Origin: Candidatus Iainarchaeum sp.
Lineage (GTDB): Archaea; Iainarchaeota; Iainarchaeia; Iainarchaeales; JAGVWC01
Reading direction: 5' to 3'
Assembly: GCA_018304465.1 (NCBI GenBank)
Contig: JAGVWC010000008.1
Location: 108,096 to 172,095, forward strand
Length of the DNA stretch: 64,000 nt
The position numbers were made by a program, and so were the translations under genes. Of the stretch, positions 1-64,000 are shown in pieces. The notes under the pieces were generated by a model. The model did not search any database, had not been told where the DNA came from, and saw only the letters and a program-made list of their open reading frames with translations. Numbering within the stretch: position 1 is the stretch's first letter; each line of letters opens with the position of its first letter.

Positions 1-631
1 GGATCACCCATTCTCCGTCCTCCAAAAAAGCGCAATCGATCCAAATCCAATTCGAATCCTCTTTCGCCAATCGTTTGTAAATCTCGAACGTCCGGTTCAA
101 ATACGCTTCATCGGACTCGTGAACGTCTTTTGTTTTTCCCTTGCGATACTCTTGTTTTCGGTCCGCGCCTTCCAGCATCGAACGGCTGGCCTTGGGCGGA
201 AGATTCAAAAAAATCGTCTTGAACGGCTTTGGCAAACGCGACTCGACGCCTTTAACCCACTTGATAAAACCGTCTTGATCCGGCTTGGACAAATACTTTC
301 CGCCTTGATGCGCGAAATTGGAGGCCGAAAAACGATCGCACACGACGTTGATTCCCAGATTCAATCGGCGCTCCAATTCAATCTTGAAATCATACCGATC
401 CAGGGCATACAATAGCGCCACGAACTCGGGAGACAGCTCCTCTTTTGTCCCAAACTCGCCCGCCAGATACTGCCCCACCAGTCGACCAAAACGCTCGGTG
501 TACCGCGGAAACCCCGAATGCTCCGCCACAAACCCTTTGCGCTGCAACCGGTCCAACAACAATTTTGATTGCGTGGCTTTTCCAGACCCGTCCGTTCCCT
601 CAAAAACAATCAATCGACCCGTCAAATCCAT
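1..631 (-). CDS. tmk: Thymidylate kinase (dTMP kinase), 3' end runs off window
   Basis: Reverse-strand translation from ATG at 631: MDLTGRLIVFEGTDGSGKATQSKLL...DRFSASNFAHQGGKY. P-loop and DRY/F-like box typical of Tmk. Not in ORF track because no stop inside window. Confidence 0.85.
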   Translation of the reverse strand, partial: MDLTGRLIVFEGTDGSGKATQSKLLLDRLQRKGFVAEHSGFPRYTERFGRLVGQYLAGEFGTKEELSPEFVALLYALDRYDFKIELERRLNLGINVVCDRFSASNFAHQGGKYLSKPDQDGFIKWVKGVESRLPKPFKTIFLNLPPKASRSMLEGADRKQEYRKGKTKDVHESDEAYLNRTFEIYKRLAKEDSNWIWIDCAFLEDGEWVI

Positions 632-712
632 CACCGACTATAAAACCGAAGATACCATCAATAAAAAGTATTAAAATGATTCCCGAAACCAAGATGTATA
701 CCACTGTTTTTC

Positions 713-783
713 GCGTTCGTGGTCTAGCGGTATGATGAGAGCCTTCCAAGCTCTGGGTCCGGGTTCAACTCCCGGCGGACGCA
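713..783 (+). tRNA. tRNA-Gly (anticodon TCC)
   Basis: Cloverleaf by eye: acceptor GCGTTCG/CGGACGC with one G-U, anticodon stem AGAGC/GCTCT, loop CTTCCAA, T-arm GGGTTCAACTCCC. Confidence 0.8.
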
Positions 784-900
784 TTCTTTTACCAAAGAAA
801 AAAAATAACCCGATTTTGCTGCATAATATTACGCCACCCCTTTTGATGGTGCTTGTTTAAAAAGTTCTGGAAGTGGGTTTTTGTTTAAAAAAATAGGGCC

Positions 901-1530
901 CTAGTTTTTATCGGTTGCGCGTCGTCCCGGGCTTTTTCGGCGTTCTGCATATTTCAGAGGACCATAGCGCTTGCCGCCCTTATCCCGCTTTCGTCGTTCA
1001 GTTAAATACATTTTTCCTACCTGTACGCGGGGAACAGTGCGGCCCTTCCCCGAACCGATACCTTCGGGCACGTACAGTTTTCCTTTGTATTCTATCTTAT
1101 GAAATCGTCTTTTATTTTTTAAAGATTGGAAATCCTTTTTGTCCATTACAATAATCCGATTCTGTGAGCCGCGTCGTGTAAAAGATCTCCCTTGTTTTTC
1201 GTCTTGCTGGATTTGTTTCAAGAGTGCTTCCTTTGCCCCGTTTGGAATCTCCGCGTACCACTTAACAATCCCCCGTTGCGATTGTCGGCGTTCGTTTCCA
1301 GACCGCCGCGTAATGGTTTCTTTTCTTCTATCCACTTTTCCGGTTCGTCTTTCTCCTTGCCGTCGGTTGTTCGTCGCGCCTTCCTGTTGCCGCCAATAAA
1401 TCGGCACTATTCCACCTTCATTTGGGCGGGTAACTGTGCCTATGCTATTAATCTTGACTCTGCGTTCGACCATTCTTCTGTCGCCCACTTTTTTGGCAAT
1501 TGGTTTTGACATAATGCAAAATAAAGGCAC
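901..1530 (-). CDS. Hypothetical highly basic (R/K-rich) protein, possible RNA-binding; start uncertain
   Basis: 209-aa ORF, strongly basic composition, no family recognised. Confidence 0.4.
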   Translation of the reverse strand: MPLFCIMSKPIAKKVGDRRMVERRVKINSIGTVTRPNEGGIVPIYWRQQEGATNNRRQGERRTGKVDRRKETITRRSGNERRQSQRGIVKWYAEIPNGAKEALLKQIQQDEKQGRSFTRRGSQNRIIVMDKKDFQSLKNKRRFHKIEYKGKLYVPEGIGSGKGRTVPRVQVGKMYLTERRKRDKGGKRYGPLKYAERRKSPGRRATDKN

Positions 1531-1648
1531 TTGCTATTTTTAACGTTGCTGGCTTTTAAACAACCGCGCCTGGTTTTGCCTTCCAATATTACTCCCCAAC
1601 CCCTTTCGACCCATACGTCTAAAAATACCGAAATACACAATACAAAGC

Positions 1649-2437
1649 ATGCCAAAGCCACGAAAAGAAAGACCCGGTGGAAAAGAAAACAGAAAAAAAA
1701 AGGCCATTCAAGCATTTCGGGACGCACATGACCGATTCGTTAAATCACAACAACAGTACCGAATCGAACAAAAAAAATACCGCTTATTGCTTGAATCCGA
1801 AAAGTGGCTTTCCCCTTTGCGAATGGCCCGACACGGAAACCAACTGGCTTGGCGCGCGATTACTTCGCTTCAACACGAGCAAGAATTCCATAACGCGATG
1901 TTTCGCTTGGCGATCGATTATCCCGATACCATCCGGTTACCGGATTGGATCAATCGCCGCATGATCGAAGCCGCCGCGAACCTGGAAGAAATGGAAACAC
2001 TTCGCGACGAAAGCCAGCGAAACTTTAATTCGTTCCGAGAAATCTGGAAAGTCGCAGTCCCGCGTCTCGTCAAAGCCGTCAAAGCCACTCCCAGATACGA
2101 ACAACTGCGAATGCACCTGCGCGAAAAACGCAAGCTGGCGGTTCAAGCGGAAGAAAGCTTCGACCAGTTCGCGCAAAAAATCTGGGCGGACCCCAAAATT
2201 TCAGATCCGCAAAAAGTCCGGTCGCTTGCGGAAGCCGAAACCTTCGTTTCCAACGCCAAAATGGTCCAAGAAGAAACCGAAATTCATTTTATTCAATTCG
2301 CACGCGCCGTCGCGGTAAAAGTGAACGCCTCCCACGGACCCAAAATCTCGCAAAGCCTCATCGATGAACTCGCACGACAGATATACACCCACCGGCAACT
2401 GGCCAGAATTTACTCTACTCGCGGAAGGACCCGATGA
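1649..2437 (+). CDS. Hypothetical protein, basic N-terminus, helical
   Basis: 262-aa ORF with codon usage like neighbours; no recognisable motif. Confidence 0.45.
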   Translation: MPKPRKERPGGKENRKKKAIQAFRDAHDRFVKSQQQYRIEQKKYRLLLESEKWLSPLRMARHGNQLAWRAITSLQHEQEFHNAMFRLAIDYPDTIRLPDWINRRMIEAAANLEEMETLRDESQRNFNSFREIWKVAVPRLVKAVKATPRYEQLRMHLREKRKLAVQAEESFDQFAQKIWADPKISDPQKVRSLAEAETFVSNAKMVQEETEIHFIQFARAVAVKVNASHGPKISQSLIDELARQIYTHRQLARIYSTRGRTR

Positions 2438-2760
2438 ACAAACCCAAAACCAAAAACTTCGTCGAACAACTCGCCACCGAGCGAATCGAGCGATTGTTCC
2501 AGCTTGCCTCCGAAGAATTTTCCTACAATCCGCACTACAGCCACGAATGGACAAAACTCGCGCTACGCATCGGAACCCGAAACCGCGTGCGGATGCCCGA
2601 TCAACTCAAAACCGCGTACTGCAAAAAATGCCGCTCGTTTTTGGTCGAAGGAAAAAACAAGGCAACAACCGTCCAAAAAAACTGGATTATGATTGAATGC
2701 CAAGAATGCCACCAGCGGTTCAAGCGGAAAAAACCATTAAATACCACGCGACCGCAATAA
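2434..2760 (+). CDS. rnp4: RNase P protein component 4 (Rpp21/Rpr2 family, zinc ribbon)
   Basis: ERIERLFQLA N-terminal helix plus CKKC...CQEC zinc ribbon; size 108 aa; start overlaps upstream stop. Confidence 0.7.
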   Translation: MNKPKTKNFVEQLATERIERLFQLASEEFSYNPHYSHEWTKLALRIGTRNRVRMPDQLKTAYCKKCRSFLVEGKNKATTVQKNWIMIECQECHQRFKRKKPLNTTRPQ

Positions 2761-3090
2761 CAGCACGAACCCAACGCGATTCTTATGACAGACGAAACCA
2801 TTCCCATTTTCCCGAACAATACGGAACCGGAACCCAAAGAAAAAAAATGTTTAAACGAAAACATGAGCAGAACAGTACAAGAAACGAATCCAAAATATAA
2901 AAAACTTGGCCAAAAAACGCGTTTTGACCGCGATTTTGGACACCCGAATACGTTTAAAAACCTGTTTGAAGATTAAGTAGTAATACAAAAAACCGCTTTT
3001 TTGGTTTCCTTTTAAAGGTCAAGCCAAAGTGCCGAAAGGCGCAAAAAAAGCACTTGTAATTCAATCATTTTTCTAGCCGAGGAACCTATC

Positions 3091-3681
3091 ATGAAAAAAG
3101 TGACCGCATTCGACGTGCCCAGCGCACTGCTCATTGAAGACATTGCCGCCCAATTAACCCAAAGCCCGGGATTCAAACAACCCGCATTTATTGAATTCGT
3201 TAAAAGCGGCGCCCACCGAGAACGCGCGCCTAGCCGAGCCGATTGGTACTCGATCCGAATGGCATCTGTTTTGTACCGCGTCTACAAAGACGGTCCCCTT
3301 GGAACCGAATCCTTACGAACCTATTACGGCGGACGAAAAAACCGCGGTGTTCGACCCCACAAATTTACCAAAGCATCCGGAAAAGTCATCCGATTATGCC
3401 TTCAAACCCTTGAAAAAGAAGGATTCATCAAAAAAGCCAAAAAAGGACGCGAAGTCACTGGCAAAGGCCAAGCGCTTTTAACCAAAACCGCCAATGACCT
3501 TTACCCGAACATCGAAAACCGGGTCAAGCAAATGGTCGAAAATCGAAAAGCAAGACACGTCGAACGACTCAATCGCGAACGCGAAACCAAAGCCGCCGGA
3601 GCCATGACGAAGCGACCGGAAGACGACAGAAAAAAAGACGGTAAAAAGTCGGACCGACCCAAAAAAGAAGGCAAAGAATAA
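3091..3681 (+). CDS. rps19e: Ribosomal protein eS19 with charged C-terminal extension
   Basis: APSRADWYSIRMASVLYRVYKDGPLG...YGGRKNRGVRPHKFTKASGKVIR matches the eS19 core; about 50 extra K/R/E-rich residues at the C-terminus. Confidence 0.8.
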   Translation: MKKVTAFDVPSALLIEDIAAQLTQSPGFKQPAFIEFVKSGAHRERAPSRADWYSIRMASVLYRVYKDGPLGTESLRTYYGGRKNRGVRPHKFTKASGKVIRLCLQTLEKEGFIKKAKKGREVTGKGQALLTKTANDLYPNIENRVKQMVENRKARHVERLNRERETKAAGAMTKRPEDDRKKDGKKSDRPKKEGKE

Positions 3682-4005
3682 ATGAACGATGAAACCGACG
3701 AATCGTTTTCGAACACCAAAGAGGAGTACAAAAAAAGATTGATGGAAAAACAAGCGCAATCACAAGCCGAACAAGAAACCGCGCAAAAAATCGACGCCTT
3801 GTTGCGATCGATTCTTGAAACCGCGGCCAAAGAACGGTTATCCAACGTGCGCTTGGTCAACCCGGAACTGTATATGAAAGCAACGCAAGCCATATTGTTT
3901 CTTGCGCAAAACAAACAGTTCTCGGGAAAAATCAGCGGAGAACAACTCAAACAAATATTGCAACGATTAAGCCAAAAACGAGAAACCAGCATCAAACGAA
4001 AATAA
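3682..4005 (+). CDS. PDCD5/TFAR19-like dsDNA-binding protein
   Basis: ILETAAKERLSNVRLVNPE...GKISGEQLKQILQ matches the archaeal PDCD5 family; conserved position after rps19e. Confidence 0.65.
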   Translation: MNDETDESFSNTKEEYKKRLMEKQAQSQAEQETAQKIDALLRSILETAAKERLSNVRLVNPELYMKATQAILFLAQNKQFSGKISGEQLKQILQRLSQKRETSIKRK

Positions 4006-4020
4006 AAAAAGGGATGAACT

Positions 4021-4299
4021 ATGGGAAGCCGAAAAACACAGGAAGAAAAAGATTTCTTAATTACGATCCGCCGAAAAATCAGCGATCGCTTAAGCCCCGC
4101 GCCCGTCTGGGTCACCGTCAAAAGCGGCAAGCGGCATTACAATCAAAAACAACGCCGACACTGGCGAGAAACCCACCTGATGCTGGAATTCGCGGCGCAA
4201 AACAAGAAAACCGCGGGAATCAAAACCAAAACCCAACAACGCAAAAAAATCCGGTCGCAAATCAAGAAATACAACAAAAAAACCGGAGAACGACGATAA
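4021..4299 (+). CDS. rpl39e: Ribosomal protein L39e with C-terminal basic extension
   Basis: PAPVWVTVKSGKRHYNQKQRRHWRETHLML is the L39e signature; the ORF continues about 35 aa past the usual C-terminus. Confidence 0.7.
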   Translation: MGSRKTQEEKDFLITIRRKISDRLSPAPVWVTVKSGKRHYNQKQRRHWRETHLMLEFAAQNKKTAGIKTKTQQRKKIRSQIKKYNKKTGERR

Positions 4300-4311
4300 A
4301 TTTACGAGTGA

Positions 4312-4791
4312 TTGAAAATGGCTCCAAAAAAGAAAACAGAAACCCAAACCAGAACCCTGACGATTTCGCTTGCCCAAGCACGACGCGCCTCGGCAAAAAA
4401 ACGCGCGAACAAAGCGATCAGCGTGATCCGAAACGACATCAAAAAACACACGCGACAAAAAATCGCCAACATCCGTCTCTCCGATGGAATCAACCGGGAA
4501 ATCTGGAGCCAATCCACGTTTAACATTCCCGCGCGCATCACCGTTTCTCTTTTGGTCGAAAAAGAAACCGTCCGCGCGTTCCTTGAAAAAACCAAGGAAA
4601 TAGACGCCTATTTGAAAACCAAAGACGCCAAGGAAAAAGCAAAGAAAAAAGAAGAAGCCAATGCCAAAGAAGAAGAGAAAAAAGAACCCGCCGAAAAAAA
4701 AGAAGAAGCGGCCAAAGAAGAGGAAAAAGAGCAAAAACTGGCGGAAAAAAAGGCCAAGGAAGACAACGCCAGGGCCGCAGAACTGAAGTAA
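4312..4791 (+). CDS. rpl31e: Ribosomal protein L31e with long K/E/A-rich C-terminal tail
   Basis: L31e core (RTLTISLAQARRASAKKRANKAISVIRNDIKKHT...IPARITVSL) followed by about 60 aa of KEKAKKKEE low-complexity. Confidence 0.75.
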   Translation: MKMAPKKKTETQTRTLTISLAQARRASAKKRANKAISVIRNDIKKHTRQKIANIRLSDGINREIWSQSTFNIPARITVSLLVEKETVRAFLEKTKEIDAYLKTKDAKEKAKKKEEANAKEEEKKEPAEKKEEAAKEEEKEQKLAEKKAKEDNARAAELK

Positions 4792-4799
4792 GGAACCCC

Positions 4800-5456
4800 A
4801 TGCGCGTCCAAAAACTATCCATTCGAGGCAGCCCCTTTGTCGGAGTGTTTCTCAAAGCAACAGACAAATTCTGCCTGGTTCCCGACGGATTGATTCCCAA
4901 AGACAAAAAAACGATTCAAAACATCCTCGGCGTCGAACCGATCGAAACCCGCATCGCGAACGCGTCCATCATCGGCGTGCTCTGCATCGCCAACCAAAAC
5001 CGCGTCTGCTTACCCAGCATGGTGGAACAAAAAGAAATCGACGCGTTGGAAAAAACCGGAATCAAAACCAGCGTGATTCCAACGGTCGAAGCCATCGGAA
5101 ACATGGTGTCGATCAACGACCATATCGGGCTCTGCGGAAACGCGTTGCGCGAAGAAACCCGCAAAACCCTTGAACGCGAACTCAACATCCCCATTGAACG
5201 CGTGACGATCGCCGGATCCGATCTCGCCGGAAGCGCAAGCATTCTGACCAACAAAGGATTCGTTTGCCACCCCAAAACACGACCCGACGAATACAAAATC
5301 CTCGAAGAAAAAACCGGTCTCAAAGGAAACCCGTCAAGCGCCAATTACGGCGACTTGTTCGTCGGAAACAGCGTGACCGCCAACAGTTTCGGCGCGTTGG
5401 TCGGAGAACACACGACCGGATACGAAATGATTGCGATTGACGAAGCACTGTCATAA
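4800..5456 (+). CDS. eif6: Translation initiation factor 6 (aIF6)
   Basis: 218 aa, pentameric-repeat pattern (GSPFVGVF...TNKGFVCHP...GNSVTANSFGALVG); conserved position after rpl31e. Confidence 0.85.
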   Translation: MRVQKLSIRGSPFVGVFLKATDKFCLVPDGLIPKDKKTIQNILGVEPIETRIANASIIGVLCIANQNRVCLPSMVEQKEIDALEKTGIKTSVIPTVEAIGNMVSINDHIGLCGNALREETRKTLERELNIPIERVTIAGSDLAGSASILTNKGFVCHPKTRPDEYKILEEKTGLKGNPSSANYGDLFVGNSVTANSFGALVGEHTTGYEMIAIDEALS

Positions 5457-5471
5457 AAGAAAGGTGATTCC

Positions 5472-5669
5472 ATGAAAAAACAAACAACCAAAACATTCGA
5501 AATCAAAGGAACCGTACAATTCGGCGAAAAAAACGTGCCGTTTGTCAAAAAAGTCTCAGCCAACAACGCAAACCACGCAAGCGAAAAAGTCTTAACCCTT
5601 TTCGGTTCCAAGAATAAAGTCAAACGGCGATCCATCAACATCACCGAAAGCAAAGAGACCAAGGAATGA
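5472..5669 (+). CDS. rplX: Ribosomal protein LX (L20A/L18Ae family)
   Basis: 65-aa ORF FEIKGTVQFGEKNVPFVKKVSANNANHASEKVLTLFGSK in the canonical operon slot between aIF6 and prefoldin alpha. Confidence 0.65.
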   Translation: MKKQTTKTFEIKGTVQFGEKNVPFVKKVSANNANHASEKVLTLFGSKNKVKRRSINITESKETKE

Positions 5670-6106
5670 ACACGATGAGCGAACCAAGACCCATTCAAAT
5701 GAATTTTCAGCAAGCCATCCAAATGCTTCAGCAAGAACGCGCTTCGTTTGAAGCATTGCAAGAACGCATGGAAAAATACCGGTTAAACTTAGAAGAAACC
5801 CTGATCGTTCAAGAAGCATTAAACACCGTTCAAAAGCTCAAAGAAGACAAAAGCGTCAAAATATCGCTTGGAGCAGGAGTCTATATGGACGCCAACCTCG
5901 TGACCACCGACAAAGTACTCATTACATTGGGCGGCGCCATCCTAAAACCCGCCAGCATTCCCGAAGCCCTCAAAGGCCTTGAAAACCGACAAAAAGAAGC
6001 CGAAATGGAAATCGCCAAAATATCCGAAGAACAACGCAAACACATGGCCAACATCAACAGTTTAACGCAAGTCGCACGGAGCCTGGGAGACAAAAACCGG
6101 CAATGA
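5666..6106 (+). CDS. pfdA: Prefoldin alpha subunit
   Basis: Coiled coil - beta hairpin (KISLGAGVYMDANLV) - coiled coil architecture, 146 aa, operon context. Confidence 0.75.
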   Translation: MNTMSEPRPIQMNFQQAIQMLQQERASFEALQERMEKYRLNLEETLIVQEALNTVQKLKEDKSVKISLGAGVYMDANLVTTDKVLITLGGAILKPASIPEALKGLENRQKEAEMEIAKISEEQRKHMANINSLTQVARSLGDKNRQ

Positions 6107-6115
6107 CGGATTCCC

Positions 6116-7273
6116 ATGTTCGACTTACTCAAAAAAAAACTCAGCGAATTCTCAAACCAACTTAAACAAACCATTCAACAAAAAACCGGCGAAGAAAACG
6201 CCAAACCAGCCGATTCTTCCAAAGCAACGCTTTCGAACACACCAATCGAACCTATTTTCGAAGACAAACCGGTTCCAATCACACCCACAGAAAAACCCGT
6301 TTTGAAAACCCCCATGATTGGAAAAAAACCACCCAAAGAAAAACCATCCGTATCAAAGCCGATTGCAAAAGACAAACGCGAACTCAAAACCAAAATCGGA
6401 ATCCTCGAAAAAACAAAAGCGATTTTTTCCGGAGAAATCGAACTAGGCGAAAAAGAAATCGCGAATCTGTTGGACGAACTCGAATTCGCGTTGCTTGAAG
6501 CCGACGTCGAACAAGAAACCGCCATCAAAATCGTTGACGCCATGCGTCAACGCCTGGTCGGAAAAAAGATTTCCAGCCGACAAAACATCGACGAATTCAT
6601 CAAAACCGAAATCAAACACGCGCTCGTCACAAGCCTTGAAATTCCCGATTACCAACCGTTTCTTTTCCGCATTCAAACCAAAAAACCATTTGTGATTCTC
6701 TTGCTTGGACCCAACGGCGCGGGAAAAACCACGACACTCGCCAAAATCGTGCGGCTCCTGCAAAAAAACAACAAAACCGCAATCCTTGCCGCCGCGGACA
6801 CGTTTCGCGCGGCCAGCATCGAACAACTCGAACAACACGCCAAACGCTTAAACGTCCGCCTCGTCAAACACACGTATGGCGCGGACCCGGCTGCCGTCGG
6901 ATTCGACACGATTGCCGCGGCCAAAAGCCACGATATCGACGTAGTTCTCATTGATTCCGCGGGACGCCAAGAAACCAACCAAAACCTCATGAAAGAACTG
7001 GAAAAAATCATCCGCGTCTGCAAACCCGACTTGAAACTATTCATTCTGGAAGGATACGCCGGACAAGCGTCGCTTGCCCAAGTCAAAGAATTCGACAAAC
7101 ATCTTTCCATTGACGGCGTGGTACTCACCAAAATGGACACCGACCCCAAAGGGGGCAGCGCGCTCTCCGTGCTCCACGAACTCAAAAAACCCATTTTTTT
7201 CATCGGAACCGGACAAGGCTACGACGACCTGGAAGAATTCGAACTCGAAAACGTACTCGACAAAATCGTTTGA
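6116..7273 (+). CDS. ftsY: Signal recognition particle receptor FtsY
   Basis: NG domain: LLGPNGAGKTTTLAKI, AAADTFRAASIEQLE, DSAGRQ, TKMDTDPKGGSALS, FIGTGQGYDDLE. Confidence 0.9.
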   Translation: MFDLLKKKLSEFSNQLKQTIQQKTGEENAKPADSSKATLSNTPIEPIFEDKPVPITPTEKPVLKTPMIGKKPPKEKPSVSKPIAKDKRELKTKIGILEKTKAIFSGEIELGEKEIANLLDELEFALLEADVEQETAIKIVDAMRQRLVGKKISSRQNIDEFIKTEIKHALVTSLEIPDYQPFLFRIQTKKPFVILLLGPNGAGKTTTLAKIVRLLQKNNKTAILAAADTFRAASIEQLEQHAKRLNVRLVKHTYGADPAAVGFDTIAAAKSHDIDVVLIDSAGRQETNQNLMKELEKIIRVCKPDLKLFILEGYAGQASLAQVKEFDKHLSIDGVVLTKMDTDPKGGSALSVLHELKKPIFFIGTGQGYDDLEEFELENVLDKIV

Positions 7274-7290
7274 CTGTTTATCAACCAAGT

Positions 7291-8472
7291 TTAATTCAAA
7301 AAAACGAACGCGTATTCTTGACTCTTTAAACCACTCGAAGAAACAATCGAAATTTCTTCCGTCGAATTCGAAGCAACATCATACAACTGCGCGCTTTTGA
7401 GCAAATAATCGCTTCCGTATGAGACAATCAAAAGCTTTCCACTATCTTCGTCGATCGAAAGGCCTTTTTCATCCGAATCAAGCGCCACCTCAATAAGACT
7501 CTTGGCAGTGCCGTCAAGACCAAAGCGCTTGACCGTATACACGCTTCCATTTTTTACATATCCATACAACGCGTCACTACCGGAAAAAAACGTTCCGGAC
7601 GAAACATTTGAAAACAATTCTTCCGACACCTTGCCCGTGAACAGATCGTGCCTTCGAATTGACGCGGTTTCGGAATCATAATCCGTCACCACCGAAAGCA
7701 ACGCGTTTTGAGCCGTAAAAAAATCACCTTCATTATCTGCATCCCCATACGAAAGCAAGTCCGAGCCGCTCGCCGTCCCCAATGACTGAACCATCAAAGC
7801 GCCGCCGCCCGACCGACGGCCATAAAAATCATTCACGATTCGATCACGATAATACACCTTATCCCCCACCACCGTCAGATTCGTCGCGTCAAAAGTAGTC
7901 GAGGAAATCGCGGACGCGTTTTTTGGATCCACTTCGTTTAGCACTGTACTCGTGCTTCGCCGCGTCACCGTAAACAAACGTCCATTTTGCGTCATTGGAT
8001 AAATCGTACTTTCCGAATACGAAGTCGAAACCGTGGACGCCATCACGTCAAAACGATCAACCACCGGAATAAACCGCACCACGCCTTTATGACTCGTTTC
8101 CCAGCGAATGTTGGTTACATACCCGCTTCCATCGGCGGTGTTTTGCACCGAAACCGGCAAACGACTGGCCACATCCCCCAAATAAGCGCGATAAAACAAT
8201 GCGATGCTTCCGGACGGAACCGACGGCTGTGAAGGGGTATCATCCGGCCGCACCGGAATGCGATCATTGTTTGTATCGGAAAATTTTTTCAACGCATTAT
8301 CCTGATTGCGCACGGGTAGGCCACGGTTATCGTTTGAATTTCCCGAAAAATCCGAAAGCACATACACGACCACCGAAAGCAAGGCGATGGCCAAAATCAC
8401 CACTAAAAACCAAGGAAGCTTCGTCGAAGAATTATCCGTTGACGCCATGTCAACATAAGGAATTCGATACAT
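7291..8472 (-). CDS. Secreted/membrane-anchored hypothetical protein (N-terminal TM, S/T/D-rich, repeated aromatic-containing beta segments)
   Basis: 393-aa ORF; hydrophobic segment LPWFLVVILAIALLSVVVYVL near N-terminus; no enzymatic motif. Confidence 0.55.
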   Translation of the reverse strand: MYRIPYVDMASTDNSSTKLPWFLVVILAIALLSVVVYVLSDFSGNSNDNRGLPVRNQDNALKKFSDTNNDRIPVRPDDTPSQPSVPSGSIALFYRAYLGDVASRLPVSVQNTADGSGYVTNIRWETSHKGVVRFIPVVDRFDVMASTVSTSYSESTIYPMTQNGRLFTVTRRSTSTVLNEVDPKNASAISSTTFDATNLTVVGDKVYYRDRIVNDFYGRRSGGGALMVQSLGTASGSDLLSYGDADNEGDFFTAQNALLSVVTDYDSETASIRRHDLFTGKVSEELFSNVSSGTFFSGSDALYGYVKNGSVYTVKRFGLDGTAKSLIEVALDSDEKGLSIDEDSGKLLIVSYGSDYLLKSAQLYDVASNSTEEISIVSSSGLKSQEYAFVFLN

Positions 8473-8501
8473 TTAAAAGTAACGGTTTTGATATCAGTAA
8501 A

Positions 8502-9584
8502 ATGAGAAAACTTGCCATCGTGTTGTTACTCCTCCTGCTCGCAGCCTCGACGATCGCATTCACAATCCGAGCCCCGGGATTAACCCAGCGACGACTCACC
8601 AGTCCCAACAGCACGCCTCAATGCGTCACAAGCGCGGATTGTCCCAACGGAGAAAAATGCGTTGGACGCAGATGCGTGGAGGACACACAAGATAGAACGC
8701 CGCTTGGACCCAAACCGTATGAACCCGAACCAATTGAACAACCAAGCCAACCGTTCTCCGCAGCCCTTAACCGTACCTGCACCGAAGACACCGACTGCCC
8801 CACCGGACAATTATGCGATGACGGTCTCTGCTCTTCCGAACGCCAAAACGTGGTCAGGCTCATCCTCAAATACATTGCCAAAATCCAGAGCCCTCCGGCT
8901 CCGGACGACGGTTCCTGCACCACCAATGCGGACTGTCCCATCGGCCAGTTCTGTCGCTCGAATATTTGCAAGACAATGGCCGAAATCATTGATGAAGGCG
9001 GAGACGGCTCGCCGGACCCCGAACCAGACGAACCGGAACCCGACACTCCCGGCGCTGCCCTGTGCCAAATCTTTGAAGGTGAATTATACCCGATCAAAAC
9101 CGACATTGCGTGTACTCCAACGCCTGCCAGCGGCCGAATCCTTGAAATCATAAACGATTTGGAAGTGTATTGGGACGCGTTGGATAACCGGCATGAAAAC
9201 CGGGTTGTTCGCATCCTTTACCAGAACGGCCCTCTGGGTGCGGTCCAACCGCTCATTGGATTTCTTGACGGGCGGTATTGTGGCGCAGGATTGCCCCCCG
9301 GCATACTGCCCGAAGGCGATTTCCAAGTATTTACGCGTTCCCCAGACGAAACTACGTTTGACGACCAATATGATATCCGGCCGGAAATTGGTTGGTGGGA
9401 CGAACCCAGCTACGAATTTCCCTGTTACCATCATCACTTCGACCAAATGATTCTCTGTGACGGCCGCCTCACCGAAAAAAGCCGCTCGATTCGAATCAAC
9501 CACCCGGACAACACCAAAATCACGGTCCGCATGAGCGGATTCTATCCCGACTTCGCCTACATCACTGAAGGATACTGCGAATAA
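8502..9584 (+). CDS. Secreted cysteine-rich protein with three C-x3-DCP-x-G-x2-C-x4-C repeats
   Basis: Signal peptide MRKLAIVLLLLLLAASTIA; repeats CVTSADCPNGEKCVGRRC, CTEDTDCPTGQLCDDGLC, CTTNADCPIGQFCRSNIC; P/E-rich linkers. Start chosen at 8502 rather than 8199 to avoid overlap with the divergent gene. Confidence 0.6.
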   Translation: MRKLAIVLLLLLLAASTIAFTIRAPGLTQRRLTSPNSTPQCVTSADCPNGEKCVGRRCVEDTQDRTPLGPKPYEPEPIEQPSQPFSAALNRTCTEDTDCPTGQLCDDGLCSSERQNVVRLILKYIAKIQSPPAPDDGSCTTNADCPIGQFCRSNICKTMAEIIDEGGDGSPDPEPDEPEPDTPGAALCQIFEGELYPIKTDIACTPTPASGRILEIINDLEVYWDALDNRHENRVVRILYQNGPLGAVQPLIGFLDGRYCGAGLPPGILPEGDFQVFTRSPDETTFDDQYDIRPEIGWWDEPSYEFPCYHHHFDQMILCDGRLTEKSRSIRINHPDNTKITVRMSGFYPDFAYITEGYCE

Positions 9585-9660
9585 CAATCCAGACAATCGT
9601 TCAAATCCTTTTCCCGTCATAGAAAACCATTAATAAATCCAAATTGTTAAAGTACTTCAT

Positions 9661-11379
9661 ATGCGGGGAAAAATCCTATTGATTTTACTTTGCCTGTTGC
9701 TTCTAGCGTCTCCCCTGCTGGCCAAATCGTATTCCATCACCAACGCCAGCATCAAAATGCAAATCCACGACGACGCCAGCATCGACGCGGATGAAACACT
9801 CACGTTTCTTTTTTCCGGGCAATACACGTTTGCATACCGCGATATTCCCAATGGCTCCTGGCACATATCCGAGATTTCCGTGACCGAAAACGAAACACCC
9901 GTTCCATTCACCGTCACCCCAATCAACAACCAAACCCGCATTCGCTGGACCTACACCGCAAACTCGGAAATCCGCACGTTCACGATCCATTACCGATTGG
10001 AAAACGCGATCAAAGCGTATTCCGACGTCGCCGAACTCAACTGGAAAGTATGGGGCGACAACTGGGAAGTTCCCGTCACCAACCTGTACGGAGAAATCAT
10101 TCTTCCAAAACCCGTTTCGGACGCCAAACAAGTGTACTCCTGGGGGCACCCCAAAATCGAAGGAAAAATGGGGCTTGAAAACAACCAAAAACTCATCTTC
10201 CAAACACTGTACGCTCCCGCCAACCAATGGGTCGAAATCCGAATGGCGTTTCCACGCGAACTCTTGACCACCGTCACCTACGCGCAAACCGAAAATTCGC
10301 CCGGACTCCAAAAAATCGAAAGCGAGGAAAAACAATTCGCGCTTTACGACAGCTTATCCATTTTTCTCATTCCGCTCTTGATTCTTGCATTCATCGGGTT
10401 CCTCATCTGGACGTATTTATCGTTCGGAAAAGATCCCGAAGTTTCGTATCACGCGATTTATGAACGCGAACCACCGTACGAATACGGTCCCGCCATCGTG
10501 CAAGCGCTCAGCCGCGATTTTAGTCACACGCCGGATTCCAAAAGCTTTGTCGCCGAAATGTTTTACCTCGCGTGGCTTGGATACCTGCAATTCGAAAAAA
10601 TACCCAAAGAAAAAATCCTCGGCGTGTTCGGACGCGACTACGATTACAACGTCCGATACGCGAATCCCAAAAAACCCGTTTCCCTATCCGACAGCCAAAA
10701 TCACTTGCTGTCACTCCTCAAAAAATACACCGACAACCAAAACCCCTTCGCGTTCTCCAAATTCGAAGAAAAAACACGCCAACAAACAGGGGAATTCCAA
10801 AAAGACTTCAAAGCCTGGCAAAAACTCGTTGAAACCGAAGCCAAAAAAATGGATTTTTTCGAAAAAAAATCCGGACTCAAACGACTCATCGTCGGAACCC
10901 TGGCGTTCATTATTGCGCTGGCAATACTCGTCCCCGCCGGAGCCATTTTCTTAATCTGGATTTCGTTTCTGGCGTTCCCGGTATTTGCGCACATCATTTC
11001 CAAACGCACGGAAAAAGGAACGCTTCATCACAAACAATGGGAAAACTTCAAAAAATTCCTAAACGATTTTTCGCAAATCAAACAATACCCCCCTGAATCC
11101 CTCGTGCTGTGGGAAAAATACCTCGTGTACGCCATCGGGTTCGGAATCGCGGACAAAGTCGCCCAATACATGAAACTGTTGGTGTCTGAACGCGAACTCA
11201 CCAACAGCGCCATTTTCGTCGGCGGATACCACGGCGGATGGAACGACGTCAACGCCTTTGCCCAAAGCGCGGTCGCCTACGCTCCGTCCTTTGCAACGGC
11301 CAGCGGAACCAGCGGCAGCGGCGGATTCGGCGGAGGAGGCGGCGGAGGAGGCGGCGGGGGCGGCGGAGGCGCCGGATAA
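9661..11379 (+). CDS. DUF2207-family membrane protein with C-terminal poly-glycine tail
   Basis: Signal peptide, large extracellular domain, TM helices, and SGSGGFGGGGGGGGGGGGGGAG terminus typical of DUF2207/COG4907. Confidence 0.6.
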   Translation: MRGKILLILLCLLLLASPLLAKSYSITNASIKMQIHDDASIDADETLTFLFSGQYTFAYRDIPNGSWHISEISVTENETPVPFTVTPINNQTRIRWTYTANSEIRTFTIHYRLENAIKAYSDVAELNWKVWGDNWEVPVTNLYGEIILPKPVSDAKQVYSWGHPKIEGKMGLENNQKLIFQTLYAPANQWVEIRMAFPRELLTTVTYAQTENSPGLQKIESEEKQFALYDSLSIFLIPLLILAFIGFLIWTYLSFGKDPEVSYHAIYEREPPYEYGPAIVQALSRDFSHTPDSKSFVAEMFYLAWLGYLQFEKIPKEKILGVFGRDYDYNVRYANPKKPVSLSDSQNHLLSLLKKYTDNQNPFAFSKFEEKTRQQTGEFQKDFKAWQKLVETEAKKMDFFEKKSGLKRLIVGTLAFIIALAILVPAGAIFLIWISFLAFPVFAHIISKRTEKGTLHHKQWENFKKFLNDFSQIKQYPPESLVLWEKYLVYAIGFGIADKVAQYMKLLVSERELTNSAIFVGGYHGGWNDVNAFAQSAVAYAPSFATASGTSGSGGFGGGGGGGGGGGGGGAG

Positions 11380-11418
11380 AACCAAACCCTAAAAAACACA
11401 CAGCACCTAAAAGAATAC

Positions 11419-12282
11419 ATGCCCGGCAAGCCTCGAAAAACAATCCCTGGTTTTCTCTCGCTACACGAGCTTGCGATCCGCGCCAAACAAAAAGGAAACC
11501 CGATCAGTGTCACGGGATTCAAACGCGCGCTCCGCGAAGGAAAACTGGTGGCCGACGCCTACGAAAACCGACGCTACAAGCCAGGCCCCTTGTTTTTTAC
11601 CCGACGCGAAAACGAATGGATTTTAAAAGCCCCCAAACCCAATCAAGAAATTTCTAACGGGTATACCACGACCCACCACTTGCTGGCGGAAGCAAACAAA
11701 ATCCGCGGAAACATTTACCTTCCCCACATCCAACAATTTCTAAAAGAACTGCAATCAACACAACCCGAACTCGCTGCCCAAATGCGGGTTGAAACCAACG
11801 GAAAACGAAAACGCCTTATCATCCCCCAAGCCATTGCCGACCAGTTCCTCGAACGCGTCAGAACCAACCAGTTATCCGGACTCTTCCGACAATACGGAAG
11901 CCTCCATCGCGGACAACGCAACCCGAAAAAACCGCCTTCCCCTGACGCCCCAACGCCAAAACCCGCACCCAGTCCAACACCCGTTCCACCGACACCCGAA
12001 CCCAATACTCCGATTCCCCATCCGTCGGCTCCAACACCCAAAATTCACGGCCCACTTACCACCGCGGAATTTCTACAACTCGAATCGCGTTTCAATCGCC
12101 CCGTGGTACAAATGCGCATCGCGCAGGATGTGCAGCAACTCGGATCCTCACGCACCATTGAGGAAACCGCGCGACTATTAGGCACGACGGTCGGAACCGT
12201 TCACCAATTGGTGGAAACCGGAAAACTCGAAAAAAAACCAAACAGCAAAATACCGATTCAAAGCATCCAGCGACTGCTTTAA
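11419..12282 (+). CDS. Hypothetical proline-rich protein with C-terminal HTH-like segment
   Basis: PSPDAPTPKPAPSPTPVPPTPEPNTPIPHPSAPTP linker, then TIEETARLLGTTVGTVHQLVETGKL resembling excisionase/MerR-type HTH. Confidence 0.45.
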   Translation: MPGKPRKTIPGFLSLHELAIRAKQKGNPISVTGFKRALREGKLVADAYENRRYKPGPLFFTRRENEWILKAPKPNQEISNGYTTTHHLLAEANKIRGNIYLPHIQQFLKELQSTQPELAAQMRVETNGKRKRLIIPQAIADQFLERVRTNQLSGLFRQYGSLHRGQRNPKKPPSPDAPTPKPAPSPTPVPPTPEPNTPIPHPSAPTPKIHGPLTTAEFLQLESRFNRPVVQMRIAQDVQQLGSSRTIEETARLLGTTVGTVHQLVETGKLEKKPNSKIPIQSIQRLL

Positions 12283-12346
12283 GCGACCGACCAAGACCCT
12301 TTTTTTAATGCCTTCGGAGGCCAAAATCAGTACAAAAAGGATCTTT

Positions 12347-15300
12347 ATGGGCTTAGGCGACCAATTACGCGACGCAATGGAAAAACTGCGAAAAAGCACG
12401 TTTTCCGACCGCGACGAAATCAAAAGCATCGTCAAATCCATGCAACGCGCACTGATTTCAGCCGACGTACCCGTCAAACTCGTGCTCGAAGTATCCAAAA
12501 AAATCGAAGACGCCGCGTTCTCCGAACTTGCACCCGGACTCAACCGCCGCGAACACGTATTGAAAAACGCGTACGACAACCTCGCCGAAATACTCGGAGG
12601 ACAAACCAAACCCCCCCAAAACCCCAAACGCATTCTCATGGTCGGATTGTTCGGCTCCGGAAAATGCGTTCATCCTTTGACGATTGTGCCGACTGCGAAC
12701 GGGTGCGTTGAAACAATCCAAAAAATATACGAGAAAAACCCGGAAACGGAATTGACGCTCGAAGACGGATTTGTGAAAGAGTTGTCGAATCCGATCGAAG
12801 TTTTCTCGCTTAATCCACTCAACTTGAAAATGACAAGGGGAACAGTTTCACACATCTGGAAATTAAAAAAAGACAAATCCCTATACAAAGTCGCACTAGA
12901 CAACGGAAACAATCACGCAGTAATTGTCACACCGGAGCACCCGTTTTTTGTACTTGAAAACGCCCATATTAAAAAAACCAAAGCCGAGGAACTCACCGCG
13001 GGCGCATTTGTTGCGACACCAAGACAACTTCCTCTGCCAGAAAAACAAATCCCAATTAAGTACCTAGAGCAAAATCTTCCGCAGTCCTTTCAAGTGGTCT
13101 GCCCGGAACTGATAAATGAAGCCAAACAGTTTATGATCGCAAAATTTCATTCACTCACGAACGCATTTAACATTCTCGGAGAAGACTATGCGTATTGTAC
13201 ATTCACTGCAAACCTGAAGCGCGGGATATTGCGATTCTCAACTTTAAAAAAACTGAGGAATCAAGGGTTTGAGCCAAATGGAACACAGGAGATAAAGTTG
13301 AAAGAATTTGGCACGGGAGCGCGAACAATCCAGGTACCTAACCAACTAACGACCGAAATGGCGGAATTCATGGGGTATTTTTTTGCAGACGGCCATATGA
13401 GAAAGGAATATGTTGAAATTACCAACGAATCGAATGAAATACTCGATCGGATAGAAAAAATTGGAATGCGACTATTCCAGAAAAAACCGTGTCGAAAACA
13501 AGACAAGAGAAACGCTAACGTAAAACAAATCCTGTTCTGCTCAGGAGTCTTGACCAAGGCGCTTAACACGGTTTTTGGATTTCCATATTTTAAAAAAAGT
13601 GACATCATTCGCATACCCCCCATGATTTTGCAGGCGACAAAGGAAAATAAGTATGCCTTTTTGCAGGCATACTTTGACTGCGACGGCTACGTGTCAAAAA
13701 ACACTCGTCAGATAGAATTTTGCACTGCGAGTCCCCTCTTTGCTGAAGACCTGCGAATACTGCTCACAAGCCTTGAGATGCAGCCAAATTATAGCAAAAA
13801 GAAAATCAAGGACAAATATTACTACCGCGTCTGTATCAAATGCAAGGACGTGGAAACCTTCTTTCAGCGAGTAGGATCCCGAATTCCTTTCAAGCAAAAA
13901 CGCCTTGCGGGAATGTCTGAAATCGGAGTCGGCCAAACACTTGGAAAAAATGAATTGCTCCATGTCGGCCAATCCATCCGAGACGTTCGAAACCAACAGG
14001 GTGCAACCATTGGAGACATACAGCACCATGTTGGTTCCTACGGAATATACGAACAAGAAGGATTGATATCCCGCAATTCTCTTAAAAAATTCATTGAAGC
14101 GATCACGACTAAAACAAAAAACAAGAACAATCAGATACTCCAAAACACAATTCAACCGAAAAAACTGAATGAGTTAAGCACTGCGTTTCAAGAACCGCTT
14201 GGCTGGGTCAACGCCAATGTTTTTCGCCTGAAAGAACTTGGATTTGTCACATATTCCAACGGGGAAGTACAAACAACCGAACTCGGAAAGCAACTGCTTG
14301 AAAAAAACCAAAAAGACGAAGGGCTAGAACTTAAAAAACTAGAGTTGCTTGCCCATTCAGACATCACATGGATGAAAGTCAAGAAGATCGAGCTCGTTGA
14401 CAACACGGAATACGTGTACGACCTCACAGTTGATGAATACCATAACTTTGTTGCTAACCAGTTTATTGTACACAATACCACCACTTCCGGAAAACTCTGT
14501 CACTATTACCAAAAACGCGGAAAAAAAGTCGGACTGATCGCCGCGGACACGTTTCGACCCGCGGCCATGGAACAACTTGAACAAATCGCCAAAAAAATCA
14601 ACGCCACCGTCATCCTTGACAAAAACGAAACCAAACCCGAAAAAATAATCCAACAAGGATTACAACGCGAAAAAGAATTCGATTTGCTTATCTGCGATTC
14701 CGCCGGACGCAACGCGCTTGATTCCGAATTAGAACAAGAAATCAAAACCATCAACCAAACCTTCAAGCCCGACCAAGCCTGGCTCGTGCTCGGCGCGGAC
14801 CTCGGACAAATCGCCGGAACCCAAGCCAAAGCGTTTCACGACGCGGTCGGCGTCAACGGCGTGATCGTCACGCGCATGGACGGAAGCGCCAAAGGCGGCG
14901 GAACACTCGCGGCCTGCCGCCAAACCAACAGCCCCGTGTACTTTATCGGAACCGGCGAAAAAACATCCGACCTCGAAGAATTCGACGCGGTGCGATTCCT
15001 GTCCCGCATCATGGGATACGGAGACCTCCAATCGCTTTTGGAAAAAGCCCAAGAAGCCGCACAAGACACCGACATGGGACTCGAAGAACTGCTCGAACAC
15101 GACTACACCCTGGAAACGTTTTACAAACAACTCGAAGCCACCAACAAAATCGGCACCATGGACAAAATCATGGAAATGGTCGGAATGAAACAACAACTCC
15201 CAAAAGAAGCGGCGGAACAAGGACAAAAAAAACTCGAACAATTCCGGTTCATGATGCAAAGCATGACCAAAAAAGAAAAACAAAACCCCGATCTGATCAA

Positions 15301-15505
15301 TTCCAGCCGAATTCGCCGCATCGCCCGCGGAAGCGGCAACACCCAGGAAAACGTGCGCGAATTGCTCAAACAATACAAGCGAATGAAAAACGCGTTCAAA
15401 CAACTCAAAGGACTCGACGAAAAAAAACTACAACAAGGAATGGACATGAAAAAACTGCAGGAAATGTTTTCCCCGAAAAAAAAGAAAAAACTCCGTTTCC
15501 GCTAA
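12347..15505 (+). CDS. srp54: Signal recognition particle protein SRP54 interrupted by an intein (start could also be 12308)
   Basis: N domain, then G-domain P-loop split as GLFGSGK|C...VHN|TTTSGKL; downstream AADTFRPAAMEQLE, DSAGR, TRMDGSAKGG, M domain rich in Met. Extein reading frame preserved. Confidence 0.9.
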   Translation: MGLGDQLRDAMEKLRKSTFSDRDEIKSIVKSMQRALISADVPVKLVLEVSKKIEDAAFSELAPGLNRREHVLKNAYDNLAEILGGQTKPPQNPKRILMVGLFGSGKCVHPLTIVPTANGCVETIQKIYEKNPETELTLEDGFVKELSNPIEVFSLNPLNLKMTRGTVSHIWKLKKDKSLYKVALDNGNNHAVIVTPEHPFFVLENAHIKKTKAEELTAGAFVATPRQLPLPEKQIPIKYLEQNLPQSFQVVCPELINEAKQFMIAKFHSLTNAFNILGEDYAYCTFTANLKRGILRFSTLKKLRNQGFEPNGTQEIKLKEFGTGARTIQVPNQLTTEMAEFMGYFFADGHMRKEYVEITNESNEILDRIEKIGMRLFQKKPCRKQDKRNANVKQILFCSGVLTKALNTVFGFPYFKKSDIIRIPPMILQATKENKYAFLQAYFDCDGYVSKNTRQIEFCTASPLFAEDLRILLTSLEMQPNYSKKKIKDKYYYRVCIKCKDVETFFQRVGSRIPFKQKRLAGMSEIGVGQTLGKNELLHVGQSIRDVRNQQGATIGDIQHHVGSYGIYEQEGLISRNSLKKFIEAITTKTKNKNNQILQNTIQPKKLNELSTAFQEPLGWVNANVFRLKELGFVTYSNGEVQTTELGKQLLEKNQKDEGLELKKLELLAHSDITWMKVKKIELVDNTEYVYDLTVDEYHNFVANQFIVHNTTTSGKLCHYYQKRGKKVGLIAADTFRPAAMEQLEQIAKKINATVILDKNETKPEKIIQQGLQREKEFDLLICDSAGRNALDSELEQEIKTINQTFKPDQAWLVLGADLGQIAGTQAKAFHDAVGVNGVIVTRMDGSAKGGGTLAACRQTNSPVYFIGTGEKTSDLEEFDAVRFLSRIMGYGDLQSLLEKAQEAAQDTDMGLEELLEHDYTLETFYKQLEATNKIGTMDKIMEMVGMKQQLPKEAAEQGQKKLEQFRFMMQSMTKKEKQNPDLINSSRIRRIARGSGNTQENVRELLKQYKRMKNAFKQLKGLDEKKLQQGMDMKKLQEMFSPKKKKKLRFR
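12665..14476 (+). mobile_element. Intein in SRP54 P-loop (604 aa) with LAGLIDADG homing endonuclease domain
   Basis: Starts with Cys after GSGK, ends VHN before Thr+1; internal dodecapeptide motifs MGYFFADGHM and LQAYFDCDGYV. Confidence 0.85.
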
Positions 15506-15981
15506 GTCTTAATCAGACGCGCCACGACATACGTCCAAACCAAAAAAATGGCCAGGGACTCGACCGCCCATTCCAAAATCAACAACAACGGCAGATTGAT
15601 TAACAGCAACAACGACGCCGTATACGGAACAATGCTTAGTCCGAACACCAGCGACGAAAAACTAATCGTGGCTCGCGACGGATTCTTGGTGTCGATCACC
15701 GGCCGCACCCAGGAAAACAACGCGAAAAACATGGCGCCCAACCCAAAATTAACCACAAAACTCAGCACAAAAAACGATACCGGTGGCGCCGCGTTAGAGG
15801 GCATCATCAGCGGACTCCACACCCCAAAAAAAGCAGGATCCAAATAATACGACATGGTCAACAACGCGCCGATCATGCGCACGACCTGGCCGATGACGGC
15901 AAACGCGATTCCCGCCCAAAACGCGGAACTCCAGTTAAACCCTTTGAAAGCGATTTTGATTTCACCGGTTTTTGGCGCCAT
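15502..15981 (-). CDS. Hypothetical integral membrane protein (4 predicted TM helices)
   Basis: 159-aa hydrophobic ORF; no motif recognised. Confidence 0.45.
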   Translation of the reverse strand: MAPKTGEIKIAFKGFNWSSAFWAGIAFAVIGQVVRMIGALLTMSYYLDPAFFGVWSPLMMPSNAAPPVSFFVLSFVVNFGLGAMFFALFSWVRPVIDTKNPSRATISFSSLVFGLSIVPYTASLLLLINLPLLLILEWAVESLAIFLVWTYVVARLIKT

Positions 15982-16100
15982 ATTTTCCAGTACTAAAATC
16001 CAAAATATAAAGGTATCGAAACCATCGCTTCAAGGTTTTCAACAGCCAGCCAGTACGCTAAAATAAAAGCCTTTTTGCCTTCAATCCCAGCGAACCCCAC

Positions 16101-16925
16101 ATGGATTTGCTCATCATCGAAAAAGCGATCGTTGGAATCGCCACCGCCATCGCCGCATACACCGATTACAAAACCGGCTACATTTACGACTGGATCACGA
16201 TTCCACTCGTCGTCATCGGCGCGATTCTACGCATCTGGCAACAAGACTGGATCGGACTCGGCCTTGGCATCGGCGTGTTCGTTTTCCTGTACGCCTTGTA
16301 CTACACCGGAAAACTCGGCGGCGGCGACGTCAAACTATTCTCCGGAATCACGCTCGTCATCCCGACACTCGAAGGACAATTCTTTTTGTTTAACGTATTG
16401 TTTTTTGCGGCCGCAAGCGCGCTTGGATTCTATTCTCTGTATTACTTGTTTCGCATCTGGAAAGAAAAAATAAAAATCGACTGGAAAGAAAACCACGACC
16501 AGGTCCGCATGGCGTTTCTGTTGGGCGTATTCTCGGTTACGTTTCTTGGACTCATGATTTTCACCCACGCCTTGTCGCTTTACGTCGGAATCGCGATACT
16601 CGCATTGTTTTTACTCGCATGTATCTACATCGGCGTCGAACACACCGTCAAGAAAAACTTTTTTCTCGAACACGTCGGCCTGGAAAAACTCGAAGAAGAC
16701 GAAATCATCGCAACAGAGTTTTTAACCAAAGAACAACTTGAAAAAAGCGGACTCAACCTCAAAAAAATCGTTGGAGAAACCGAAAAACAAAAACTCGAAA
16801 AACTCGGAATCACGAAAGTGCCGGTGTACCGAAACGCGCCCCGCTTTGGACCGTTCATTTTCGTCGGAACCCTGATCGCGCTCGCGGTACCAGAGTTTTT
16901 CTCGATCCTGTTTTTTTCATTCTGA
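16101..16925 (+). CDS. Type IV prepilin / preflagellin peptidase (A24 family, FlaK/PibD-like)
   Basis: Two catalytic Asp boxes AYTDYKTGYIYD and GGGDVKLFSG within polytopic membrane protein. Confidence 0.7.
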   Translation: MDLLIIEKAIVGIATAIAAYTDYKTGYIYDWITIPLVVIGAILRIWQQDWIGLGLGIGVFVFLYALYYTGKLGGGDVKLFSGITLVIPTLEGQFFLFNVLFFAAASALGFYSLYYLFRIWKEKIKIDWKENHDQVRMAFLLGVFSVTFLGLMIFTHALSLYVGIAILALFLLACIYIGVEHTVKKNFFLEHVGLEKLEEDEIIATEFLTKEQLEKSGLNLKKIVGETEKQKLEKLGITKVPVYRNAPRFGPFIFVGTLIALAVPEFFSILFFSF

Positions 16926-16926
16926 A

Positions 16927-18000
16927 TCAAAAAATGGTTTCTTCCGGAACAAACGTCGCGCCTTGACAAAAAATCTCGCCGGGTTCGTTGACTTTTCCCG
17001 TGACCTCAAAACGGCAATCCAACAGTTTTTCGCAAACATCAATGTTGGAAAACACGTGCTCGTCCAGTTGGGTAACTGACAATTTCGATTTTCCCTTGGC
17101 CAATGCCATGAAAGGAACCAACTGATCCGCCAAAAACATATCCACGGGCCGATGAAGATCCAATTGGTTTAATAATTTTTTAGCCGCTTCCAGCCCCACG
17201 GCCTCCGCGGTTTTTCCTGTCAAACCCAACGCACTTGCGGACAACACCGCACCCGAAGAAAAACGCGCAAACAACGACAAACCCGACCCTTTCGAATACC
17301 CGTTTTCTTTTGCCGAAACTTCTTCCACAAAATCCACGTTCAAAGCAGAAAGCGCTTTTTTGGCCGAAAGCACTTGACGATTCGCCACCGTCGATGGAAG
17401 AGAAGAACAATGCGAAACCAAGGAAACCGACTGCAACGAACCCGCTTCTTGCAAGGAAACGGGCTTTAAGGGAAACACGGCGGGTCGCGTTGAAAAAATC
17501 ACCGCGCCGCGTCCTTTGGGATAATACCCTCTGGCCGACAACTCCGCTTCACATTTGACGCCCATTCGTTTTAGCACCGGAAACAACACCCACTCCAAAA
17601 ACTCGATCGGAGGCGACCACGGAACGTTTGTTCCACCGGTTAATCGCAATTTATTCTTCACCAAAAGAGAAGGAATCAGGACCGATTCCAGCAACAGCGA
17701 AACGCTTCCCGCGGTTCCGGTATTGGCCACGAGTTGTGACGCCACCAGCTTTTGGGGTTCAAACAAAACCGTCTGCGAATTCAACACCGCGCCCTGCACT
17801 TTGCCGGCACACAATTGAGAAAGCAACTGCACCGCCGTCAAATGCTGCGGCTGCAACCCCGGTTTTTCGCGAAGCAAACGAATTTTTTCAATTTTAACCG
17901 GCTTTTGAGTCAAGGCACTTAACCCGATGGCGGAGCGAAGCACTTGGCCGCCTTTCGAGCCATCGATCAAAATTGGTTCCATCGTTCTTCCCCGTTCCAA
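16927..18000 (-). CDS. rtcA: RNA 3'-terminal phosphate cyclase
   Basis: ILIDGSKGGQVLRSAIGLSALTQKPVKIEKIR N-terminal signature of RtcA; 357 aa. Confidence 0.75.
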   Translation of the reverse strand: MERGRTMEPILIDGSKGGQVLRSAIGLSALTQKPVKIEKIRLLREKPGLQPQHLTAVQLLSQLCAGKVQGAVLNSQTVLFEPQKLVASQLVANTGTAGSVSLLLESVLIPSLLVKNKLRLTGGTNVPWSPPIEFLEWVLFPVLKRMGVKCEAELSARGYYPKGRGAVIFSTRPAVFPLKPVSLQEAGSLQSVSLVSHCSSLPSTVANRQVLSAKKALSALNVDFVEEVSAKENGYSKGSGLSLFARFSSGAVLSASALGLTGKTAEAVGLEAAKKLLNQLDLHRPVDMFLADQLVPFMALAKGKSKLSVTQLDEHVFSNIDVCEKLLDCRFEVTGKVNEPGEIFCQGATFVPEETIF

Positions 18001-18243
18001 CCAGTACTATTTTAGGCACTGAAAAGTAATATATGCACTACCGGTGCCAACGAACATGCAACGCGAACAACAACGCAGTGGATGGGTTATTCTCGTGGTA
18101 ATCCTCGCGATTGCCGGACAAACCCTGATCACCGACCTTGACGAATGGACCCCCAAAGCGAGTCATCTCAAGAAAAACCCTTAAAACACCAAAACAACCA
18201 TTAAATACTTAATTTCCCAAATCCAATTAAAACAGGTGAAAAA

Positions 18244-19161
18244 TTGAAAATACTCGTAACCGGAAGCAACGGACTCGTCGGAAGCGAAGTCGCCAAACTA
18301 TTACGACAAAAAAACATCGAAGTCATCGAATACGCAATTCAAAACAAAGACGACATTTCCGACGAAGAAAAACTCAAGAAAAAAACAAGCCGCTGCGACG
18401 CCGTGATTCACCTCGCCGCGATTCTGGACGAAAACGCATCGCACGAAACCCTTTGGAAAACCAACGTCGACGGAACCAAAAACGTTCTTGAAGCCTGCGC
18501 CGCCAACCGCGTGCCGCGATTACTGTTCGCAAGCACAGTGGGCGTCTACGGATCCCAAAGCGGATCCAAAACCGAAGAAACGCCCGTCCAACCCGAAACC
18601 GAATACGAAAAAAGCAAAACCGAAGCCGAAAAACTCGTGGTCTCCTACCAAGAACTGGTTCCGTACACGATTCTTCGCAGCGCCCTTGTGATCGGCCCCA
18701 ACACGTACTGGCAACAAATCGTTTCCATCGTGAAAAAAAACATTCCATTAATTGGGACCGGCGCCAACACCTGGCAAACGATTTACTACAAAGACCTTGC
18801 CAACGCGATTGTGTTCTTTTTATTTTTGGACACGGCCGAAAACGAAACCATTCTTGTTGCCAGCGAAGAAAAACCCCGCTTGATTGAAATCGTCGAAACC
18901 CTGCGAAGCCAACTCGGACTCCAAAACCCCGCCCCCACCGTCTCCGAATTCGTCGGAAAAATCATGGCCACGTTGCTTGGAATCTGGTTCGCGATTCAGG
19001 GCAAACCCAACATTCTATCCGAAAGCCACATCAAACGACTGCTGCGCGAACGAAATTACGATTTAACCAAAGCCCACGCATACGGATGGAAAGCCAAATA
19101 TACCTACCAAAAAGCCCTCAAAGAAAGCATTCAAGCCATACAAACCGATGCCAAAGAATAA
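18244..19161 (+). CDS. NAD-dependent epimerase/dehydratase family protein
   Basis: MKILVTGSNGLVGSEVAKLL Rossmann motif; YxxxK region present. Confidence 0.7.
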   Translation: MKILVTGSNGLVGSEVAKLLRQKNIEVIEYAIQNKDDISDEEKLKKKTSRCDAVIHLAAILDENASHETLWKTNVDGTKNVLEACAANRVPRLLFASTVGVYGSQSGSKTEETPVQPETEYEKSKTEAEKLVVSYQELVPYTILRSALVIGPNTYWQQIVSIVKKNIPLIGTGANTWQTIYYKDLANAIVFFLFLDTAENETILVASEEKPRLIEIVETLRSQLGLQNPAPTVSEFVGKIMATLLGIWFAIQGKPNILSESHIKRLLRERNYDLTKAHAYGWKAKYTYQKALKESIQAIQTDAKE

Positions 19162-19202
19162 AGAATTAAAACAATCCCCGCATAAAAGGATAGAAAAAAA
19201 CT

Positions 19203-20240
19203 ATGCCCGCACGCAAAATCCCCCAGCAAAAAGCCAATGCCCGGCTACGCAAAAAAATCCCAAAAAACTGGGACAGCCTGGATCCAAAGCATATTCCGGA
19301 CAAACGGCAAAGAGACAAACTCAAACGAATACTGCCCATTCCCGGCAAACTAAAGAAATTTCTGGCCAAGCGAAAAATACGGCCCTTTGCCCCCAAAGAA
19401 CGCGGATTCCGCTTACCCAACCAGGAAATCGGCCCCATCAAACGCGCGACCAACCGAATGCGTTTCATTTACGACCACTACTGGTCCACTTCAGCCGCCG
19501 AAATCGCACAACGCCAACGACTTCAAAAACAGATCCACCAAGGACACAGCCAATTCACGAACCTGACACGATGGGAAAAAAGACGCTTGAACGAATTACT
19601 CCAACAACAAATCGCGGCAATCGGAAGAGAACGCGGACGCTTTCAAAACAAATACAAAGTCGTTGACGATCGGATCGATGACGAAGCCCTGCGACGACTG
19701 GACATCCACCCGGATTATCCCGCGGTTCACTCCCGACGCGCGTACATGGAAAACCTTCGAGACGCGCTTCGAAAACCAGGACAACACGCCGTCGGACTCG
19801 TGGACGTCGACAACTTGTCCCGTGTAAGCACTGAAATCGATCACGCCAAAGCCGGAAAAATCGTCGATATTTTGGCCGAAAGCCTCTCCGAAGTCCTAAA
19901 ACCGCGCCGCGGATTTGCATGCGTGTACGGCGGGGACGAACTCTATATTTATCTTCCGCGAAACCTCCGAGAATCCGAACTGATCATGGACGTACGGTTT
20001 CGCGAAGCATTTGAGCGGAGAATAGAAAAATTCCCCGAACTAAAACGACTCGTCAAAAGAAACAACATTGATTTCACCGGCGTCGTCCAAGACTTTTCAT
20101 CGGACACACCGCGCATCGGATTCCAACCGGACAGCGTTGTGGAAGGACTCAGCCGGCAAGTCAATCGCATCAAGAAAAAGAAAAAACGCAAAGGAATCGT
20201 CGTAAGCCTCAGCAGAAGCGGCCGCGAAGTCAATGTTTAA
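19203..20240 (+). CDS. GGDEF-like nucleotide cyclase palm-domain protein with basic coiled-coil N-terminal region
   Basis: C-terminal half reads RRAYMENLRDAL...HAVGLVDVDNLSRVSTEIDHAKAGKIVDILAESL...RRGFACVYGGDELYIYLP, collinear with the GGDEF fold (NRRxF - LxMxDxDxFKxxND - GHxxGDxVL - RYGGEEF). Confidence 0.55.
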   Translation: MPARKIPQQKANARLRKKIPKNWDSLDPKHIPDKRQRDKLKRILPIPGKLKKFLAKRKIRPFAPKERGFRLPNQEIGPIKRATNRMRFIYDHYWSTSAAEIAQRQRLQKQIHQGHSQFTNLTRWEKRRLNELLQQQIAAIGRERGRFQNKYKVVDDRIDDEALRRLDIHPDYPAVHSRRAYMENLRDALRKPGQHAVGLVDVDNLSRVSTEIDHAKAGKIVDILAESLSEVLKPRRGFACVYGGDELYIYLPRNLRESELIMDVRFREAFERRIEKFPELKRLVKRNNIDFTGVVQDFSSDTPRIGFQPDSVVEGLSRQVNRIKKKKKRKGIVVSLSRSGREVNV

Positions 20241-21028
20241 GACCGGCTTTTTTCTTTTGCACCTTGCTTCACGCCGCGCATGATCGATTGCATCATTTCT
20301 TTGGCTTTTGCCAAATCCCCATTCGCTTTTTCGACCATCGAACCGACATGCACGATATCCGCACCCGCTGTGATGGTTTCAAACGCGAATTGCTCCGAGC
20401 GAACGCCGCCCGCAACCAACAGCGGAATGTCGATCATTTTTTTCACGTACGAAATCATTTCAGGCGGAGCCGGACTCGGTGCGCCGCCGCCAGATTCCAA
20501 AATCACGAGTTGACTTCCCATCATCTGGCCCGCTAACGCCGTTGCCGCCGCCAAATAAGGCAATTCCCGCGGAATCAAACGCGCTCTTCCGACCCAACCC
20601 ACCGCGCGACCGGGTTCGACGATCACGTAACTCGTCGGAATCGTTTCAAGCCCCATGCGCTTGATCGGCATGGACGCCACGGTCTGGGCGCCGGACAAAT
20701 AATACGGATCATCCGAATTCAACAAGCTCATAAAATACATCGCGTCGGCTTTCGGAGACAACGAAGCGATGTTACCCGGAAACAGCACGACTGGCAACGA
20801 AGAAACCTCTTTGATCGACGAAATCGTCTGATCCAAAATCTCGCCTTGCGCGCCAACGCTTCCGCCAACCGCGATCGCCGAAAAACCGGTTTCTTCCGCA
20901 AGACGCGCGATTTTTCCCGCTTTTTCCGGAGACTGGTTCGGCGGATCGATCACCAAAAACGCCAAGCCGCGCTTTGAATCAAGCTCGGACAAAATCTTGG
21001 ACCAGGTTTTTTTTGAAACAGGTTTCAA
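20237..21028 (-). CDS. Geranylgeranylglyceryl phosphate synthase (PcrB/GGGPS family)
   Basis: TIM-barrel motifs AIAVGGS, LVILESGGGAPSP, PLLVAGGVRS; 263 aa. Confidence 0.8.
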   Translation of the reverse strand: MKPVSKKTWSKILSELDSKRGLAFLVIDPPNQSPEKAGKIARLAEETGFSAIAVGGSVGAQGEILDQTISSIKEVSSLPVVLFPGNIASLSPKADAMYFMSLLNSDDPYYLSGAQTVASMPIKRMGLETIPTSYVIVEPGRAVGWVGRARLIPRELPYLAAATALAGQMMGSQLVILESGGGAPSPAPPEMISYVKKMIDIPLLVAGGVRSEQFAFETITAGADIVHVGSMVEKANGDLAKAKEMMQSIMRGVKQGAKEKSRS

Positions 21029-21054
21029 TCCATCACCGAATAGATACGGCCACG

Positions 21055-21546
21055 CTACTTCTTTTTCGAGGCCGCTTGTTTTTTTTTAAGAATCTCAATT
21101 ACTTTTTCGATCGCTACCTGACCGGCATGAATGTATAACGCGGGAGCATTTTCGTCCGCTTGAGGATTGCTGTGTCTTGCTTCGATTAACGCATCTTCAT
21201 ATGCCGATTCAAACAACACCCGCGCACGCGGAGCCTTCAAAGCGCGCGCCACGACCAGTCGCGGGTCCGCCTTACACGAAACGCAATAAGACAAAAGCAC
21301 GGGACTTCTTAACGCGCCGCGCATAAACATTCCGTTAATCTTAGCGGCAGTGGGTTCAACAGGGCCCCTCGGAACGGGTGTTGGCGCTTTCACTTCGGGT
21401 GCTACCGCCTTTTTTTTTGGTGAAATCAGGCTTTTGAGGCGGTTCCAACCCGTTCGAATTCTTCCAGCCATGCACAAATCAAGCAGAGCAGAGTTTATAT
21501 TCTTTCTGTTCGTTGCCACGAGATTAAAAACAAAACACACGAACAA
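21055..21546 (-). CDS. Hypothetical protein (start uncertain; several internal Met)
   Basis: ORF with KKKAVAPEVKAPTPVP linker and conserved-looking C-terminal domain; no family assigned. Confidence 0.35.
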   Translation of the reverse strand: MFVCFVFNLVATNRKNINSALLDLCMAGRIRTGWNRLKSLISPKKKAVAPEVKAPTPVPRGPVEPTAAKINGMFMRGALRSPVLLSYCVSCKADPRLVVARALKAPRARVLFESAYEDALIEARHSNPQADENAPALYIHAGQVAIEKVIEILKKKQAASKKK

Positions 21547-21560
21547 ACATACGGAGCCCC

Positions 21561-22421
21561 ATGAACCCGATTCCGTCCGGATTACTGAACCAATACCTGG
21601 AAAAAACAGGCAAATCTCCCGAAGAAGCCGAAAAATTAATCAGGGAAAAAACCGCCAAATTCGCGGGACTATTAACGGAAGAAGCCGCGTTGTTTTTACT
21701 TGCCAAAGAAGCGGGAATCAATCCGGACCTTGCCACCAAAACCATCCAACCCGTTCCGATCCAGCAACTCGAACCCGGACAAACCAACATCGACGTTTTG
21801 TGCGTGGCCAAACACGTGTATCCCATCAAGGAATTTCCCAACAAAAACAAACCCGGCACGGGAAAACGCGGGTCTTTGCTGGTATGCGACGAAACCGGCG
21901 AAATTTATCTCACCTTATGGCACCAGCACACGGATTTGATCAAAACCGTTTCCATCGGAACGCCGATTCTTCTTTCGAACGTATCCGTTACCGAATACAA
22001 CGGACAAAAACAACTCAACTTCGGATTCAAAAGCGGATTCGACGCCAATCCCACCGCGGTTTCCACCCACACCTTGCCGAATTTTAAAACCGAAACCATG
22101 GCCATCGAAAAAATCGAAGGCGGACAATACAACCTCAACGTATCCGGAACCATCACCAAATTGTTTCCCGTCAAAAGCTTTGAAAACGACCGCGACAGCG
22201 GCGAGTACCGCGCGTTTGAAATCAAAGACGATTCCGCGATCATCCGATGCGTCGCCTGGAACGACGCCGCAACCCAAACCGAAAAGCTAAAAGAAGGCGA
22301 CGCCGTACTTATTGAAAACGCGTACTCGAAAACCAACCGAAACGACGAAACCGAACTGCACTTAGGAGACAAAAGCCGCGTCGTCAGTCAATCCCAAACC
22401 AGAGGAGAGTCCACGTCGTGA
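21561..22421 (+). CDS. ssb: Replication protein A / single-stranded DNA-binding protein with two OB folds
   Basis: Two OB-fold units (NIDVLCVAKHVYPIKEF...TGEIYLTLW and LNVSGTITKLFPVKSF...DDSAIIRCVAWN). Confidence 0.7.
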   Translation: MNPIPSGLLNQYLEKTGKSPEEAEKLIREKTAKFAGLLTEEAALFLLAKEAGINPDLATKTIQPVPIQQLEPGQTNIDVLCVAKHVYPIKEFPNKNKPGTGKRGSLLVCDETGEIYLTLWHQHTDLIKTVSIGTPILLSNVSVTEYNGQKQLNFGFKSGFDANPTAVSTHTLPNFKTETMAIEKIEGGQYNLNVSGTITKLFPVKSFENDRDSGEYRAFEIKDDSAIIRCVAWNDAATQTEKLKEGDAVLIENAYSKTNRNDETELHLGDKSRVVSQSQTRGESTS

Positions 22422-23137
22422 AACCCGCCCGAATCCCAAAATCGCGTCCCAAAGGATTTCAAACGCGATGGGAAAAAAAACGAATTTTGCGAGACAAAAA
22501 ACGAATCAATCAAGGAAAAAAAACGCTTGCCGAACCATTGGTACTGGCAAGCCCGAGCGAAAGACGCGCGGCACTTGCGAAAGGACAAATGCTTTCTTAC
22601 AACGGTCCGCAAAAAATCGAACTTCCTCTTGTCATCACTTTGAACCACGAAAGCCTAGTTCTCCAAGGTGCCTACCGAACCCCCGACAGTCGAATACTCA
22701 CCCTGCGCTTTTCGCCCAGCCATGACCTGCTGTCCTTATACGAATTCGAAATGGGACCGGAACCAACGGAACGCGCAATACAACCCGCATGGATCACCGC
22801 CGAACCTAGTTTGGGACACATGGAAATTTCGCGAAATCTGCGGGGCCGGGGCATCGGATTAAAAGCCGCTTCAAAAGCCGAACGCACCAACCGAGCCATT
22901 CAACAAGGCCACCATCAATTCCGAGCATTGAACCGGTTTACGCCTGTTTTTTCAAAGTTACACTATGCTTTGATTGAAGAAGGCGAATTTGCGTCTGTTT
23001 TTTTTTTTAAAAAAGGAAAACATCAGCCCCGTGATAACCTATCGGCTTTCCATCGAATCGAAGCTATTGATCCAAAAACAGGCAAAGCCAGAATTTTTAC
23101 TTTTCCAATTTCAATAAAAGAGGAATCAAAAGTATGA
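22418..23137 (+). CDS. GNAT-like acetyltransferase-fold protein with basic N-terminal tail (paralog 1)
   Basis: LRGRGIGLKAASKAER...KLHYALIEEGEF resembles GNAT motif A/B; K/R-rich first 40 aa; start overlaps ssb stop. Confidence 0.4.
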   Translation: MKPARIPKSRPKGFQTRWEKKRILRDKKRINQGKKTLAEPLVLASPSERRAALAKGQMLSYNGPQKIELPLVITLNHESLVLQGAYRTPDSRILTLRFSPSHDLLSLYEFEMGPEPTERAIQPAWITAEPSLGHMEISRNLRGRGIGLKAASKAERTNRAIQQGHHQFRALNRFTPVFSKLHYALIEEGEFASVFFFKKGKHQPRDNLSAFHRIEAIDPKTGKARIFTFPISIKEESKV

Positions 23138-23916
23138 AACCGCGCCACAGCGTCCGAACCCGTACTCTCGGACAAAAAACAAAATGGGAACGCAAACGCG
23201 AAAGACGAACCGAAAAACGGATAACCGCCAAAAAAAAACCATTCGTCCAACCGCTCGCGCTGGCATCCACCAAAGAATTTCAAGAAGGACTTCAACACGG
23301 GCAACTCGTCGTCTACGACGGTGCGGAAAGAATTCCGTTGGATCTCGTGGGTTCCCCGGTTCATCTGCAGGGAGGCGTTTTAAAGGAATACCTGCAAGGC
23401 GTCTACAAATTATTCGACGGCACGCGCATCACGGTCCGATTTGCCCCCATGCACCAACGAGGCCAGGGAATGCTGGTGGTGCGCCAGTTAAAAAAAATCC
23501 GAAACGAGTACGTGGAAATACCCGTTCGAAACGCGTTTTATGAAAGCGCGTTCGCATTCGCTTTCGACGACCTGAGCCACATGTATCTTCCGCCCCAGTG
23601 GCGAGGCGAAAAACTCGGAACAAAACTCGCGTCAAAAGCCGAACGACACATGCGAAGCATCGGAAACGGAACCCATTCGTTTATTCCTAGCCCCGGATTT
23701 CGAAGACTCTTCCTGCAGGAAAGACCAGTTCCCGGACAAAAAAAACCCAAAAAAATTCTCGGATACACGACCAGCCCCAACGGAGGCGCGGACATCACAA
23801 AAACCGGAAAATCGTATCCAAGCGAAAATCTTGGGCAATATCACAACATCGAAGTGATCGATCCTGGCACCGGCCGAAAAGTCAACCTCGTGATTCCGGT
23901 TCAAAACAATCCCTGA
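23134..23916 (+). CDS. GNAT-like acetyltransferase-fold protein with basic N-terminal tail (paralog 2)
   Basis: Paralogous to the upstream ORF (KPxxxxRxRxxGQKTxWExKRxxRxxKRI; LASKAER box); start overlaps upstream stop. Confidence 0.4.
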   Translation: MKPRHSVRTRTLGQKTKWERKRERRTEKRITAKKKPFVQPLALASTKEFQEGLQHGQLVVYDGAERIPLDLVGSPVHLQGGVLKEYLQGVYKLFDGTRITVRFAPMHQRGQGMLVVRQLKKIRNEYVEIPVRNAFYESAFAFAFDDLSHMYLPPQWRGEKLGTKLASKAERHMRSIGNGTHSFIPSPGFRRLFLQERPVPGQKKPKKILGYTTSPNGGADITKTGKSYPSENLGQYHNIEVIDPGTGRKVNLVIPVQNNP

Positions 23917-23959
23917 TCCGCCCCACCGAAATCAACAAAAACCCCAAACAGGATGTTAG

Positions 23960-24838
23960 ATGTACATGGTTCTTGAAACCGCGAGCCTCATCGCGCTTGC
24001 TGCCGTCATCTGCTGGGGATTCGGAGACTACTTCATCCAGCAAACCGTCCGAAAAATCGGAAGCGTCCAATCGCTTTTCTTCATCGGACTCATCGGAAGC
24101 ATCCTGATGCTGCCGCTCGTGTGGACGGAGCTACCGCTTGCGTTCCAACCCGAAAACGCGTTGTTTCTCATCGGAATCGGAGTCTTAACGTTCATTGTCG
24201 CGCTCATCTTGTTCGAATCCTTAAAAGAAGGAAAACTATCCGTCGTCGACGTGATATTCGAATTCGAATTGCCCATCACGGTTTTGCTGGCATTGTTTTT
24301 TTTCGGAGAACAACTGACCCTGATCCAAGGGTTTCTCATCGGACTCATTTTCGTCGGAATCCTCCTCATCGCGCTCGAACACCTCCACATCAAAAAAATC
24401 GTTCACTCGCTCGAAAAAGGCGTACTACTCGCGTTGATCGGATCCGTCGGAATGGGATTCCTTAATTTTTACACCGCGAGCGCCTCGCGCACCATCACCC
24501 CGGGACTTGCGATTTTCGTTCCGTGGGTCATCTACGGAACCCTTTCTTTGGCCGTGATCATGATGCGAAAAGAAACCCACTCCCTTTGGTCAAATTTTCG
24601 AAAATACCCGCACATTATTTTGGGTCAATCGATTCTGGACAGCCTCGCATGGATGTTTTTCGCGGTGGCGCTTTCCCAACACAGCGCCGCCATCGTCACC
24701 GCGATCACGGAAAGCTACCCGGCCTTGGCCTTGTTTTTGGGCGTGTGGTTCAACAAAGAAAAAATCGCGTCCCACCAAATGATTGGCGCTGCGGTCGCGC
24801 TAGGTGCCTGCGTGATCCTCGCATTCTACGCGGGATAA
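23960..24838 (+). CDS. EamA/DMT-superfamily transporter
   Basis: 10-TM duplicated EamA pattern, 292 aa. Confidence 0.65.
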   Translation: MYMVLETASLIALAAVICWGFGDYFIQQTVRKIGSVQSLFFIGLIGSILMLPLVWTELPLAFQPENALFLIGIGVLTFIVALILFESLKEGKLSVVDVIFEFELPITVLLALFFFGEQLTLIQGFLIGLIFVGILLIALEHLHIKKIVHSLEKGVLLALIGSVGMGFLNFYTASASRTITPGLAIFVPWVIYGTLSLAVIMMRKETHSLWSNFRKYPHIILGQSILDSLAWMFFAVALSQHSAAIVTAITESYPALALFLGVWFNKEKIASHQMIGAAVALGACVILAFYAG

Positions 24839-24849
24839 CACTCACCAAC

Positions 24850-25690
24850 GCATTTTACGGCGGCTGAAGGTTCGTCAAAAATCAGAATTGCTGTCGCGGT
24901 CTTGGCCGGTGAAGCATGGCCACATTTGCGCTTGGAATCGTTGTTTCTCCGGTTCAGGCTTTTCAAAAAAGTCGGTGCCCATAAAACTCTCGGTCCAACT
25001 GTTCCATCAACCAGGTTAATTTTCTTCCCGCCACCGACTCCCATTTCTTGTATACGGCAAGAACGGGATTTTTTTGGGTTTGCCGTCGACGCTTTTATGG
25101 AACCGGTCCACCACTGCGGTATCGGGCCGAAAATCCTTTCGGCGTGCATCGTCCCGACATTACTTGTGTGAGACAGTTTTTTTCCGGCGCGACACACGCA
25201 ACCGCGCCGCCACGTTTCGAATGCCGCTACGAATTGCACGACCCGTAGCCCGAACGGGCGCCTTCTGAAAACGATGCACCCACTGTTCCTTTCGGCGAAG
25301 CGACACCAGTTTCGCCCGCAACGCAAGAATATTCTTGTCTGCAAGCGCTATTCTCGTACGATGTGCACGCCCCAAACCCGCCGGACCCAATAAACGCGCA
25401 AATTCTGCAAGATCCCCACTGAGCGTTCTTTTCAAGCTTCGTTCCGCGGTTAGGCGTCGCCGTGCTTTGATGCGCCCAGCCGCCAGCCTGCGCCGCGTAC
25501 GTTCCAACAACCGTTGAGCGATTCGACCCATACTAATCGATCGAACAACTACCAAAAGGTTTAAAACCGTCACAGAAACGCCGTTCACCGGCAAACCACC
25601 CTCCCGATGTTTAAAAGCACCCAAACCGAAATAGAATATATTGGCGGACAAGACCGATTCCCTGCTCGGGGAAATTGGCCGTACAGCCGC
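24850..25690. ncRNA. Candidate structured non-coding RNA region (GC-rich, ORF-poor); weak RNase P RNA-like boxes
   Basis: About 850 bp without convincing ORFs; only R/W/C-rich spurious reverse ORFs. GC clearly above window average. AAAAGUCGGUGCCCAUA at 24967 resembles RNase P CR-I (GAAAGUCCGGGCUCCAUA) and CACAGAAACGCCG at 25571 resembles CR-V, but their spacing is too long for a single RNase P RNA. Confidence 0.25.
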
Positions 25691-25707
25691 CCACAGGAGG
25701 AAACAAC

Positions 25708-26778
25708 ATGAGCGAACGAACCGTCACGGTAAAACCGTCCAAACCAACCAAAGAAAAGGAAGAAAAAACCATTGAAGAACAAACTCTTTCTATGGACGAA
25801 ACCAAAACCGCCACTTCCGGAAAAAAAGAAGAAAGTGGAAAAGTCAAATCGATTACGGAACTACCCGGAATCGGACCCCAAACCGCTGAAAAACTCTTGC
25901 AAGCCGGATACAAAACCCTTGAATCCATCGCCGTCGCGTCCCCGATGGAATTAATGGAAGCCGCCGGCATCGGCGAAATCACCGCGGGAAAAGCCATTGG
26001 CGCCGCCCGCGAAAGCCTCGAAATGGGATACGAAACCGCCGACAAAATCCTTGCGCGACGCGAAACCCTTGAACGCATCTCCACCGGAAGCAAAGAACTC
26101 GACAGTTTAATCGGAGGCGGCGTCGAAACCCAAAGCATCACCGAAGTCTACGGACAATACGCCAGCGGAAAAACCCAGTGGGCATTCCAGCTATGCGTCA
26201 TGACGCAGCTTCCCACCGAACAAGGCGGACTATCCGGAAACATCCTTTACATCGACTCCGAAAACTCGTTTCGACCCGAACGCGTGGTTTCGATTGCCAA
26301 AGCCAAAGGACTTGATCCCGAAAAAACCCTCAAAAACATTTTCGTGGCCCGCGCCTATAACGCCGACCACCAGATGTTACTCGCCGAAAAAGCGGTCGAA
26401 ATGATCGCACCCAAAAACATCAAACTCATCATCGTGGACTCGCTCACCAGCCTGTTTAGAAGCGAATTCATCGGACGCGGACAACTCTCCGACCGGCAGC
26501 AACGCCTCAACCGCCACATGCACACCTTGCAAAAAGTCGCGGAAATGCACAACGTCGCCGTGCTGGTCACCAACCAAGTCATGAGCCGACCCGACGTTTT
26601 GTTCGGAGACCCAACCAGTCCGATCGGCGGACACATCGTAGGACACAACTCGAAAACGCGAATCTATCTGCGAAAAGCAAAAGAAAACAAACGCGTCGCC
26701 AAGTTAGTGGACTCGCCATCCCTTCCAGACGGAGAAGCCATTTACTCGCTTACCGACGCCGGAATCGAAGACGCCTAA
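25708..26778 (+). CDS. radA: DNA repair and recombination protein RadA
   Basis: GGAGG RBS before ATG at 25708; N-terminal HhH (ITELPGIGPQTAEKLLQAGY), Walker A GQYASGKTQ, Walker B LIIVDS; no intein. Confidence 0.9.
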   Translation: MSERTVTVKPSKPTKEKEEKTIEEQTLSMDETKTATSGKKEESGKVKSITELPGIGPQTAEKLLQAGYKTLESIAVASPMELMEAAGIGEITAGKAIGAARESLEMGYETADKILARRETLERISTGSKELDSLIGGGVETQSITEVYGQYASGKTQWAFQLCVMTQLPTEQGGLSGNILYIDSENSFRPERVVSIAKAKGLDPEKTLKNIFVARAYNADHQMLLAEKAVEMIAPKNIKLIIVDSLTSLFRSEFIGRGQLSDRQQRLNRHMHTLQKVAEMHNVAVLVTNQVMSRPDVLFGDPTSPIGGHIVGHNSKTRIYLRKAKENKRVAKLVDSPSLPDGEAIYSLTDAGIEDA

Positions 26779-26889
26779 CGGCCTTTTACAAAGCCCGGGA
26801 AAACAAAGGGGTTTCGAAACGAAACCCCGTAATCTTTTTTTCGCCAGGTTAAAAAAACAATCCACACTCACACCATCTACCGCCGTACA

Positions 26890-27306
26890 ATGACGAGAGT
26901 ATCCCCTATGAGCAAGCCCAGCCAACCCAAATCCGCACATGGCGCGTTTCTTCGCCGAGGACACGTTCACTCTCGACGCCTGCGAGGCGTTTCCCCCACA
27001 CGCAAATCCGATTACGTGATTCCCATTCCATTCAACGGAAGAAAAAACAACCGCAAAAAAAAAGTAATTCCGCCTGAAATCCGCCAGCGCATCATCGAAC
27101 TCGCACGCGAAAAAACAAACCCCAAAAGCACGCTCACGGGGCTTGTGCGGCAAATTTTGTGGGACCTGCAAAGCCAAATAATAAAACCCCGACTCGGACC
27201 GGACAGCGTGCGAAGAGTCCTTGAAGAACACGCCCAAACAACCGACTACAAGCTTCCTGCAAAAACAGCGTTCGGAGGAAAAAGAACGTTCAACGGAAAA
27301 TCATGA
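26890..27306 (+). CDS. Hypothetical basic protein; central helix-turn-helix-like segment
   Basis: 138-aa ORF; EIRQRIIELAREKTNPKSTLTGLVRQIL resembles a transposase-type HTH but nothing else supports it. Confidence 0.3.
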   Translation: MTRVSPMSKPSQPKSAHGAFLRRGHVHSRRLRGVSPTRKSDYVIPIPFNGRKNNRKKKVIPPEIRQRIIELAREKTNPKSTLTGLVRQILWDLQSQIIKPRLGPDSVRRVLEEHAQTTDYKLPAKTAFGGKRTFNGKS

Positions 27307-28293
27307 CACCGTCAACCGCTTTGACGCCGCTTTTTTCAAACGATTCATCACGGAAAACCCAATCCCTCGTTCCGGCACGCCTTGCACGACCGCACGCTTG
27401 ATCTTGGCGTCGTCTAATGCGTGAAAAAACGCGAACAACCGCTTGCCCAGATCCGACGCGGAAGAAAACGAAAACACGACCCGGCCCGAAACGTTTTTCG
27501 CGACATTGCTCGAACAAATCACCGGAACGGACCGCGGAAGACCGTTAAAAAAAGAAGCCAATTTTTTTCCGAAACCAGTCACCACCGTAATCTTGCACGC
27601 AGGAGAATAATGTTTGTAACGCATTCCCGGGGACGCCACTTTTTTCGGACGCGCATCCGATACCAACGACGCATGAAAACGCACATCGGGCAACCAAGGC
27701 TTCAATTCCGAAATCCCGACCGGACCCGGACGCAAAACTACCTGATTTTCAAGGTCCAGCACCGTGGATTCGATGCCAAATACCGACGGACCGCCGTCCA
27801 GAATCGCGGAAACCCCCTTCATTTTTTTCACATGCCTTGACAACGTCGGGGACGGCTTGCTGGACGGATTCGCGCTTGGCGCCGCCACGGGAACATTCGC
27901 CATCGAGATCAGTTGTCGCGCAATCCGATTCGACGGCCACCGCACCGCGACCGTCGGCAAACCCGCGGTTACGATATCCGGAATCCGCGGCGAACGCAAA
28001 AACAAAACCGTCAACGGACCCGGCCAAAACCGCGACAAAAAACGCTTTTCTTTTTTGGACACCGACCGACCGATCACCAACGAAAGCATTTTCCAAGACG
28101 ACACGTGCACAATCGTCGGATTTTTCTTCGGACGACGCTTTGCAACAAAAATTTTTTCAACTGAATCCGGCAAAAACGCGTTAGCGCCAAGACCATACAC
28201 GGTCTCCGTTGGAAACACCACCAGCTTTCCCGAACGAATCAAATCCGCGCACAAACTGATGTTCTTTTTGGACGGAGAAAGCACGGATACCAT
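27301..28293 (-). CDS. sua5: L-threonylcarbamoyladenylate synthase (Sua5/YrdC family)
   Basis: VVFPTETVYGLGANAF YrdC motif plus Sua5 C-terminal domain; start taken at internal Met (MVSVLSPS). Confidence 0.75.
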   Translation of the reverse strand: MVSVLSPSKKNISLCADLIRSGKLVVFPTETVYGLGANAFLPDSVEKIFVAKRRPKKNPTIVHVSSWKMLSLVIGRSVSKKEKRFLSRFWPGPLTVLFLRSPRIPDIVTAGLPTVAVRWPSNRIARQLISMANVPVAAPSANPSSKPSPTLSRHVKKMKGVSAILDGGPSVFGIESTVLDLENQVVLRPGPVGISELKPWLPDVRFHASLVSDARPKKVASPGMRYKHYSPACKITVVTGFGKKLASFFNGLPRSVPVICSSNVAKNVSGRVVFSFSSASDLGKRLFAFFHALDDAKIKRAVVQGVPERGIGFSVMNRLKKAASKRLTVS

Positions 28294-28393
28294 ATATACA
28301 CCCAAAGACGATAGAATAAAAAAAACCCCATAAAAACGAAAATAGGACAAATTATACCGAATAAAAACAGTTTGTTCCAAAAATATCCCTATT

Positions 28394-29392
28394 ATGAGGA
28401 CAAAAATTCAAATCGGGATCGCGTTATCCCGACGCGAAAGCGCGAAATCCGCATTCAAGGAAAGCCAAAAAATTTTCAAAAATCCGCGCTTTGAACTCGT
28501 CGTCGAAAAAAACCTCGAACTGAATCACCTCCAACACCGAAAAGAATTCCTAAAAAGCGACGTCTTTTTCGTTTTCGGCGGCGACGGAAGTTTTCTCAAG
28601 GTATGCCAGGCCATTTCAAGCAAAACCCCCGTGTATGGCATCGGTTGCGGCGAACGAAACTACCTTTCCCAAATCCCATGCCACCAAGCCGCCAAAGGAA
28701 TCCAGGAAATACTCGGCCAACCCCTGCAAAGCGAATCAAAAACCCGCCTCGAAATCGAAGGAATTCCAATTCCCATCCTAAACGAACTCGTCATCTGCCC
28801 CGAACACTCCGCCACGGTGATGCACTACGAAATCTTCGTCAACCAAAAACGACTCTGGCACGACTATTCGGATGGCGTACTCATTTCAACGCCCACGGGA
28901 TCAAGCGCGTACAACGCCGCCGCCGGCGGACCCTATCTTTTGGACCACACCAAAGCAGTGGTGATTACGTCGCTTCATTCCATTGAAAAACGCCGGCCCG
29001 TGGTCGTGAGCGAAGACGCCGTGATTCACATCAAAAAAATCCATTGTTTAGACCAGCACATTCAATTGGTGCTCGACGGACAACAACGCACACCCCTTAC
29101 AACCAGCGAAATTATCCTCACAAAAAGCAACTCCCCCGTTTTTTTGGGAACCGCAAAACCCCCTCACACAAGCCCCGATTCCCAAACCATGGACCAATGG
29201 AGTCCCAGCAGCCGCTTTGTTTTTGCCCTTATTCGCCAACACGGCGCCATGACCCAGGGCGAACTTCAAAAAGCCACCGGATTAAACCTGCGCACCATCC
29301 GCAGAGCGGTTAAACAGCTCTTAAACGCCCAAGCCGTCACCAAGCGGCCGTTTGGACGCGACCAACGGCAAGATTTGTACCACCTGCTTTAG
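28394..29392 (+). CDS. nadK: NAD kinase fused to C-terminal winged-helix domain
   Basis: GGDGSFL and DGVLISTPTGSSAYNAAAGGP motifs; extra 70 aa FVFALIRQHGAMTQGELQKATGLNLRTIRRAVKQL wHTH. Confidence 0.75.
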   Translation: MRTKIQIGIALSRRESAKSAFKESQKIFKNPRFELVVEKNLELNHLQHRKEFLKSDVFFVFGGDGSFLKVCQAISSKTPVYGIGCGERNYLSQIPCHQAAKGIQEILGQPLQSESKTRLEIEGIPIPILNELVICPEHSATVMHYEIFVNQKRLWHDYSDGVLISTPTGSSAYNAAAGGPYLLDHTKAVVITSLHSIEKRRPVVVSEDAVIHIKKIHCLDQHIQLVLDGQQRTPLTTSEIILTKSNSPVFLGTAKPPHTSPDSQTMDQWSPSSRFVFALIRQHGAMTQGELQKATGLNLRTIRRAVKQLLNAQAVTKRPFGRDQRQDLYHLL

Positions 29393-29452
29393 ACACGAAA
29401 AGCGGCAACCAACAAAAAAAAATCAATCTATCGTCGAGTGAACTCGTGAGCG

Positions 29453-29468
29453 TAAAAAAGTATAAATA
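29453..29468 (+). promoter_or_regulatory. Archaeal BRE/TATA promoter upstream of the RNR gene
   Basis: AAAAAG TATAAATA about 80 bp upstream of the ATG at 29547. Confidence 0.4.
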
Positions 29469-29546
29469 CCCAATGTCACTTTATACTTCCACCGCGAAAA
29501 AAAAGCAAAAAAATATTTTTTACGGTTAAAACAGGGGGAATGTGGG

Positions 29547-32500
29547 ATGACAATTAAGTTCGTGAAAAAGCGAGACGGCCGCGTAGTCGCCTTTAATCAA
29601 GACACCATTACCAACGCGGTCTGGAAAGCCGCCAAAGCGGTTGGCGGAAAAGACAAATCACTGGCGGTCGAATTATCCAGAAAAGTCGTTCACGAACTCG
29701 AAAAAAAATTCCCCGAAAAACACGTTCCCACCGTGGAAGAAGTCCAGGACGCCGTTGAAAAAGTACTGATTGAACAAGGCCACGCGCGAACCGCGAAAGC
29801 CTACATCATTTACCGCCAGCAACACGCCGAAATCCGGCGCGAAAAAGCCCTGGTGCTTGACAAACAAGAAACCGACGAAGTCGACAAACGATTCGACTTA
29901 AACGCGTTACGCGTCTTAAAAGCGCGTTACCTGCGCAAAGACGCCGCGGGAAAAACCATCGAAACCCCAAAAGAACTCTTCACCCGCGTCGCGGTACACG
30001 TACTGATCCCCGAATTGCTCTACGATCCCCGCGTCTTTGACAAAGAAGCGACCCAAAAAACCCACCCCGTGGAGCCGTTTGACAACGTCGAAAACGAATA
30101 CAAATTATCCATTGGAAAATACCAACTCAACCAATACCATCTTGAAGCCCTAAAACGCGTGTACGATAAGTTTTCCCGCCAAGGCAAAATGAAAATGCCG
30201 TGGGGACGATTCTTAGAAATGCTCAAAAACGGAGAATTCGACCAACACGAAACCAGCGGAGACGAATTCTACAGCCTCATGGTGTACAAAAAATTCATGC
30301 CCAATACCCCTGCGATCGCCAATTTCGGAGCGGTCCTTGGAATGGGCAGCGCCTGTTTTGTTATGGATGTCCGCGACAATATCGAAGGCATCATGGACAC
30401 CCTCAAAAACGCCACCATCGTATTCAAATCCGGCGGCGGCGTCGGATACAATTTCTCGAAACTCCGACCCGAAGGCGATTTCGTTTCCACCACCACCGGC
30501 GCGGCCAGCGGCCCCATCTCGTTTATGGGACTGTTCGACAAAATGACCGAAGTCATCAAACAAGGCGGAATCCGCCGCGGCGCCAACATGGGAATTCTCA
30601 ACTGCCTTGCAGGAGATACCGAGATTTCAACCATTGAAGGACGCAAAAAAATCAAAGAACTGGTTGGAACACAACCCCACCTGTACTGCCTAAATGATAC
30701 CAATGAAGTGCGGATCCGGCAAGCGAACCGTGTCATCCACTCCGGCCAAAAAAAACTGGTTCGAATCACCTTCGACGACGATACCCGCATTGATTGCACG
30801 CCCGATCATCGCATCATGCGCTCGAACGGCCAGTATACACACGCCCAAGACCTCCAGCCCCTTGACAGCGTCATGGCGTTCCATAAGAAAATACTCAACG
30901 ACCGCTACTTTATCGGTTCCACTATGAGCCCACTTTCCCCCGAGCACGTCATCGCCACCGAAACCAACAGCAAAGTACTGATCGAGCAGACCGGCCAAAC
31001 ACGATTGTCCAACGACCTGTGCGTCCACCACAAGGACAACAACCCCCTCAATAACCACCCGAATAACCTGCAAGTGCTTACCATTTCAGAACATGCCAAA
31101 ATACACTCCGATGTCCTGATCGAAAACCAAAAAAGAATCGCGATTTCACGGAAAGGAAAAACGATCGAACAGGTTTATGGCAGCGAAAAAGCGGATGCAT
31201 GGAAACAAAAAATGAGCCAAGCACGACGAAACAAAAAACCTTGGAACGCCGGCTCCGACACAGAAGTCTACAAAGCCCATTACAAAAACGGATTCAAGAA
31301 CCAATACGAATACGCCAACGCCAACCACAAAGTGGTCAAAGTCGAACCACTGGAGGGCATTCACGACATCTACGACATTATCATGGACGATTACCACAAC
31401 TTCGTCGCGAACGGCGTCTTTGTCCACAACTCAAACCACCCGGACATCGAAAAATTCATCACCGCCAAAGAAGGCAACAAACAACTCACCAACTTCAATA
31501 TCTCCGTGCTCATGATGCCGGACTTCTGGGAATACTACAACAAAAACGAACCCTACCCCCTGATCAATCCCCGCGACGGAGAAGTCGTCCGAACCGTGAA
31601 CCCCCGCATGCTCTTTGACATGATTGTCTACCAAGCATGGGAAAGCGCGGAACCCGGCGTGATCTTCTACGACAAAGTCAACGAATACAACCCGTTCTAC
31701 GAACACCTCGGACCCATTGTGACCACGAATCCCTGCGTGACTGGAGACACGCGCGTATCCACCGCAAAAGGATTGGAACGCATCGACCAACTTGCACCCG
31801 GCCTAATTACTGTGGATTCGCGTGTAAACGCGCTTTCAAACAAAAGCGGCTCGAAATCGCTCCAACTTGGAACCCAGCAAGGAACCGCAATTCAGGTCAT
31901 TAAAACTGGAACCAAACCCGTGTTCCGAGTGGAAACCACCAGTGGATTTGAAATCAAAGCAACAGCAGATCACAAGATACTGACCCCCCACGGATGGAAA
32001 GCAGTTGAGCAACTGACCGCTGGAAACGAAATACTGATCCAAAGCGGGGCAGGAAAATTCAATTCAGATTCCGCATTACCTTTTATTGTGGAAAATACCC
32101 CCGTCGGAAAAAACGGAAAAAAGTACCGGAATAACCTTCCCGCAAAATGGAGCTACGATCTCGGCCTCGTTATGGGCTGGATGCTCGGCGACGGATGGCT
32201 CAATGATCAAGCGAACCAAGTGGGGCTCGTATTTTCAAAACCGGACTATGAAGCAAAAGAACAGCTCAAACCTATTTTTGAGCATTATTGTAACCGATCC
32301 ATAAAGCTCACCAACAGAGATCAAAGTGCAGTTCAGATCCGAAGCAACAGCAAGTATGTTACAGAGTACTTCTTCAAACTCGGACTCACTTCCGTCGATA
32401 AGGAAAAAGAAGTTCCAAGCACGATTTACACCGCAACCGAAGAGGCAGTCAGAGGATTCCTCAAAGGATTATTTTCTTCGGATGGAACTATTGCGCACCA

Positions 32501-34148
32501 AAAAGAGAGCAGAAACTATGTACGACTAAATTCCAGTTCACTTACATTACTCAAAGGAGCGCAACGATTGCTTCTCAATCTTGGAATCAAAAGTACGATT
32601 TATGATCGCTCAACCGAACCAAAAACATTCAAATACATCACGGCAAAAAACCAAACTAAGCAATATCAAACCAGTGGCGAAAATTATGAGCTAAATATCA
32701 GCAAAGAAAATTTGCCACGCTTTTTAGACAAAATCGGTTTCATTCAAAGCCGACACACCCAGACGGCAGCAAAAATACAACAACACGAATTTTACACTGA
32801 ATATTTTGTTGAAAAAATAAAAACCATCGAGGCTGCCGGCATCGAAGATGTCTACGATCTTACGGAACCGACCACCCATTCATTTATCGGAAACGGAATA
32901 CTGCTACATAATTGCGGCGAAGTATTGTTGTATCCGAACGAAAGCTGTAACCTTGGAAGCGTCAATGTCTGGACGTTTTTCAAAGAAGACGAAGACGGAA
33001 CCCAATACTTTGACTGGGATGACCTCAAAAAAACCGTGCAAACCGCAAGCAAGTTTCTCGACAACGTCATTGACGTGAACAAGTTTCCATTAAAAGCCAT
33101 CGAAGACATGACCGACGCCACGCGCAAAATCGGACTCGGAGTCATGGGCGTCGCCGACTTGTTTTACGAACTCAAACTCCCCTACAATTCCCCCGAAGCG
33201 CGCGATGCCGCCGAAAAACTCATGGAATTCATCAACTACCACAGCAAAGCCGTTTCCATTGACCTGGCCAAAACCCGCGGACCCATGCCCTACAACGACA
33301 AAAGCTTTTACCTCGAAGGCCGGCTCGCGATTTCAGGACCCGAAACCAAAGAAAAACTCCACTTCAACTGGGACGACATCCGCGAAGGATACAAAAAATT
33401 CGGTTCCCGCAACGGCTACAACACCGTCATCGCGCCCACCGGAAGCATCTCCATGATCGCGGGCTGCAGCTCCGGAATCGAACCCGTGTACTCACTCGTA
33501 TTCGAAAAAAACGTCAAAGTCGGAAGCTTCTACTACGTCGACCCCGTCTTTGAACGCATCATGAAACAAGAAGGACTCCACGACAGCAAACTCATGGAAG
33601 ACGTATCCGAAAACGGCGGAAGCATCCAACACATCCCGTATTTGACCAACGAACAAAAACACGTTTTCGTCACTGCCATGGACATCACCCCTGAAGACCA
33701 CATCCGAATGCTCGCCGCGTTCCAACGCTGGTGCGACTCCAGCATTTCGAAAACCAACAACTTTCCGGCCGACGCGACCGTCGAAGACATGCGCGCCAGT
33801 TACCTGCTCGCATACCAATTGGGATGCAAAGACGTTACGGTTTTCCGCGACAGCTCCATCAAAGCCCAAGTGCTGAACGCACCCAAGAAAAAAACCGTGG
33901 ACACGAGCTCGCTCAAACTCGAGGCCAGCAAAGCCCAAACCATGCAAGCGATTTCGCCTTCACCTGCCCCCATAACCCAAACCGCCAAACCCGCGGAAAC
34001 AAAACAAGTCACGGGCCGAAGCACTTCGACAGTCCAGCAACCCAAAAGCAAATACGAAATCACGAACTGCCCCAACTGCAACTCCGTGACCCAAATCAAA
34101 GAAGGCTGCGTCAACTGCCCCGAATGCGGCTGGGGAATGTGCAACTAA
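29547..34148 (+). CDS. nrdJ: Ribonucleoside-diphosphate/triphosphate reductase, class II (adenosylcobalamin-dependent), with ATP cone, two inteins and C-terminal zinc ribbon
   Basis: ATP cone KFVKKRDGRVVAFNQDTI; catalytic exteins ...GANMGILN|SNHPDIEKF... and ...TTNP|CGEVLLYPNESCNLGS; C-terminal CPNCNS...CVNCPECG. Confidence 0.85.
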   Translation: MTIKFVKKRDGRVVAFNQDTITNAVWKAAKAVGGKDKSLAVELSRKVVHELEKKFPEKHVPTVEEVQDAVEKVLIEQGHARTAKAYIIYRQQHAEIRREKALVLDKQETDEVDKRFDLNALRVLKARYLRKDAAGKTIETPKELFTRVAVHVLIPELLYDPRVFDKEATQKTHPVEPFDNVENEYKLSIGKYQLNQYHLEALKRVYDKFSRQGKMKMPWGRFLEMLKNGEFDQHETSGDEFYSLMVYKKFMPNTPAIANFGAVLGMGSACFVMDVRDNIEGIMDTLKNATIVFKSGGGVGYNFSKLRPEGDFVSTTTGAASGPISFMGLFDKMTEVIKQGGIRRGANMGILNCLAGDTEISTIEGRKKIKELVGTQPHLYCLNDTNEVRIRQANRVIHSGQKKLVRITFDDDTRIDCTPDHRIMRSNGQYTHAQDLQPLDSVMAFHKKILNDRYFIGSTMSPLSPEHVIATETNSKVLIEQTGQTRLSNDLCVHHKDNNPLNNHPNNLQVLTISEHAKIHSDVLIENQKRIAISRKGKTIEQVYGSEKADAWKQKMSQARRNKKPWNAGSDTEVYKAHYKNGFKNQYEYANANHKVVKVEPLEGIHDIYDIIMDDYHNFVANGVFVHNSNHPDIEKFITAKEGNKQLTNFNISVLMMPDFWEYYNKNEPYPLINPRDGEVVRTVNPRMLFDMIVYQAWESAEPGVIFYDKVNEYNPFYEHLGPIVTTNPCVTGDTRVSTAKGLERIDQLAPGLITVDSRVNALSNKSGSKSLQLGTQQGTAIQVIKTGTKPVFRVETTSGFEIKATADHKILTPHGWKAVEQLTAGNEILIQSGAGKFNSDSALPFIVENTPVGKNGKKYRNNLPAKWSYDLGLVMGWMLGDGWLNDQANQVGLVFSKPDYEAKEQLKPIFEHYCNRSIKLTNRDQSAVQIRSNSKYVTEYFFKLGLTSVDKEKEVPSTIYTATEEAVRGFLKGLFSSDGTIAHQKESRNYVRLNSSSLTLLKGAQRLLLNLGIKSTIYDRSTEPKTFKYITAKNQTKQYQTSGENYELNISKENLPRFLDKIGFIQSRHTQTAAKIQQHEFYTEYFVEKIKTIEAAGIEDVYDLTEPTTHSFIGNGILLHNCGEVLLYPNESCNLGSVNVWTFFKEDEDGTQYFDWDDLKKTVQTASKFLDNVIDVNKFPLKAIEDMTDATRKIGLGVMGVADLFYELKLPYNSPEARDAAEKLMEFINYHSKAVSIDLAKTRGPMPYNDKSFYLEGRLAISGPETKEKLHFNWDDIREGYKKFGSRNGYNTVIAPTGSISMIAGCSSGIEPVYSLVFEKNVKVGSFYYVDPVFERIMKQEGLHDSKLMEDVSENGGSIQHIPYLTNEQKHVFVTAMDITPEDHIRMLAAFQRWCDSSISKTNNFPADATVEDMRASYLLAYQLGCKDVTVFRDSSIKAQVLNAPKKKTVDTSSLKLEASKAQTMQAISPSPAPITQTAKPAETKQVTGRSTSTVQQPKSKYEITNCPNCNSVTQIKEGCVNCPECGWGMCN
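30603..31430 (+). mobile_element. Intein 1 in RNR (276 aa) carrying HNH endonuclease motif
   Basis: Begins CLAGDTEI, ends VFVHN before Ser+1; internal HHKDNNPLNNHPNNLQVLTISEHAKIH HNH box. Confidence 0.8.
31734..32912 (+). mobile_element. Intein 2 in RNR (393 aa) with LAGLIDADG homing endonuclease domain
   Basis: Begins CVTGDTRV, ends ILLHN before Cys+1 (CGEV); motifs MGWMLGDGWL and LKGLFSSDGTI. Confidence 0.85.
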
Positions 34149-34189
34149 GCCTTTTATCTGCGGATAAAAGCCTTGGGAAAAACCGCTCA

Positions 34190-34792
34190 TTAGCCCAAAT
34201 GCTTCGTGCAATTGAGCACCGAAAAATGCGGTTTTTTTCCCTCTTCGATTTCGAGCACTGAAACGGCGGTGTTCTTCGGGTGGATTTTATGAAATTCCTC
34301 TAATGTGGGTTCAAGCTCGAAAAAAAACGCAATTAATGTGGACATCCAGACACCGTGACCAACCAAAAGAACAGTTTGATTTGAATGCTTTTTTTTAAGT
34401 TCTTCAATTAAGTCTAATGCTCTTTTCTGGGCATCCAGAAAAGATTCGCCGTTTTTGGTACGATGCTTCGCATATGGAACACCGGATTCCTGACGCTCTT
34501 TTCGGATAACGCTTAATGGAAGACCCACAGCGTCTCCAAGAGAACGCTCGCGCAGCAGGGGCGAGTAAACCGGTTTGAGCTCGAAATGAAATTTCAAGAT
34601 TTCCTTTGCGGTTTCGACCGCGCGTGGATAATCGCTCACGTACACCGCATCGATTTTCTCGTCCTTGAGACGCAACGCGAGTTTTTTTGCTTGGTTAATT
34701 CCAAGAATAGTCAAGGGATCATCGGCGTCTTTTCCAATGTCCTTGACATTACACTCGGTTTCGCCGTGCCGGACCAAAATGAGTCGCAACAT
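34190..34792 (-). CDS. Histidine phosphatase (phosphoglycerate mutase family)
   Basis: LVRHGETECN RHG catalytic motif; 200 aa. Confidence 0.75.
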   Translation of the reverse strand: MLRLILVRHGETECNVKDIGKDADDPLTILGINQAKKLALRLKDEKIDAVYVSDYPRAVETAKEILKFHFELKPVYSPLLRERSLGDAVGLPLSVIRKERQESGVPYAKHRTKNGESFLDAQKRALDLIEELKKKHSNQTVLLVGHGVWMSTLIAFFFELEPTLEEFHKIHPKNTAVSVLEIEEGKKPHFSVLNCTKHLG

Positions 34793-34842
34793 GAAGAAAT
34801 CTGAATCCCATTCTTTTTAAGAATTCCCCCGCAAAATTATTT

Positions 34843-35112
34843 GGGCCAGGTGAGGGGGCTAGCGGTCCCCTGTACCCGAAATCCGCTTCATGCGGGAACC
34901 CACGCTGTCAAAACGTGAATTGGGCTTGTACCAAAGCCATTGTTTGGACGACGACCCTTTGTCCTAAAAGGTCGATGGCAATTGCCAACCCGCCAGGTTC
35001 GGAAGAAAGCAACGGTACCAATCGTCTTCGATGCTTTTAGACCGCAGAGGCGAGGAAAAACAATGGACTAAACTTTGGGACAAAACCAGTGCGCTATTTG
35101 GCAGCGGCCCAC
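34843..35112 (+). ncRNA. ffs: Signal recognition particle RNA (7S/SRP RNA)
   Basis: Helix 8 signature GCCAGGUUCGGAAGAAAGCAACGGUACC at 34990-35018; 5' GGGCC and 3' GGCCC ends can pair; GC-rich, ORF-free; located between two protein genes. Confidence 0.7.
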
Positions 35113-35119
35113 TTGAAAA

Positions 35120-35881
35120 TTAATCCGAAGACAACGAAAACGCGGAATCAAACGCGTCCAGCAGCACCCGATTTTTCCGCAACACGTTCCGCGTGGCCGT
35201 CAAAAGCAATCGAAGCTCCCGCGAAGACGTAGCCAAGCGCCGCACGTTTCGAACCAATAGCGACGCGCGTTCTTTTGGAGACACGGGAATAATCGTTCCA
35301 TCCGAAGTCAAATTCACGATTTCGTCCAAATTCAACGGAATCACTCGGCTTTTTTCGCGGACAAAACGCGAGATAAAACTCGGACTTGGAATAAAACCCG
35401 CGGCCGCCACTTTTGCCAATTCAACTGCCGCGTCTTTTCGCGCAGCCGCAGACGGAAGGTCCTCAAGCCGAGTCTGAATCACTTTGGTTCTTTTTTCGGT
35501 GGAACCAAACAACTGCGAAACCAACACCCATTGATCTTTTTTGGAACCCGCGGAAAGCCGTGTCATCCCCATTTTTGGAATCCGGACCTTTGCATCCATT
35601 AAACGGTTGATCACGTTTTGATACGAACGCGCATGAGCATGTGAAAGCGGAGTCGAAAACACCTGGATCGCGACCCGTTTCATCACACGTTTTCGATCAG
35701 GATGTTTTGGCGTAGCGGCAGGCGAATGCGGCGCTCCCTCGAACATGGCACGCCCCGCATACACGCGTCCGCGAAGCCCGGATCCGAGCAAAGCCGGCGA
35801 ACCCGAAGAAGCGGAGGTAATCCACACCCGGTTGGCATGCTTAAAAAAAAACTTTCGAGGCATACGACCGTAGGTTTTCAA
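35120..35881 (-). CDS. Hypothetical protein
   Basis: 253-aa ORF; no motif recognised. Confidence 0.4.
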   Translation of the reverse strand: MKTYGRMPRKFFFKHANRVWITSASSGSPALLGSGLRGRVYAGRAMFEGAPHSPAATPKHPDRKRVMKRVAIQVFSTPLSHAHARSYQNVINRLMDAKVRIPKMGMTRLSAGSKKDQWVLVSQLFGSTEKRTKVIQTRLEDLPSAAARKDAAVELAKVAAAGFIPSPSFISRFVREKSRVIPLNLDEIVNLTSDGTIIPVSPKERASLLVRNVRRLATSSRELRLLLTATRNVLRKNRVLLDAFDSAFSLSSD

Positions 35882-35920
35882 GACAGTACAAATTTAAATA
35901 AACGTGCGTTATCTTGTTGC

Positions 35921-36340
35921 ATGCCACGACCCGGAAGCCTTCGAAAACCCATCGAGCTCCTCAAAAAACAAGCCAAGAAAAAAGAAGCCGAGTGGAACAA
36001 AGCCAAAACCGATCGGACAAACGCCCAGCAACAGGTGCGAAAAACCGAATCGCATATTCGCTACGCATTCAACTACGAACCTGTTCCGATCCTGAATCCC
36101 GACCGACGCGACGAAAGCGTGCTCGACTTTCAAGCCGCGCGAAAAAAAGAACAAAAAACAATCCGCGCGGAACAATCCACCGAAACCAAAGCGCGTCACG
36201 CCGAATATATGGTGTTAGACGCCCAAAAACTTCGAAGCAGCGTCGTCGGAAAAGCTGTCCGGATCATCACCGGCGGAGAAAAACTCTGGAGCCGAACGCG
36301 AAAAATTAAAACGAAAAGGAAAAAAAACACCCGTTCGTAA
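35921..36340 (+). CDS. Hypothetical basic coiled-coil protein
   Basis: 139 aa from ATG at 35921 (the longer 35702 start would overlap the convergent gene). Confidence 0.4.
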   Translation: MPRPGSLRKPIELLKKQAKKKEAEWNKAKTDRTNAQQQVRKTESHIRYAFNYEPVPILNPDRRDESVLDFQAARKKEQKTIRAEQSTETKARHAEYMVLDAQKLRSSVVGKAVRIITGGEKLWSRTRKIKTKRKKNTRS

Positions 36341-36341
36341 C

Positions 36342-37061
36342 TTAGCGTTTTGTACCCACCGTAAAACCATTGGCCAATTCTAACATTACCGTTTTAGGAT
36401 CTGCCACGGGCACAACAGCAGCTGCCAAAAAAACCCCTTTTGTTCCGAGTGCAAGCGATGCACGGGTATCTTCCGAAGAAGCAACTCCCGCACCCATAAT
36501 CGGGATCACCGAGTCATTCACAGAAAAAATCGCTTTAACGGACCTAGCCACTAAATCCGGATCCACACGCGAAATCGATTTTAATGTTCCGATCAGTTCC
36601 GGAAGTTCAATTGCTAAAAAATCAGGCGAAAATTCCGCAATTGAACGCGCACGCGAATCGTTTTCTGCGCACGCCAAAACCTCAAGACCGATGCCGTGCG
36701 ATCGTTCAATCACCGCACGAACCACTTCATCTGAAACCGGATCCTCCGCGTGATTAACCACCACTCCCGCAGCACCGGCTTCTTTTAGCGCTTCAGGCAA
36801 AATTTTTCCGTTTCCTTTTCCAAATGAAACCGGATCCACGTGCTGAGAAAAAACCGGGACCGAAACCGAAGACGCCACCAACCGCACGTCCACCGGAGAA
36901 ACCACCGGAACAATTGACACCCCGGTCTTTTTGGCCACTTCCTGGCACAATTTCGCCAATGTTAGCGCATTTTTTCCAAACCCTTGCTGATAAACCTTAA
37001 AATTCACAAACAAAACCGGCAATTCCACCACGATCTCACCCCAAAAAATAGGGAAAAACAC
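36342..37061 (-). CDS. tpiA: Triosephosphate isomerase (archaeal type)
   Basis: VLFVNFKVY, VVNHAE, PIMGAGVASSEDTRASLALGTKGVFLAAAVV signatures. Confidence 0.75.
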   Translation of the reverse strand: MFFPIFWGEIVVELPVLFVNFKVYQQGFGKNALTLAKLCQEVAKKTGVSIVPVVSPVDVRLVASSVSVPVFSQHVDPVSFGKGNGKILPEALKEAGAAGVVVNHAEDPVSDEVVRAVIERSHGIGLEVLACAENDSRARSIAEFSPDFLAIELPELIGTLKSISRVDPDLVARSVKAIFSVNDSVIPIMGAGVASSEDTRASLALGTKGVFLAAAVVPVADPKTVMLELANGFTVGTKR

Positions 37062-37096
37062 TATTTAAGGGTTTTTGGAACCACTACATTAATACC

Positions 37097-38944
37097 ATGC
37101 AATACGCCCACCAAACCGGGGAAGACCTCTTAGAAAAAGTCCGCAACAGCCATTTTTCGTCGGAAATACCGCTGATTCGAAAAGCGCTTGAAAAAAACAA
37201 ACCTCTTCCCGAACACACCCGAACGCTTGCCATCGACACGGCAAGCACGTTGACCCAATTTGGATTCGGAAAAACGGCCGTCTGCGCGGCACTGCTTCAA
37301 TTCCACGATCTTGAAACCCTCAAAGGCGAATTCGAATCCGAAATACTGGAACTGGCCCACGGACTGCAAAAAATCGAGCGCGTGAAAGCCAAGAACCGGG
37401 GAAAACTATCCCCGGAATCACTGCAAAAAATCATTCTGGCCTTGTCACCGGATCCCCAAATCATCATCATCTGGATCTGCAAAAAACTCGTGGAACTGAG
37501 GTTTTTGTCCGAACAACCCAAAGACGAACAACTTCCGCTGGCCGAAGACGTGCTCAATCAATGGGTCCCCGTTATTCACAAACTCGGGCTGCACAAAATC
37601 CGGTGGGAAATCGAAGATCTGGCCATGAAAAAAATCCTGCCCAAAGAATACAAAGCCATCAAAGAATACCTCAACGACAAGCGAAACACGCGACAAGAAA
37701 AAATGCGCGAACTCGTCGAAAAACTCCGATCCGCGCTACAAAAAGCCCAACTTGAAGCTGTGGTATTCGGACGCGTCAAAAACTTTTACCGCATTTACAA
37801 AAAAATGAACGAACAAAAACGAAACCTGAAAGACATCCACGATTTGATCGGCGCGCGCGTCATCTGCAACAGCGTAAACGAGTGCTACGAAACACTTGCC
37901 GTGATCCAGAACTCCTTCAAACTCGAAACCCAAGGATTCGATGATTACATCCAAAAACCCAAAAAAACAAAGTACCAATCCATTCACGTCGACCTGGACT
38001 GGAAAGGAATACCATCCGAAATACAGATTCGAACCTGGGAGATGCACAAAGAAGCCGAAGAAGGCGTCGCCGCGCACTGGGAATACAAACAATACAAAAA
38101 AGACCCGACGTTTGACCGGCACTTAACGATTGCCAAACAACTGGCGGAATGGTTCGACCAAGTACACCACAAAAGCATCATGGACTCGCTGAACCTAAAA
38201 TTCGAAAAAAACAAAATCTTCGTTTTAACCCCAAAAAGCGAACTCGTGGAGCTGCCCGAAAAAGCCACCCCCGTCGATTTTGCGTTTGCCGTGCACACAG
38301 AACTCGGATACAAATGCGAAAAAGCCCGCGTGAACGGAAAAATCGTCCCGCTCGATTACCAACTCCAAAACGCGGACAGCGTCGAAATCATCACCAGCGA
38401 AAAGCAAATTCCAAAACAACACTGGTTAACGTTTGTTCAAACCGAAAAAGCGAAACAAAAAATCCGAACCAAACTGAACATCGTTCCGACAAAACCCGAA
38501 AAAGAAAAAAAAACCGGAATCGTAAAAGCGACGTTCCGGAAAAACGCGCAGTTCCTTCCCGCCAAATGCTGCTCGCCGATTCCGGGCGATGAAATCGTCG
38601 GGCACAAAACCACGAAACGAAAAATAAAAATCCACCGGATCGACTGCCCCAATGCCCAGCGGATACCCGAAGACGAGCGACTGACACTATCCAACGCATC
38701 GTTCACTCAAAAAGAATTCGAAACCACGCTGCGAATCAACGTGCACAACCAGCCGGGAGTACTCTCCGAAATACTGGACGCCATCGGCAAACACGATACC
38801 AAAATCATTTCCACCGAAGCCGTTACGCACGCGCACTCAATCACATGCCGATTCCGCATCAAAACAAAAAACAGGAAAACCTTCGAGCAAACCGCCGAAC
38901 GCGTACAGAAAATCAAAGGGATTATCGACGTACAACGCGGATGA
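37097..38944 (+). CDS. Long RelA/SpoT homolog (partly degenerate HD, synthetase, TGS, ACT)
   Basis: AALLQFHDLE HD remnant; synthetase DLIGARVICNS...YQSIHVDL...EIQIRTWEMHKEAEEGVAAHWEYK; TGS IFVLTPKSELVELPEKATPVDFAFAVHTELG; C-terminal ACT-like. Confidence 0.75.
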   Translation: MQYAHQTGEDLLEKVRNSHFSSEIPLIRKALEKNKPLPEHTRTLAIDTASTLTQFGFGKTAVCAALLQFHDLETLKGEFESEILELAHGLQKIERVKAKNRGKLSPESLQKIILALSPDPQIIIIWICKKLVELRFLSEQPKDEQLPLAEDVLNQWVPVIHKLGLHKIRWEIEDLAMKKILPKEYKAIKEYLNDKRNTRQEKMRELVEKLRSALQKAQLEAVVFGRVKNFYRIYKKMNEQKRNLKDIHDLIGARVICNSVNECYETLAVIQNSFKLETQGFDDYIQKPKKTKYQSIHVDLDWKGIPSEIQIRTWEMHKEAEEGVAAHWEYKQYKKDPTFDRHLTIAKQLAEWFDQVHHKSIMDSLNLKFEKNKIFVLTPKSELVELPEKATPVDFAFAVHTELGYKCEKARVNGKIVPLDYQLQNADSVEIITSEKQIPKQHWLTFVQTEKAKQKIRTKLNIVPTKPEKEKKTGIVKATFRKNAQFLPAKCCSPIPGDEIVGHKTTKRKIKIHRIDCPNAQRIPEDERLTLSNASFTQKEFETTLRINVHNQPGVLSEILDAIGKHDTKIISTEAVTHAHSITCRFRIKTKNRKTFEQTAERVQKIKGIIDVQRG

Positions 38945-39515
38945 CTCGCGGCGACGAAACCAATCGAAGAACCTCGTTGACGCTTTGTTCCACCGTCTGG
39001 TTCGAAGTGTCGATTTCGACGTCGCACAATTCCCGAAAATCCGAAACCATCGAATCGAAAAAACGCCGGTTCACGAGCAAACGTTTTTCGTCCCGAGTCA
39101 AATGAGAACGCATCTTGAGGCGTTTTTTAACGGTTTTGTAATCCGCATACAAATGAATCGAAAGCGTCGGTTTTTCGAGGGAAATGTTCTCCAGAATCCG
39201 CAAAACACCCGGCATTTTCCGCTCGTACGCATCCACGACCAAAGTCGGGAAAAACCGGTCGCAAATAATGTTTTTCTTTCCGCGTTTTTTCACGCGGGCG
39301 GACGTATCCACCACCGCTTCCAGATAAAAAACCAGGTTCAAAAACCCGTTGTCATCCCGAAGCGACATCGAACGACGCTGCTTCAATTCCGCGGACGGAG
39401 TAGACACATAAGACCAGCCTTTGAGCGCGGAAATCTTTCGCGCAACGGTTGTTTTTCCGACGCCATCGACGCCTTCCAAAACAAAAAAAGAGCTTTTGCG
39501 CATATACAAGTACAA
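38922..39515 (-). CDS. Thymidylate kinase-like P-loop nucleotide kinase (second Tmk-family gene in window)
   Basis: FFVLEGVDGVGKTTVARKI P-loop and CDRFFPTLVVDAYE DRY-like box. Confidence 0.55.
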   Translation of the reverse strand: MYLYMRKSSFFVLEGVDGVGKTTVARKISALKGWSYVSTPSAELKQRRSMSLRDDNGFLNLVFYLEAVVDTSARVKKRGKKNIICDRFFPTLVVDAYERKMPGVLRILENISLEKPTLSIHLYADYKTVKKRLKMRSHLTRDEKRLLVNRRFFDSMVSDFRELCDVEIDTSNQTVEQSVNEVLRLVSSPRVIRVVRR

Positions 39516-39547
39516 TCATATTCCAATAAAATCATTTCTGTTGGCCA

Positions 39548-40342
39548 ATGGAAAAGGTTAATAAAACAATAAACAATAAACCTACGATGATTCCGCTTGA
39601 AATAAAACGCATCAAAACAGGCATCACCGGTCTTGACGACTTGATGGAAGGCGGATTTCCGCAAGGACGCAGCGTACTCGTATCCGGCGCATGCGGAACC
39701 GGAAAAACCATTTTTTGCCTGCAGTTCCTATACAGCGGCGCCAGAAAATTCAACGAACCAGGAATTTACGTTACGCTGGATGAACGACCCGATCTGATCC
39801 GCGAAGACATGCTGCGCTTCGGATGGGATCTCCACGAACTCGAAGAAAAAAACCTTTTACAGATCATCGACGGAAGCATCGCCAAAATCGGAATTCCTTC
39901 CGAAGAAATCTTTTCCCTGCCCGTCACCGGATTTGATTTGGACAAACTCCTGCTTGAAATCATGCGGGTATCCAAGCGCATCAACGCCAAACGCGTCGTT
40001 ATCGACTCCATTCCGGCACTTGGATTCAACTATGAAAATGAAAACGAAATCCGAAAAGCGATTCTCAAACTATCCTACATGCTCACCCGCGCCGGCGTCA
40101 CAAGCCTCATGACCAGCGAAATCGACGAAGCAAGCAACCGGTTCGGGAAATACGGCGTCGAAGAATACGTCGTTGACGGCGTACTGGTGCTTCATTACAT
40201 GGGCGTCGGAACACAAGCCAACCGAACGCTTCACATCCGAAAAATGCGCGCGACCGCGCACAGCGAAGATCTTCACCCCATGGTTATCAGCAAAGAAGGC
40301 GTATCCGTTCACTCGATCGACGACGAATACAAACAAACCTGA
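39548..40342 (+). CDS. KaiC-like RecA-superfamily ATPase
   Basis: TGITGLDDLMEGGFPQGRSVLVSGACGTGKTIFCLQFL and later KaiC-domain features; 264 aa. Confidence 0.7.
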   Translation: MEKVNKTINNKPTMIPLEIKRIKTGITGLDDLMEGGFPQGRSVLVSGACGTGKTIFCLQFLYSGARKFNEPGIYVTLDERPDLIREDMLRFGWDLHELEEKNLLQIIDGSIAKIGIPSEEIFSLPVTGFDLDKLLLEIMRVSKRINAKRVVIDSIPALGFNYENENEIRKAILKLSYMLTRAGVTSLMTSEIDEASNRFGKYGVEEYVVDGVLVLHYMGVGTQANRTLHIRKMRATAHSEDLHPMVISKEGVSVHSIDDEYKQT

Positions 40343-40564
40343 TTTTCGATTAATGAAAAAAAACCAACTGCCGCGCACCCAAAAATTCGACGTCATCGTA
40401 CGCGGCGAAGACCTGATTACACGCCTTAATCGCGGAGGATACTCGGTAAAAACCCAGTCTTACGGAGACTACCGAATGCTACCGACCGCCAAAAACAACG
40501 CATAAACCCTTAGTTGAGAGGCTGGGATTTAAAATCGTTCTTGCGCCCAATTTTAACGGTAAAA

Positions 40565-42058
40565 ATGCCCGAAAAAAACGATTTGGTTGAAAGCAAACTA
40601 GGTCATTTGAAAACGCTGCGGGAAAACGGAATCAACCCCTATCCGTATCACTTCGAAGCTAACGCCACGTCTCAACAGCTTCACCAGAAATACGAATCCT
40701 TGGCCGCAGCCGAAGAAACCCAAGAAACCACTTGCATCAGCGGCAGAATCAAAATCATCCGAAGCTTCGGAAAACTCGTTTTTCTTGACGTATGGGACCA
40801 CACCGGAAAAATACAAGTACAAGCCAAAGAAGACGAAACCGACAAAGAAAGCCTTTTTATCGTTGAAAACCTTGATCCCGGCGACTGGATCGGAATCGAA
40901 GGACGCATCATCAAAACCAAACGCGGAGAACTCACGGTGCTCGCCAAAAAATTCACGGTCTTATCCAAAAGCATCCAGCCGCTTCCCGAAAAATGGCACG
41001 GCCTCACCGACACCGAAACGCGCTATCGACAACGACACCTCGACCTGATCATGAACCCCGAAGTCAAACGCGTATTCGAAAAACGCAGCCAAATCATCAA
41101 AACCGTCCGCGAATACCTGGACCAACATGGATTCGTCGAAGTCGAAATCCCGTCGCTCCAACCGGTTTACGGAGGCGCGAACGCCAAACCATTCAAAACG
41201 CTTTCCAACGCCCTCAAACAAGAGTTATACCTCTCGATCTCGCCGGAACTCTACCTCAAACGCCTCATCGTCGGGGGATTCGACAAAGTGTATTTTTTGG
41301 GCAAGAGTTTTCGCAACGAAGACATCGACAAAACCCATAACCCCGAATTCACGATCATGGAATGTTACGCGGCCAATTGGGATTACAACGACATGATGAA
41401 ATTGTTCGAGGACATGTACAATTACGTGGCCAAAAAAGTGACGGGAACCACCCAAATCGAATACGACGGAACCATCGTCGATCTCAAAGCACCTTGGCGA
41501 CGACTTCCCGTGAAACAAGGCCTCAAAGAATACGCCAACATCGACGTTGACAAACTCAAAGACGCGGAACTGATCAAACTCGTCAAACACCATGCACCCG
41601 ATTACGACGGTCCCCAAATCAGAGGACTACTCATCGCCGAATTATTCGAAGCCCTCGTCGAAGAAAAACTTGGAAAACAACCCGTGTTCATCACGGACTA
41701 CCCTGCCGAAACTACGCCGCTATGCAAAGCCCATCGCGACAATCCCGAACTGATCGAACGATTCGAACCGCTTGTCAACGGATGGGAAGCGGGCAACGCA
41801 TACAGCGAACTCAACGACCCCGTGCTCCAGCGAAAACTGCTTGAACAACAAGCCTCGGAAGGACGCGCCGGCGGAACCGCCGAACCCGTCGACGAAGACT
41901 TCATCAACGCCATCGAATACGGAATGCCCCCAACCGGCGGACTCGGCGTCGGAATCGACCGCATGGTCATGCTGTTGACCGGACAATCCACCATCAAAGA
42001 CGTCGTGCTCTGGCCGCTGATGAAAAACAAGGAAGAAAAAAAGCCAGAAACGAAATAA
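40565..42058 (+). CDS. lysS: Lysyl-tRNA synthetase, class II
   Basis: Anticodon-binding OB (KLVFLDVWDHTGKIQV), motif 2 FRNEDIDKTHNPEFTIMECY, motif 3 GGLGVGIDRMVMLLTG. Confidence 0.8.
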   Translation: MPEKNDLVESKLGHLKTLRENGINPYPYHFEANATSQQLHQKYESLAAAEETQETTCISGRIKIIRSFGKLVFLDVWDHTGKIQVQAKEDETDKESLFIVENLDPGDWIGIEGRIIKTKRGELTVLAKKFTVLSKSIQPLPEKWHGLTDTETRYRQRHLDLIMNPEVKRVFEKRSQIIKTVREYLDQHGFVEVEIPSLQPVYGGANAKPFKTLSNALKQELYLSISPELYLKRLIVGGFDKVYFLGKSFRNEDIDKTHNPEFTIMECYAANWDYNDMMKLFEDMYNYVAKKVTGTTQIEYDGTIVDLKAPWRRLPVKQGLKEYANIDVDKLKDAELIKLVKHHAPDYDGPQIRGLLIAELFEALVEEKLGKQPVFITDYPAETTPLCKAHRDNPELIERFEPLVNGWEAGNAYSELNDPVLQRKLLEQQASEGRAGGTAEPVDEDFINAIEYGMPPTGGLGVGIDRMVMLLTGQSTIKDVVLWPLMKNKEEKKPETK

Positions 42059-42073
42059 CGGACAAAACGACCG

Positions 42074-42814
42074 CTAGTTCTTTGCAATCGTCCACAAAAA
42101 ATGAAAATACTGCGTAAACGAATCCGCCACCGCCTGGCTTTCGATCAAAATCGCGAACGGGTCCTCGTTCAACAGCAAAATCACGGTGACGTTACCCGAA
42201 ACATCCACCATCATCGGATTGCGGTACGCATCCGGCAAAAACCGAATCTCGCAGTTTTTCTTAAACCCGATGTCTTTTCTTCCCCGCGCAAACTCGTAAT
42301 AAATCATTTTTACGGGAATGTCATGCGATTCAACATGCTGTCGGATCCATTTGAAATCAGACCCCATGACTTCCCGCGTGCGACCCGAACTGCCCAACCC
42401 GAAAACCGGCAGGTTTAACGAAAACAATTTGTCCATCGCGGCTTTCACCCCGCGGCGACCCTTGAAAAAAAACACGCCTTGGTTTTGTTTCAGGTTCGAA
42501 AACAATTCGCTCAATTCCGGATACGCCTGCTGCAAGCGACGCTTTGAAAGCAGCAAGTCGGATTCGCGCCGGTCCATAATGTCGATTAATTCTTTTGGAG
42601 ACGCCGCTTCGAACACTTTCGTTTTCGCGCGTACTACGGAGCCCACTAAGCCTTTTTCCGAAAGACGGCCCAGCACGTCGTACACCAACACACGATGCAA
42701 ACCCGAATCCGACACGATCCGGCTTGCCTCCGAGGGCCCAAGCTTAAGCAGGGAAAAATATACCTTGGCCTCGTTTCGGGTCAAACCACAGGATTCCAAA
42801 ACCGCCAAATCCAT
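42074..42814 (-). CDS. TrmB-family transcriptional regulator
   Basis: N-terminal wHTH LTRNEAKVYFSLLKLGPSEASRIVSDSGLHRVLVYDVLGRLSEKGLV. Confidence 0.7.
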   Translation of the reverse strand: MDLAVLESCGLTRNEAKVYFSLLKLGPSEASRIVSDSGLHRVLVYDVLGRLSEKGLVGSVVRAKTKVFEAASPKELIDIMDRRESDLLLSKRRLQQAYPELSELFSNLKQNQGVFFFKGRRGVKAAMDKLFSLNLPVFGLGSSGRTREVMGSDFKWIRQHVESHDIPVKMIYYEFARGRKDIGFKKNCEIRFLPDAYRNPMMVDVSGNVTVILLLNEDPFAILIESQAVADSFTQYFHFLWTIAKN

Positions 42815-42886
42815 ATCAATCCGTAGTTAGGTAGGTTACTACAATAATATAAATATTGCATTTGAGAAGAATCTGTATAGACCCAT

Positions 42887-44455
42887 ATGAAATACACGAA
42901 AAACCTGTTTGAACAACACCCATCCCAATTGCTCAAAGAACCTTGGTATCACCAGCGATTCGACGGATGCCCGCTGCTCATCAGCTATATCGGAGAAGCC
43001 CAAGCCAGAAAAGAAACGCGTAAACGGGATAACCATTTCACGCTCCAGTTATCGTTTTTCGAAAACGAACGAACCGACTGGTACATGTACCAACCCGACA
43101 TCGATCGCGTCACAGGAAACTTTATCCGCTTAACCACCGAAAAACCGGATGACTGCACTCGCATCCTTTCCGACTGGCAAGAAGACGAAATTCGGTTCTA
43201 CGACAAATGCATCGAACTCAAAAAAACCGATTTGACCCAACGAACGGATCAGCAACTCAAACACTTTTTTCTGGACCTAAACGAAATTTACCTGAACCGG
43301 CTCACCTCCAGTTCCCTCATCGACGGATTCGCCTTGGGAAGCGACAGAATCGTCGCCGAAATGATCCAAAAAAAAGTCGGAGAACAAAAACTCGGCGGAT
43401 CATTCACCGAATACTTCTCCGCGCTCACGGCCCCCGTTCACTTGTCATTTATCAACGATGTCGAAATCGAAATACTGCAAGTCGCCCAAAAAGTCCAGAA
43501 AAAACCCGGTTTGAAAAGAGCTTTCCTGCGAGAAGACCCCGACGAAATCTCCCGTGAACTCAAAAAAAACCCTTCCATTCAACACGCGATTCAAAGCCTG
43601 CAGGACAAATTTTTCTGGAGCAAAAACAATTACGTCCACGACAACCGCCTCGATACCGCCCATTTTATCCGAGAAATCCAGGAAATCCTACGCCAACACA
43701 CCGACATTTTGGGTCACATCGAAAAAATCAAAAATACGCCGATTCAAAACCGAAAAGAAAAAGAAAAACTATTCAAAAAACTCGAAATTGACGGAACCCT
43801 CAAAGCCCTCATCAGACTAAACGAAGATTTCACGTACTGGCAAGACGAACGAAAAAAAGCAACGTACTGGGGCACGCACTACCTCGGCGTTCTGCTCGAA
43901 GAAATCGGAAAACGCACGGGCTACACCGTGGACGAAATCAAATATTTCACGCCAAGCGAAGTTCATCACGTATTCGAAAAAAAAGACTGGCACGCCGAAC
44001 TTGCCGCCCGAAAAAAAGGCTGTGTCATCCACTGGGACGAAACCCGATTCGAAGTACTGAGCGGGGCAAAATACCAGAAATTCAAAAAAGATTTCCGGGG
44101 ACATACAGATTACGCCCACCTGACCGAACTCAAAGGACTCACCGCCTGCCTTGGAAAAGTCCAAGGAACCGTCAAACGCGTGCTCAGCGCAACCGAAGTT
44201 GGAAAAGTCGAAAAAGGAGACATTCTTGTCGCCGTCATGACAAGACCGGACTACATTGTGGCCATGAAAAAAGCCGCCGCCATTGTCACCAACGAAGGCG
44301 GCATCACCAGCCACGCCGCGATCGTCAGCCGGGAACTCAAAATCCCCTGCGTCATCGGCACCAAAATCGCGACGAACGCCCTACACGACGGAGACCTCAT
44401 CGAAGTAGATGCCGACAACGGGATTATTCGAATACTCAAACGCGCGTCACAATGA
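42887..44455 (+). CDS. PEP-utilising-enzyme mobile (phosphohistidine) domain protein with uncharacterised N-terminal domain
   Basis: C-terminal GGITSHAAIVSRELKIPCVIG swivel-domain motif; N-terminal 400 aa not assigned. Confidence 0.55.
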   Translation: MKYTKNLFEQHPSQLLKEPWYHQRFDGCPLLISYIGEAQARKETRKRDNHFTLQLSFFENERTDWYMYQPDIDRVTGNFIRLTTEKPDDCTRILSDWQEDEIRFYDKCIELKKTDLTQRTDQQLKHFFLDLNEIYLNRLTSSSLIDGFALGSDRIVAEMIQKKVGEQKLGGSFTEYFSALTAPVHLSFINDVEIEILQVAQKVQKKPGLKRAFLREDPDEISRELKKNPSIQHAIQSLQDKFFWSKNNYVHDNRLDTAHFIREIQEILRQHTDILGHIEKIKNTPIQNRKEKEKLFKKLEIDGTLKALIRLNEDFTYWQDERKKATYWGTHYLGVLLEEIGKRTGYTVDEIKYFTPSEVHHVFEKKDWHAELAARKKGCVIHWDETRFEVLSGAKYQKFKKDFRGHTDYAHLTELKGLTACLGKVQGTVKRVLSATEVGKVEKGDILVAVMTRPDYIVAMKKAAAIVTNEGGITSHAAIVSRELKIPCVIGTKIATNALHDGDLIEVDADNGIIRILKRASQ

Positions 44456-44920
44456 AAACGACCCCAGACGCGGCTTTACCAACTCCACTAAATCCCCACT
44501 TTTCATTTCCACGGAACGCGTATGCAACCCAACGGAAAAATCCACCCGGTTGTTTTCAAGGATTTTTCGGTCAAAAAACGTCGGCAGATTCGAAAACAAA
44601 CCCGAAAACGGGGAAACCGACCCCACTTCACAACCCGTGATCCGGAGCACGTCTTCTTTGGATGCCAAAAACAACCGATCCGCGTTCGCCAAATCCGCGG
44701 CTTTCTTCAAATCAACTTTCCGGTCCGCTGGCAGACAAAACAAAAAAAAATTACCCGCGTTTGAACGCGTCACGATCGCCTTGACGCCGCGGTGAAGCCC
44801 CACTTTTCGCAAACCCGCGGCTTCTTGTGACGTAAACACGGGCGCGTGTTCCATCAACTCAAACGGCTTTCCGGAGTCCAACAGCAACAATCGGATTTCT
44901 TCAAATTGTTTTTCGCCCAA
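44447..44920 (-). CDS. YbaK/ProX-type aminoacyl-tRNA deacylase
   Basis: ITGCEVGSVSPFSGLF motif, 157 aa. Confidence 0.65.
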   Translation of the reverse strand: MGEKQFEEIRLLLLDSGKPFELMEHAPVFTSQEAAGLRKVGLHRGVKAIVTRSNAGNFFLFCLPADRKVDLKKAADLANADRLFLASKEDVLRITGCEVGSVSPFSGLFSNLPTFFDRKILENNRVDFSVGLHTRSVEMKSGDLVELVKPRLGSFSL

Positions 44921-44932
44921 ACGCGATCACCA

Positions 44933-45745
44933 TTACGGAGCGGAAGAACCGATCACCGCCAAATACGCCGACGGATTCACGACCGTGGTATACGTGACAA
45001 TAACGGCCAAAAAAAACCGAACGCCCCAAAACAACAACAATAGCGCCGGGTTTCCCACCAAAAACGCAAGCCCAAAATTAAGCAACGAAACCAAAAACGA
45101 CAACAACGCCGCGGGCGAAAACGACACCCAATTCTTTCTCGACAACGCAAATGAACGCGAAAGCGACTGCCAATACGAACCTTTCTCCAACACCGACACG
45201 CTCAACAACGGATACGTAAACACGTAAATCACCAACAACGCGATCAAGGAACCCACCAGCGTCACGCCAAACAACGCGGGAGACACCAACAACACCAACG
45301 TCGAAATAATCGCCAAAATAATGGAAACCACCAAATCAAACCCCGCAAGCAACGGCACCGACACCCAAAACCGCTTGGCCGAAGCCTGAATCGCTAACCG
45401 AAACGACACGCGCTTGGACAAATGAAACTGCGACACCAACGCCGGATACCAACTCGAAATCCACACATCCAATAACAACACGAAAATCGAACCCAACGAC
45501 AACAACAAAACCGGGCCCAGCAAGGCCAACGCTTCCGCTTGCGACAACGGATCCACCCCAAACGCGGACGGCGCCAACGCCACCGACAAACGCGCGGACT
45601 CCAGCATGACAAAACCATACAACAACGCGACCAAAAGCTTCGGAACCAACAGCTTCGGATGGCGCACCACCAGAGAAAACGCGTCGGAAAAAAACGACCA
45701 GGACACCATCAACGATTCCCCGGTTTGTACAGCTTCGAATCCCAA
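44933..45745 (-). CDS. Hypothetical polytopic membrane protein
   Basis: 270 aa, 6-7 hydrophobic helices. Confidence 0.45.
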   Translation of the reverse strand: MGFEAVQTGESLMVSWSFFSDAFSLVVRHPKLLVPKLLVALLYGFVMLESARLSVALAPSAFGVDPLSQAEALALLGPVLLLSLGSIFVLLLDVWISSWYPALVSQFHLSKRVSFRLAIQASAKRFWVSVPLLAGFDLVVSIILAIISTLVLLVSPALFGVTLVGSLIALLVIYVFTYPLLSVSVLEKGSYWQSLSRSFALSRKNWVSFSPAALLSFLVSLLNFGLAFLVGNPALLLLFWGVRFFLAVIVTYTTVVNPSAYLAVIGSSAP

Positions 45746-45987
45746 AGCGCCTTAAAGAAAGGCAACGTCAACGTGGACAACATAAATCCAACCGCTGGAA
45801 CAATCGCGTTTAACCACGGATTCGGAACCGAAATCACGGACAAATAAATACCGATCGCAAGATACGTAAACAACATCAACAACAATCGACGCAACCAACT
45901 CGTTTCCCAGGCTTTGTCCAACTCCACCCGGGCATTACGCGCCTTGATTTCTTCCACGTCCCGAAAAAGAGAATCAATATCCGCCAT
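45709..45987 (-). CDS. Small membrane protein
   Basis: 92 aa, two TM helices; overlaps start of the downstream membrane protein. Confidence 0.35.
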   Translation of the reverse strand: MADIDSLFRDVEEIKARNARVELDKAWETSWLRRLLLMLFTYLAIGIYLSVISVPNPWLNAIVPAVGFMLSTLTLPFFKALWDSKLYKPGNR

Positions 45988-46082
45988 ATATCAAAGCACA
46001 ACCACCAAAAACGATTTAAAGGAAAATAATCCAAAACAGACGCTAAGCCGGCCGACAACCCACACAAGTATAAAAAAAAGAA

Positions 46083-46200
46083 TGAGGCTGGGGAGATTTG
46101 AACTCCCGACACATCGGTCTTCAGCCGATTGCTCTCCTGAGTCTGCAACGAAAAACTGTATAACAGATTTCTCAATTACAACGGACTGAGCTACAGCCTC
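46083..46200 (-). tRNA. tRNA-Phe (GAA) with about 45-nt intron in the D-loop
   Basis: Reverse strand: GAGGCTG TA GCTC AGT[..45 nt..]CAGGA GAGC A ATCGG CTGAAGA CCGAT GTGTC GGGAG TTCAAAT CTCCC CAGCCTC A. All arms present except the D-loop is interrupted. Confidence 0.55.
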
Positions 46201-46232
46201 TCAATAAGTAAAGAAATTGCGTTAAAAAGGTT

Positions 46233-47015
46233 TTAAAAGCGTTGAGTCCTAAGACTCAGTTTTTCCGCAGTTTTGGCTAAACGCCACTGTTTGACAGGGT
46301 GCAAAAATAAGTGATTTTCCGCCAAAAAAACAATATCAGAAAAACGTTCCACTTGAATATACGCCGAAACGTTATTTGGATCCAAATAAGGACCGTTCAT
46401 TTTCAGTCCGAAAGCCGATTCGAAAAGACTTTTCACTTCACGAATAAACGGGATACATTTCATTCGAATTTTGACGCGAGGGGCAGATTTAAATCCACCT
46501 TCTACGGCACGTGTGTCTCCCTCCGCGTCAAATAAACCCCGCAAAAACCACCGTTGTAATTCCACTGGAGCGTTCCAGACCACAGCAGGGGCATGTAATG
46601 AATTCGTCTTTGAACCGCACGGAAGTTCAAAAAGAACAGTCAAAAATAAATACACCCGCTTACTTGTCGGGTTGATGTACAGCGTTCGTTCCCCTTTACT
46701 TAAACGCTCATAGCGAATAGGGGGACAATCGCCAAACAAATCAGAATACAACGATTGAATAAACATCATCTGAGACTCAAATTCGTCCGCGATGATCATC
46801 TTGTACTCCCGACGGCGGGAAACCAAATATGAACGCTCGACATTCTTTAATCCACCGTCACCGAAGAAATAACCAGCAAAATACGCGAGTTTTGGCGAAA
46901 GCTCCGTTGGGCAGTTTGCAAATTCATGACTTGGTAAAGAATCAATCGGACTTGCGGGACAGAAAGGATCAACCAATTCGGATTCCGAAATAAAGCCATA
47001 AGCTGTTCGAAGCAT
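46233..47015 (-). CDS. Free-standing LAGLIDADG homing endonuclease
   Basis: Two dodecapeptide motifs LAYFAGYFFGDGG and LRGLFDAEGD; no intein splice boxes at the termini. Confidence 0.75.
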   Translation of the reverse strand: MLRTAYGFISESELVDPFCPASPIDSLPSHEFANCPTELSPKLAYFAGYFFGDGGLKNVERSYLVSRRREYKMIIADEFESQMMFIQSLYSDLFGDCPPIRYERLSKGERTLYINPTSKRVYLFLTVLFELPCGSKTNSLHAPAVVWNAPVELQRWFLRGLFDAEGDTRAVEGGFKSAPRVKIRMKCIPFIREVKSLFESAFGLKMNGPYLDPNNVSAYIQVERFSDIVFLAENHLFLHPVKQWRLAKTAEKLSLRTQRF

Positions 47016-47082
47016 TTAGAAAAAAGCGAGAACAAAAAGAATAACCTTTCGAGGCGCCTGATTGCCGGTGAAAAAAAGAATG

Positions 47083-47168
47083 CGGGCTCAGTGGGGATCG
47101 AACCCACGATCACTCGGTTGCTCCAAGAACCTAAGAGCCGAGTGCTTTACCGGCTAAGCTATGAGCCC
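47083..47168 (-). tRNA. tRNA-Lys (CTT) with 13-nt anticodon-loop intron
   Basis: GGGCTCA TA GCTT AGCCGGTA AAGC A CTCGG CTCTTA[GGTTCTTGGAGCA]A CCGAG TGATC GTGGG TTCGATC CCCAC TGAGCCC G; anticodon assignment depends on exact intron boundaries. Confidence 0.55.
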
Positions 47169-47173
47169 AAATG

Positions 47174-47245
47174 CGAGACCGGTGGGACTCGAACCCACAG
47201 CCCACGGGTTAAAAGCCCGTTGCGCTACCATTGCGCCACGATCCC
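47174..47245 (-). tRNA. tRNA-Lys (TTT)
   Basis: GGGATCG TG GCGC AATGGTA GCGC A ACGGG CTTTTAA CCCGT GGGCT GTGGG TTCGAGT CCCAC CGGTCTC G; acceptor has two G-U pairs. Confidence 0.75.
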
Positions 47246-47336
47246 ATAGTGCAGAAAAAACTGGCAAAAAAAACAGCCAATCTAACCTATTTCTCGTAAA
47301 AAAGGAATATAAAGATTCCTCTAAATAATCCAAAAT

Positions 47337-47980
47337 ATGCCTGTTTTTGGAAAAGGACGGTTAGGCCGGCAACCCCGCAAGTACCTCAATCAAAGCATCG
47401 AACGCATTCCAATAACTTTTGGAAAACGAAAATATCGCCCCGGAGCCAATAAAGTCTGGCCCAAAAAACTCAATTCCAGAAGCCTGGATCGCATCGAACA
47501 AAAAATGGGCCTTGATATCACCGGTTTTTTGACCAAAAAAGCAAAAGAACAAGACGAACCGCTTGCGGTTCTGGACTGGGGCTGCGGCGCCGGAACCGCA
47601 ATCGAACAATTGGGAAAAAAACTCGGCGAACGGGTCCACGCGTTCGGTTGCTCCAAAGACAGTTTTCCGTTTGGCGCAGAAAAAAACATTGCACGCTTTT
47701 CCTTGTCACCACAGAAGATTCCCTTCGGGCCGCGCGAAACGACTCATTCGATTTGATTTACAGCTATTTCGGGTTCTACTATCACCGCGACACCGTGTGT
47801 CTTGCCGCATGGATTTCGAAACTAAAAACCGGCGGAAAACTCGTGTTTAATCCCGGGATTGGGCCCTTGGCGTGGGCAACGGAAGAAGTAAAAAAAAGAC
47901 ACCCCAGTATTCGAATTGAACGCATCGCTAGCCCAAGCGGAGAAAAAACACTTGCGGTAGTAATCACCCGCACCCGATAA
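47337..47980 (+). pseudogene. Class I SAM-dependent methyltransferase disrupted by a frameshift at an A7 tract
   Basis: Motif I VLDWGCGAGTAIEQL in ORF 47337-47756; motifs II/III FDLIYSYF...LKTGGKLVF in ORF 47648-47980; frames switch near GCAGAAAAAAACATT at about 47690. Confidence 0.55.
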
Positions 47981-47982
47981 CT

Positions 47983-49338
47983 TCAGCGTTTGTGAATCGA
48001 TTTTTTTCCCGCGAAAGGCTTGGAAGCGCGAGAAACGGGTTTGACCGCTTTTGCCTTGGGGAGCGAGATTTCCTTTTTGTTGTTCATATATTTCCAAAGT
48101 ACTTTCGGAACCCGAATGGTTCCGTCTTTGGTCTGGCAGTTTTCAATCAAACAACGCAAAAACCGGGTGGTTGCGATCATCGTGTTATTGAGCGTATGAA
48201 CGAATTCTTTCTCGTTGGTTTTTGCGTTCAAAAACTTGGCGTTCAACCGATGCGCCTGATAGTCGCCGCAATTCGAACACGACATCAATTCGAAATATTT
48301 TCCTTCGCGCGGAGACCAGCCTTCAATATCAAATTTCTTTGACGCGATGACCCCCATGTCCCCCGTGCAAATTAAAACGGTCCGGTACGGGATTTCCAAG
48401 GCTTCCAGCAGTTCTTCGGAATTCTTTCGGATCGCTTCAAAAAAAACAGGCGAATCCGCGGGCTTGCAGAACACGAACTGTTCCACTTTGTTGAACTGGT
48501 GCACGCGAAAAAAACCGCGCTCGTCAAGCCCGTGTTTTCCGATTTCTTTTCGAAAACACGCCGAAACCCCCGCGAACTTTTGCGGCAAATCGTCTTCGGA
48601 AAACGTGTGATTCAAAAACCGCGCACCCAACGGATGCTCGGCGGTCGCGATCAAATACTGATCCGAACCCTCGATTTTGTACATGACTTCCTCGAAATCC
48701 GACAAAGACACCATAGTTTCATACGCTTCGCGTTTAAGCAAGTACGGGGGCTGGACCAAAACAAACCCTTTTTTGATTAACATGTCGATGGCCAGACGCT
48801 GCAGAGCCATATCCAATAACGCCAAGTCCCCGAGCAAGTAAAAAAAACCGCTTCCGGCAACCGACACCGCGTTTTCGAAATCCGCAACCCCAAGACGCTT
48901 GGCGAGCTCGCCGTGATGAATGACTTCAAAAGACGGCTTGGGCGGCTTGCCCCAGGTTTTAGCCGGGACGTTTTCGGAAGAATCTTTTCCATACGGAACA
49001 GCCGGGTCCAGCAAGTTCGGGATCCGAAGCAACAACCAGCGGTTACGCGTTTCCAGTTCCGCGATCCGAACATCGTTTTGTTTGATTTTTTCCGGAAGCG
49101 CTTTTGCTTCCTTAAGCAGATCATCGACCGGTTTTCCCTCTTTTTTTACCTGGTTGATCTGTTGTGAAATTGTATTACGCTTGCTTCGAAGAAAATCGTT
49201 TTCAGATTTAAGCTGGCGCCATTCCACGTCTTTTTGAATAAGCTCGTCAAACCATTCAAGAATCTGGTCGTCTTGCCGGCGCGACAGATTCGAGCGCACA
49301 ACGTCCGGTTTTTCCCGAATAAGATGGATATCCAGCAT
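47983..49338 (-). CDS. serS: Seryl-tRNA synthetase
   Basis: N-terminal coiled coil, class II motifs FRKEIGKHGLDERGFFRVHQFNKVEQFVF and GDMGVIASKKFDIEGWSPREG. Confidence 0.85.
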   Translation of the reverse strand: MLDIHLIREKPDVVRSNLSRRQDDQILEWFDELIQKDVEWRQLKSENDFLRSKRNTISQQINQVKKEGKPVDDLLKEAKALPEKIKQNDVRIAELETRNRWLLLRIPNLLDPAVPYGKDSSENVPAKTWGKPPKPSFEVIHHGELAKRLGVADFENAVSVAGSGFFYLLGDLALLDMALQRLAIDMLIKKGFVLVQPPYLLKREAYETMVSLSDFEEVMYKIEGSDQYLIATAEHPLGARFLNHTFSEDDLPQKFAGVSACFRKEIGKHGLDERGFFRVHQFNKVEQFVFCKPADSPVFFEAIRKNSEELLEALEIPYRTVLICTGDMGVIASKKFDIEGWSPREGKYFELMSCSNCGDYQAHRLNAKFLNAKTNEKEFVHTLNNTMIATTRFLRCLIENCQTKDGTIRVPKVLWKYMNNKKEISLPKAKAVKPVSRASKPFAGKKSIHKR

Positions 49339-49383
49339 GTCAAACAGTATGGTAATAAAATACGGGAGAATTAAAAAAACAGT

Positions 49384-49911
49384 ATGAAGCTAGCCGTAAT
49401 ACGACTTGGGCACCGGACCGAACGAGACAAACGCATCACCACGCATTGCGCCCTTGTCGCCCGGGCGCTCGGAGCGGAACAAATCGTCCTATGCGGGGAA
49501 AAAGACGACAAGATCGTCGAAGGCGTTGAAAAAGTCGCCCGCCAATGGGGCGGTAAATTCTACATAACTTATTCCCCGTCGTACCGGACCACGCTGCGCA
49601 AATTCAAAAAACAAAAATACCGACTCGTCCACGCCACGATGTACGGAGAACCGATTCAGCAAGTCGCGAAGAAAATCCGAAAAGAAAAGAAAATCGCGAT
49701 CGTGGTCGGAGCCGAAAAAGTTCCGCGGGAAGTCTACGACGAAAGCGATTACAACGTGAGTGTCACGAGTCAGCCGCACAGCGAAGTCGCGGCGCTTGCA
49801 ATCATTCTTCACGAACTGCAAGACGGACGCGAGCTTGACAAAAAATTTCCGAAGGCGAAAATCAAGATCACGCCGCAGACACGCGGAAAAAAAGTTTCGA
49901 AGCGGAACTAA
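49384..49911 (+). CDS. tRNA (cytidine56-2'-O)-methyltransferase aTrm56 (SPOUT)
   Basis: KLAVIRLGHRTERDKRITTHCALVARALGAE N-terminal signature; 175 aa. Confidence 0.65.
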   Translation: MKLAVIRLGHRTERDKRITTHCALVARALGAEQIVLCGEKDDKIVEGVEKVARQWGGKFYITYSPSYRTTLRKFKKQKYRLVHATMYGEPIQQVAKKIRKEKKIAIVVGAEKVPREVYDESDYNVSVTSQPHSEVAALAIILHELQDGRELDKKFPKAKIKITPQTRGKKVSKRN

Positions 49912-49952
49912 CACGCAAGTGATTTTTAAATCAATAGCTCCCAAGTATAAAT

Positions 49953-50489
49953 ATGCCCCGCAAGAAAGGATTTCTTCACCTCCCGATCACAGAAGATTTC
50001 CTGAAAACTATTGGCGGAGATTACGCACTCGAACTTGTGCAGATTTGGGAAAAGAAAAAAGGCAATGTTACCGACGAAGAGCTGGCCAAACAACTCAACG
50101 TAAAAATCACAGAAATTCGGACAGCGCTCAATCGCCTCCACTACCGCGGGATTGCGTGCTACCAAAAAACACGCAACACGAAAACCGGGTGGTACTCCTA
50201 CACCTGGTCCATTAAGACGAACCGCATCGCCGAACTCGTCATGGAAAGACAGGCGGAAGAAATCCAAAAAATCAAAAAACGAATGGATTTTGAAAAAAAT
50301 TATATTTACTTTAATTGCAAAAGCGGCTGCACGACCGTCCCATTTGAAGTCGCCACCGAATACCAATTCAAGTGTCCGGAATGCGGCAAGAACCTAGACG
50401 AAGAAAACAGCGTCAAAAAACTAAAAGTGCTCAATCAGCGAATCGATGACATTCGAATTGAGCTTGAAACCATGGAAAAAATGAACTAA
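49953..50489 (+). CDS. tfe: Transcription factor E (TFIIE alpha homolog)
   Basis: Winged helix then zinc ribbon CKSGC...CPECG. Confidence 0.75.
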   Translation: MPRKKGFLHLPITEDFLKTIGGDYALELVQIWEKKKGNVTDEELAKQLNVKITEIRTALNRLHYRGIACYQKTRNTKTGWYSYTWSIKTNRIAELVMERQAEEIQKIKKRMDFEKNYIYFNCKSGCTTVPFEVATEYQFKCPECGKNLDEENSVKKLKVLNQRIDDIRIELETMEKMN

Positions 50490-50605
50490 AAACACAAATA
50501 CTTGGACGCAGAGAGAAAACGAAAGCCTTTTGAAAACAACGCCCAATAGGCTATTTAATGCGTTTTACATCATGAAACGCATTCGAATTGAATCAATATA
50601 ACAAT

Positions 50606-50680
50606 AGCGGGGTAGGGCAGTCTGGAGTGCCCGTCGGGCTCATAACCCGAAGGTCGGAGGTTCAAATCCTTCCCCCGCTA
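50606..50680 (+). tRNA. Initiator tRNA-Met (CAT)
   Basis: AGCGGGG TA GGGC AGTCTGGAGT GCCC G TCGGG CTCATAA CCCGA AGGTC GGAGG TTCAAAT CCTTC CCCCGCT A; A1:U72 and three G-C pairs closing the anticodon loop. Confidence 0.8.
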
Positions 50681-50846
50681 TTAAGGCAAAAATGCAGTAT
50701 AATCTTGTTCTTTTGAGCCCGCCTCACTACCCGATACTTGAGTTCAATCGAATCAAAAAGGGCAGAAAACGCCGTTTTAAGTGAAATCACTTTCTCGTTT
50801 TGTGTGCTAACTGATGGAGCCTGAGATGGCACCCCCAAAAAATCGA

Positions 50847-51050
50847 CCTCACAAACCCTATACGGCAATCCCCACACCCCGGGGCGAACAAGAGCCTAAA
50901 GTAAGCGGCCTCACAAACGTAAACAGTTGACCACCCAATTAAAACCGATATTAAATAGCGTAAACGGCATTTTAACACCCCCTCACTTCCCCTAATCGCC
51001 CATCTCACGCCAATAAACTACCGAAAATCAAAAATACCCTGCCTCACAAA
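50847..51050 (+). repeat. Three dispersed copies of CCTCACAAA in non-coding spacer downstream of tRNAi-Met
   Basis: Copies at 50847-50855, 50909-50917 and 51042-51050 (plus related CTCAC elements) in a 570-bp ORF-free spacer. Confidence 0.4.
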
Positions 51051-51147
51051 TCAAAAAAGCCCTTTCGACGACAAAAAGTAGGTCGAAGTTGAAACAAAAA
51101 GCATATCACCACCTATGGAAAAGTCCAAAAAAGCCATTTTTTAGTAA

Positions 51148-51207
51148 TTACAGGTAATGATTATGATGATATATCATTACAGTAATTAAAATACGTAATT
51201 ACAGTAA
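51148..51207 (+). promoter_or_regulatory. Three palindromic TTAC-N-GTAA boxes in AT-rich promoter region upstream of PadR-like gene
   Basis: TTACAGGTAA 51148-51157, TTACAGTAA 51177-51185, TTACAGTAA 51199-51207; 22-bp spacing. Confidence 0.5.
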
Positions 51208-51250
51208 AGATTATTATTACCTATCATCATTATAGTAATGAGGGAAAACA

Positions 51251-51691
51251 GTGTTTGAAAAGATTAAAATCGCAATAATTAGGCTTCTTGGCGGAAAGTA
51301 TATCCCGCCAAAGCCAAAAGCACCCCAAACCCAAGAATCTATTGGTCCGCAAGAAATCCACACTCTATGGGATTACCTTACGTTCAGGGAAAATACCCAA
51401 GCCCACCATTTAAGCACCGTTATTGGATTTGAAGAACTGGTGGATATGGACGAAATCAGACGGCGTATTCAAGAAATATTCCATGTCGAATACAAAAACG
51501 AACGCAGTTTGTACCCATACCTAAAAACTTTAGTGGACATTGGACTGTTTGAAACAATGGACGTAGGCGGAAAACGAAAATGGCGAAAAAAACCGGTCTT
51601 GCTTCGAAAACGCCCCGTCACGGAAGAAGAGGACGCGATGGCGGCGGTTACAGCGCAACAAAGCCCAAATCGCACCCCTTTAGACCGTTAA
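51251..51691 (+). CDS. PadR-like winged-helix transcriptional regulator (GTG start)
   Basis: TLWDYL...SLYPYLKTLVDIGLFE resembles PadR recognition helix and wing. Confidence 0.45.
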   Translation: MFEKIKIAIIRLLGGKYIPPKPKAPQTQESIGPQEIHTLWDYLTFRENTQAHHLSTVIGFEELVDMDEIRRRIQEIFHVEYKNERSLYPYLKTLVDIGLFETMDVGGKRKWRKKPVLLRKRPVTEEEDAMAAVTAQQSPNRTPLDR

Positions 51692-51700
51692 GGATCCCCC

Positions 51701-52329
51701 ATGCCCCGCGTATCTATTGTCTGTTATTTAGACCCCAAGACTGAACGCCGAGTGCGTTCAATACAACAGAAAATCGCGTTGTCAACTGGAAGTCGTGCAA
51801 GCCTAACCGAATGGAAACCTCACCTTACAGTAGGCGATGGAATTATCATCCCCAAACAACAGCAAAAACAATTCTTTCTGAAGGTTAAGGCCGCGCTTGG
51901 GAACATGCAGACAATTCCTTTTGAAACCGCTGACTTTAGTGGAAAAACCAAAAGAAAACAGGAAAGGGAGAAGAGAGTACCCCCTACGCTTTTTTCCTAA
52001 ATGTAAAAATCTCGCGTCAAATAAAGCGGCTTGTTCGATCACTCAAACAAGTGACCAAAAGATATCCACGGTGGTATCAACAGTCGCAACCCTACGCCCC
52101 CCAGATTACACTGGCTTACAAAGATCTGGACTTGAACGGGCTCATGCAATGCCAGCACACATTCAAAAAACTAAAACTTTGTTTGAACGGCCGGATTGAT
52201 GGGGTGTCCTTTGCTGCACAAAAAAAGTGCCAATGGCAGCCAATCAAAACAATTTTGTTTAATCCAAAAGAAGACTCAAAGACCCGCCCCATTTACGGAG
52301 CAGGAGACACGCGACGCTCCAAAAGATAA
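51701..52329 (+). pseudogene. 2H phosphoesterase (LigT-like) disrupted by a frameshift and with its second HxT box mutated
   Basis: ORF 51701-52000 has RVSIVCYLDP...KPHLTVGDG (first HxT box); second box appears as PQITLAYK (H to Q) in a different frame, ORF 52051-52329. Confidence 0.45.
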
Positions 52330-52907
52330 AACAAATAAAACCAAGCGGAAGCTGGCTTATCCTGGGCGTCGGGGACGGACGTTACATTCCCGAAATCGGA
52401 ATGACCACACACGGCCTGGTGGCAACAGACATTGACAGCAACACGCTCCGAAAACTTCGAGCGACTGCTCGCGAACAAGTATCGCGGTTCACCTGTAAAC
52501 GGCTCGACGTAACCCGAAATTTTTCTTTTTCGGACCAATATTTTGATGGCGTGCTATGCACAGGAACGCTTCACTTGTTCAAACCCAAGAGACTCAGACA
52601 CGTAGTGAAGGAAACCAAACGCGTGCTAAAGCCCGGCGGCCAATTGCTGTTTGATTTTGCAACCAATGTCCGACGCCAACGAAACGGAGAAACGATAGAG
52701 CACAAAAAAGGCGCATCACAGTACCGCTTGACCGAAGCAAAAAAAATATGGAAAAAAACGCTCATTGGTTTCGAGTCGCGCATATCCAGTCACGATGTTC
52801 CCCTGCAAAAGATCGGAACCGGATCACGCGCATACTTTTTTTCAAGCAAATATCTCTTGATTCATGCGACGAAAAAAACGAATGAAAACAAGAGCTGTTT
52901 GGGTTAG
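52263..52907 (+). pseudogene. Class I SAM methyltransferase fragment lacking a start codon
   Basis: Motif I WLILGVGDGRYIPEIG lies in-frame upstream of the annotated Met (52401) with no start codon back to the stop at 52260; motifs FDGVLCTGTLHLF and LKPGGQLLFDF downstream. Confidence 0.4.
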
Positions 52908-52972
52908 CCCAAACAAGCAAAACACGCATAAAAAAATTCCAACGAAGTGTCGGAAAAAATAAATTGAAAGAA

Positions 52973-53572
52973 TTAGACTGTTTTCAGATCCGAAACTAAC
53001 GAACTAAACTTTTTCAGCTTGTTTGATTTCGGCGCACAGGATTGAAACCACTCGTGACTGGTGACGCGCTGCGCTTCACCAAGCAAAAACGCCTTGTGGG
53101 CCGCATCCACTTTTTGCCCCGCTTTGGCGGTTGCCAAAATCGCGGAGATCTCCGAATCCAATTTTTCATGTTCTTTTGAATTCGACAACACGAACCAGCG
53201 GTCCAACACGTTTTCAAACGCGCCCACCATTTCATCCGGAGACACGTCTTTTTCGTTCATGTAATACACCGCTTTCCAATCTCCTTTACCCACCCACTTG
53301 TGAGACGGATTCTTTCCGGTTTTGAAAAAATCGATCAGAGGAGACAGCATCGCTTGGGGAATGATAACACAGTTTTTTCCCGGACGCAAATACGGCACCG
53401 GAGAAAGAATTCCTTTGCGATGATACTTATAGGATTTGCCGTTGGACTTCGAAACGTTTTGGGTATAGCCATACAACGCCCGGAACAGCTTTTGATAGGT
53501 ATACGATGAATGACTGATATTTTCTGGTAGAATGAACTTATACTGAATGAAATACGCTTTCACAGACCCCAC
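52973..53572 (-). CDS. Hypothetical protein
   Basis: 199-aa ORF, Y/K-rich N-terminus; no motif recognised. Confidence 0.4.
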   Translation of the reverse strand: MGSVKAYFIQYKFILPENISHSSYTYQKLFRALYGYTQNVSKSNGKSYKYHRKGILSPVPYLRPGKNCVIIPQAMLSPLIDFFKTGKNPSHKWVGKGDWKAVYYMNEKDVSPDEMVGAFENVLDRWFVLSNSKEHEKLDSEISAILATAKAGQKVDAAHKAFLLGEAQRVTSHEWFQSCAPKSNKLKKFSSLVSDLKTV

Positions 53573-53666
53573 ACTTCCACTATTCTGTTATTATTATAGA
53601 TAAACCTTTATTATGTATATTTACAATAAGGTAAAAATTTATAAAAGAAAAGGAAAGAAAAAGGGT

Positions 53667-54002
53667 TTAGCGTCGTCGTGCAATCGGCGGGCGAGGTCTA
53701 AATCCAGTCGTAGGTTGAGGTTCTTCCTCTTCTTCCGGTTCCGGGTTAGTAGGCGCGTTGCCCACAAGGATAATGTCCTTGGTTGCTCGAACGTTTCTAA
53801 ATGGAATGCTCTTTTCGCTAATGACTTTTTTTGCTTCTTGCTTAGAGCGGAATTTAAGCGGTTCCGTGGTAATCGTTTCGATGCGTCCCTTTTCCAGGTT
53901 AATAACTAAGTCAAATACCTTTCCTTTGTACTCAGCAGTTGTGGAATAGATGTCCATTCCAAAAAGCTTTGAGATTCGTGATGTCATGTGAAAATCCTCC
54001 AA
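53667..54002 (-). CDS. PRC-barrel domain protein with acidic/proline-rich tail
   Basis: GMDIYSTTAEYKGKVFDLVINLEKGRIETI typical of archaeal PRC barrels; C-terminal EPEEEEEPQP. Confidence 0.5.
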   Translation of the reverse strand: MEDFHMTSRISKLFGMDIYSTTAEYKGKVFDLVINLEKGRIETITTEPLKFRSKQEAKKVISEKSIPFRNVRATKDIILVGNAPTNPEPEEEEEPQPTTGFRPRPPIARRR

Positions 54003-54222
54003 CTGTTATTATAAAAGCTAATTTACTATTTAAATCTTATGGCCTTTTCGAAGGAAAAAACCCCACAAAACGCCCAAGCAAACCACATATTATACATAAC
54101 TTGCTTTGGGCCGCACAACTAATTTTTCCAAAAGACTTCTAAAAAAACCAACGTTACATAATTAATCGGAATCAAAACCGTGTTTTTTCCCACCGACTCC
54201 GGATATTAGTGGAAGTAGCGGG

Positions 54223-56331
54223 TCATAGGCTATCAAAAGGACTCTTCACTTTTTTCAGTTCTTCCGTTCGCACCGTGGTGTAAATCTGGGTGGTGTTCAG
54301 ATTTGCATGACCCAACAATTCTTGGATCTTTCGAATACTTTCTCCCGCTTCCAGCAAATGCGTGGCGTATGAATTGTGTACTACAAAACCATCCGCAAAC
54401 AGATTTTCTGTTCCAGCCACGGTAAAATCATACACTGGGACGGTATCCCGCACTGGCAGGATCTTGGTTACTTCCATCCATTTGTAGTTCTCTCCCAATA
54501 ATGAACGAATCGCATTGCGTTCTTCCAAAAAATCCGGTTCTTTTTCGATTTCGTGCAAAATTTTCGCGACCGTCTCTCGGACCGGAATGATTTTTCCCGT
54601 GTAGCGCTTCAAATGCTTAATTCCTTGCCGGGTTTGCAAACGATAAATAAATCCCCGCTGTTGCAGCAGTTTTGGGTACATCTTTTTCAAAATCAAATGT
54701 GCCGGGATCCACTCTCCCACGGAATCGTTTTCAATTCGAAGTTTTTTTTGGGTTGGGATCAGCAACTCAAACAACACTTGGTCCGGACGGCGAAGAATGA
54801 ATAATTCAAAAATTGTGTGCGAAATAATTCGGCCTTGAGGCAACTTCACTTTTCGATCTCGCTGATGAAAATACGAATTGATTCCAAGTCGCAGCAAAAG
54901 AACCTGCACATCCTTTAGCAATTCTTTACTAGTAGAAAAAAAGCGCGGAACCCCCTCGTTCCCGTCTGCGTCATACAAACCTGCCAGAAATTCGCATACT
55001 TCTTCAGTGCTTGCCGAGAATAACTCCATTGGTATCCGCTTCGTAGGCGCCCGCCTGTCCATATCCAGTAACTGACAGGTGTGCACCAAATCAACAGAAT
55101 AATACGCCAACTCAAACGAGTTTCTTCCATGCGTCGGGTGAATAAACGGTCGCTTTCCAAACTGTTGCTCCAAAAGCGATTGGTAAAACTGCAAAAACGA
55201 AAGGTTCTTATCACAAATCACAACCCCACGCCGACTATCGCTTATGGTTCCGTCTCCTAACGCATATCCCACAAAACGCCACCAGGCCGGAGATGCACGC
55301 CGGGTTTCCGCAATCGTAACTTTTTTGGGGCCCAGCACAAAATCGCCGGGCTTTAAATCTTTGGCACATGCTTCCCCAAGGCCATACACAGTCGCTACAA
55401 AAAAACGATGCTCTGGCGTGCATGTTAACAAATAACCACCCGCATTGACTTCGAGAAGCCCTTCTGCATACTGCATGAACGCACCCACCAACGGGGCATT
55501 GATCACGTGTTGTGTGTTCCATTCAAAGCTTCGAACCAAGGTGCCTTTTCCGGAAAACAAAGCCTGCGCGGAAACAATTCCATTCGAAGTAAAAATCCGA
55601 GTATTCGCTTCTACACAGTGACGCATGCTGTGCGGCGTCACTTCTTTTTGAATTCCCGCCTTGGCCGCCGCTTTGCGAATAATACGCTGAATGGTATCCA
55701 CCGAAATGGATGTCCCGGTAGTTTTTTTGGAGAACACAAACTCGCTTGAAACTTTTTTTCGCTTCAAATAGCGCTTCAGATCCGACACCCAATTCTTGGA
55801 CAAGATAATGATACGGTCCTTGTTTCCTTTGCCGCCTTTCACTCGGCCGATAAACTCGCTTAACTCGAGGTCCGCGACCTTGAGTTTGACGGCTTCGCTT
55901 ACGCGCACGCCGGACGAATACAAAAATTCGACAATCAAACGATTACGCCCCTTCTTGGTCGCTTTGATCAACGCTTTTACTTCGGCCTTGGTGAGAACGG
56001 TCGGGAGCTTTTTGGCTTTTTTCATGGCGCGCACGTCTTCCATGATTTTTAATTTTAAAAAATTTCCAAAAAAGAATTTGAGCGCCGAGTGCGCCAATGC
56101 CAAACTCGAATTCGAAATATTTTCTTTCTCCTTGCGGTTCGCGATGTATCCCACGATATCCGCTTTTTCGGTTTCTTCCACGGGCTTTTGGAGCGACTTC
56201 AAAAAATCCGAAACCAAAAACAGATATGTTTTGATCGTCTGCTTCGAGTACCCCGTGACGACCAGTTCCTGGCGAAAACGCGTCAGCATTTCCTGGTTAT
56301 GCGGCAAAATTTCCGAATCCGTTTCGCTCAT
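54223..56331 (-). CDS. xerA: XerA/XerC-like tyrosine recombinase interrupted by an intein
   Basis: N-terminal core-binding domain; catalytic exteins ...TPHSMRH|SYATHLLEAGESIRKIQELLGHANLNTTQIYT (R-H-R-H-Y boxes) flank a 415-aa insertion. Confidence 0.8.
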   Translation of the reverse strand: MSETDSEILPHNQEMLTRFRQELVVTGYSKQTIKTYLFLVSDFLKSLQKPVEETEKADIVGYIANRKEKENISNSSLALAHSALKFFFGNFLKLKIMEDVRAMKKAKKLPTVLTKAEVKALIKATKKGRNRLIVEFLYSSGVRVSEAVKLKVADLELSEFIGRVKGGKGNKDRIIILSKNWVSDLKRYLKRKKVSSEFVFSKKTTGTSISVDTIQRIIRKAAAKAGIQKEVTPHSMRHCVEANTRIFTSNGIVSAQALFSGKGTLVRSFEWNTQHVINAPLVGAFMQYAEGLLEVNAGGYLLTCTPEHRFFVATVYGLGEACAKDLKPGDFVLGPKKVTIAETRRASPAWWRFVGYALGDGTISDSRRGVVICDKNLSFLQFYQSLLEQQFGKRPFIHPTHGRNSFELAYYSVDLVHTCQLLDMDRRAPTKRIPMELFSASTEEVCEFLAGLYDADGNEGVPRFFSTSKELLKDVQVLLLRLGINSYFHQRDRKVKLPQGRIISHTIFELFILRRPDQVLFELLIPTQKKLRIENDSVGEWIPAHLILKKMYPKLLQQRGFIYRLQTRQGIKHLKRYTGKIIPVRETVAKILHEIEKEPDFLEERNAIRSLLGENYKWMEVTKILPVRDTVPVYDFTVAGTENLFADGFVVHNSYATHLLEAGESIRKIQELLGHANLNTTQIYTTVRTEELKKVKSPFDSL
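54373..55617 (-). mobile_element. Intein in tyrosine recombinase (415 aa) with LAGLIDADG domain
   Basis: Starts CVEANTRI after MRH, ends VVHN before Ser+1; motifs FVGYALGDGTIS and LAGLYDADGNEG. Confidence 0.8.
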
Positions 56332-56397
56332 GATGTATACACTACGAAAAAGAGCCTAATAAATCCTGTGTCGCAAAAAGAAACGGCGTTCAAAAAG

Positions 56398-56613
56398 TTA
56401 TTTTTCCGTTTCTTCCGCGGGTTCGGATTCCGCGCTTTGCAATTCGCGCTTAACCTCGTCCATTTCTTCGAGGTCGTCCTCTCCAAGACCGAGTTTGGCC
56501 AAATAGCGCTTATGATCGTCTTTGGTCAGGGTTCCAAACCACTTACGCCATTCCGTATCTTCGGGTTTTTCGATCTTTCCGGATTTTGGGGTTTTTTCCC
56601 GTCGTGCAACCAT
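56398..56613 (-). CDS. Small acidic hypothetical protein
   Basis: 72 aa from internal Met; the longer ORF overlaps the convergent gene. Confidence 0.3.
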   Translation of the reverse strand: MVARREKTPKSGKIEKPEDTEWRKWFGTLTKDDHKRYLAKLGLGEDDLEEMDEVKRELQSAESEPAEETEK

Positions 56614-56647
56614 GAAAAAAAGTTTTCGAAGAACAGTTAATAATAAT

Positions 56648-57865
56648 ATGCCCGCAGGTCCTGTAGTGAACGGCTCTTTTTTGGTGGTTTTGGGACGCGA
56701 CGCTCCGCTTTCGCTTGCGGAACTCGTTATTCTAAACCGTGCCAATCGAACGCCATGGACCCTGCACGCCCACTGGAAAAACGCCTGCTTGCTTCTAGGT
56801 GCGCTTGACCCCTTCGAGTTGCAGGAACGCGTGGGAGGCACCGTCAAAATCGCGCACGTACTCGGTTCTCTCTCAACCCTTGATCAGGCCGCATTAGACC
56901 AACTTTTTTTACCGATCTTCTCGAATCTTGAACCCCGTTTTTACTACGGATTTTCGTTTTTTGGAAACGTTTCATCCAAAGAACAAAAATTTTTCCAAGC
57001 CTATTTCAAAACCGCCTTCAAAGAAAACCACGTCAAGGCCATGTACAAGGCCCCCAAAACCCATGGAGAACCCAACCAAAATTCGATTCACCCCAGCGAA
57101 ATCTTTTCGCGCGGGCTTCTCGACACCGGGTTTGATTTTTGTATCGCCAAAAAAAACAACACGATCTACGTGGGCCGCACCATTACCGCATCCAATGCCA
57201 AAGCCATTTCAAAACGCGACAAAGAACGCGTACTTCAAAACAAAGTCAGCGCCATATCCATCCGACTCGCGCGCATCCTCGTCAACCTCACCGGGCTTTC
57301 ACCCACCCAAACGCTTCTGGACCCGTTTTGCGGCGTTGGAACCATCCTGCAAGAAGCGCGACTGGTTGGTCTAAACGCCGTTGGCGTGGACCAAGATCCG
57401 GACGCCATCAAAGCGGCACGACAAAATCTGAAATACCTCAAAAACGGGCCCGGTCAAACCGAACTCGTGAATGCGGATGCCACTCATTTGTCGCGACACC
57501 CCCTTTCGTTTGACGGCGTGGCTACAGAGCCCACCCTCGGGCCGTACTTGACGCGGCTACCCTCCGTAAACACCGCGCGACAAACCTTGGCCGAGCTCGA
57601 AGAGATTTTTGACGGACTTTTTCGCGCGCTTTCCCACAAAATGAAAAAAGGACAACCCGTCGTCATTATTCTGCCGGAGTTTCCCACCATCGAAGGAAAG
57701 CTCCTCCGTTTTTCGGAAAAATTGTTTGAAAAACACGGGTTTGTGTCCACCAACCCGCTTTCCTTTCCCGAATACGCCCGCGTGTTTCCGTATTTGTACA
57801 CCAGTGACACCAACAAGATTCATCGTCTCATTTACCTGCTGGAAAAACGAAAGGGAATCCCCTAA
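56648..57865 (+). CDS. THUMP-domain tRNA (guanine-N2) methyltransferase (Trm11/Trm-G10-like)
   Basis: LLDPFCGVGTILQEA motif I, GVDQDPDAIKAARQN, NADATHL; N-terminal about 150 aa compatible with THUMP. Start may be 56612. Confidence 0.55.
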   Translation: MPAGPVVNGSFLVVLGRDAPLSLAELVILNRANRTPWTLHAHWKNACLLLGALDPFELQERVGGTVKIAHVLGSLSTLDQAALDQLFLPIFSNLEPRFYYGFSFFGNVSSKEQKFFQAYFKTAFKENHVKAMYKAPKTHGEPNQNSIHPSEIFSRGLLDTGFDFCIAKKNNTIYVGRTITASNAKAISKRDKERVLQNKVSAISIRLARILVNLTGLSPTQTLLDPFCGVGTILQEARLVGLNAVGVDQDPDAIKAARQNLKYLKNGPGQTELVNADATHLSRHPLSFDGVATEPTLGPYLTRLPSVNTARQTLAELEEIFDGLFRALSHKMKKGQPVVIILPEFPTIEGKLLRFSEKLFEKHGFVSTNPLSFPEYARVFPYLYTSDTNKIHRLIYLLEKRKGIP

Positions 57866-57916
57866 CCAAAACCAAAACCCTCAAAAACCCAATTCAACAC
57901 ATTCTAATGGACGACC

Positions 57917-58477
57917 ATGAAAGAAATTTCCCTGGATAAAGATACCTTCAAAGCGCTTGCCGGAGAAACCCGGGTTCAGATCCTCAAAGAACTAAACGAA
58001 CGTCGAAAAACCCAAAGCGAGCTGGCTCAAAAACTAGGCCTTAGTCCGCCGACCGTAAACGAACACATCGAACTACTCAAAAAAGCGGGGTTGGTTGAAT
58101 CCAAAGACGAAGGCCGCAAATGGAAATATTACGCTTTAACCGGAAAAGGTAAAGACCTCTTGAATCCCGGTGACAGCAAAATCATGCTCATGCTCGGGAT
58201 ATCCTCAATGGCATTGGTCGGTACTGGCATTTATCTCTTCTCCCGGTTCTTTAGTGAAAACACGTTTTCCGCCCCCCTACAAACAAATGCCACGGATGTT
58301 AGTGACAAAGTGATGGGCACCACCATGGTTCCGGTAATAGAACGCGCCACGACCGAGATTCCAGCGACGGTTTCTCGCTTGCCGGGGTTCGAATCCTATG
58401 AATTGGCCTTGTTAACAATTCTTGCGATTTGTGCAGGTTTGTTATTTGGCATCTATTGGGCACGTCGCACCAAATAA
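57917..58477 (+). CDS. ArsR-family HTH regulator with C-terminal transmembrane segments
   Basis: ALAGETRVQILKELNERRKTQSELAQKLGLSPPTVNEHIELLKKAGLV then two hydrophobic helices. Confidence 0.65.
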   Translation: MKEISLDKDTFKALAGETRVQILKELNERRKTQSELAQKLGLSPPTVNEHIELLKKAGLVESKDEGRKWKYYALTGKGKDLLNPGDSKIMLMLGISSMALVGTGIYLFSRFFSENTFSAPLQTNATDVSDKVMGTTMVPVIERATTEIPATVSRLPGFESYELALLTILAICAGLLFGIYWARRTK

Positions 58478-59090
58478 TCTTCACTTTTTAACGTTATTTT
58501 AATTTTGTGTCGACCTCCCCTAATTGGGCTTTAAACCGCGTTTACGCGAGGCTTTATTTTTTCCGTAAACATAACCGAATTTTATATATTTTATTTCTTT
58601 TTCTAATACTCTTTTTGTTTTGTAAAATCGGGTTCTTGGGCCTTTTTGAGGGTCTAACCCCTATATCTTGCGCATCTAAACATCCTAAAACGAGAAAACG
58701 GTTTGTTTTTTATCTTTTTATTTGAATTTTTGGTATTCTTTTCAAACAATTTTTGTAATATTTATTAGTTTTTCGTACCGGTGTTTTATCCCTCGTTTTA
58801 AGGGGGTTTTGGGTCGATCCGGGGCTGTTTTGTCATTGCGTTGCGTGAGTGGGTGCTTATCTGTGTTTTTTTTTCTAAAAAACTTTTAGAATATTTTTTA
58901 GTGGGGTTTTGGTTAACTGTCGCGGTATTTTTTCATTTCGGTTAAGTTATCTTCATGGCGTACCGGGTCATCGTGACCTATCGTCAATAAACGAAAAATA
59001 GCCATATACATAACTAATTTTGGCGTATTCAATGGTTTTTTCCTTCTTTGTTAACGAAAGCATTTTATCGCGGATGGAGTTAATCTCTAT

Positions 59091-60017
59091 ATGCCGACCT
59101 TGAAAATTGGTTCCCTTACTCTAGATAATCAGTTACTTCTGGCGCCGATGTTCAAAGTCACCGACCCGGCGTTTCGACTCTTATGTCGAGAACAAGGCGC
59201 CGCCCTGACGTTTACAGAAATGACTCATTCCGAGGCAATTCTTCGAAACCCTCGTGTGGCCGCCCAAGCAAGCCACACCACCCCCTCGGATCATCCGTTT
59301 GGAATTCAAGTTTCCTCCGCGCAACCCGACCGGTTAATTCAAACCATTCAACTGTTGGAAGAAAAAGCAGACCTTTTTGACATCAACTTAGGATGCCCCT
59401 CGGACCGAACCCGCGAAAGCGGAATTGGAAGCGCTTTGCTTGACCACCCCGATCGGGTTGAAGCCCTCATCCACGCCATGCGCAAAGCCACCCAAAAACC
59501 CATCACCGCCAAAATTCGCCTGCCCAGCCGTCCTCAAGACGCCCTCGATATTGCAAAACGGATCGAAAACGCCGGTGCGGATGGCCTTACCGTGCATGCC
59601 CGAACGGTTTTACAAGGCCACTCAGGCCCCGTGGATTTAGACCTCGTCGCCAAAGTCAAAGAAACGCTTTCCATTCCCGTCATTAATAATGGCGGCGTGT
59701 GGAACCAAGAAACCTATGAATACGTGCTGCACACTACCCATTGCGACGGGGTCATGCTTGCGCGCTCCGCCATTGGAAACCCGGGCATCTTTGCCCAAGT
59801 CCAAGGAAAACCCGGAATTTCACCCGTCGATGGCCTGGTCCGCTATCTTGACCATTGCGAGACCTACGGTTTTCTTCACGTGGGCCGCATCAAAACCAAC
59901 TGCCTGCATTTCCTGAGTGCAATCCCAAAAACGAAAAAGGCGGATTTTTCAAAAGCCAAAACCATCACGGAACTCAAAGCGTTGGCCGCGGAAGTAAAAG
60001 CCAACCAAACCAACTAA
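59091..60017 (+). CDS. dus: tRNA-dihydrouridine synthase
   Basis: LLLAPMFKVTDPAFRLLCREQGAALTFTEM and TIM-barrel FMN-binding pattern. Confidence 0.75.
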   Translation: MPTLKIGSLTLDNQLLLAPMFKVTDPAFRLLCREQGAALTFTEMTHSEAILRNPRVAAQASHTTPSDHPFGIQVSSAQPDRLIQTIQLLEEKADLFDINLGCPSDRTRESGIGSALLDHPDRVEALIHAMRKATQKPITAKIRLPSRPQDALDIAKRIENAGADGLTVHARTVLQGHSGPVDLDLVAKVKETLSIPVINNGGVWNQETYEYVLHTTHCDGVMLARSAIGNPGIFAQVQGKPGISPVDGLVRYLDHCETYGFLHVGRIKTNCLHFLSAIPKTKKADFSKAKTITELKALAAEVKANQTN

Positions 60018-60035
60018 TTCCTTTCGATTCATGGA

Positions 60036-62180
60036 TTGAAACATATGTGCGGAATCATCGGTGTCTTTAACGATCCCTTCGCCGGAAAAAAACTGGTGGT
60101 CGGAATGCAAACCATTCAACACCGCGGCACCGACCAGTACGGGCTGTACGCCGGAACCGTGACCTACCACGCCAAAAAACCCGTTTTTCCAGTCAAAAAA
60201 ACCCAAAACGCCATCGGGCACTGTCTACACTCCATCGTATCCTATCAAGAACAACCTTTGGTTGGAAAAGGCGCCTTGGTGGCCAACTGCGAGCTCTACA
60301 ACTGGAAAGAACTCGCCAAAAAACACAAAATTGACGCGCAAAACGACGCCGAGCTGTTGTTCAAACTCCTGGAAAAAACGCCTTCCAATCGCATGGAAAC
60401 CCTTTTGGCTGAACTAGACGGCGATTACGCCTTTGCCTATTGGAAAGAAAACAGGGTTTTTTTGTGCCGCGACCCCGTCGGCGTCAAACCCATCTGGTAT
60501 GCCCTTGAAAACAACCGCTTCGGTTTTGCCTCCGAAGCCAAAGCCCTCTACGCCATGGGATTTTCAAAACCCGTTGAACAAAACCCACGGCACCTGTTTT
60601 GCTACGACTTGATTCATCACCGGCTTGACAACCGTTCCTGGTTTGAGTTTACTTCCCCCGTTGCCTTCACGCCGGATACGGAACACACACTATTAGAATT
60701 TGAAAAAATATTTTTGAACGCAGTCAAAAAACGCATCCCAGCCAAGCCCTTCGGAATCCTATTCTCGGGCGGCATCGATTCTGTGATCATAGCCGCCGCC
60801 TGCAAACGCCTCGGCCACACCCCTGCCTTGTTTTTTGGGTGCATTTCCGACCTCGATCTTCCCGAACCCAGCGACCAAAAAGCCGCGGAAGACGCGGCCG
60901 CGGAACTCGGGTTGACGTTGGAAGTTCACTCCGTTTCGCTCTCCAAGGCCCCCGCCTTGTTTGCCCGTTTGGTTTCTCTGATTGAATCCACCGACCCCGT
61001 CAAAATCGCGGTCGCCACCGGCATCGATCTGGCCAGCCAAAAAGCGCATGAAAAAGGATGCAAAGTCGTATTTTCCGGGCTTGGCTCCGACGAACTCTTC
61101 GGCGGATACGCCCGCCAAGAAAAAAGCCCCCAAAACGCATACCTTGACAGCATTTCGTATCTACGCAAAGCATACGAAAAAGACCTTTATCGAGACGATG
61201 TCTTGACCATGCACCACCACGTCGAATTACGCGTTCCCTACTATGACCGCGAACTAATTCCGTTTGCCCTGCAACTTCCCGACACCCTCAAAATTTCCGC
61301 CCCCCATCGAAAAGTCATTCTTCGAAAACTGGCGCACCACTGGAAACTATCTCCCGCCATTGAAAACCGCCCTAAAAAAGCCGGACAATACGGAAGCAAC
61401 GCCGACAAAACCCTTGAAAAAATCGCCAAAAAAGAAAAATACCCAAGCAAATCCGCCTACCTTGCGTCGCTTGGACCCAAAACTAATATTCCGGTGGCCG
61501 CGCTCATCAGCGGCGGAAAAGATTCCTGGCTTGCCGCAACCATCCTCGCCGAACGCAACTATCCCTTGTCCTGTTTGGTAAGCCTTCAAAGCCAAAATCC
61601 CGATTCCTACATGTTTCACACGCCCAATATTTCCGCAGTCAAGCTCCAGGCTCGCGCAAGCCGCATTCCCTTAGTGGTACAGACGACTCCTGGAACCAAG
61701 GAAAAAGAACTCGACGACCTACGAGTTGCCTTGGTGAAAGCCAAAGAAAAATACGGCATCCAAGGCGTGGTCAACGGAGCCCTTTACTCTAATTATCAAC
61801 GAAGTCGTATTGAAAAAATCTGCGACGAACTTGGGCTTAAGAGCTTTTCCCCGCTTTGGCACGTCGACCAAACCCAAGAACTAGTGGAACTGTTATCTCG
61901 TTCGTTTTCCCTTGTTTTTTCCAGTATTGCCTGTCAAGGATTAACCCGTGATTGGCTTGGAAAACCCTTGGACCCCGCCAAAATAGCGGAACTTTCCAAC
62001 CTCCACAAAAAATTAGGGGTCAATGTCGCGGGAGAAGGCGGCGAATACGAAAGTCTGGTGCTGGACTGCCCTCTTTTTTCCAAAAAAATCCGGGTGGACC
62101 AGGCGACGATTACCATGCAAAACGAAAACACCGGACGATATGACATCCAAAAAGCGGTTCTTATTCCGAAAAAACATTAA
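60036..62180 (+). CDS. Three-domain fusion: class II glutamine amidotransferase + asparagine-synthetase-type PP-loop domain + Dph6/MJ0570-type diphthine-ammonia ligase domain
   Basis: MCGIIG nucleophile, CELYNW, DGDYAFAYW, RDPVGVKPIWY; FGILFSGGIDSVIIAAA and SGLGSDELFGGY; then ISGGKDS, SYMFHTPNIS, SPLWH, EGGEYESLVLDCPLF. Confidence 0.75.
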   Translation: MKHMCGIIGVFNDPFAGKKLVVGMQTIQHRGTDQYGLYAGTVTYHAKKPVFPVKKTQNAIGHCLHSIVSYQEQPLVGKGALVANCELYNWKELAKKHKIDAQNDAELLFKLLEKTPSNRMETLLAELDGDYAFAYWKENRVFLCRDPVGVKPIWYALENNRFGFASEAKALYAMGFSKPVEQNPRHLFCYDLIHHRLDNRSWFEFTSPVAFTPDTEHTLLEFEKIFLNAVKKRIPAKPFGILFSGGIDSVIIAAACKRLGHTPALFFGCISDLDLPEPSDQKAAEDAAAELGLTLEVHSVSLSKAPALFARLVSLIESTDPVKIAVATGIDLASQKAHEKGCKVVFSGLGSDELFGGYARQEKSPQNAYLDSISYLRKAYEKDLYRDDVLTMHHHVELRVPYYDRELIPFALQLPDTLKISAPHRKVILRKLAHHWKLSPAIENRPKKAGQYGSNADKTLEKIAKKEKYPSKSAYLASLGPKTNIPVAALISGGKDSWLAATILAERNYPLSCLVSLQSQNPDSYMFHTPNISAVKLQARASRIPLVVQTTPGTKEKELDDLRVALVKAKEKYGIQGVVNGALYSNYQRSRIEKICDELGLKSFSPLWHVDQTQELVELLSRSFSLVFSSIACQGLTRDWLGKPLDPAKIAELSNLHKKLGVNVAGEGGEYESLVLDCPLFSKKIRVDQATITMQNENTGRYDIQKAVLIPKKH

Positions 62181-62676
62181 TATCCGGAAACGACACCCGA
62201 TCACCGATTTTCAGCCCTCTTTCATCCGCCGCGAACGCATTGATTTCGAGTACGAACGACGCCGGTGCCGGCGAAGCAAAACTGGGGCAATGGATTTCTT
62301 CACACGGAGGAACATTTTTCGAAATTCCAACAATCTTTTTCTCGGAATTGATCCAAACGATATCCAACGGAAACCGCATGTTTTTCATCCAAAACAACCG
62401 GGCCTGATCTGGAACCGGAAACACAAACAACATCGAATGGTTGGGGGCCAAAGACGTTCGATCCATCAAACCGCGTTCCCTGGCCAAAGGGGATGCCGCT
62501 ACTTCCGCGTCAAAACAGCCTTTCGATTCAAAACACACGGGAAGTCCCTTGGGTGCGGGGGTATTTGAAACAGAAGTAACGCCAAAAGAAGTGATGGAAA
62601 CGTCAAAATAGAGGAATAAGCTCGCTACCACAATTCCGAGCACCAAGACCAAAACGGCCATCGCGGGGCGTTGCAT
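62161..62676 (-). CDS. DUF192/COG1430 family protein with signal peptide
   Basis: MKNMRFPLDIVWINSEKKIVGISKNVPPC signature. Confidence 0.6.
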   Translation of the reverse strand: MQRPAMAVLVLVLGIVVASLFLYFDVSITSFGVTSVSNTPAPKGLPVCFESKGCFDAEVAASPLARERGLMDRTSLAPNHSMLFVFPVPDQARLFWMKNMRFPLDIVWINSEKKIVGISKNVPPCEEIHCPSFASPAPASFVLEINAFAADERGLKIGDRVSFPDINVFSE

Positions 62677-62700
62677 GAAATAAGGAGAAACAAACTCGCA

Positions 62701-63015
62701 TTAAAGCTTTGACCCGGCGCGGGCCATTTCTTCAAGTGCTTTTTCAAACTGCAAGCCGCGATCCGTGATACGATATTCGATCTTGACCCGGGGACCCATG
62801 GAAATGTTTTTGGAGACCAAGCGCTTTGCTTCCAGTTCTTTTAACCGAAGCGAAAGCGTTCGTGGAGAAATGTCCGAAATCTCGCGTAAAAGATCGTTAA
62901 ACCCTTTTCCGGTGCGGGTAGACATCAAAATCGCAAGAATCTGAAAACCGAACTTTTGGCCACAGGTCTTCAAAGTAGCTTCCAAGCCCTGTAATTCGAG
63001 TTTTCCAAACGCCAT
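62701..63015 (-). CDS. HxlR-family transcriptional regulator
   Basis: CGQKFGFQILAILMSTRTGKGFNDLLREISDISPRTLSLRLKELEAKRLV. Confidence 0.7.
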   Translation of the reverse strand: MAFGKLELQGLEATLKTCGQKFGFQILAILMSTRTGKGFNDLLREISDISPRTLSLRLKELEAKRLVSKNISMGPRVKIEYRITDRGLQFEKALEEMARAGSKL

Positions 63016-63421
63016 GCAATCACTATACAAAATAACTCTAGTATACAAAGTATATTTAAACTGATGCCACTAACAAAAAAATAGCTGATGCACTTTCGAT
63101 AGTTAGTATATTTAAACAACGTGGGTTGTAGTCTATTGGGCAAAAGGAGCCCGGGTTAAGGGGAAGTAATGGATTGGATTGCGTTCGTTCGAAAAACGCC
63201 GGAAAAAGTAAGCGTTCCTCGATTCAAAGGGGTTATCGGGGGAATCTTCGGGTTTCGACAGCGTATGAACAATCAGTCAACCACGCTCGTGCAGATCGTC
63301 CGAAGATAGGTCCTCGGATACTGCCTGGTTTTAAGGGTTTTTGGGTCCGCTGCCTCAAAATGGGCCCAAAACCCAACCTTTTAAAGCCTGTCGTGAGTAC
63401 AGCCTATAAAGGACCTTACAG

Positions 63422-63631
63422 GTGAGATTTTTGCCAGAAGTACGATGCGCTTATTGCGGAACAGTCAAAGAATTCCGGGACGCGATTCACCGCGAAGAAT
63501 CCCGCGGCGATTTTCGAAAATACTACCATTTTTGCGATGCCAAGCACTTGGCGAAGTGGCAAGAAGAATTGAAACGAAAATCCGAGGAGCCGAGCCCGGA
63601 CGCCGAAAAAGAGAATACGGAAATCTTTTAG
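63422..63631 (+). CDS. Small hypothetical Cys/His-containing protein
   Basis: 69-aa ORF with CAYCG...HFC spacing; weak. Confidence 0.25.
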   Translation: MRFLPEVRCAYCGTVKEFRDAIHREESRGDFRKYYHFCDAKHLAKWQEELKRKSEEPSPDAEKENTEIF

Positions 63632-63677
63632 AAAACGAAACTATTTTTTTGAAAAATAAAAGGGATTTTTTTCCCTT

Positions 63678-63992
63678 TTACACTTTTTCAATTTTTCCAT
63701 TGCGACCCGTTGACACCTGCAACTGACCATTGTACTCCGTACACCAGCCATCGGTAATCTTGACGACGTCTCCTTCATTGAACTGGTCGCATTGTTCGTT
63801 CCACAAACTAAGCGATACTTCACCGGCTTCGTCTTTTCCGGCGCACGAGCAAACTTTTCCACTGCCTTTGTCCGTGGCAAACTTGCGCGGCTCCGCCTTG
63901 GAAACGATTTCTAACACGATCTCCGGAATCGCGGTTCTTGGTTTAAGTTCAGACGAATTCAAAACGACCCTCCAAATAACAAATCTATACAA
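63678..63992 (-). CDS. Single OB-fold nucleic-acid-binding protein (RPA/SSB-like)
   Basis: GEVSLSLWNEQCDQFNEGDVVKITDGWCTEYNGQLQVSTGRNGKIEKV typical archaeal ssDNA-binding OB fold. Confidence 0.55.
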   Translation of the reverse strand: MYRFVIWRVVLNSSELKPRTAIPEIVLEIVSKAEPRKFATDKGSGKVCSCAGKDEAGEVSLSLWNEQCDQFNEGDVVKITDGWCTEYNGQLQVSTGRNGKIEKV

Positions 63993-64000
63993 AACCGGTC

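What the first reader, a model, noticed from the sequence alone, without database searches (positions are those of the whole stretch)
46083..47245. tRNA cluster with a D-loop intron in tRNA-Phe, a short anticodon-loop intron in tRNA-Lys, and a free-standing LAGLIDADG endonuclease between them
tRNA-Phe(GAA) folds perfectly except that the D-loop is interrupted by about 45 nt between GCUCAGU and CAGGAGAGC. This is a non-canonical intron position of the kind reported in some archaea. The neighbouring tRNA-Lys(CTT) has a 13-nt insert at the 37/38 position. Between them lies a free-standing LAGLIDADG homing endonuclease ORF with no intein boxes. Its location next to intron-bearing tRNA genes is unusual and may mark a mobile intron-associated element or a former rRNA/tRNA intron ORF.
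Basis: partly seen in the sequence, partly recalled or inferred. Interest (0 to 1): 0.6.

Follow-up and report, generated by a model that had tools for sequence, protein, structure and literature searches.

The report
Homing endonuclease gene paired with intron-split tRNA-Phe
In this DPANN archaeal chromosome a free-standing LAGLIDADG homing-endonuclease gene sits directly upstream of a tRNA-Phe gene whose D-loop is split by a spliceable intron. The same pairing recurs across several archaeal phyla, which suggests that odd-position tRNA introns and homing endonucleases travel, and perhaps protect each other, as a unit.

Summary
All three observations are real. On the minus strand lie four features:
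- tRNA-Lys(UUU), 47245..47173.
- tRNA-Lys(CUU), 47168..47083, with a 13-nt intron at 37/38 in a relaxed bulge-helix-loop motif.
- An intact 260-aa double-motif LAGLIDADG ORF, 47015..46233. It has no intein, no group I intron and no enclosing BHB.
- tRNA-Phe(GAA), 46200..46083, with a 44-nt D-loop intron in a strict hBHBh' motif.

The spliced D-arm equals the intronless gene of the closest relative, L084.

The new finding is comparative. In all 19 distinct loci carrying this endonuclease family (Micrarchaeota, Iainarchaeota, Woesearchaeota, Nanoarchaeota), the ORF ends -10 to +44 nt from tRNA-Phe(GAA). In the 15 loci found through the protein, 13 have the intron at the same D-loop site.

Related genomes carry other LAGLIDADG families directly 5' of tRNA-Lys(CUU), tRNA-Phe and tRNAi-Met, mostly with their own intron positions. 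The endonuclease-free relative L084 has all four tRNAs intronless. Empty sites and decayed copies exist.

Best reading, at moderate confidence: a free-standing homing endonuclease targets the uninterrupted tRNA gene, and the intron gives immunity and is co-inherited ("collaborative homing").

Caveats: about 70% of D-loop-intron alleles lack the endonuclease, its divergence tracks SerRS, and cleavage is untested.

The parts
47173..47245 (-). tRNA-Lys(UUU), intronless
   Evidence: ARAGORN. Rfam tRNA 70.7 bits. 73/73 identical to L084's copy.
47083..47168 (-). tRNA-Lys(CUU) gene. Exon 1 is 47168..47132, the 13-nt intron is 47131..47119 at position 37/38, and exon 2 is 47118..47083.
   Evidence: Rfam tRNA 61.6 bits with an insertion in the anticodon loop. 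Relaxed h-B-H-loop motif, and the spliced form is called tRNA-Lys(CUU).
47071..47077 (-). T7 run just after tRNA-Lys(CUU); putative archaeal terminator (inferred)
   Evidence: Read from the sequence. Not tested.
46233..47015 (-). Free-standing monomeric double-motif LAGLIDADG homing endonuclease gene (260 aa). Motif 1 is LAYFAGYFFGDGG and motif 2 is WFLRGLFDAEGD.
   Evidence: Pfam LAGLIDADG_3 only. Family alignment A1 keeps both catalytic acids: D53 is invariant and position 165 is D or E. AF2 pLDDT 94. Foldseek hits to I-DmoI, I-Tsp061I and PI-PfuI. The >=90%-identity cluster contains MBS3061299.1, 'Candidatus Diapherotrites archaeon'.
46222..46228 (-). TTTTTAA box 22-28 nt upstream of tRNA-Phe; putative archaeal TATA box of the tRNA (inferred). 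In relatives the equivalent TTTAAAA box lies inside the 3' end of the endonuclease ORF.
   Evidence: Sequence reading. The conserved C-terminal 'LK' codons in A1 coincide with this box. Not tested.
46083..46200 (-). tRNA-Phe(GAA) gene. Exon 1 is 46200..46182 (19 nt), the 44-nt D-loop intron is 46181..46138 between G18 and G19, and exon 2 is 46137..46083.
   Evidence: BHB scan. The spliced form is called tRNA-Phe(GAA). The spliced D-arm is identical to intronless L084.
46137..46190 (-). hBHBh' splicing motif: h = CUC 46190..46188 paired with GAG 46136..46134; H = AGUC 46187..46184 paired with GACU 46143..46140; bulges CGU 46183..46181 and CAG 46139..46137; h' is a 6-bp stem inside the intron.
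   Evidence: Conservation and compensatory change across 52 alleles.

Best explanation
**Shown.**
- The segment is a tRNA gene cluster of a DPANN archaeon. An 882-bp stretch holding a free-standing LAGLIDADG homing-endonuclease gene separates tRNA-Lys(CUU) from tRNA-Phe, where the closest relative has 35 nt. Whether it was gained here or lost there is not resolved.
- The adjacent tRNA-Phe gene is split in its D-loop by a 44-nt ORF-less intron with a strict bulge-helix-bulge motif.
- tRNA-Lys(CUU) has a 13-nt anticodon-loop intron.
- This endonuclease family always sits directly 5' of tRNA-Phe.

**Inferred mechanism.**
- The enzyme recognises and cuts the uninterrupted tRNA-Phe gene around the D-loop, the intron-insertion site, in genomes that lack the element.
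- Break repair from an element-bearing copy then copies both the endonuclease gene (its cassette ends about 45 nt upstream of the tRNA) and the intron (19 nt into the tRNA).
- In the carrier, the intron splits the recognition site and so prevents self-cleavage.
- The host splicing endonuclease removes the intron from the pre-tRNA, so the insertion costs nothing.
- After fixation the endonuclease gene can decay or be lost, leaving the intron behind.

For: **The enzyme looks active.**
- Both LAGLIDADG catalytic acids and 43 columns are invariant across 25 homologues of 42-68% identity.
- The model is confident and has an I-DmoI-like fold.

**Linkage to tRNA-Phe is absolute.**
- In 19 distinct loci from four DPANN lineages, tRNA-Phe(GAA) starts -10 to +44 nt from the ORF stop.
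- In 6 of them the stop codon is the tRNA's U8-A9-G10.

**The linked tRNA is interrupted.**
- Of 15 loci found through the protein, 13 carry an intron at the same D-loop site.
- One (L024) carries it 4 nt upstream, plus three more introns.
- The one exception (L001) has an altered D-arm, GCTTAGCTGGGAAAGC.

**A naive allele exists.** L084 (SerRS 82% identical, collinear region) has tRNA-Lys(UUU), tRNA-Lys(CUU) and tRNA-Phe back to back. All are intronless, there is no endonuclease, and the D-arm equals the window's spliced product.

**Empty-site pairs.**
- L046 has the gene; L075 has an identical tRNA-Lys and identical tRNA-Phe exons separated by only a 107-nt spacer.
- L057/L078 versus L074, and L016 versus L056/L071, show the same contrast.

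**The pattern generalises.**
- At least four further LAGLIDADG_3 families sit directly 5' of one tRNA species, and most go with a recurring intron position.
- tRNA-Lys(CUU): 30/31 plus 37/38. tRNA-Phe: 30/31 plus 37/38. tRNA-Phe: 9/10 plus 37/38. tRNAi-Met: 4/5 plus the anticodon loop.
- tRNAi-Met is intronless in all five loci without the adjacent ORF and has two introns in both loci with it.
- In 8 SerRS-syntenic loci, endonuclease-adjacent tRNAs are 11/11 intron-bearing against 8/21 for the rest (Fisher p = 6e-4, not corrected for phylogeny).

**Decay stages exist.** L056 has truncated and frameshifted copies, and L087 a frameshifted copy.

**A sharp divergence boundary.** Window and L084 share a 100% identical tRNA-Lys(UUU). 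The tRNA-Lys(CUU) 4 nt downstream is strongly diverged and resembles endonuclease-linked alleles.

**Precedents.** Collaborative homing (PMC3984707) and T4 SegB, a free-standing endonuclease in a tRNA cluster that recognises a tRNA T-arm motif (PMC2330249).
Against: - No cleavage data exist; the target site is inferred only from the intron position.
- The D-loop intron is far more widespread than the endonuclease. Of 49 metagenomic alleles with it, about 23 have at least 1 kb of upstream sequence and no endonuclease gene. These include lineages with quite different tRNA-Phe sequences.
- Endonuclease pairwise identity tracks SerRS identity in the same loci, for example 72.5 vs 71.4% and 51.5 vs 58.0%. 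There is therefore no sign of recent transfer between lineages, and conservation is unusually strong for a selfish gene.
- L001 has an intact endonuclease but no D-loop intron.
- L056 pairs a decayed endonuclease of the '30/31' family with a tRNA-Phe that has only the D-loop intron.
- The association statistics are small and phylogenetically non-independent.
- tRNAs in these genomes are intron-rich in general; tRNA-Lys(UUU), for example, has introns in 4 of 8 loci with no endonuclease next to it.
Confidence: 0.5

Rival explanations
1. A selfish free-standing homing endonuclease homes to, or is parked in, the 5' flank of tRNA-Phe, with its target somewhere in the flank or tRNA. The tRNA introns are unrelated to it: they are simply common in these DPANN lineages and older than the endonuclease.
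For: - About 70% of D-loop-intron alleles with enough upstream sequence lack the gene.
- The same intron site occurs in clearly different archaeal tRNA-Phe lineages.
- L001 has the gene without the D-loop intron.
- L056 shows a family/position mismatch.
- tRNA-Lys(UUU) acquires introns without any adjacent ORF.
Against: - 11/11 endonuclease-adjacent tRNAs have introns against 8/21 non-adjacent ones.
- Most of the endonuclease families go with their own recurring intron position.
- tRNAi-Met has introns only where the ORF is present, 2/2 against 0/5.
- The endonuclease-free relative L084 has no introns in any of the four tRNAs.
Confidence: 0.25
2. A domesticated LAGLIDADG protein with a host function tied to tRNA-Phe. 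It could be a maturase-like helper for the unusual pre-tRNA, a regulator of the tRNA gene, or a nuclease that cuts foreign DNA carrying uninterrupted tRNA-Phe sequence.
For: - Divergence tracks SerRS.
- 43 invariant columns.
- Synteny is conserved from Micrarchaeota to Iainarchaeota.
- The ORF overlaps the tRNA promoter and 5' end.
- bI3 and I-AniI maturases are among the structural neighbours.
Against: - The closest relative L084 lacks the gene, and so do several sister alleles.
- Pseudogenised copies of sister families exist.
- The family is tiny and patchy: 25 clusters at 90% identity, and 27 representatives at E<1e-30 among 1.8 billion proteins.
- Several sequence-unrelated LAGLIDADG families show the same arrangement, which fits repeated invasion better than repeated domestication.
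- The catalytic acids needed for DNA cutting are retained, whereas maturases often lose them (established knowledge of LAGLIDADG maturases).
Confidence: 0.15
3. The ORF is a relic of an intron-encoded endonuclease from a long tRNA or rRNA BHB intron or a group I intron. It was stranded next to the tRNA by rearrangement.
For: - Its nearest solved structures include archaeal rRNA-intron enzymes I-DmoI and I-Tsp061I.
- LAGLIDADG-bearing group I introns occur in DPANN rRNA genes (PMC6125680).
Against: - BHB motifs that would enclose the ORF are no better than shuffled controls: 21 against 17 expected, best helix sum 8 against a mean of 8.3.
- Rfam finds no group I or II intron in the window.
- The N-terminus and start codon are conserved across the family.
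- The same free-standing layout is found in all 19 loci.
Confidence: 0.05

Closest known systems
Collaborative homing: free-standing endonuclease plus ORF-less group I intron (cyanophage S-PM2 F-CphI/psbA; Aeromonas phage case), as reviewed in PMC3984707 and PMC6083498
   Same: The endonuclease gene lies outside but next to the interrupted gene. The intron has no ORF. The proposed target is the intron-insertion site, and the intron gives immunity and is co-converted.
   Different: Here the intron is a protein-spliced BHB tRNA intron, not a ribozyme. The enzyme is LAGLIDADG. The host is a cellular archaeon, not a phage. Cleavage has not been tested.
Phage T4 SegB (GIY-YIG), a free-standing homing endonuclease inside a tRNA gene cluster (PMC2330249)
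   Same: A free-standing endonuclease sits between tRNA genes. Its recognition site includes a conserved tRNA structural motif, and it drives co-inheritance of neighbouring tRNA genes.
   Different: It belongs to a different nuclease family. The phage tRNAs have no introns, and self-protection is not by an intron.
Archaeal rRNA-intron LAGLIDADG endonucleases I-DmoI, I-Tsp061I and I-PorI
   Same: Monomeric two-motif LAGLIDADG fold (TM up to 0.79). They are associated with BHB-spliced introns, and their target is the intron-insertion site.
   Different: Those ORFs lie inside the intron of an rRNA gene. Here the ORF lies outside a 44-nt tRNA intron. Sequence similarity is marginal (E = 0.016).
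Non-canonical-position BHB tRNA introns of Thermoproteales/Crenarchaeota and ARMAN (reviews PMC4090602, PMC4390854; EndA types PMC5829648, PMC3488258)
   Same: Strict hBHBh' motif away from position 37/38. Multiple introns per tRNA occur in relatives.
   Different: No endonuclease partnership is mentioned in the 2014 review (the word 'homing' does not occur in PMC4090602). The explanation that review discusses for tRNA-gene introns is protection against viral integration.

Membership tests
Archaeal BHB (hBHBh') intron - tRNA-Phe D-loop insert | Two 3-nt bulges on opposite strands separated by a 4-bp helix | tested here: met
   AGUC/GACU with bulges CGU and CAG. It is the MFE fold of the local segment.
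Archaeal BHB (hBHBh') intron - tRNA-Phe D-loop insert | Flanking helices h and h' of at least 2 bp | tested here: met
   h = 3 bp, h' = 6 bp.
Archaeal BHB (hBHBh') intron - tRNA-Phe D-loop insert | Removal at the bulges restores a canonical cloverleaf | tested here: met
   The spliced sequence is called tRNA-Phe(GAA), 74 nt. Its D-arm is identical to the intronless L084 gene.
Archaeal BHB (hBHBh') intron - tRNA-Phe D-loop insert | Motif conserved, with compensatory change, in homologues | tested here: met
   H is fully paired in 44/52 alleles and h in 52/52. The window has AGUC/GACU against AGCC/GGCU elsewhere.
Archaeal BHB (hBHBh') intron - tRNA-Phe D-loop insert | Excised in vivo by the tRNA splicing endonuclease | not testable with these tools
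   Needs RNA-seq or RT-PCR, or an EndA assay.
Relaxed BHB (bulge-helix-loop) intron - tRNA-Lys(CUU) | Position 37/38, an h and H helix with two bulges, and h' replaced by a loop | tested here: met
   h = CUCGG/CCGAG, H = CUCU/GGAG, bulges UAG and CAA, 6-nt loop. The spliced form is called tRNA-Lys(CUU). Rfam 61.6 bits.
LAGLIDADG homing endonuclease (monomeric, two-motif) | Two LAGLIDADG motifs, each ending in a catalytic Asp or Glu | tested here: met
   GYFFGDGG (D53) and GLFDAEGD (E165). D53 is invariant and position 165 is D or E in all 25 family members.
LAGLIDADG homing endonuclease (monomeric, two-motif) | Profile match above the curated threshold | tested here: met
   PF14528 LAGLIDADG_3, 29.6 bits against a cutoff of 22.5.
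LAGLIDADG homing endonuclease (monomeric, two-motif) | Tandem alpha-beta-beta-alpha-beta-beta-alpha fold | tested here: met
   AF2 pLDDT 94.2, pTM 0.92. Foldseek probability 1.00 to PI-PfuI, I-Tsp061I and I-DmoI.
LAGLIDADG homing endonuclease (monomeric, two-motif) | Site-specific double-strand cleavage of a long (about 14-40 bp) target | not testable with these tools
   Needs an in vitro cleavage assay.
Intron- or intein-encoded endonuclease | The ORF lies inside a self-splicing or BHB intron, or is fused in frame to Hint/intein splicing blocks | tested here: not met
   No Intein_splicing or Hint domain. No group I or II intron. No enclosing BHB above chance. The family has its own conserved Met start.
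Free-standing homing endonuclease / collaborative homing | The gene is present or absent between otherwise collinear close relatives, next to a conserved gene | tested here: met
   Window vs L084. L046 vs L075, L057 vs L074, L016 vs L056/L071.
Free-standing homing endonuclease / collaborative homing | The neighbouring gene carries an ORF-less intron at a conserved site in endonuclease-bearing genomes | tested here: met
   13/15 protein-first loci have the intron at the same D-loop site, one has it 4 nt away, and one exception has an altered D-arm.
Free-standing homing endonuclease / collaborative homing | The endonuclease cuts the intronless allele at or near the intron-insertion site, and the intron blocks cutting | not testable with these tools
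   This is the decisive biochemical test; see next steps.
Free-standing homing endonuclease / collaborative homing | Evidence of horizontal spread (gene tree discordant with host tree) | tested here: inconclusive
   Endonuclease identity tracks SerRS identity in 5 loci, so no discordance is seen. The sample is small, and the sharp tRNA-Lys(UUU)/(CUU) divergence boundary hints at conversion.

The most novel reading that the evidence does not exclude
Odd-position and multiple BHB introns in archaeal tRNA genes are, at least in DPANN lineages, the footprints and immunity partners of free-standing LAGLIDADG homing endonucleases that target uninterrupted tRNA genes. Each endonuclease family has a cognate tRNA and intron site. 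Multi-intron tRNAs, such as the four-intron tRNA-Phe in L024, would then record serial invasions. A further possibility is that the enzymes double as a defence that cuts foreign DNA carrying uninterrupted tRNA sequence, such as viral tRNAs or att sites.
Probability: 0.35. Interest if true: 0.85.

Novelty: new variant of a known kind. Interest (0 to 1): 0.7.

Why it matters
Why archaeal tRNA genes carry introns at scattered, non-canonical positions is an old open question. One explanation discussed in the literature read here is protection from viral integration (PMC4090602).

A recurrent, family-specific pairing of free-standing homing endonuclease genes with intron-split tRNA genes offers a concrete DNA-level mechanism for gain, spread and retention of these introns, and it can be tested.

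It would extend 'collaborative homing' from phage group I introns to protein-spliced introns in cellular archaea. It also predicts a set of natural meganucleases whose roughly 20-bp targets are conserved tRNA gene segments.

I found no description of this association in the searchable literature. That library is incomplete.

Tried and rejected
1. **Default ARAGORN and ARAGORN -i.** Both miss tRNA-Phe, and -i miscalls tRNA-Lys(CUU) as Ala(AGC) with a 33/34 intron. I rejected that call: there is no G3:U70, and the spliced anticodon arm matches the intronless tRNA-Lys(CUU) of L001.
It also gives a foldable tRNA. I rejected it in favour of AGUCCG|GGA, which obeys the BHB cleavage rule and matches L084 exactly.
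3. **ORF as intron-encoded.** A long-range BHB search around the ORF was no better than shuffles. There is no group I or II intron and no intein.
4. **Recent horizontal transfer.** I compared endonuclease and SerRS identities and found no discordance.
5. **Decayed copies of the window's family upstream of endonuclease-less D-loop-intron alleles.** None were found by tblastn at E<0.1. One truncated copy of a different family turned up in L056.
6. **Automated multi-intron tRNA solver.** It is noisy for tRNAs with 2-4 introns, so those identities were settled by eye from the sequences.
The viral-contig test scan was only a format check and was not analysed.
8. **The 155-aa ORF upstream of L088 tRNA-Phe.** It has no similarity to any LAGLIDADG family.
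Full report
**Setting**

The window is archaeal chromosome: an archaeal SRP RNA lies at 34839-35114, and SerRS, TFIIE-alpha, Trm56 and YbaK-like editing genes flank the finding. A protein at least 90% identical to the ORF is deposited as 'Candidatus Diapherotrites archaeon' MBS3061299.1. Homologues are labelled Micrarchaeota, Diapherotrites or Iainarchaeum. This is therefore a DPANN archaeon.

**Checking the observation**

All features are on the minus strand.
- tRNA-Lys(UUU), 47245..47173, is standard.
- tRNA-Lys(CUU), 47168..47083, scores 61.6 bits with the Rfam tRNA model, with an insertion in the anticodon loop.
  - The 13-nt insert sits at 37/38 in a relaxed motif: anticodon stem CUCGG/CCGAG, 4-bp helix CUCU/GGAG, bulges UA|G and CA|A, and a 6-nt loop instead of the distal helix.
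  - Removing it gives tRNA-Lys(CUU).
  - ARAGORN's alternative, Ala(AGC), is rejected.
- tRNA-Phe(GAA), 46200..46083, is invisible to ARAGORN, and Rfam sees only its acceptor and T-arm.
  - A BHB scan gives one solution that restores a tRNA: h 3 bp, H AGUC/GACU, bulges CG|U and CA|G, h' 6 bp, intron 44 nt.
  - The product is called tRNA-Phe(GAA) with D-loop AGUCCGGGA.
  - The closest relative found through SerRS synteny (L084, 82% SerRS identity) has an intronless tRNA-Phe whose D-arm and 5' anticodon-arm stretch is identical to the predicted spliced product.
  - Across 52 alleles with an intron at this site the BHB is conserved, and the window shows a compensatory AGUC/GACU variant.
- The ORF, 47015..46233, is a 260-aa two-motif LAGLIDADG protein.
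  - It has only a LAGLIDADG_3 Pfam hit.
  - The AlphaFold2 model is confident (pLDDT 94).
  - Foldseek matches PI-PfuI, I-Tsp061I and I-DmoI.
  - It is not in an intein, not in a group I or II intron, and not inside a long BHB.

**What the comparison shows**

The protein family is small: 25 clusters at 90% identity, and 27 representatives at E<1e-30 among 1.8 billion proteins. It is well conserved, with 43 invariant columns and both catalytic acids kept.

I retrieved its loci three ways:
- by exact protein;
- by a scan of species-representative genomes;
- as a by-product of a metagenome scan for the intron.

In all 19 distinct loci, tRNA-Phe(GAA) begins -10 to +44 nt from the ORF stop. In six of them the stop codon is the tRNA's U8-A9-G10.

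The conserved 'LK' near the C-terminus is the tRNA's TTTAAAA promoter box read as codons. The ORF therefore abuts or runs through the tRNA promoter.

Among the 15 loci found through the protein:
- 13 have an intron at exactly the window's D-loop site;
- L024 has one 4 nt upstream plus three more introns;
- L001 has none there, but its D-arm sequence is altered.

**Presence/absence**

- L084 has tRNA-Lys(UUU), tRNA-Lys(CUU) and tRNA-Phe back to back, with no introns and no ORF. The window has 882 bp between tRNA-Lys(CUU) and tRNA-Phe where L084 has 35 nt.
- L046 (ORF present) and L075 (107-nt spacer) share an identical tRNA-Lys(CUU) and identical tRNA-Phe exons.
- Similar pairs are L057/L078 vs L074 and L016 vs L056/L071.
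- Window and L084 share a 100% identical tRNA-Lys(UUU). The tRNA-Lys(CUU) 4 nt away is heavily diverged and resembles endonuclease-linked alleles, which looks like a recombination boundary.

**Generalisation**

In other SerRS-syntenic Micrarchaeota loci (L085-L089), further LAGLIDADG_3 ORFs sit directly 5' of tRNAs that carry introns. They share at most about 30% identity with the window family, or are not detectably similar to it, and they group into families.

| Family | Loci | tRNA | Intron positions |
|---|---|---|---|
| 1 | L085, L086, L089 | tRNA-Lys(CUU) | 30/31 and 37/38 |
| 2 | L085, L087 | tRNA-Phe | 30/31 and 37/38 |
| 3 | L089 | tRNA-Phe | 9/10 and 37/38 |
| 4 | L086, L089 | initiator tRNA-Met | 4/5 and the anticodon loop |

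L087 also has a frameshifted, sequence-distinct LAGLIDADG copy 5' of its tRNA-Lys(CUU), which carries the same 30/31 and 37/38 introns.

Initiator tRNA-Met is intronless in the five loci without the ORF. Over 32 tRNA genes in 8 loci, ORF-adjacent tRNAs are 11/11 intron-bearing against 8/21 for the others (p = 6e-4, not corrected for phylogeny).

Decayed copies occur in L056 (truncated and frameshifted) and L087 (frameshifted).

**Interpretation**

The anatomy matches a free-standing homing endonuclease whose target lies in the adjacent conserved gene. The intron would interrupt the target in the carrier. This is 'collaborative homing' as described for phage endonucleases and ORF-less group I introns (PMC3984707). 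T4 SegB is a precedent for an endonuclease that lives in a tRNA cluster and recognises a tRNA motif (PMC2330249).

Shown:
- the introns and their BHB motifs;
- the endonuclease fold and catalytic residues;
- the invariant linkage to tRNA-Phe;
- the recurrent intron position;
- the presence/absence and decay states.

Inferred:
- that the enzyme is active;
- that its site spans the intron-insertion point;
- that the intron confers immunity;
- that endonuclease and intron are co-converted.

**Counter-evidence**

- The D-loop intron is much commoner than the endonuclease. Only about 10 of 33 alleles with adequate upstream sequence have it.
- This fits loss of the endonuclease after fixation, but it equally fits an intron that is independent of it.
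- Endonuclease identity tracks SerRS identity, so there is no sign of recent lateral spread, and the gene is as conserved as a housekeeping enzyme.
- L001 and L056 are imperfect fits.

I therefore put the full mechanism at about 0.5. The main rival, with the intron unrelated to the endonuclease, is at 0.25. Domestication is at 0.15, and a stranded intron ORF at 0.05.

**Novelty**

Each part is a known kind: BHB introns at non-canonical sites, LAGLIDADG enzymes and free-standing endonucleases. The specific, recurrent pairing of free-standing LAGLIDADG genes with intron-split tRNA genes was not found in the literature I could search. The standard 2014 review of tRNA introns does not mention homing at all.

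I rate it a new variant of a known kind. It is of clear interest because it makes the origin of odd-position tRNA introns experimentally testable.

Noticed in passing
window 12308-15505 (+), 29547-34148 (+), 54223-56331 (-): Three host genes carry inteins with LAGLIDADG_3 domains: SRP54, ribonucleotide reductase (apparently two inteins, one with an HNH motif), and a tyrosine recombinase (Xer/integrase-like). The genome is heavily colonised by homing-endonuclease elements.
   Followed up: partly
window 47337-47756 and 47648-47980 (+): Two overlapping ORFs look like one SAM-dependent methyltransferase (motif LDWGCGAGT) broken by a frameshift. Neither half has a Pfam hit.
   Followed up: no
window 47173-47245 vs 47083-47168; L084 8118-8267: tRNA-Lys(UUU) is 73/73 identical between the window and L084. 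The tRNA-Lys(CUU) 4 nt downstream differs at many positions and resembles endonuclease-linked alleles of L085 and L090. This is a sharp boundary suggesting allele replacement.
   Followed up: partly
L085 7648-9398; L086 1595-2301 and 5164-6460; L087 8606-10882; L089 5020-5815 and 8702-10803: At least four further LAGLIDADG_3 families lie directly 5' of intron-bearing tRNA-Lys(CUU), tRNA-Phe and initiator tRNA-Met. Intron positions include 4/5 (acceptor stem), 9/10 and 30/31.
   Followed up: partly
L024 ~4630-4820: A Woesearchaeota tRNA-Phe(GAA) has four BHB introns: at 15/16, 37/38, the variable region and the T-loop. It is directly overlapped by the endonuclease ORF's stop codon.
   Followed up: partly
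L056 (oriented) 334-796 and 2440-2901: A frameshifted LAGLIDADG remnant lies upstream of an intronless tRNA-Lys(CUU). An N-terminally truncated LAGLIDADG (second motif only) lies upstream of a tRNA-Phe with a D-loop intron. These are decay stages of tRNA-linked endonuclease genes.
   Followed up: partly
L036, L039, L043, L049, L054, L073, L076, L080: tRNA-Phe alleles with a GCCGAGG... acceptor have the same D-loop intron site plus further introns, and no endonuclease upstream; two of them (L039, L073) show an encoded CCA end. The site is used well beyond the lineages that carry the endonuclease.
   Followed up: no
19 loci of the endonuclease family, e.g. L002 4900-4909, L019, L024, L025, L044, L057: In 6 of 19 loci the endonuclease ORF ends with the tRNA's own U8-A9-G10 as its TAG stop. 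The tRNA's TTTAAAA promoter box lies within the ORF's last codons. If the two are co-transcribed, 5' processing of the tRNA would remove the stop codon.
   Followed up: no
window 34839-35114 (+): Archaeal SRP RNA, 118 bits. It confirms the domain of the source organism.
   Followed up: no

Follow-up and report, generated by a model that had tools for sequence, protein, structure and literature searches.

Inteins have been described in DNA-recombination enzymes that they interrupt at a conserved catalytic motif, as in M. tuberculosis RecA and Pyrococcus RadA, with the result that host activity depends on splicing; the XerA described below would share this dependence. Splicing of the RadA intein responds to ssDNA (PMC5238726), and P. 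horikoshii RadA offers a documented case of a recombinase intein that splices conditionally (PMC5238726, PMC5790916). The recombinases Cre and Dre have been engineered with split inteins such that each is active only after the intein has ligated its two halves (PMC3973285, PMC7217698, PMC12403448). The characterized XerA proteins contain no intein, unlike the XerA analyzed here, the gene for which lies in a 64,000-nucleotide stretch (the window) of a Candidatus Iainarchaeum sp. contig (Table 1). Taking sequence, structural model and comparison with known systems together, we consider it highly probable that the chromosomal xerA of this small DPANN-type archaeon carries a homing element in box II (HxxRH/S, the slash marking the insertion point), namely a canonical class-1 intein with an active-looking LAGLIDADG endonuclease.

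Table 1. Coordinates in the window of the xerA precursor gene, its parts and the adjoining synteny markers
Feature	Position	Strand	Remarks
xerA precursor gene	54223..56331	-	702 codons + stop: N-extein, intein, C-extein
N-extein, aa 1-238	55618..56331	-	SAM-like core-binding domain and first part of catalytic domain (Pfam PF13495, PF00589)
Intein, aa 239-653, 415 aa, canonical class 1	54373..55617	-	C1, TPEH, VYDF, VVHN, then Ser+1
HINT N-terminal half, intein residues ~1-100, blocks A and B	55318..55617	-	All beta-strands in the model
LAGLIDADG homing-endonuclease domain, intein residues ~106-290	54748..55302	-	Pfam LAGLIDADG_3, two stretches
Helical extension between endonuclease and HINT-C, intein residues ~291-375, five helices	54493..54747	-	From the model
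HINT C-terminal part, intein residues 376-415, blocks F and G	54373..54492	-	TIGR01443 intein_Cterm above cutoff
C-extein, aa 654-702	54226..54372	-	Ser+1 S654, H675, Tyr Y684
PRC-barrel gene, immediately downstream of xerA, synteny marker	53667..54002	-	Pfam PF05239
199-aa conserved gene, second synteny marker	52973..53572	-	No Pfam match

The joined exteins amount to 287 aa, a full-length archaeal XerA. Against the NCBIfam equivalog recomb_XerA_Arch (NF040815, cutoff 220 bits) the spliced extein scores 267.9 bits and the precursor with the intein still in place 242.6 bits, and the exteins match Phage_integrase at 1.3e-42, with profile positions 2-171 matched continuously only once the insert has been removed in silico. 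The alignment of the spliced protein that the sequence-only reading had suggested runs end to end with XerA and is ungapped across the junction, both for the P. abyssi enzyme (4A8E, E = 2.4e-49) and for that of T. acidophilum (5HXY, E = 1.1e-45). Motifs and the 4A8E alignment locate every member of the catalytic set R-K-H-R-H-Y. The N-extein has R143 (SGVRVSE), the hairpin Lys of GKGNK (K168/K171), H234 and R237, together with H238; the C-extein, which begins with S654, the Ser of the SYATHLL box, has H675 (LLGH) and the nucleophilic Y684 (TQIYT). The choice of the Lys within GKGNK (K168/K171) as the catalytic residue is our assumption, modeled on XerD. By homology, then, the host protein is an archaeal XerA tyrosine recombinase. 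XerA is the chromosome-dimer-resolving recombinase, and a role at dif sites is predicted for the one in the window; a tblastn search of the extein over the 64-kb window returned this xerA alone and no second Xer.

The insertion point lies between H238 and S654 in box II (PHSMRH/SYATHLL), with junctions that read TPHSMRH/CVEANTRIF and GFVVHN/SYATHLLEAG, Cys1 of the intein being the codon at 55615-55617 and its terminal Asn that at 54373-54375. The 415-aa LAGLIDADG intein at 54373-55617 that had been read from the sequence thus proved exact in coordinates, length and domain matches. It had further been placed after the catalytic His/Arg pair of the box; box II is indeed split, but the pair is H234/R237 (HxxR), and the residue that precedes the intein is H238, the conserved box II His.

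Profile matches place the insert firmly among inteins: it scores 52 bits against Pfam Intein_splicing (cutoff 35.8), 64 bits against LAGLIDADG_3, 29.5-31.3 bits against TIGR01443 intein_Cterm (cutoff 15.6) and 23.8-24.4 bits against TIGR01445 intein_Nterm, slightly below the cutoff of 24.5; these matches are far beyond chance. The splicing blocks that the earlier reading had proposed looking for (C1, TxxH, the block F Asp, HN and Ser+1) are all present, and a census of 84 unique inteins homologous to that of the window shows how strictly they are kept. Cys1 (precursor C239, block A), the His of TPEH in block B (intein residues 67-70; T67/H70), the Asp of VYDF in block F (D397) and both the penultimate His and the terminal Asn of VVHN in block G (H414/N415) occur in 84/84, the block B Thr is Thr or Ser in 84/84, and at +1 (S654 in the window) 76 have Ser and 8 have Cys. 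Such invariance is hardly to be expected unless splicing is under selection; dN/dS, where dS could be computed, is 0.03-0.12, a rough estimate with dS saturated for most species-level pairs. The AlphaFold (AF2) model of the intein (pLDDT 92.5, pTM 0.91) finds as its best PDB matches in Foldseek 7QSS, 1DQ3, 7QST, 2CW7 and 1VDE, all of them endonuclease-bearing inteins, led by the TliVMA intein (7QSS, E = 2.9e-26) and PI-PfuI (1DQ3, E = 1.2e-23). The modeled intein has a HINT fold matching HINT + LAGLIDADG structures, and from its residues and predicted structure the insert is a canonical class-1 self-splicing intein, the splicing itself being a prediction.

The endonuclease domain contains both LAGLIDADG motifs, GYALGDG (D122) and FLAGLYDADG (D218), with acidic residues that are conserved in 83/84 homologous inteins (a single allele, P0007, lacks one of the Asp residues), and its model matches I-DmoI, PI-PfuI and PI-SceI in Foldseek. 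In motifs and modeled fold, the homing endonuclease is therefore active-looking. Beyond it, the model is helical over residues 307-373 (pLDDT ~90), and this helical extension is conserved in all homologs; a domain search with it gave no match, and it probably serves as an additional module for contacting DNA.

The genes around xerA (those for SerRS, TFE, Trm56, Dus and diphthamide synthase), in an order conserved at the orthologous locus L090, show the locus to be chromosomal housekeeping, not an integrated element. The intein-less allele that the sequence-only reading had recommended seeking in related genomes was found at three syntenic orthologous loci (L090, L082 and L083), each of which also has the PRC-barrel gene after xerA and a 196-199 aa gene at the corresponding position. 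One of these, L090, conserves the whole neighborhood and encodes a XerA 82% identical to the window exteins, and the same identity is found to the 290-aa intein-less protein P0185; to intein-less orthologs in general the exteins are 60-82% identical, with every catalytic residue kept. The empty site of L090, which reads …CACACCATGCGACAT/TCCTATGCCACACATCTATTAGAA…, matches the joined flanks of the window at 69/90 nt. Among the best 120 extein homologs, 118 are proteins of 278-375 aa for which no intein domain is recorded; of the remaining two, one is a piece of the window protein itself and the other a 228-aa fragment. Third-position GC content (GC3) is 0.47 in the intein, compared with 0.61 in the N-extein and 0.54-0.60 in host genes.

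The identical insertion site in box II is occupied in 33 protein clusters and in at least 66 GTDB species genomes, ~55 of the 66 belonging to CPR/Patescibacteria and ~10 to DPANN; a search of 1.84 billion representatives recovered 28 clusters at E <= 1e-30, and several non-Xer integrases also carry the intein at the same site. Beyond what the earlier reading had described, it is thus one widespread allele common to CPR bacteria, DPANN archaea and other integrase subfamilies. Between the window and CPR, inteins are 34-40% identical and exteins 28-33%. In neighbor-joining trees of about 416 columns, the DPANN inteins fall into two clades, each with 100% bootstrap, and formed a single clade in 0/60 replicates, whereas the extein tree separates cleanly by domain. 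Some pairs of loci diverge unevenly, in either direction, with an intein 83% identical against 59% for the N-extein in L021/L053 and 74% against 92% in L024/L016. This disagreement between intein and host trees indicates that the box II intein spread horizontally, including across domains.

Viruses have not emerged as vectors, with no good evidence in either phage records or IMG/VR. When the intein was run by tblastn against 50,697 phage records, nothing emerged beyond a weak match to the thymidylate synthase of an Aeromonas phage (26% identity). In IMG/VR there was a single locus combining Xer and intein (L084); its extein is of the CPR type, and the 94-kb 'viral' contig bearing it is possibly a CPR contig wrongly classified. 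A second locus (L085) has an intein in a RecA-like protein. An origin from the RNR or SRP54 inteins of the window, or from its free-standing LAGLIDADG ORF, was also considered and set aside, the similarity by tblastn being weak (26-50% over short stretches).

In the reaction predicted by analogy with known intein chemistry, translation would give a 702-aa precursor in which Cys239 would undergo an N-S acyl shift, the resulting thioester would be attacked by Ser654, a Ser native to the SYAT box, and cyclization of Asn653 would release the 415-aa intein. The product would be a 287-aa XerA with the PHSMRH-SYATHLL motif intact, and the junction peptide of the ligated protein would be HSYATHLLEAGESIR. 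Before splicing, the 48-kDa insert would part R143, the hairpin Lys, H234 and R237 from H675 and Tyr684, so that an inactive precursor is to be expected; since the N-extein supplies R, K, H and R, and the C-extein the remaining H and Y, strict dependence of recombination on splicing is a reasonable inference. The free intein would cut intein-less xerA at the ~30-bp coding sequence of box II, and repair would then copy the intein in (homing). No stretch of the tyrosine-recombinase superfamily is more conserved than box II, and it is this conservation that would allow jumps between distant hosts (between CPR and DPANN, and into other integrase subfamilies).

The intein could instead have been domesticated, with conditional splicing (governed by redox state, temperature or DNA binding) acting after translation as a switch on the timing of XerA activity, a regulatory role of the kind proposed for RadA, DnaB and other inteins. 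The insertion adjoins the catalytic residues of a DNA-binding enzyme, the allele has been kept across deep divergence in streamlined CPR/DPANN genomes, and the 8/84 alleles with Cys+1 for Ser+1 possess a Cys1/Cys+1 pair that might form a disulfide; a precedent lies in the conditional splicing of P. horikoshii RadA (PMC5238726, PMC5790916). However, the endonuclease active site is kept in 83/84 alleles, the closest relatives lack the intein and the intein and host trees are discordant, together a pattern typical of actively mobile selfish elements rather than of a regulatory module that has become fixed, and the sequence showed nothing specific to regulation. We thus regard a regulatory intein as quite unlikely. 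Unlikely, too, is the proposal that the box II intein is a conditional (redox- or DNA-triggered) gate on Xer dimer resolution in the ultra-small cells of CPR/DPANN; on this reading the repeated exchange of the intein between bacterial and archaeal Xer genes would also reflect direct DNA traffic between the two episymbiont groups.

Decay does occur among related alleles, as the frameshift within the intein of L052 and the Asp loss in P0007 attest, and the insert might accordingly be a degenerate intein or plain domain insertion that does not splice, in a xerA that either has no function or is active despite the insert. The window ORF is nevertheless intact with every splicing residue present, these residues are invariant in the 84 homologs, and the exteins keep both their catalytic residues and their identity to intein-less orthologs, such that a domain insertion without splicing or a pseudogene is rejected as very improbable. 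Metagenome assemblies can in principle be chimeric, although nothing specific was found to suggest that a foreign intein had been joined to a xerA fragment here, and an assembly or binning artifact is effectively refuted, and vanishingly improbable, given that the exact 702-aa protein stands on 8 public contigs (up to 164 kb) and that the same in-frame architecture recurs in 33 protein clusters and in 66 genomes, each assembled independently.

The preferred reading, a homing class-1 intein in box II, combines an ordinary mechanism with a host family that is undescribed within the open-access literature. The earlier suggestion that inteins are seldom described in tyrosine recombinases held up: in the open-access full texts searched, no natural case turned up, and co-mentions of 'intein' with XerD, XerA or integrase there were unrelated or concerned engineered split inteins. 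The tyrosine recombinase/integrase superfamily would thereby be added to the natural hosts of inteins, and, as the insertion splits the active site, nature would have its own version of the split-intein tools engineered from Cre and Dre. The box II family is compact and well conserved. It provides a clean marker for CPR-DPANN gene flow and a new LAGLIDADG endonuclease, predicted to target the DNA that is best conserved among Xer genes. The understanding of inteins is unchanged, with chemistry, architecture and a liking for conserved motifs of DNA-metabolism enzymes all as expected.

Compared with known systems, the xerA intein most resembles TliVMA/PhoVMA (7QSS, 7QST), PI-PfuI (1DQ3), PI-TkoII (2CW7) and PI-SceI (1VDE), in which HINT is split by a two-motif LAGLIDADG domain that is followed by an extra module. 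These solved endonuclease-bearing inteins share its class-1 residues (Cys1, TxxH, HN and the +1 nucleophile) and match its model with Foldseek E values of 2.9e-26 to 1e-11 and TM-scores up to 0.68, whereas sequence identity is merely 9-20%; the best PDB match by sequence is 1DQ3 (PI-PfuI, an RNR intein), at E = 4.7e-6. The closest relatives by sequence outside the recombinase host family, at 27-35% identity, are inteins in RadA (P0065, P0066) and in a radical-SAM protein (P0064). The window's own radA (25675-26778) has no intein. Hosts differ as well, being V-ATPase, RNR and DNA polymerase for the solved inteins and a tyrosine recombinase for this one, and although RecA and RadA are likewise recombination enzymes they are P-loop ATPases, whereas XerA has the tyrosine recombinase/type IB topoisomerase fold. 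The P. abyssi (4A8E) and T. acidophilum (5HXY) enzymes have the domain order and catalytic residues of the spliced extein. Finally, engineered Cre and Dre and the natural XerA precursor would follow the same logic, both needing intein-mediated ligation; the former are artificial and use trans-splicing by mini or split inteins at designer sites, whereas the XerA intein is natural, is predicted to splice in cis and carries its homing endonuclease aboard, at a site in box II.

The translated xerA precursor reads TPHSMRH/CVEANTRIF…GFVVHN/SYATHLLEAG across its two splice junctions (slashes). Because the Cys1 and terminal Asn codons located from these strings (see table) bound it, the insert is 415 aa long and occupies 54373-55617, precisely where a sequence-only reading had placed a LAGLIDADG intein in a XerA-like host. 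The Pfam Phage_integrase profile matches the precursor in two pieces, which flank Intein_splicing and two LAGLIDADG_3 stretches; Intein_splicing scores 52 bits on the insert (cutoff 35.8), and in silico removal of the insert leaves Phage_integrase unbroken over profile positions 2-171 (E=1.3e-42). Among NCBIfam models, intein_Cterm lies above its cutoff and intein_Nterm slightly under its own, and the insert also matches intein portions of several intein-containing proteins. The intein interrupting XerA is not a chance pattern.

The reading's claims on intein type and host were also supported. The insert carries C1, TPEH (block B), GYALGDG and FLAGLYDADG (the two LAGLIDADG motifs), VYDF (block F) and VVHN (block G). 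An AlphaFold2 model from a 12-sequence alignment (mean pLDDT 92.5, pTM 0.91) predicts β-rich residues 1-100 and 376-415, an α/β core at ~106-290 and a five-helix extension at ~300-375. All of its top PDB matches are inteins that carry an endonuclease (TliVMA 7QSS at 2.9e-26, PI-PfuI 1DQ3, PhoVMA 7QST, PI-TkoII 2CW7 and PI-SceI), followed by free LAGLIDADG enzymes such as I-DmoI; the sole PDB match to the intein sequence itself is PI-PfuI (4.7e-6). By every sequence feature and by its predicted fold, the element qualifies as a class-1 intein bearing a LAGLIDADG endonuclease. Once joined, the exteins (287 aa) reach 267.9 bits against NF040815, the NCBIfam equivalog for archaeal XerA (cutoff 220, positions 2-262/263), and align end to end with the solved XerA structures from Pyrococcus abyssi (4A8E, E=2.4e-49) and Thermoplasma acidophilum (5HXY, E=1.1e-45), with no gap at the splice junction (…tphqlrhsfathmle…). 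At the sequence level, the host is a XerA.

Numbered on the precursor, R143, the hairpin Lys of GKGNK (the catalytic Lys within this motif being assigned after XerD), H234 and R237 fall in the N-extein, and H675 and the nucleophilic Y684 in the C-extein; position −1 is H238, and S654, the Ser native to the SYAT box, doubles as the +1 nucleophile. We infer that the precursor would be made as one chain, in which the HINT domain would join H238 and S654 through the four standard steps of class-1 splicing, and that recombination should first require splicing, because the 48-kDa insert divides the active site, four residues from two. The excised endonuclease would then be expected to cleave empty box II sites, with repair copying the element in. 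Conservation in the superfamily is highest in box II, which would account for where the element inserts and for its broad range of hosts.

Intein-less alleles, which the sequence-only reading had proposed seeking in related genomes, are present at three loci. L090, which holds the closest extein match (P0185, 82% identical; the next, P0186, is 71%), shares the gene order of the window: diphthamide synthase, Dus, HTH regulator, methyltransferase, small ORF, xerA, PRC barrel, 199-aa gene, methyltransferase, TFE. Its uninterrupted site is identical to the joined window flanks at 69/90 nt. L082 and L083 carry more distant intein-less orthologs and preserve the xerA–PRC–196 aa order. The 196-199 aa protein that directly follows xerA and the PRC-barrel gene in the window and recurs at L082, L083 and L090 has no Pfam match, and could belong to a conserved xerA-linked cluster. 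The spliced extein gave 2184 matches at E<=1e-40; 118 of the best 120 are 278-375 aa long with no intein domain on record, and the remaining two are fragments, one of 430 aa from the window protein itself and one of 228 aa. Protein P0002 (430 aa) is identical to the window protein as far as residue ~395 of the latter, ends …IHTTHG…RRGPP after three substitutions close to its end and lacks the C-terminal portion; it probably represents an incomplete gene call on a nearly identical contig. The SRP RNA in the window marks it as archaeal, and the best extein homologs bear Micrarchaeota and Diapherotrites labels, which makes the host a DPANN-type archaeon. The xerA neighbours are housekeeping genes (SerRS, Trm56, TFE-alpha, PRC-barrel protein, methyltransferases, Dus, diphthamide synthase), and no second tyrosine recombinase was found within the 64-kb window.

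A full-length protein search recovered 33 intein-bearing clusters that share a single insertion site, H-x-x-R-H/C…HN/(S/C)(F/Y)AT. Scanning an intein-only alignment against one genome per GTDB species gave at least 66 loci of the same architecture, ~10 in DPANN archaea (Woese-, Pace- and Nanoarchaeota) and ~55 in CPR/Patescibacteria (Saccharibacteria, Microgenomates, Parcubacteria groups, Kazan, Peregrinibacteria). XerA is the best model for the archaeal exteins, and XerC/XerD for the CPR exteins, which fall under those models' cutoffs. Seven loci titled Chloroflexi, Gammaproteobacteria or Pseudomonadales (L003, L008, L014, L026, L040, L044, L057) have an archaeal-type (L003) or CPR-type extein, which suggests mis-binned or mislabelled MAGs. 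The sole Xer-with-intein locus in IMG/VR (L084, IMGVR_UViG_3300025015_000021, 94 kb, 4001-5266) has a CPR-like extein (SFASDLL); its 'viral' contig could be CPR DNA wrongly classed as viral, or a genuine phage or plasmid vector. An exhaustive phmmer search of the intein against 1.84 billion cluster representatives returned 28 proteins at E<=1e-30, then fell sharply to inteins of other hosts; the closest relatives outside recombinases lie in RadA and a radical-SAM protein (27-35% identity). Among the better matches, the family also follows the same RH in non-Xer tyrosine recombinases (P0055-58, P0061, P0062 and L059, 2261-3499). These are short integrases that have no SAM-like N-domain, and the C-exteins of some are SSV-like; the element therefore spans more than one tyrosine-recombinase subfamily, and mobile elements may have carried it between them.

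Between the window and CPR, inteins are 34-40% identical, and exteins merely 28-33%. Neighbor-joining (NJ) extein trees split cleanly into archaea and bacteria, whereas NJ intein trees place the DPANN inteins in two clades (each with 100% bootstrap) with CPR inteins between them, a single DPANN clade appearing in 0/60 replicates. The P0010 extein is sister to that of P0006, yet its intein groups with P0011 (NJ). Inteins of L021 and L053 are 83% identical in hosts of just 59%, and L024/L016 show the opposite pattern (intein 74%, host 92%). The NJ trees and these decoupled pairs are most simply read as recurrent homing and horizontal transfer that included two or more events between bacteria and archaea. 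GC3 is 0.47 in the intein against 0.61 in the N-extein and 0.54-0.60 in seven other window genes, which is consistent with a foreign origin.

Among 84 unique full-length inteins of the family, none departs from C1, the His of block B, the Asp of block F or the terminal His-Asn pair; −1 is always His, and +1 is Ser in 76 and Cys in eight; both LAGLIDADG acidic residues persist in 83, the exception (P0007) reading GGG. Rough dN/dS values, from unsaturated pairs only, are 0.03-0.12 for the intein and 0.04-0.15 for the endonuclease core. In locus L052 (CAYVRE010000001.1, Saccharibacteria label, 2206-4399), a +1 frameshift within the intein near precursor residue 590 points either to decay of this copy or to a mistake in sequencing. 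A regulatory role through conditional splicing, for which RadA inteins are a precedent and in which Cys+1 of the eight alleles could pair with Cys1, is improbable: the endonuclease is retained, the distribution is patchy and intein and host trees conflict, so a selfish mobile element is favoured. A dead insertion or pseudogene is highly improbable, since the window ORF is intact and the splicing residues invariant, for all the decay seen elsewhere in the family (L052, P0007). An assembly artefact is ruled out by recurrence in independent assemblies, and a one-off artefact also by the presence of the identical precursor protein on 8 public contigs (<=164 kb).

The SRP54 intein lies inside the GTPase P-loop (GSGK/CVHPL…FIVHN/TTTSGKL). 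The first ribonucleotide reductase intein (~C353-N628, ILN/CLAGDTE…VFVHN/SNHP) has an HNH-like stretch, HHKDNNP…EHAKIH, in place of LAGLIDADG, and the second (~C730-N1122, TTNP/CVTGDTR…ILLHN/CGEV) a LAGLIDADG domain; with that of xerA, the 64 kb therefore hold at least four inteins. The free-standing LAGLIDADG ORF adjoins two tRNA genes and is weakly similar to the Xer intein endonuclease. To our knowledge, long RSH proteins such as the one encoded here are unusual among archaea.

Coordinates of xerA, its intein boundaries and other features in the window
Feature	Position	Strand	Remark
xerA precursor ORF	54223..56331	-	702 aa by translation
Intein Cys1 codon	55615-55617	-	junction strings located in translation
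Intein terminal Asn codon	54373-54375	-	junction strings located in translation
196-199 aa protein	52973-53572	-	
SRP54 precursor	12308-15505	+	1065 aa; ~604-aa intein with LAGLIDADG domain
Ribonucleotide reductase	29547-34148	+	1533 aa; two inteins
Archaeal SRP RNA	34839-35114		
RelA/SpoT-type protein	37097-38944	+	full-length; HD, RelA_SpoT, TGS, ACT domains
Free-standing ORF	46233-47015	-	260 aa; one LAGLIDADG_3 match, E=8e-7
Two tRNA genes	47083-47245		

Database records name family members 'tyrosine-type recombinase/integrase' or 'LAGLIDADG family homing endonuclease', and the intein-specific exception models matched in these NCBIfam searches were GyrA and Tes, with none for Xer. The main text of the largest intein survey mentions neither integrases or Xer nor SRP and FtsY (Novikova et al. 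2016, PMC4760082). Across the 8 million full texts searched, no tyrosine recombinase with a natural intein was found; the matches were engineered split-intein forms of Cre, Dre and φC31 or unrelated co-mentions, which agrees with the earlier remark that such inteins are not commonly described. This is a real intein allele in a host family without earlier description in that literature; its CPR–DPANN distribution is notable, and its mechanism nothing new. The characterised XerA proteins (4A8E, 5HXY) are uninterrupted at the position where the window precursor carries its intein, and whereas the split-intein Cre, Dre and φC31 are artificial, the xerA intein is natural.

Follow-up and report, generated by a model that had tools for sequence, protein, structure and literature searches.

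Gene structure and domain layout

The window, that is, the whole 64-kb stretch of DNA that was analysed, contains a single continuous open reading frame at 60036..62180 on the forward strand, which has zero internal stops in the ORF listing and would encode 714 amino acids (AA) if started at TTG. Inspection of the DNA located an in-frame ATG at 60045, from which the product begins with MCGIIG. In class II (Ntn) amidotransferases the Cys must be the first residue once Met has been removed, and 99% of the homologues in the family alignment start with MCG or MCS. The start was therefore assigned to ATG 60045 and not to TTG 60036, giving a complete CDS at 60045..62180 (+) that encodes a three-domain protein of 711 AA plus stop. 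The initial annotation had described one 714-aa polypeptide; its uninterrupted frame was retained and its length was corrected to 711 AA. A hidden stop codon or frameshift that would split the fusion was looked for, and none was present in the ORF. The GC content was even over the modules (0.49-0.53), and AlphaFold2 predicted one confident body for the whole protein (pLDDT 93.7, pTM 0.91), suggesting that the three domains form a rigid unit.

Pfam matches to GATase_7 (residues 68-169, 7e-21), Asn_synthase (219-361, 1e-40) and Diphthami_syn_2 (484-705, 1e-59) bore out the initial assignment of a glutamine amidotransferase (GAT), an Asn_synthase PP-loop domain and a Dph6 domain. The motifs listed with that assignment were all found as well, namely SGGIDS (aa 241-246), SGLGSDELFGGY (aa 344-355), SGGKDS (aa 489-494) and EGGEYES (aa 664-670). 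The N-terminal class II (Ntn) glutamine amidotransferase domain (aa 1-205, 60045..60659, +; Pfam GATase_7/GATase_6) contains the predicted nucleophile Cys2 (codon 60048-60050) and a GHCLHS motif recognized in the family alignment (aa 58-63, 60216..60233, +). It is followed by an AsnB-type PP-loop ATP pyrophosphatase (synthetase) domain (aa 206-452, 60660..61400, +; Pfam Asn_synthase), with its SGGIDS PP-loop at 60765-60782 (+) and an SGLGSDE motif at 61074-61094 (+). A helical linker (aa 453-483, 61401..61493, +), in which AlphaFold2 placed helices at 453-463 and 469-474 with pLDDT of 87-96, corresponds to the natural C-terminus of standalone relatives. The C-terminal Dph6 domain (diphthine-ammonia ligase, MJ0570/DUF71; aa 484-711, 61494..62177, +; PF01902, 1e-59) carries a second PP-loop, SGGKDS, at 61509-61526 (+) and the EGGEYES motif at 62034-62054 (+).

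The upstream neighbour, a tRNA-dihydrouridine synthase gene (Dus; 59091..60017, +; Pfam Dus, 2e-63), is co-directional with the fusion gene and separated from it by a 27-nt gap, and co-transcription of the two genes is possible. Downstream lies a convergent DUF192 gene (62161..62676, -; Pfam DUF192, 4e-31), whose 3' end overlaps the final 20 nt of the fusion CDS. A Pfam scan of the ~40 largest ORFs of the window found no dph2, dph5 or EF-2 gene; archaeal dph genes are mostly unlinked (PMC3541065). A class II aminoacyl-tRNA synthetase gene at 40514-42058 was considered as an AsnRS or AspRS that might give a clue to asparagine metabolism, and it proved to be an uninformative bacterial-type LysRS.

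Distribution and earlier description of the fusion

The initial annotation had suggested a search for the same fusion in other DPANN and archaea. As a result of this search, >120 database proteins of ~700 AA were found that aligned across 98-100% of the query with identities of 42-60%, and a genome scan identified 592 confirmed related stretches. The best 80 species-level genome loci among these stretches form the basis of all locus counts given here (x/80), and ~66 of them contained an uninterrupted full-length fusion. The lineages carrying the fusion include DPANN, Methanosarcinales (among them the cultured Methanolobus bombayensis), ANME-1, Syntrophoarchaeum and Halobacteria. The nearest named relatives belong to Ca. 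Diapherotrites and Micrarchaeota, with a best match of 60% identity, and the M. bombayensis protein was 42% identical along residues 1-710 of the window protein (locus L009). The >120 full-length homologues and the uninterrupted loci indicate that the fusion is under selection. That neighbouring asnB and dph6 genes were merged through a sequencing or assembly error is a vanishingly small possibility. Nothing at this locus favours such an artefact, the linker is conserved and structured with even GC across the junction, and the wide recurrence of the uninterrupted architecture in independent proteins, including that of the cultured Methanolobus, ruled it out.

The initial annotation had taken the architecture to be undescribed. 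This does not hold, as the same GAT-II, Asn_synthase and DUF71 fusion was presented by de Crécy-Lagard et al. (2012, Biol Direct 7:32, PMC3541065; text and Fig. 2C), who reported AsnB-DUF71 fusions from Methanohalophilus mahii, Methanosalsum zhilinae and 'Ca. Nanosalinarum J07AB56'. That paper already contained the hypothesis that glutamine is the ammonia source for diphthine amidation by the fusion, and a reviewer of it asked which of the PP-loops uses ammonia. The window protein is homologous end to end with members from Methanosarcinales, Nanohaloarchaea and DPANN; it matches the fusions of 2012 in its three domains, their order and the proposed role, with the window copy coming from a DPANN-type archaeon. 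The position of Glu348 (E. coli AsnB numbering) differs within the family, being Ser in Methanolobus and Leu in the window protein. A literature search for experimental work on the fusion returned nothing past the 2012 bioinformatic paper. The window thus adds one more member of a described fusion and no new concept. What goes beyond the 2012 paper is an atypical AsnB clade, the replacement of Arg49 and Glu348 by Leu, a shortfall against the TIGR01536 profile, standalone copies, and fusions whose GAT domain is dead or missing.

The Dph6 and AsnB-like domains

Characterised Dph6 homologues adenylate the diphthine carboxylate on EF-2, after which ammonia displaces AMP. Whether the C-terminal domain would hit Dph6-family profiles had been one of the doubts attached to its assignment, and it scored above the curated cut-offs of both TIGR03679 (Dph6_archaeal, NCBIfam; 251.2 bits vs 197.3) and PF01902 (202 bits vs 23.2). 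Within its SGGKDS PP-loop, S489, G491, K492 and D493 were invariant in alignments of 74 and 80 homologues, and E664, G665, G666, E667 and E669 of EGGEYES were kept in 80/80 loci. The latter motif follows the Dph6-type signature EGGE-x-E-[ST] and not the ENGEFH of the B12-type, the DUF71-B12 subfamily being told apart by a His where Dph6 has a Glu (EGGE/D-x-E188-T/S). In PF0828, the residues S44, Y45, H48, E78, Y103, Q104, E183, E186 and E188 were placed at the EF-2/diphthine interface (PMC3541065), and their equivalents were invariant or nearly so among the 74-80 homologues. Specifically, S44, Y45, E78, Y103, Q104 and A149 of PF0828 correspond to S521, Y522, E555, Y584, Q585 and A629, which were invariant or at least 90% conserved.

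The model of this domain superposed on the PF0828-ATP complex (3rk1; 43% identity) with a TM-score of 0.95 and an rmsd of 1.5 Å, and its identities to PH1257 and PF0828 were 38-43%. The C-terminal 228 AA accordingly have the fold, PP-loop, EGGE-x-E-[ST] signature and predicted EF-2-contact residues in common with standalone Dph6 proteins (P. furiosus PF0828, PDB 3RK0/3RK1/3RJZ; P. horikoshii PH1257, PDB 2D13). Unlike the window protein, standalone archaeal Dph6 (PF0828, PH1257) and yeast Dph6 (YLR143W) are without an N-terminal amidotransferase, and the yeast protein has two C-terminal RidA domains. DUF71 is represented by a single homologue in each of the fusion carriers M. mahii and M. zhilinae, which leaves the fused protein as their only possible Dph6. 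Taken from profiles, conserved residues and the structural model, the Dph6 function of the C-terminal domain is well supported.

Residues 1-480 share the two-domain fold of E. coli AsnB (1CT9) and human ASNS (6GQ3/8SUE), with TM-scores of 0.77-0.80 (0.80 for the amidotransferase model against 1ct9) and 25% identity. In E. coli AsnB numbering, Cys1, Asn74, Glu76, Asp98, the PP-loop, Gly349, Asp351, Glu352, Arg387 and Lys449 are common to both proteins, whereas Arg49 is changed to Leu, Gly75 to Cys, Thr322 to Lys, Arg324 to Ala/Gly, Glu348 to Leu and Lys376 to Tyr/Gly. In addition, the window protein has no counterpart of the last ~90 residues of AsnB and carries the linker plus Dph6 in their place. 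As shown by profile matches and the predicted fold, the protein thus combines a complete Dph6 at its C-terminus with a complete AsnB-type amidotransferase of 480 residues whose ATP site is intact.

In the family alignment, the equivalents of the glutaminase residues Cys1 (99%), Arg30 (100%), Asn74 (100%), Glu76 (99%) and Asp98 (100%) of E. coli AsnB were conserved. In query numbering, Cys2, Asn81, Glu83 and Asp101 are the nucleophile, the oxyanion-hole Asn, the Glu and the Asp, with 99-100% conservation. The glutaminase is therefore probably active in the window protein. The position of Gly75, which belongs with Asn74 to the oxyanion hole, was Cys in 110/120 homologues. The GHCLHS motif sits where E. 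coli AsnB has AHERLS, which puts Leu61 at the position of Arg49. This position was Leu in 120/120 homologues and the next one His in 119/120 (motif GH[CA]LHS), and the Leu-for-Arg49 pattern was likewise seen in 62/80 genome loci. Arg49, within the H-x-R-x-S motif, is the anchor of the glutamine alpha-carboxylate in the 1CT9 structure of AsnB. Since this anchor is Leu throughout the 120 homologues, either the donor of the amide or the way in which it is bound is atypical.

Against the TIGR01536 AsnB equivalog, the module scored 249-251 bits, ~16 bits short of the cut-off of 267.1, and the standalone relatives P0138, P0139 and P0143 were likewise under it (245-251 bits). The PP-loop at aa 241-246 was SGGxDS in 80/80 loci, and Lys444, the equivalent of Lys449, was conserved in 116/120 homologues. 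The aspartate-holding residues of human ASNS, G365, D367, E368 and R403 (PMC10245805), equal G349, D351, E352 and R387 of the E. coli enzyme; their equivalents were G347 (80/80 loci), D349 (80/80, D/E), E350 (73/80) and R383 (75/80). The conservation of these residues, Lys449 and the PP-loop ruled out a synthetase site that is simply degenerate. Because all four aspartate-holding residues are conserved, the middle domain may still carry out an asparagine-synthetase-like reaction.

Glu364 of the human enzyme is the tunnel-end residue (PMC10245805). The corresponding Glu348 position was Leu in 111/120 homologues (Leu346 in the query). The Thr-Thr-x-Arg (TTIR) motif was replaced by V-K-V-G/A, with Thr322 changed to Lys in 120/120 and Arg324 to Gly/Ala. 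Glu348 and the TTIR Arg were reportedly found by Boehlein et al. in 1997 and Meyer et al. in 2010 to be required for beta-aspartyl-AMP formation. Many polar residues were invariant and specific to the family, including the Lys at the Thr322 position and an AAQYGS motif. Judged by its residues, the AsnB module belongs to an atypical clade. Beta-lactam and carbapenam synthetases (1JGT, 1Q15), which catalyse intramolecular amide formation, also have the AsnB fold, an altered residue at the Glu348 position and a dead N-terminal GAT-like domain that is analogous to a dead-GAT subclade of the fusion family. Their identity to the window protein was only 17-18%, and they are without Dph6, whereas the window protein possesses the Cys nucleophile.

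Ammonia source and role of the AsnB-like module

In a group of related fusions (L061-L067) the glutaminase is dead, with G/Y/S/T as residue 2, Asn74 changed to Asp and Asp98 to Ser, and in others the GAT domain is absent altogether (L071, L078-L080, P0203 and P0261). Both kinds still keep the two PP-loop domains, so the fusion does not owe its persistence to the supply of glutamine. Among 150 representatives, no GAT-Dph6 fusion without the middle domain was found. Since Dph6 is constantly paired with the middle domain while the glutaminase can be dispensed with, the middle domain is predicted to be more than a passive linker. It would be distinctly unlikely, in our estimate, that the AsnB-like PP-loop is a dedicated partner of Dph6 that never makes asparagine and offers a second ATP site that EF-2 modification needs for structural or catalytic reasons, such as docking of the substrate, allosteric sensing of ATP or a further adenylation, with the glutaminase as an optional add-on. 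The retention of AsnB PP-loop and Dph6 in all variants (active, dead or without GAT), with the invariant SGGxDS, the equally invariant Gly347/Gly349 and Lys449, fits such a role, as do the constant presence of the middle domain, the family-specific polar residues and the rigid interdomain geometry of the model. Nevertheless, diphthine offers one carboxylate for amidation, standalone Dph6 is enough in other archaea and yeast, standalone AsnB-like copies imply an activity independent of fused Dph6, and the second reaction is hypothetical.

These standalone genes, which encode GAT plus the AsnB-like domain and belong to the same clade (P0138, P0139 and P0143), were genuine, and none adjoins dph6, indicating that the AsnB-like module can work alone. 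In the module tree, fused and unfused forms were intermixed. It is conceivable, but rather unlikely, that the chain holds two independent enzymes without channelling, as in a Rosetta-stone fusion. The AsnB module would then use the ammonia that it releases from glutamine to make asparagine or some other small amide, and Dph6 would use free ammonium, the fusion merely coupling expression, stoichiometry or oligomerisation. The standalone genes are complete, Gly349, Asp351, Glu352, Arg387, Lys449 and the PP-loop are conserved, and the shortfall against TIGR01536 is small, all of which would suit this arrangement. The standalone Dph6 of yeast and archaea takes ammonium as donor (PMC3541065), and 'AsnB' is among the very few amino-acid genes reported as present and expressed in DPANN genome papers (PMC10266531, PMC11606122). 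On the other side, the module does stay under the curated AsnB cut-off and has lost Glu348 and the TTIR motif, and the AsnB PP-loop remains with Dph6 even after loss of the glutaminase. Furthermore, the mixing of fused and unfused forms is typical of cooperating proteins, and the pTM points to a fixed, co-evolved interface and not to beads on a string.

The preferred reading, whose chances we put at about even, is that the gene encodes the host archaeon's diphthamide synthetase (Dph6) in a fused AsnB-Dph6 form, with glutaminase ammonia serving the AsnB-like site, the Dph6 site or both. The glutaminase would hydrolyse an amide donor, most likely glutamine, bound with no Arg49 to anchor it as usual. 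Ammonia would then pass into an AsnB-type internal tunnel, whose exit residue is here the hydrophobic Leu, and it would be consumed at the AsnB-like PP-loop site and/or handed to the rigidly docked Dph6 site. Diphthamide formation would thereby become independent of free ammonium. Because Cys1, Asn74, Glu76 and Asp98 are kept, glutamine-dependent diphthine amidation is reasonable for the window protein, and the glutamine dependence of the diphthamide step is plausible on the basis of these residues. It is weakened by the Leu that replaces the glutamine-anchoring Arg family-wide, by the dead or missing glutaminase of related fusions and by the standalone AsnB-like copies away from dph6. It is also weakened by the expected route of the ammonia, since the tunnel of AsnB terminates at the AsnB PP-loop site and AsnB-type glutaminase ammonia would go there, not obviously to Dph6.

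The diphthamide of EF-2 guards the translational reading frame, and to our knowledge the last step is the only one in its synthesis with an unsettled nitrogen source. A glutaminase fused to Dph6 would explain where archaea that depend on a host or are poor in ammonium get the diphthamide nitrogen. The question of which PP-loop uses ammonia is sharpened by the loss of the Arg, by a tunnel exit that has become hydrophobic, by the standalone orthologues and by the variants whose GAT is dead or absent but whose AsnB PP-loop is always kept. A further proposal, tentative and somewhat doubtful, is that the AsnB-like module represents a distinct archaeal amidotransferase clade, marked by AAQYGS and by Leu, Lys and Leu at the positions of Arg49, Thr322 and Glu348, that is not an asparagine synthetase and whose PP-loop is an obligate partner of Dph6, whether on the same chain or in trans. 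If this were true, DPANN and several euryarchaeal lineages would make diphthamide by a two-ATP-site enzyme with an atypically bound amide donor, and the 'AsnB' that is repeatedly listed among the few genes for amino-acid biosynthesis in DPANN would be a translation-factor modification enzyme. In view of these family-level observations, caution seems advisable where metabolic reconstructions of DPANN call an 'AsnB'.

Two more sequences were considered as standalone AsnB-like genes and set aside: P0124 is cut by a contig end and P0166 looks frameshifted. Sequencing or assembly errors do occur in metagenome data, as isolated oddities elsewhere show: in L016 a DRG GTPase from upstream is joined to the ORF, P0164 carries an SMC fragment and P0001 an internal deletion. 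No dph genes were found among the neighbours of the fusion at the 80 loci. Synteny at these loci was limited to subclades, with a DRG-like GTPase gene upstream in 16/80 and a small cytidylyltransferase gene downstream in 14/80.

Domain architecture, recurrence and precedent of the fusion

A single open reading frame without internal stops was identified at 60036..62180 (+), comprising 714 aa if counted from TTG. An in-frame ATG at 60045 translates as MCGIIG. The N-terminal nucleophile of class II amidotransferases is the Cys right behind the initiator Met, and MC forms the N-terminus in 99% of homologues, indicating that the coding sequence is 60045..62180 (711 aa). The frame of the initial annotation thus stood, with no hidden stop or frameshift, and only its start had to be moved. 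Its dissection into glutaminase (GAT), asparagine synthetase-type and Dph6 domains was reproduced by Pfam (GATase_7, aa 68-169; Asn_synthase, 219-361 plus a second stretch; Diphthami_syn_2, 484-705, 1e-59). In NCBIfam, the C-terminal part scored 251 bits on TIGR03679, the archaeal Dph6 equivalog, above the curated cut-off of 197, and the N-terminal part scored 251 bits on the AsnB equivalog TIGR01536, just below its cut-off of 267. GC content was even across the three modules.

An AlphaFold2 model based on a 74-sequence alignment (pLDDT 93.7, pTM 0.91) predicted a rigid architecture, in which the three domains pack confidently into a single body and are not loosely strung together. Foldseek hits included E. 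coli AsnB for residues 1-480 (1ct9, target TM 0.80) and, for the C-terminus, the PF0828-ATP complex (3rk1, TM 0.95, rmsd 1.5 Å), and no solved structure covering all three domains was among its matches.

When the target was used to query a 5.8-billion-protein collection, at least 120 proteins of ~700 aa were retrieved from Diapherotrites, Micrarchaeota, Woesearchaeota and Nanoarchaeota, with 98-100% query coverage and 42-60% identity. They are named 'diphthine--ammonia ligase' at NCBI and 'asparagine synthase' at JGI. Scanning a single genome for each GTDB species confirmed 592 related stretches. Among the best 80 loci of these, ~66 carried an uninterrupted single-ORF fusion over essentially the whole query, and the remainder were GAT-less, shortened, contig-end-cut or N-terminally truncated ORFs. 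The hosts of these 80 loci were DPANN, Methanosarcinales (including cultured Methanolobus bombayensis DSM 7082), ANME-1/Methanophagales, Syntrophoarchaeum, Halobacteria MAGs and one Methanomicrobiales MAG. The fusion is real and recurrent in other archaea, and an assembly artefact as its source is excluded for practical purposes.

The architecture had been taken as previously undescribed; however, the same fusion, interpreted in the same way, was already in print in 2012 (de Crécy-Lagard et al., Biol Direct 7:32, PMC3541065), with an AsnB domain N-terminal to DUF71/Dph6 in Methanohalophilus mahii, Methanosalsum zhilinae and 'Ca. Nanosalinarum J07AB56'. That study recognised two parts in the AsnB domain, GAT-II and an Asn_synthase PP-loop, and proposed that NH3 from glutamine hydrolysis feeds both PP-loop domains; a reviewer queried which PP-loop takes the ammonia and what role the AsnB-like one plays. 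No later paper or experiment answering this question was found in the literature. Judged by its sequence, the target is a further member of a large known family that is biochemically still at the hypothesis stage. The residue-level oddities and the GAT-dead and GAT-less variants described here are modest additions, which sharpen the open question for experiment.

Several matches were irregular. One full-length fusion gene of archaeal type, assigned to an 'Acidobacteriota bacterium' MAG (L047, contig DATGWN010000068.1), probably lies on a mis-binned archaeal contig. A 626-aa database protein from another source (P0001) is a copy of the target at 96-97% identity. It lacks ~72 internal residues (aa 254-325), carries scattered substitutions such as Asp101 to Tyr, and probably comes from a close relative whose assembly contains errors. 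At one locus (L016, 40-3153), an upstream DRG-like GTPase lacking its TGS end runs directly into the fusion as one 1037-aa ORF, and in the protein P0164 the fusion is preceded by an SMC_N fragment; both extensions are likely frameshift or chimera artefacts.

Catalytic residues and the proposed ammonia route

The Dph6 domain shared 38-43% identity with PH1257 and PF0828. Alignment mapping located all the ATP-contact residues (S12-D16, H48, T189; PF0828 numbering) and Dph6-specific residues (S44, Y45, E78, Y103, Q104, A149, E183, E186, E188) singled out in PMC3541065, and across the fused family their conservation ranged from 90% to complete invariance. The signature EGGEYES is of the Dph6 type, whereas the B12-salvage subfamily has ENGEFH. 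A Dph6 function of this domain is well supported by these residues. Furthermore, the supplementary table of PMC3541065 gives one DUF71 homologue each for M. mahii and M. zhilinae, so the fused protein is the only candidate Dph6 there.

The AsnB-like module was compared with E. coli AsnB, residues 18-436 of the reference sequence being verified against the PDB alignment, and conservation was counted across 120 fused homologues. The glutaminase residues Cys1 (99%), Arg30 (100%), Asn74 (100%), Glu76 (99%) and Asp98 (100%) were retained, as were the synthetase PP-loop SGGxDS, Asp384, Arg387, Lys429 and Lys449. The target has the majority form of the family, and its glutaminase is apparently competent. 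Arg49 of H-x-R-x-S, the canonical glutamine anchor of AsnB, is missing, being Leu in 120/120 and followed by His in 119/120. Gly75 is replaced by Cys (110/120), Thr-Thr-Ile-Arg by Val-Lys-Val-Gly/Ala (Lys in 120/120), Glu348 by Leu (111/120; SGLGSEE) and Lys376 by Gly or Tyr. Some of the residues changed in the module, Glu348 and the Thr-Thr-Ile-Arg motif, are reportedly required for β-aspartyl-AMP formation according to mutagenesis of E. coli AsnB. The target also lacks the last ~90 residues of canonical AsnB.

In human ASNS, Glu364 (the equivalent of Glu348) lines the ammonia-tunnel end beside the synthetase site, and Gly365, Asp367, Glu368 and Arg403 hold the aspartate moiety of β-aspartyl-AMP (PMC10245805). 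The equivalents of the latter four are kept in the fusion family together with the ATP site. The middle domain is therefore no decayed relic, since besides its ATP site it retains a pocket of the amino-acid type. Two independent activities on one chain, a synthetase of the asparagine type and a Dph6 that uses ammonium, would accommodate this pocket. DPANN genomes are also described as having very few amino-acid genes, of which an expressed 'AsnB' is one (PMC10266531, PMC11606122), and those 'AsnB' genes may belong to the fusion family. Set against the substitutions listed, this alternative is considered rather unlikely.

The most likely reading, given about an even chance, is that the target serves the cell as diphthamide synthetase. 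The glutaminase would set ammonia free into an AsnB-type tunnel, to be used at the first PP-loop site and/or passed on to the docked Dph6 site, which would adenylate and then amidate diphthine on EF-2.

Variants and standalone relatives

Four loci (L071, 7977-9515; L078, 7926-9380; L079, 4636-6207; L080, 4462-5910) and two proteins (P0203 from Micrarchaeota, and P0261) encoded an AsnB PP-loop joined to Dph6 in 480-520 aa without a GAT domain, and no GAT-II sequence was found within ±8 kb of these variants. A further subclade (L055, L061-L067, L070, L074) from ANME-1/Methanophagales, Halobacteria MAGs, Methanospirareceae and some Methanosarcinales and Methanomicrobiales had a degenerate GAT domain: residue 2 was Cys, Ser, Thr, Gly or Tyr (MGRITG, MYRITG, MSRITG), Asn74 was Asp, Asp98 was Ser and the H-x-L-H-S motif was missing, several members having thereby lost the nucleophile. 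Their start codons were confirmed by in-frame stops upstream. The degenerate domain corresponds to the first ~110 codons of the match, and both PP-loop domains are intact. The GAT-less and degenerate variants keep the AsnB PP-loop (80/80 loci), Gly347/Gly349, Lys449 and all Dph6 residues, and among 150 representatives no protein joined GAT directly to Dph6 with the middle domain left out. What stays constant is thus the AsnB-type PP-loop plus Dph6, and some lineages can dispense with the glutaminase. The middle domain could accordingly act as a dedicated partner of Dph6 in a task that is not asparagine synthesis, the glutaminase being optional; this is considered improbable, somewhat more so than two independent activities. 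Two Woesearchaeota loci (L076 and L077, 8001-9869) had a shortened 622-aa fusion with the first PP-loop altered to SGNDS and Arg387/Lys429 lost, changes that point to decay of this domain in the lineage concerned.

An exhaustive HMMER search of residues 1-478 against 1.84 billion cluster representatives yielded 354 proteins at E < 1e-30. Among the best 150, fused proteins (650-750 aa) were mixed with proteins of 440-520 aa that consistently stop ~30 residues past the AAQYGS motif, the exact start of the fusion linker. Two candidate standalone modules were rejected, one cut by a contig end (P0124) and one frameshifted by appearance (P0166). Three others (P0138, P0139, P0143) were complete, had unrelated genes downstream and no dph6 in the vicinity, and shared the Lys322/Gly324/Leu348 signature and sub-threshold TIGR01536 score of the fusions. 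In a rough neighbour-joining tree of the module, indicative only as it carries no support values, fused and unfused forms were interleaved inside the clade, and an outer, standalone-only clade had Gln at the Glu348 position.

Gene neighbourhood and other features of the window

A Dus tRNA-dihydrouridine synthase gene lies directly upstream of the target (27-nt gap), and a convergent DUF192 gene overlaps it by 20 nt. No dph2, dph5 or EF-2 gene was found within the window, and no recurrent dph gene adjoined the fusion across the 80 loci, where a DRG GTPase was the commonest upstream neighbour (16/80). This fits the general non-clustering of dph genes (PMC3541065).

The window contains the archaeal markers S19e, eIF-6, GGGP synthase, RadA and RPA, and is rich in inteins. 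SRP54 (1065 aa, 12308-15505, +) carries one with a LAGLIDADG endonuclease, and the ribonucleotide reductase large subunit (1533 aa, 29547-34148, +) carries two, with an HNH and a LAGLIDADG endonuclease, respectively. An XerC/D-type tyrosine recombinase (702 aa, 54223-56331, -; Phage_integrase and SAM-like N-terminal domain), an unusual intein host, is also split by an intein with a LAGLIDADG endonuclease, and a free-standing LAGLIDADG ORF lies at 46233-47015 (-). A RelA/SpoT homologue (615 aa, 37097-38944, +) with HD, RelA_SpoT, TGS and ACT domains occurs in this archaeal, probably DPANN, genome, and a weak GGDEF-like ORF lies at 19203-20240. The usual lysyl-tRNA synthetase of archaea is class I, whereas the window encodes a bacterial-type class II enzyme (40514-42058, +; NF001756, 631 bits).
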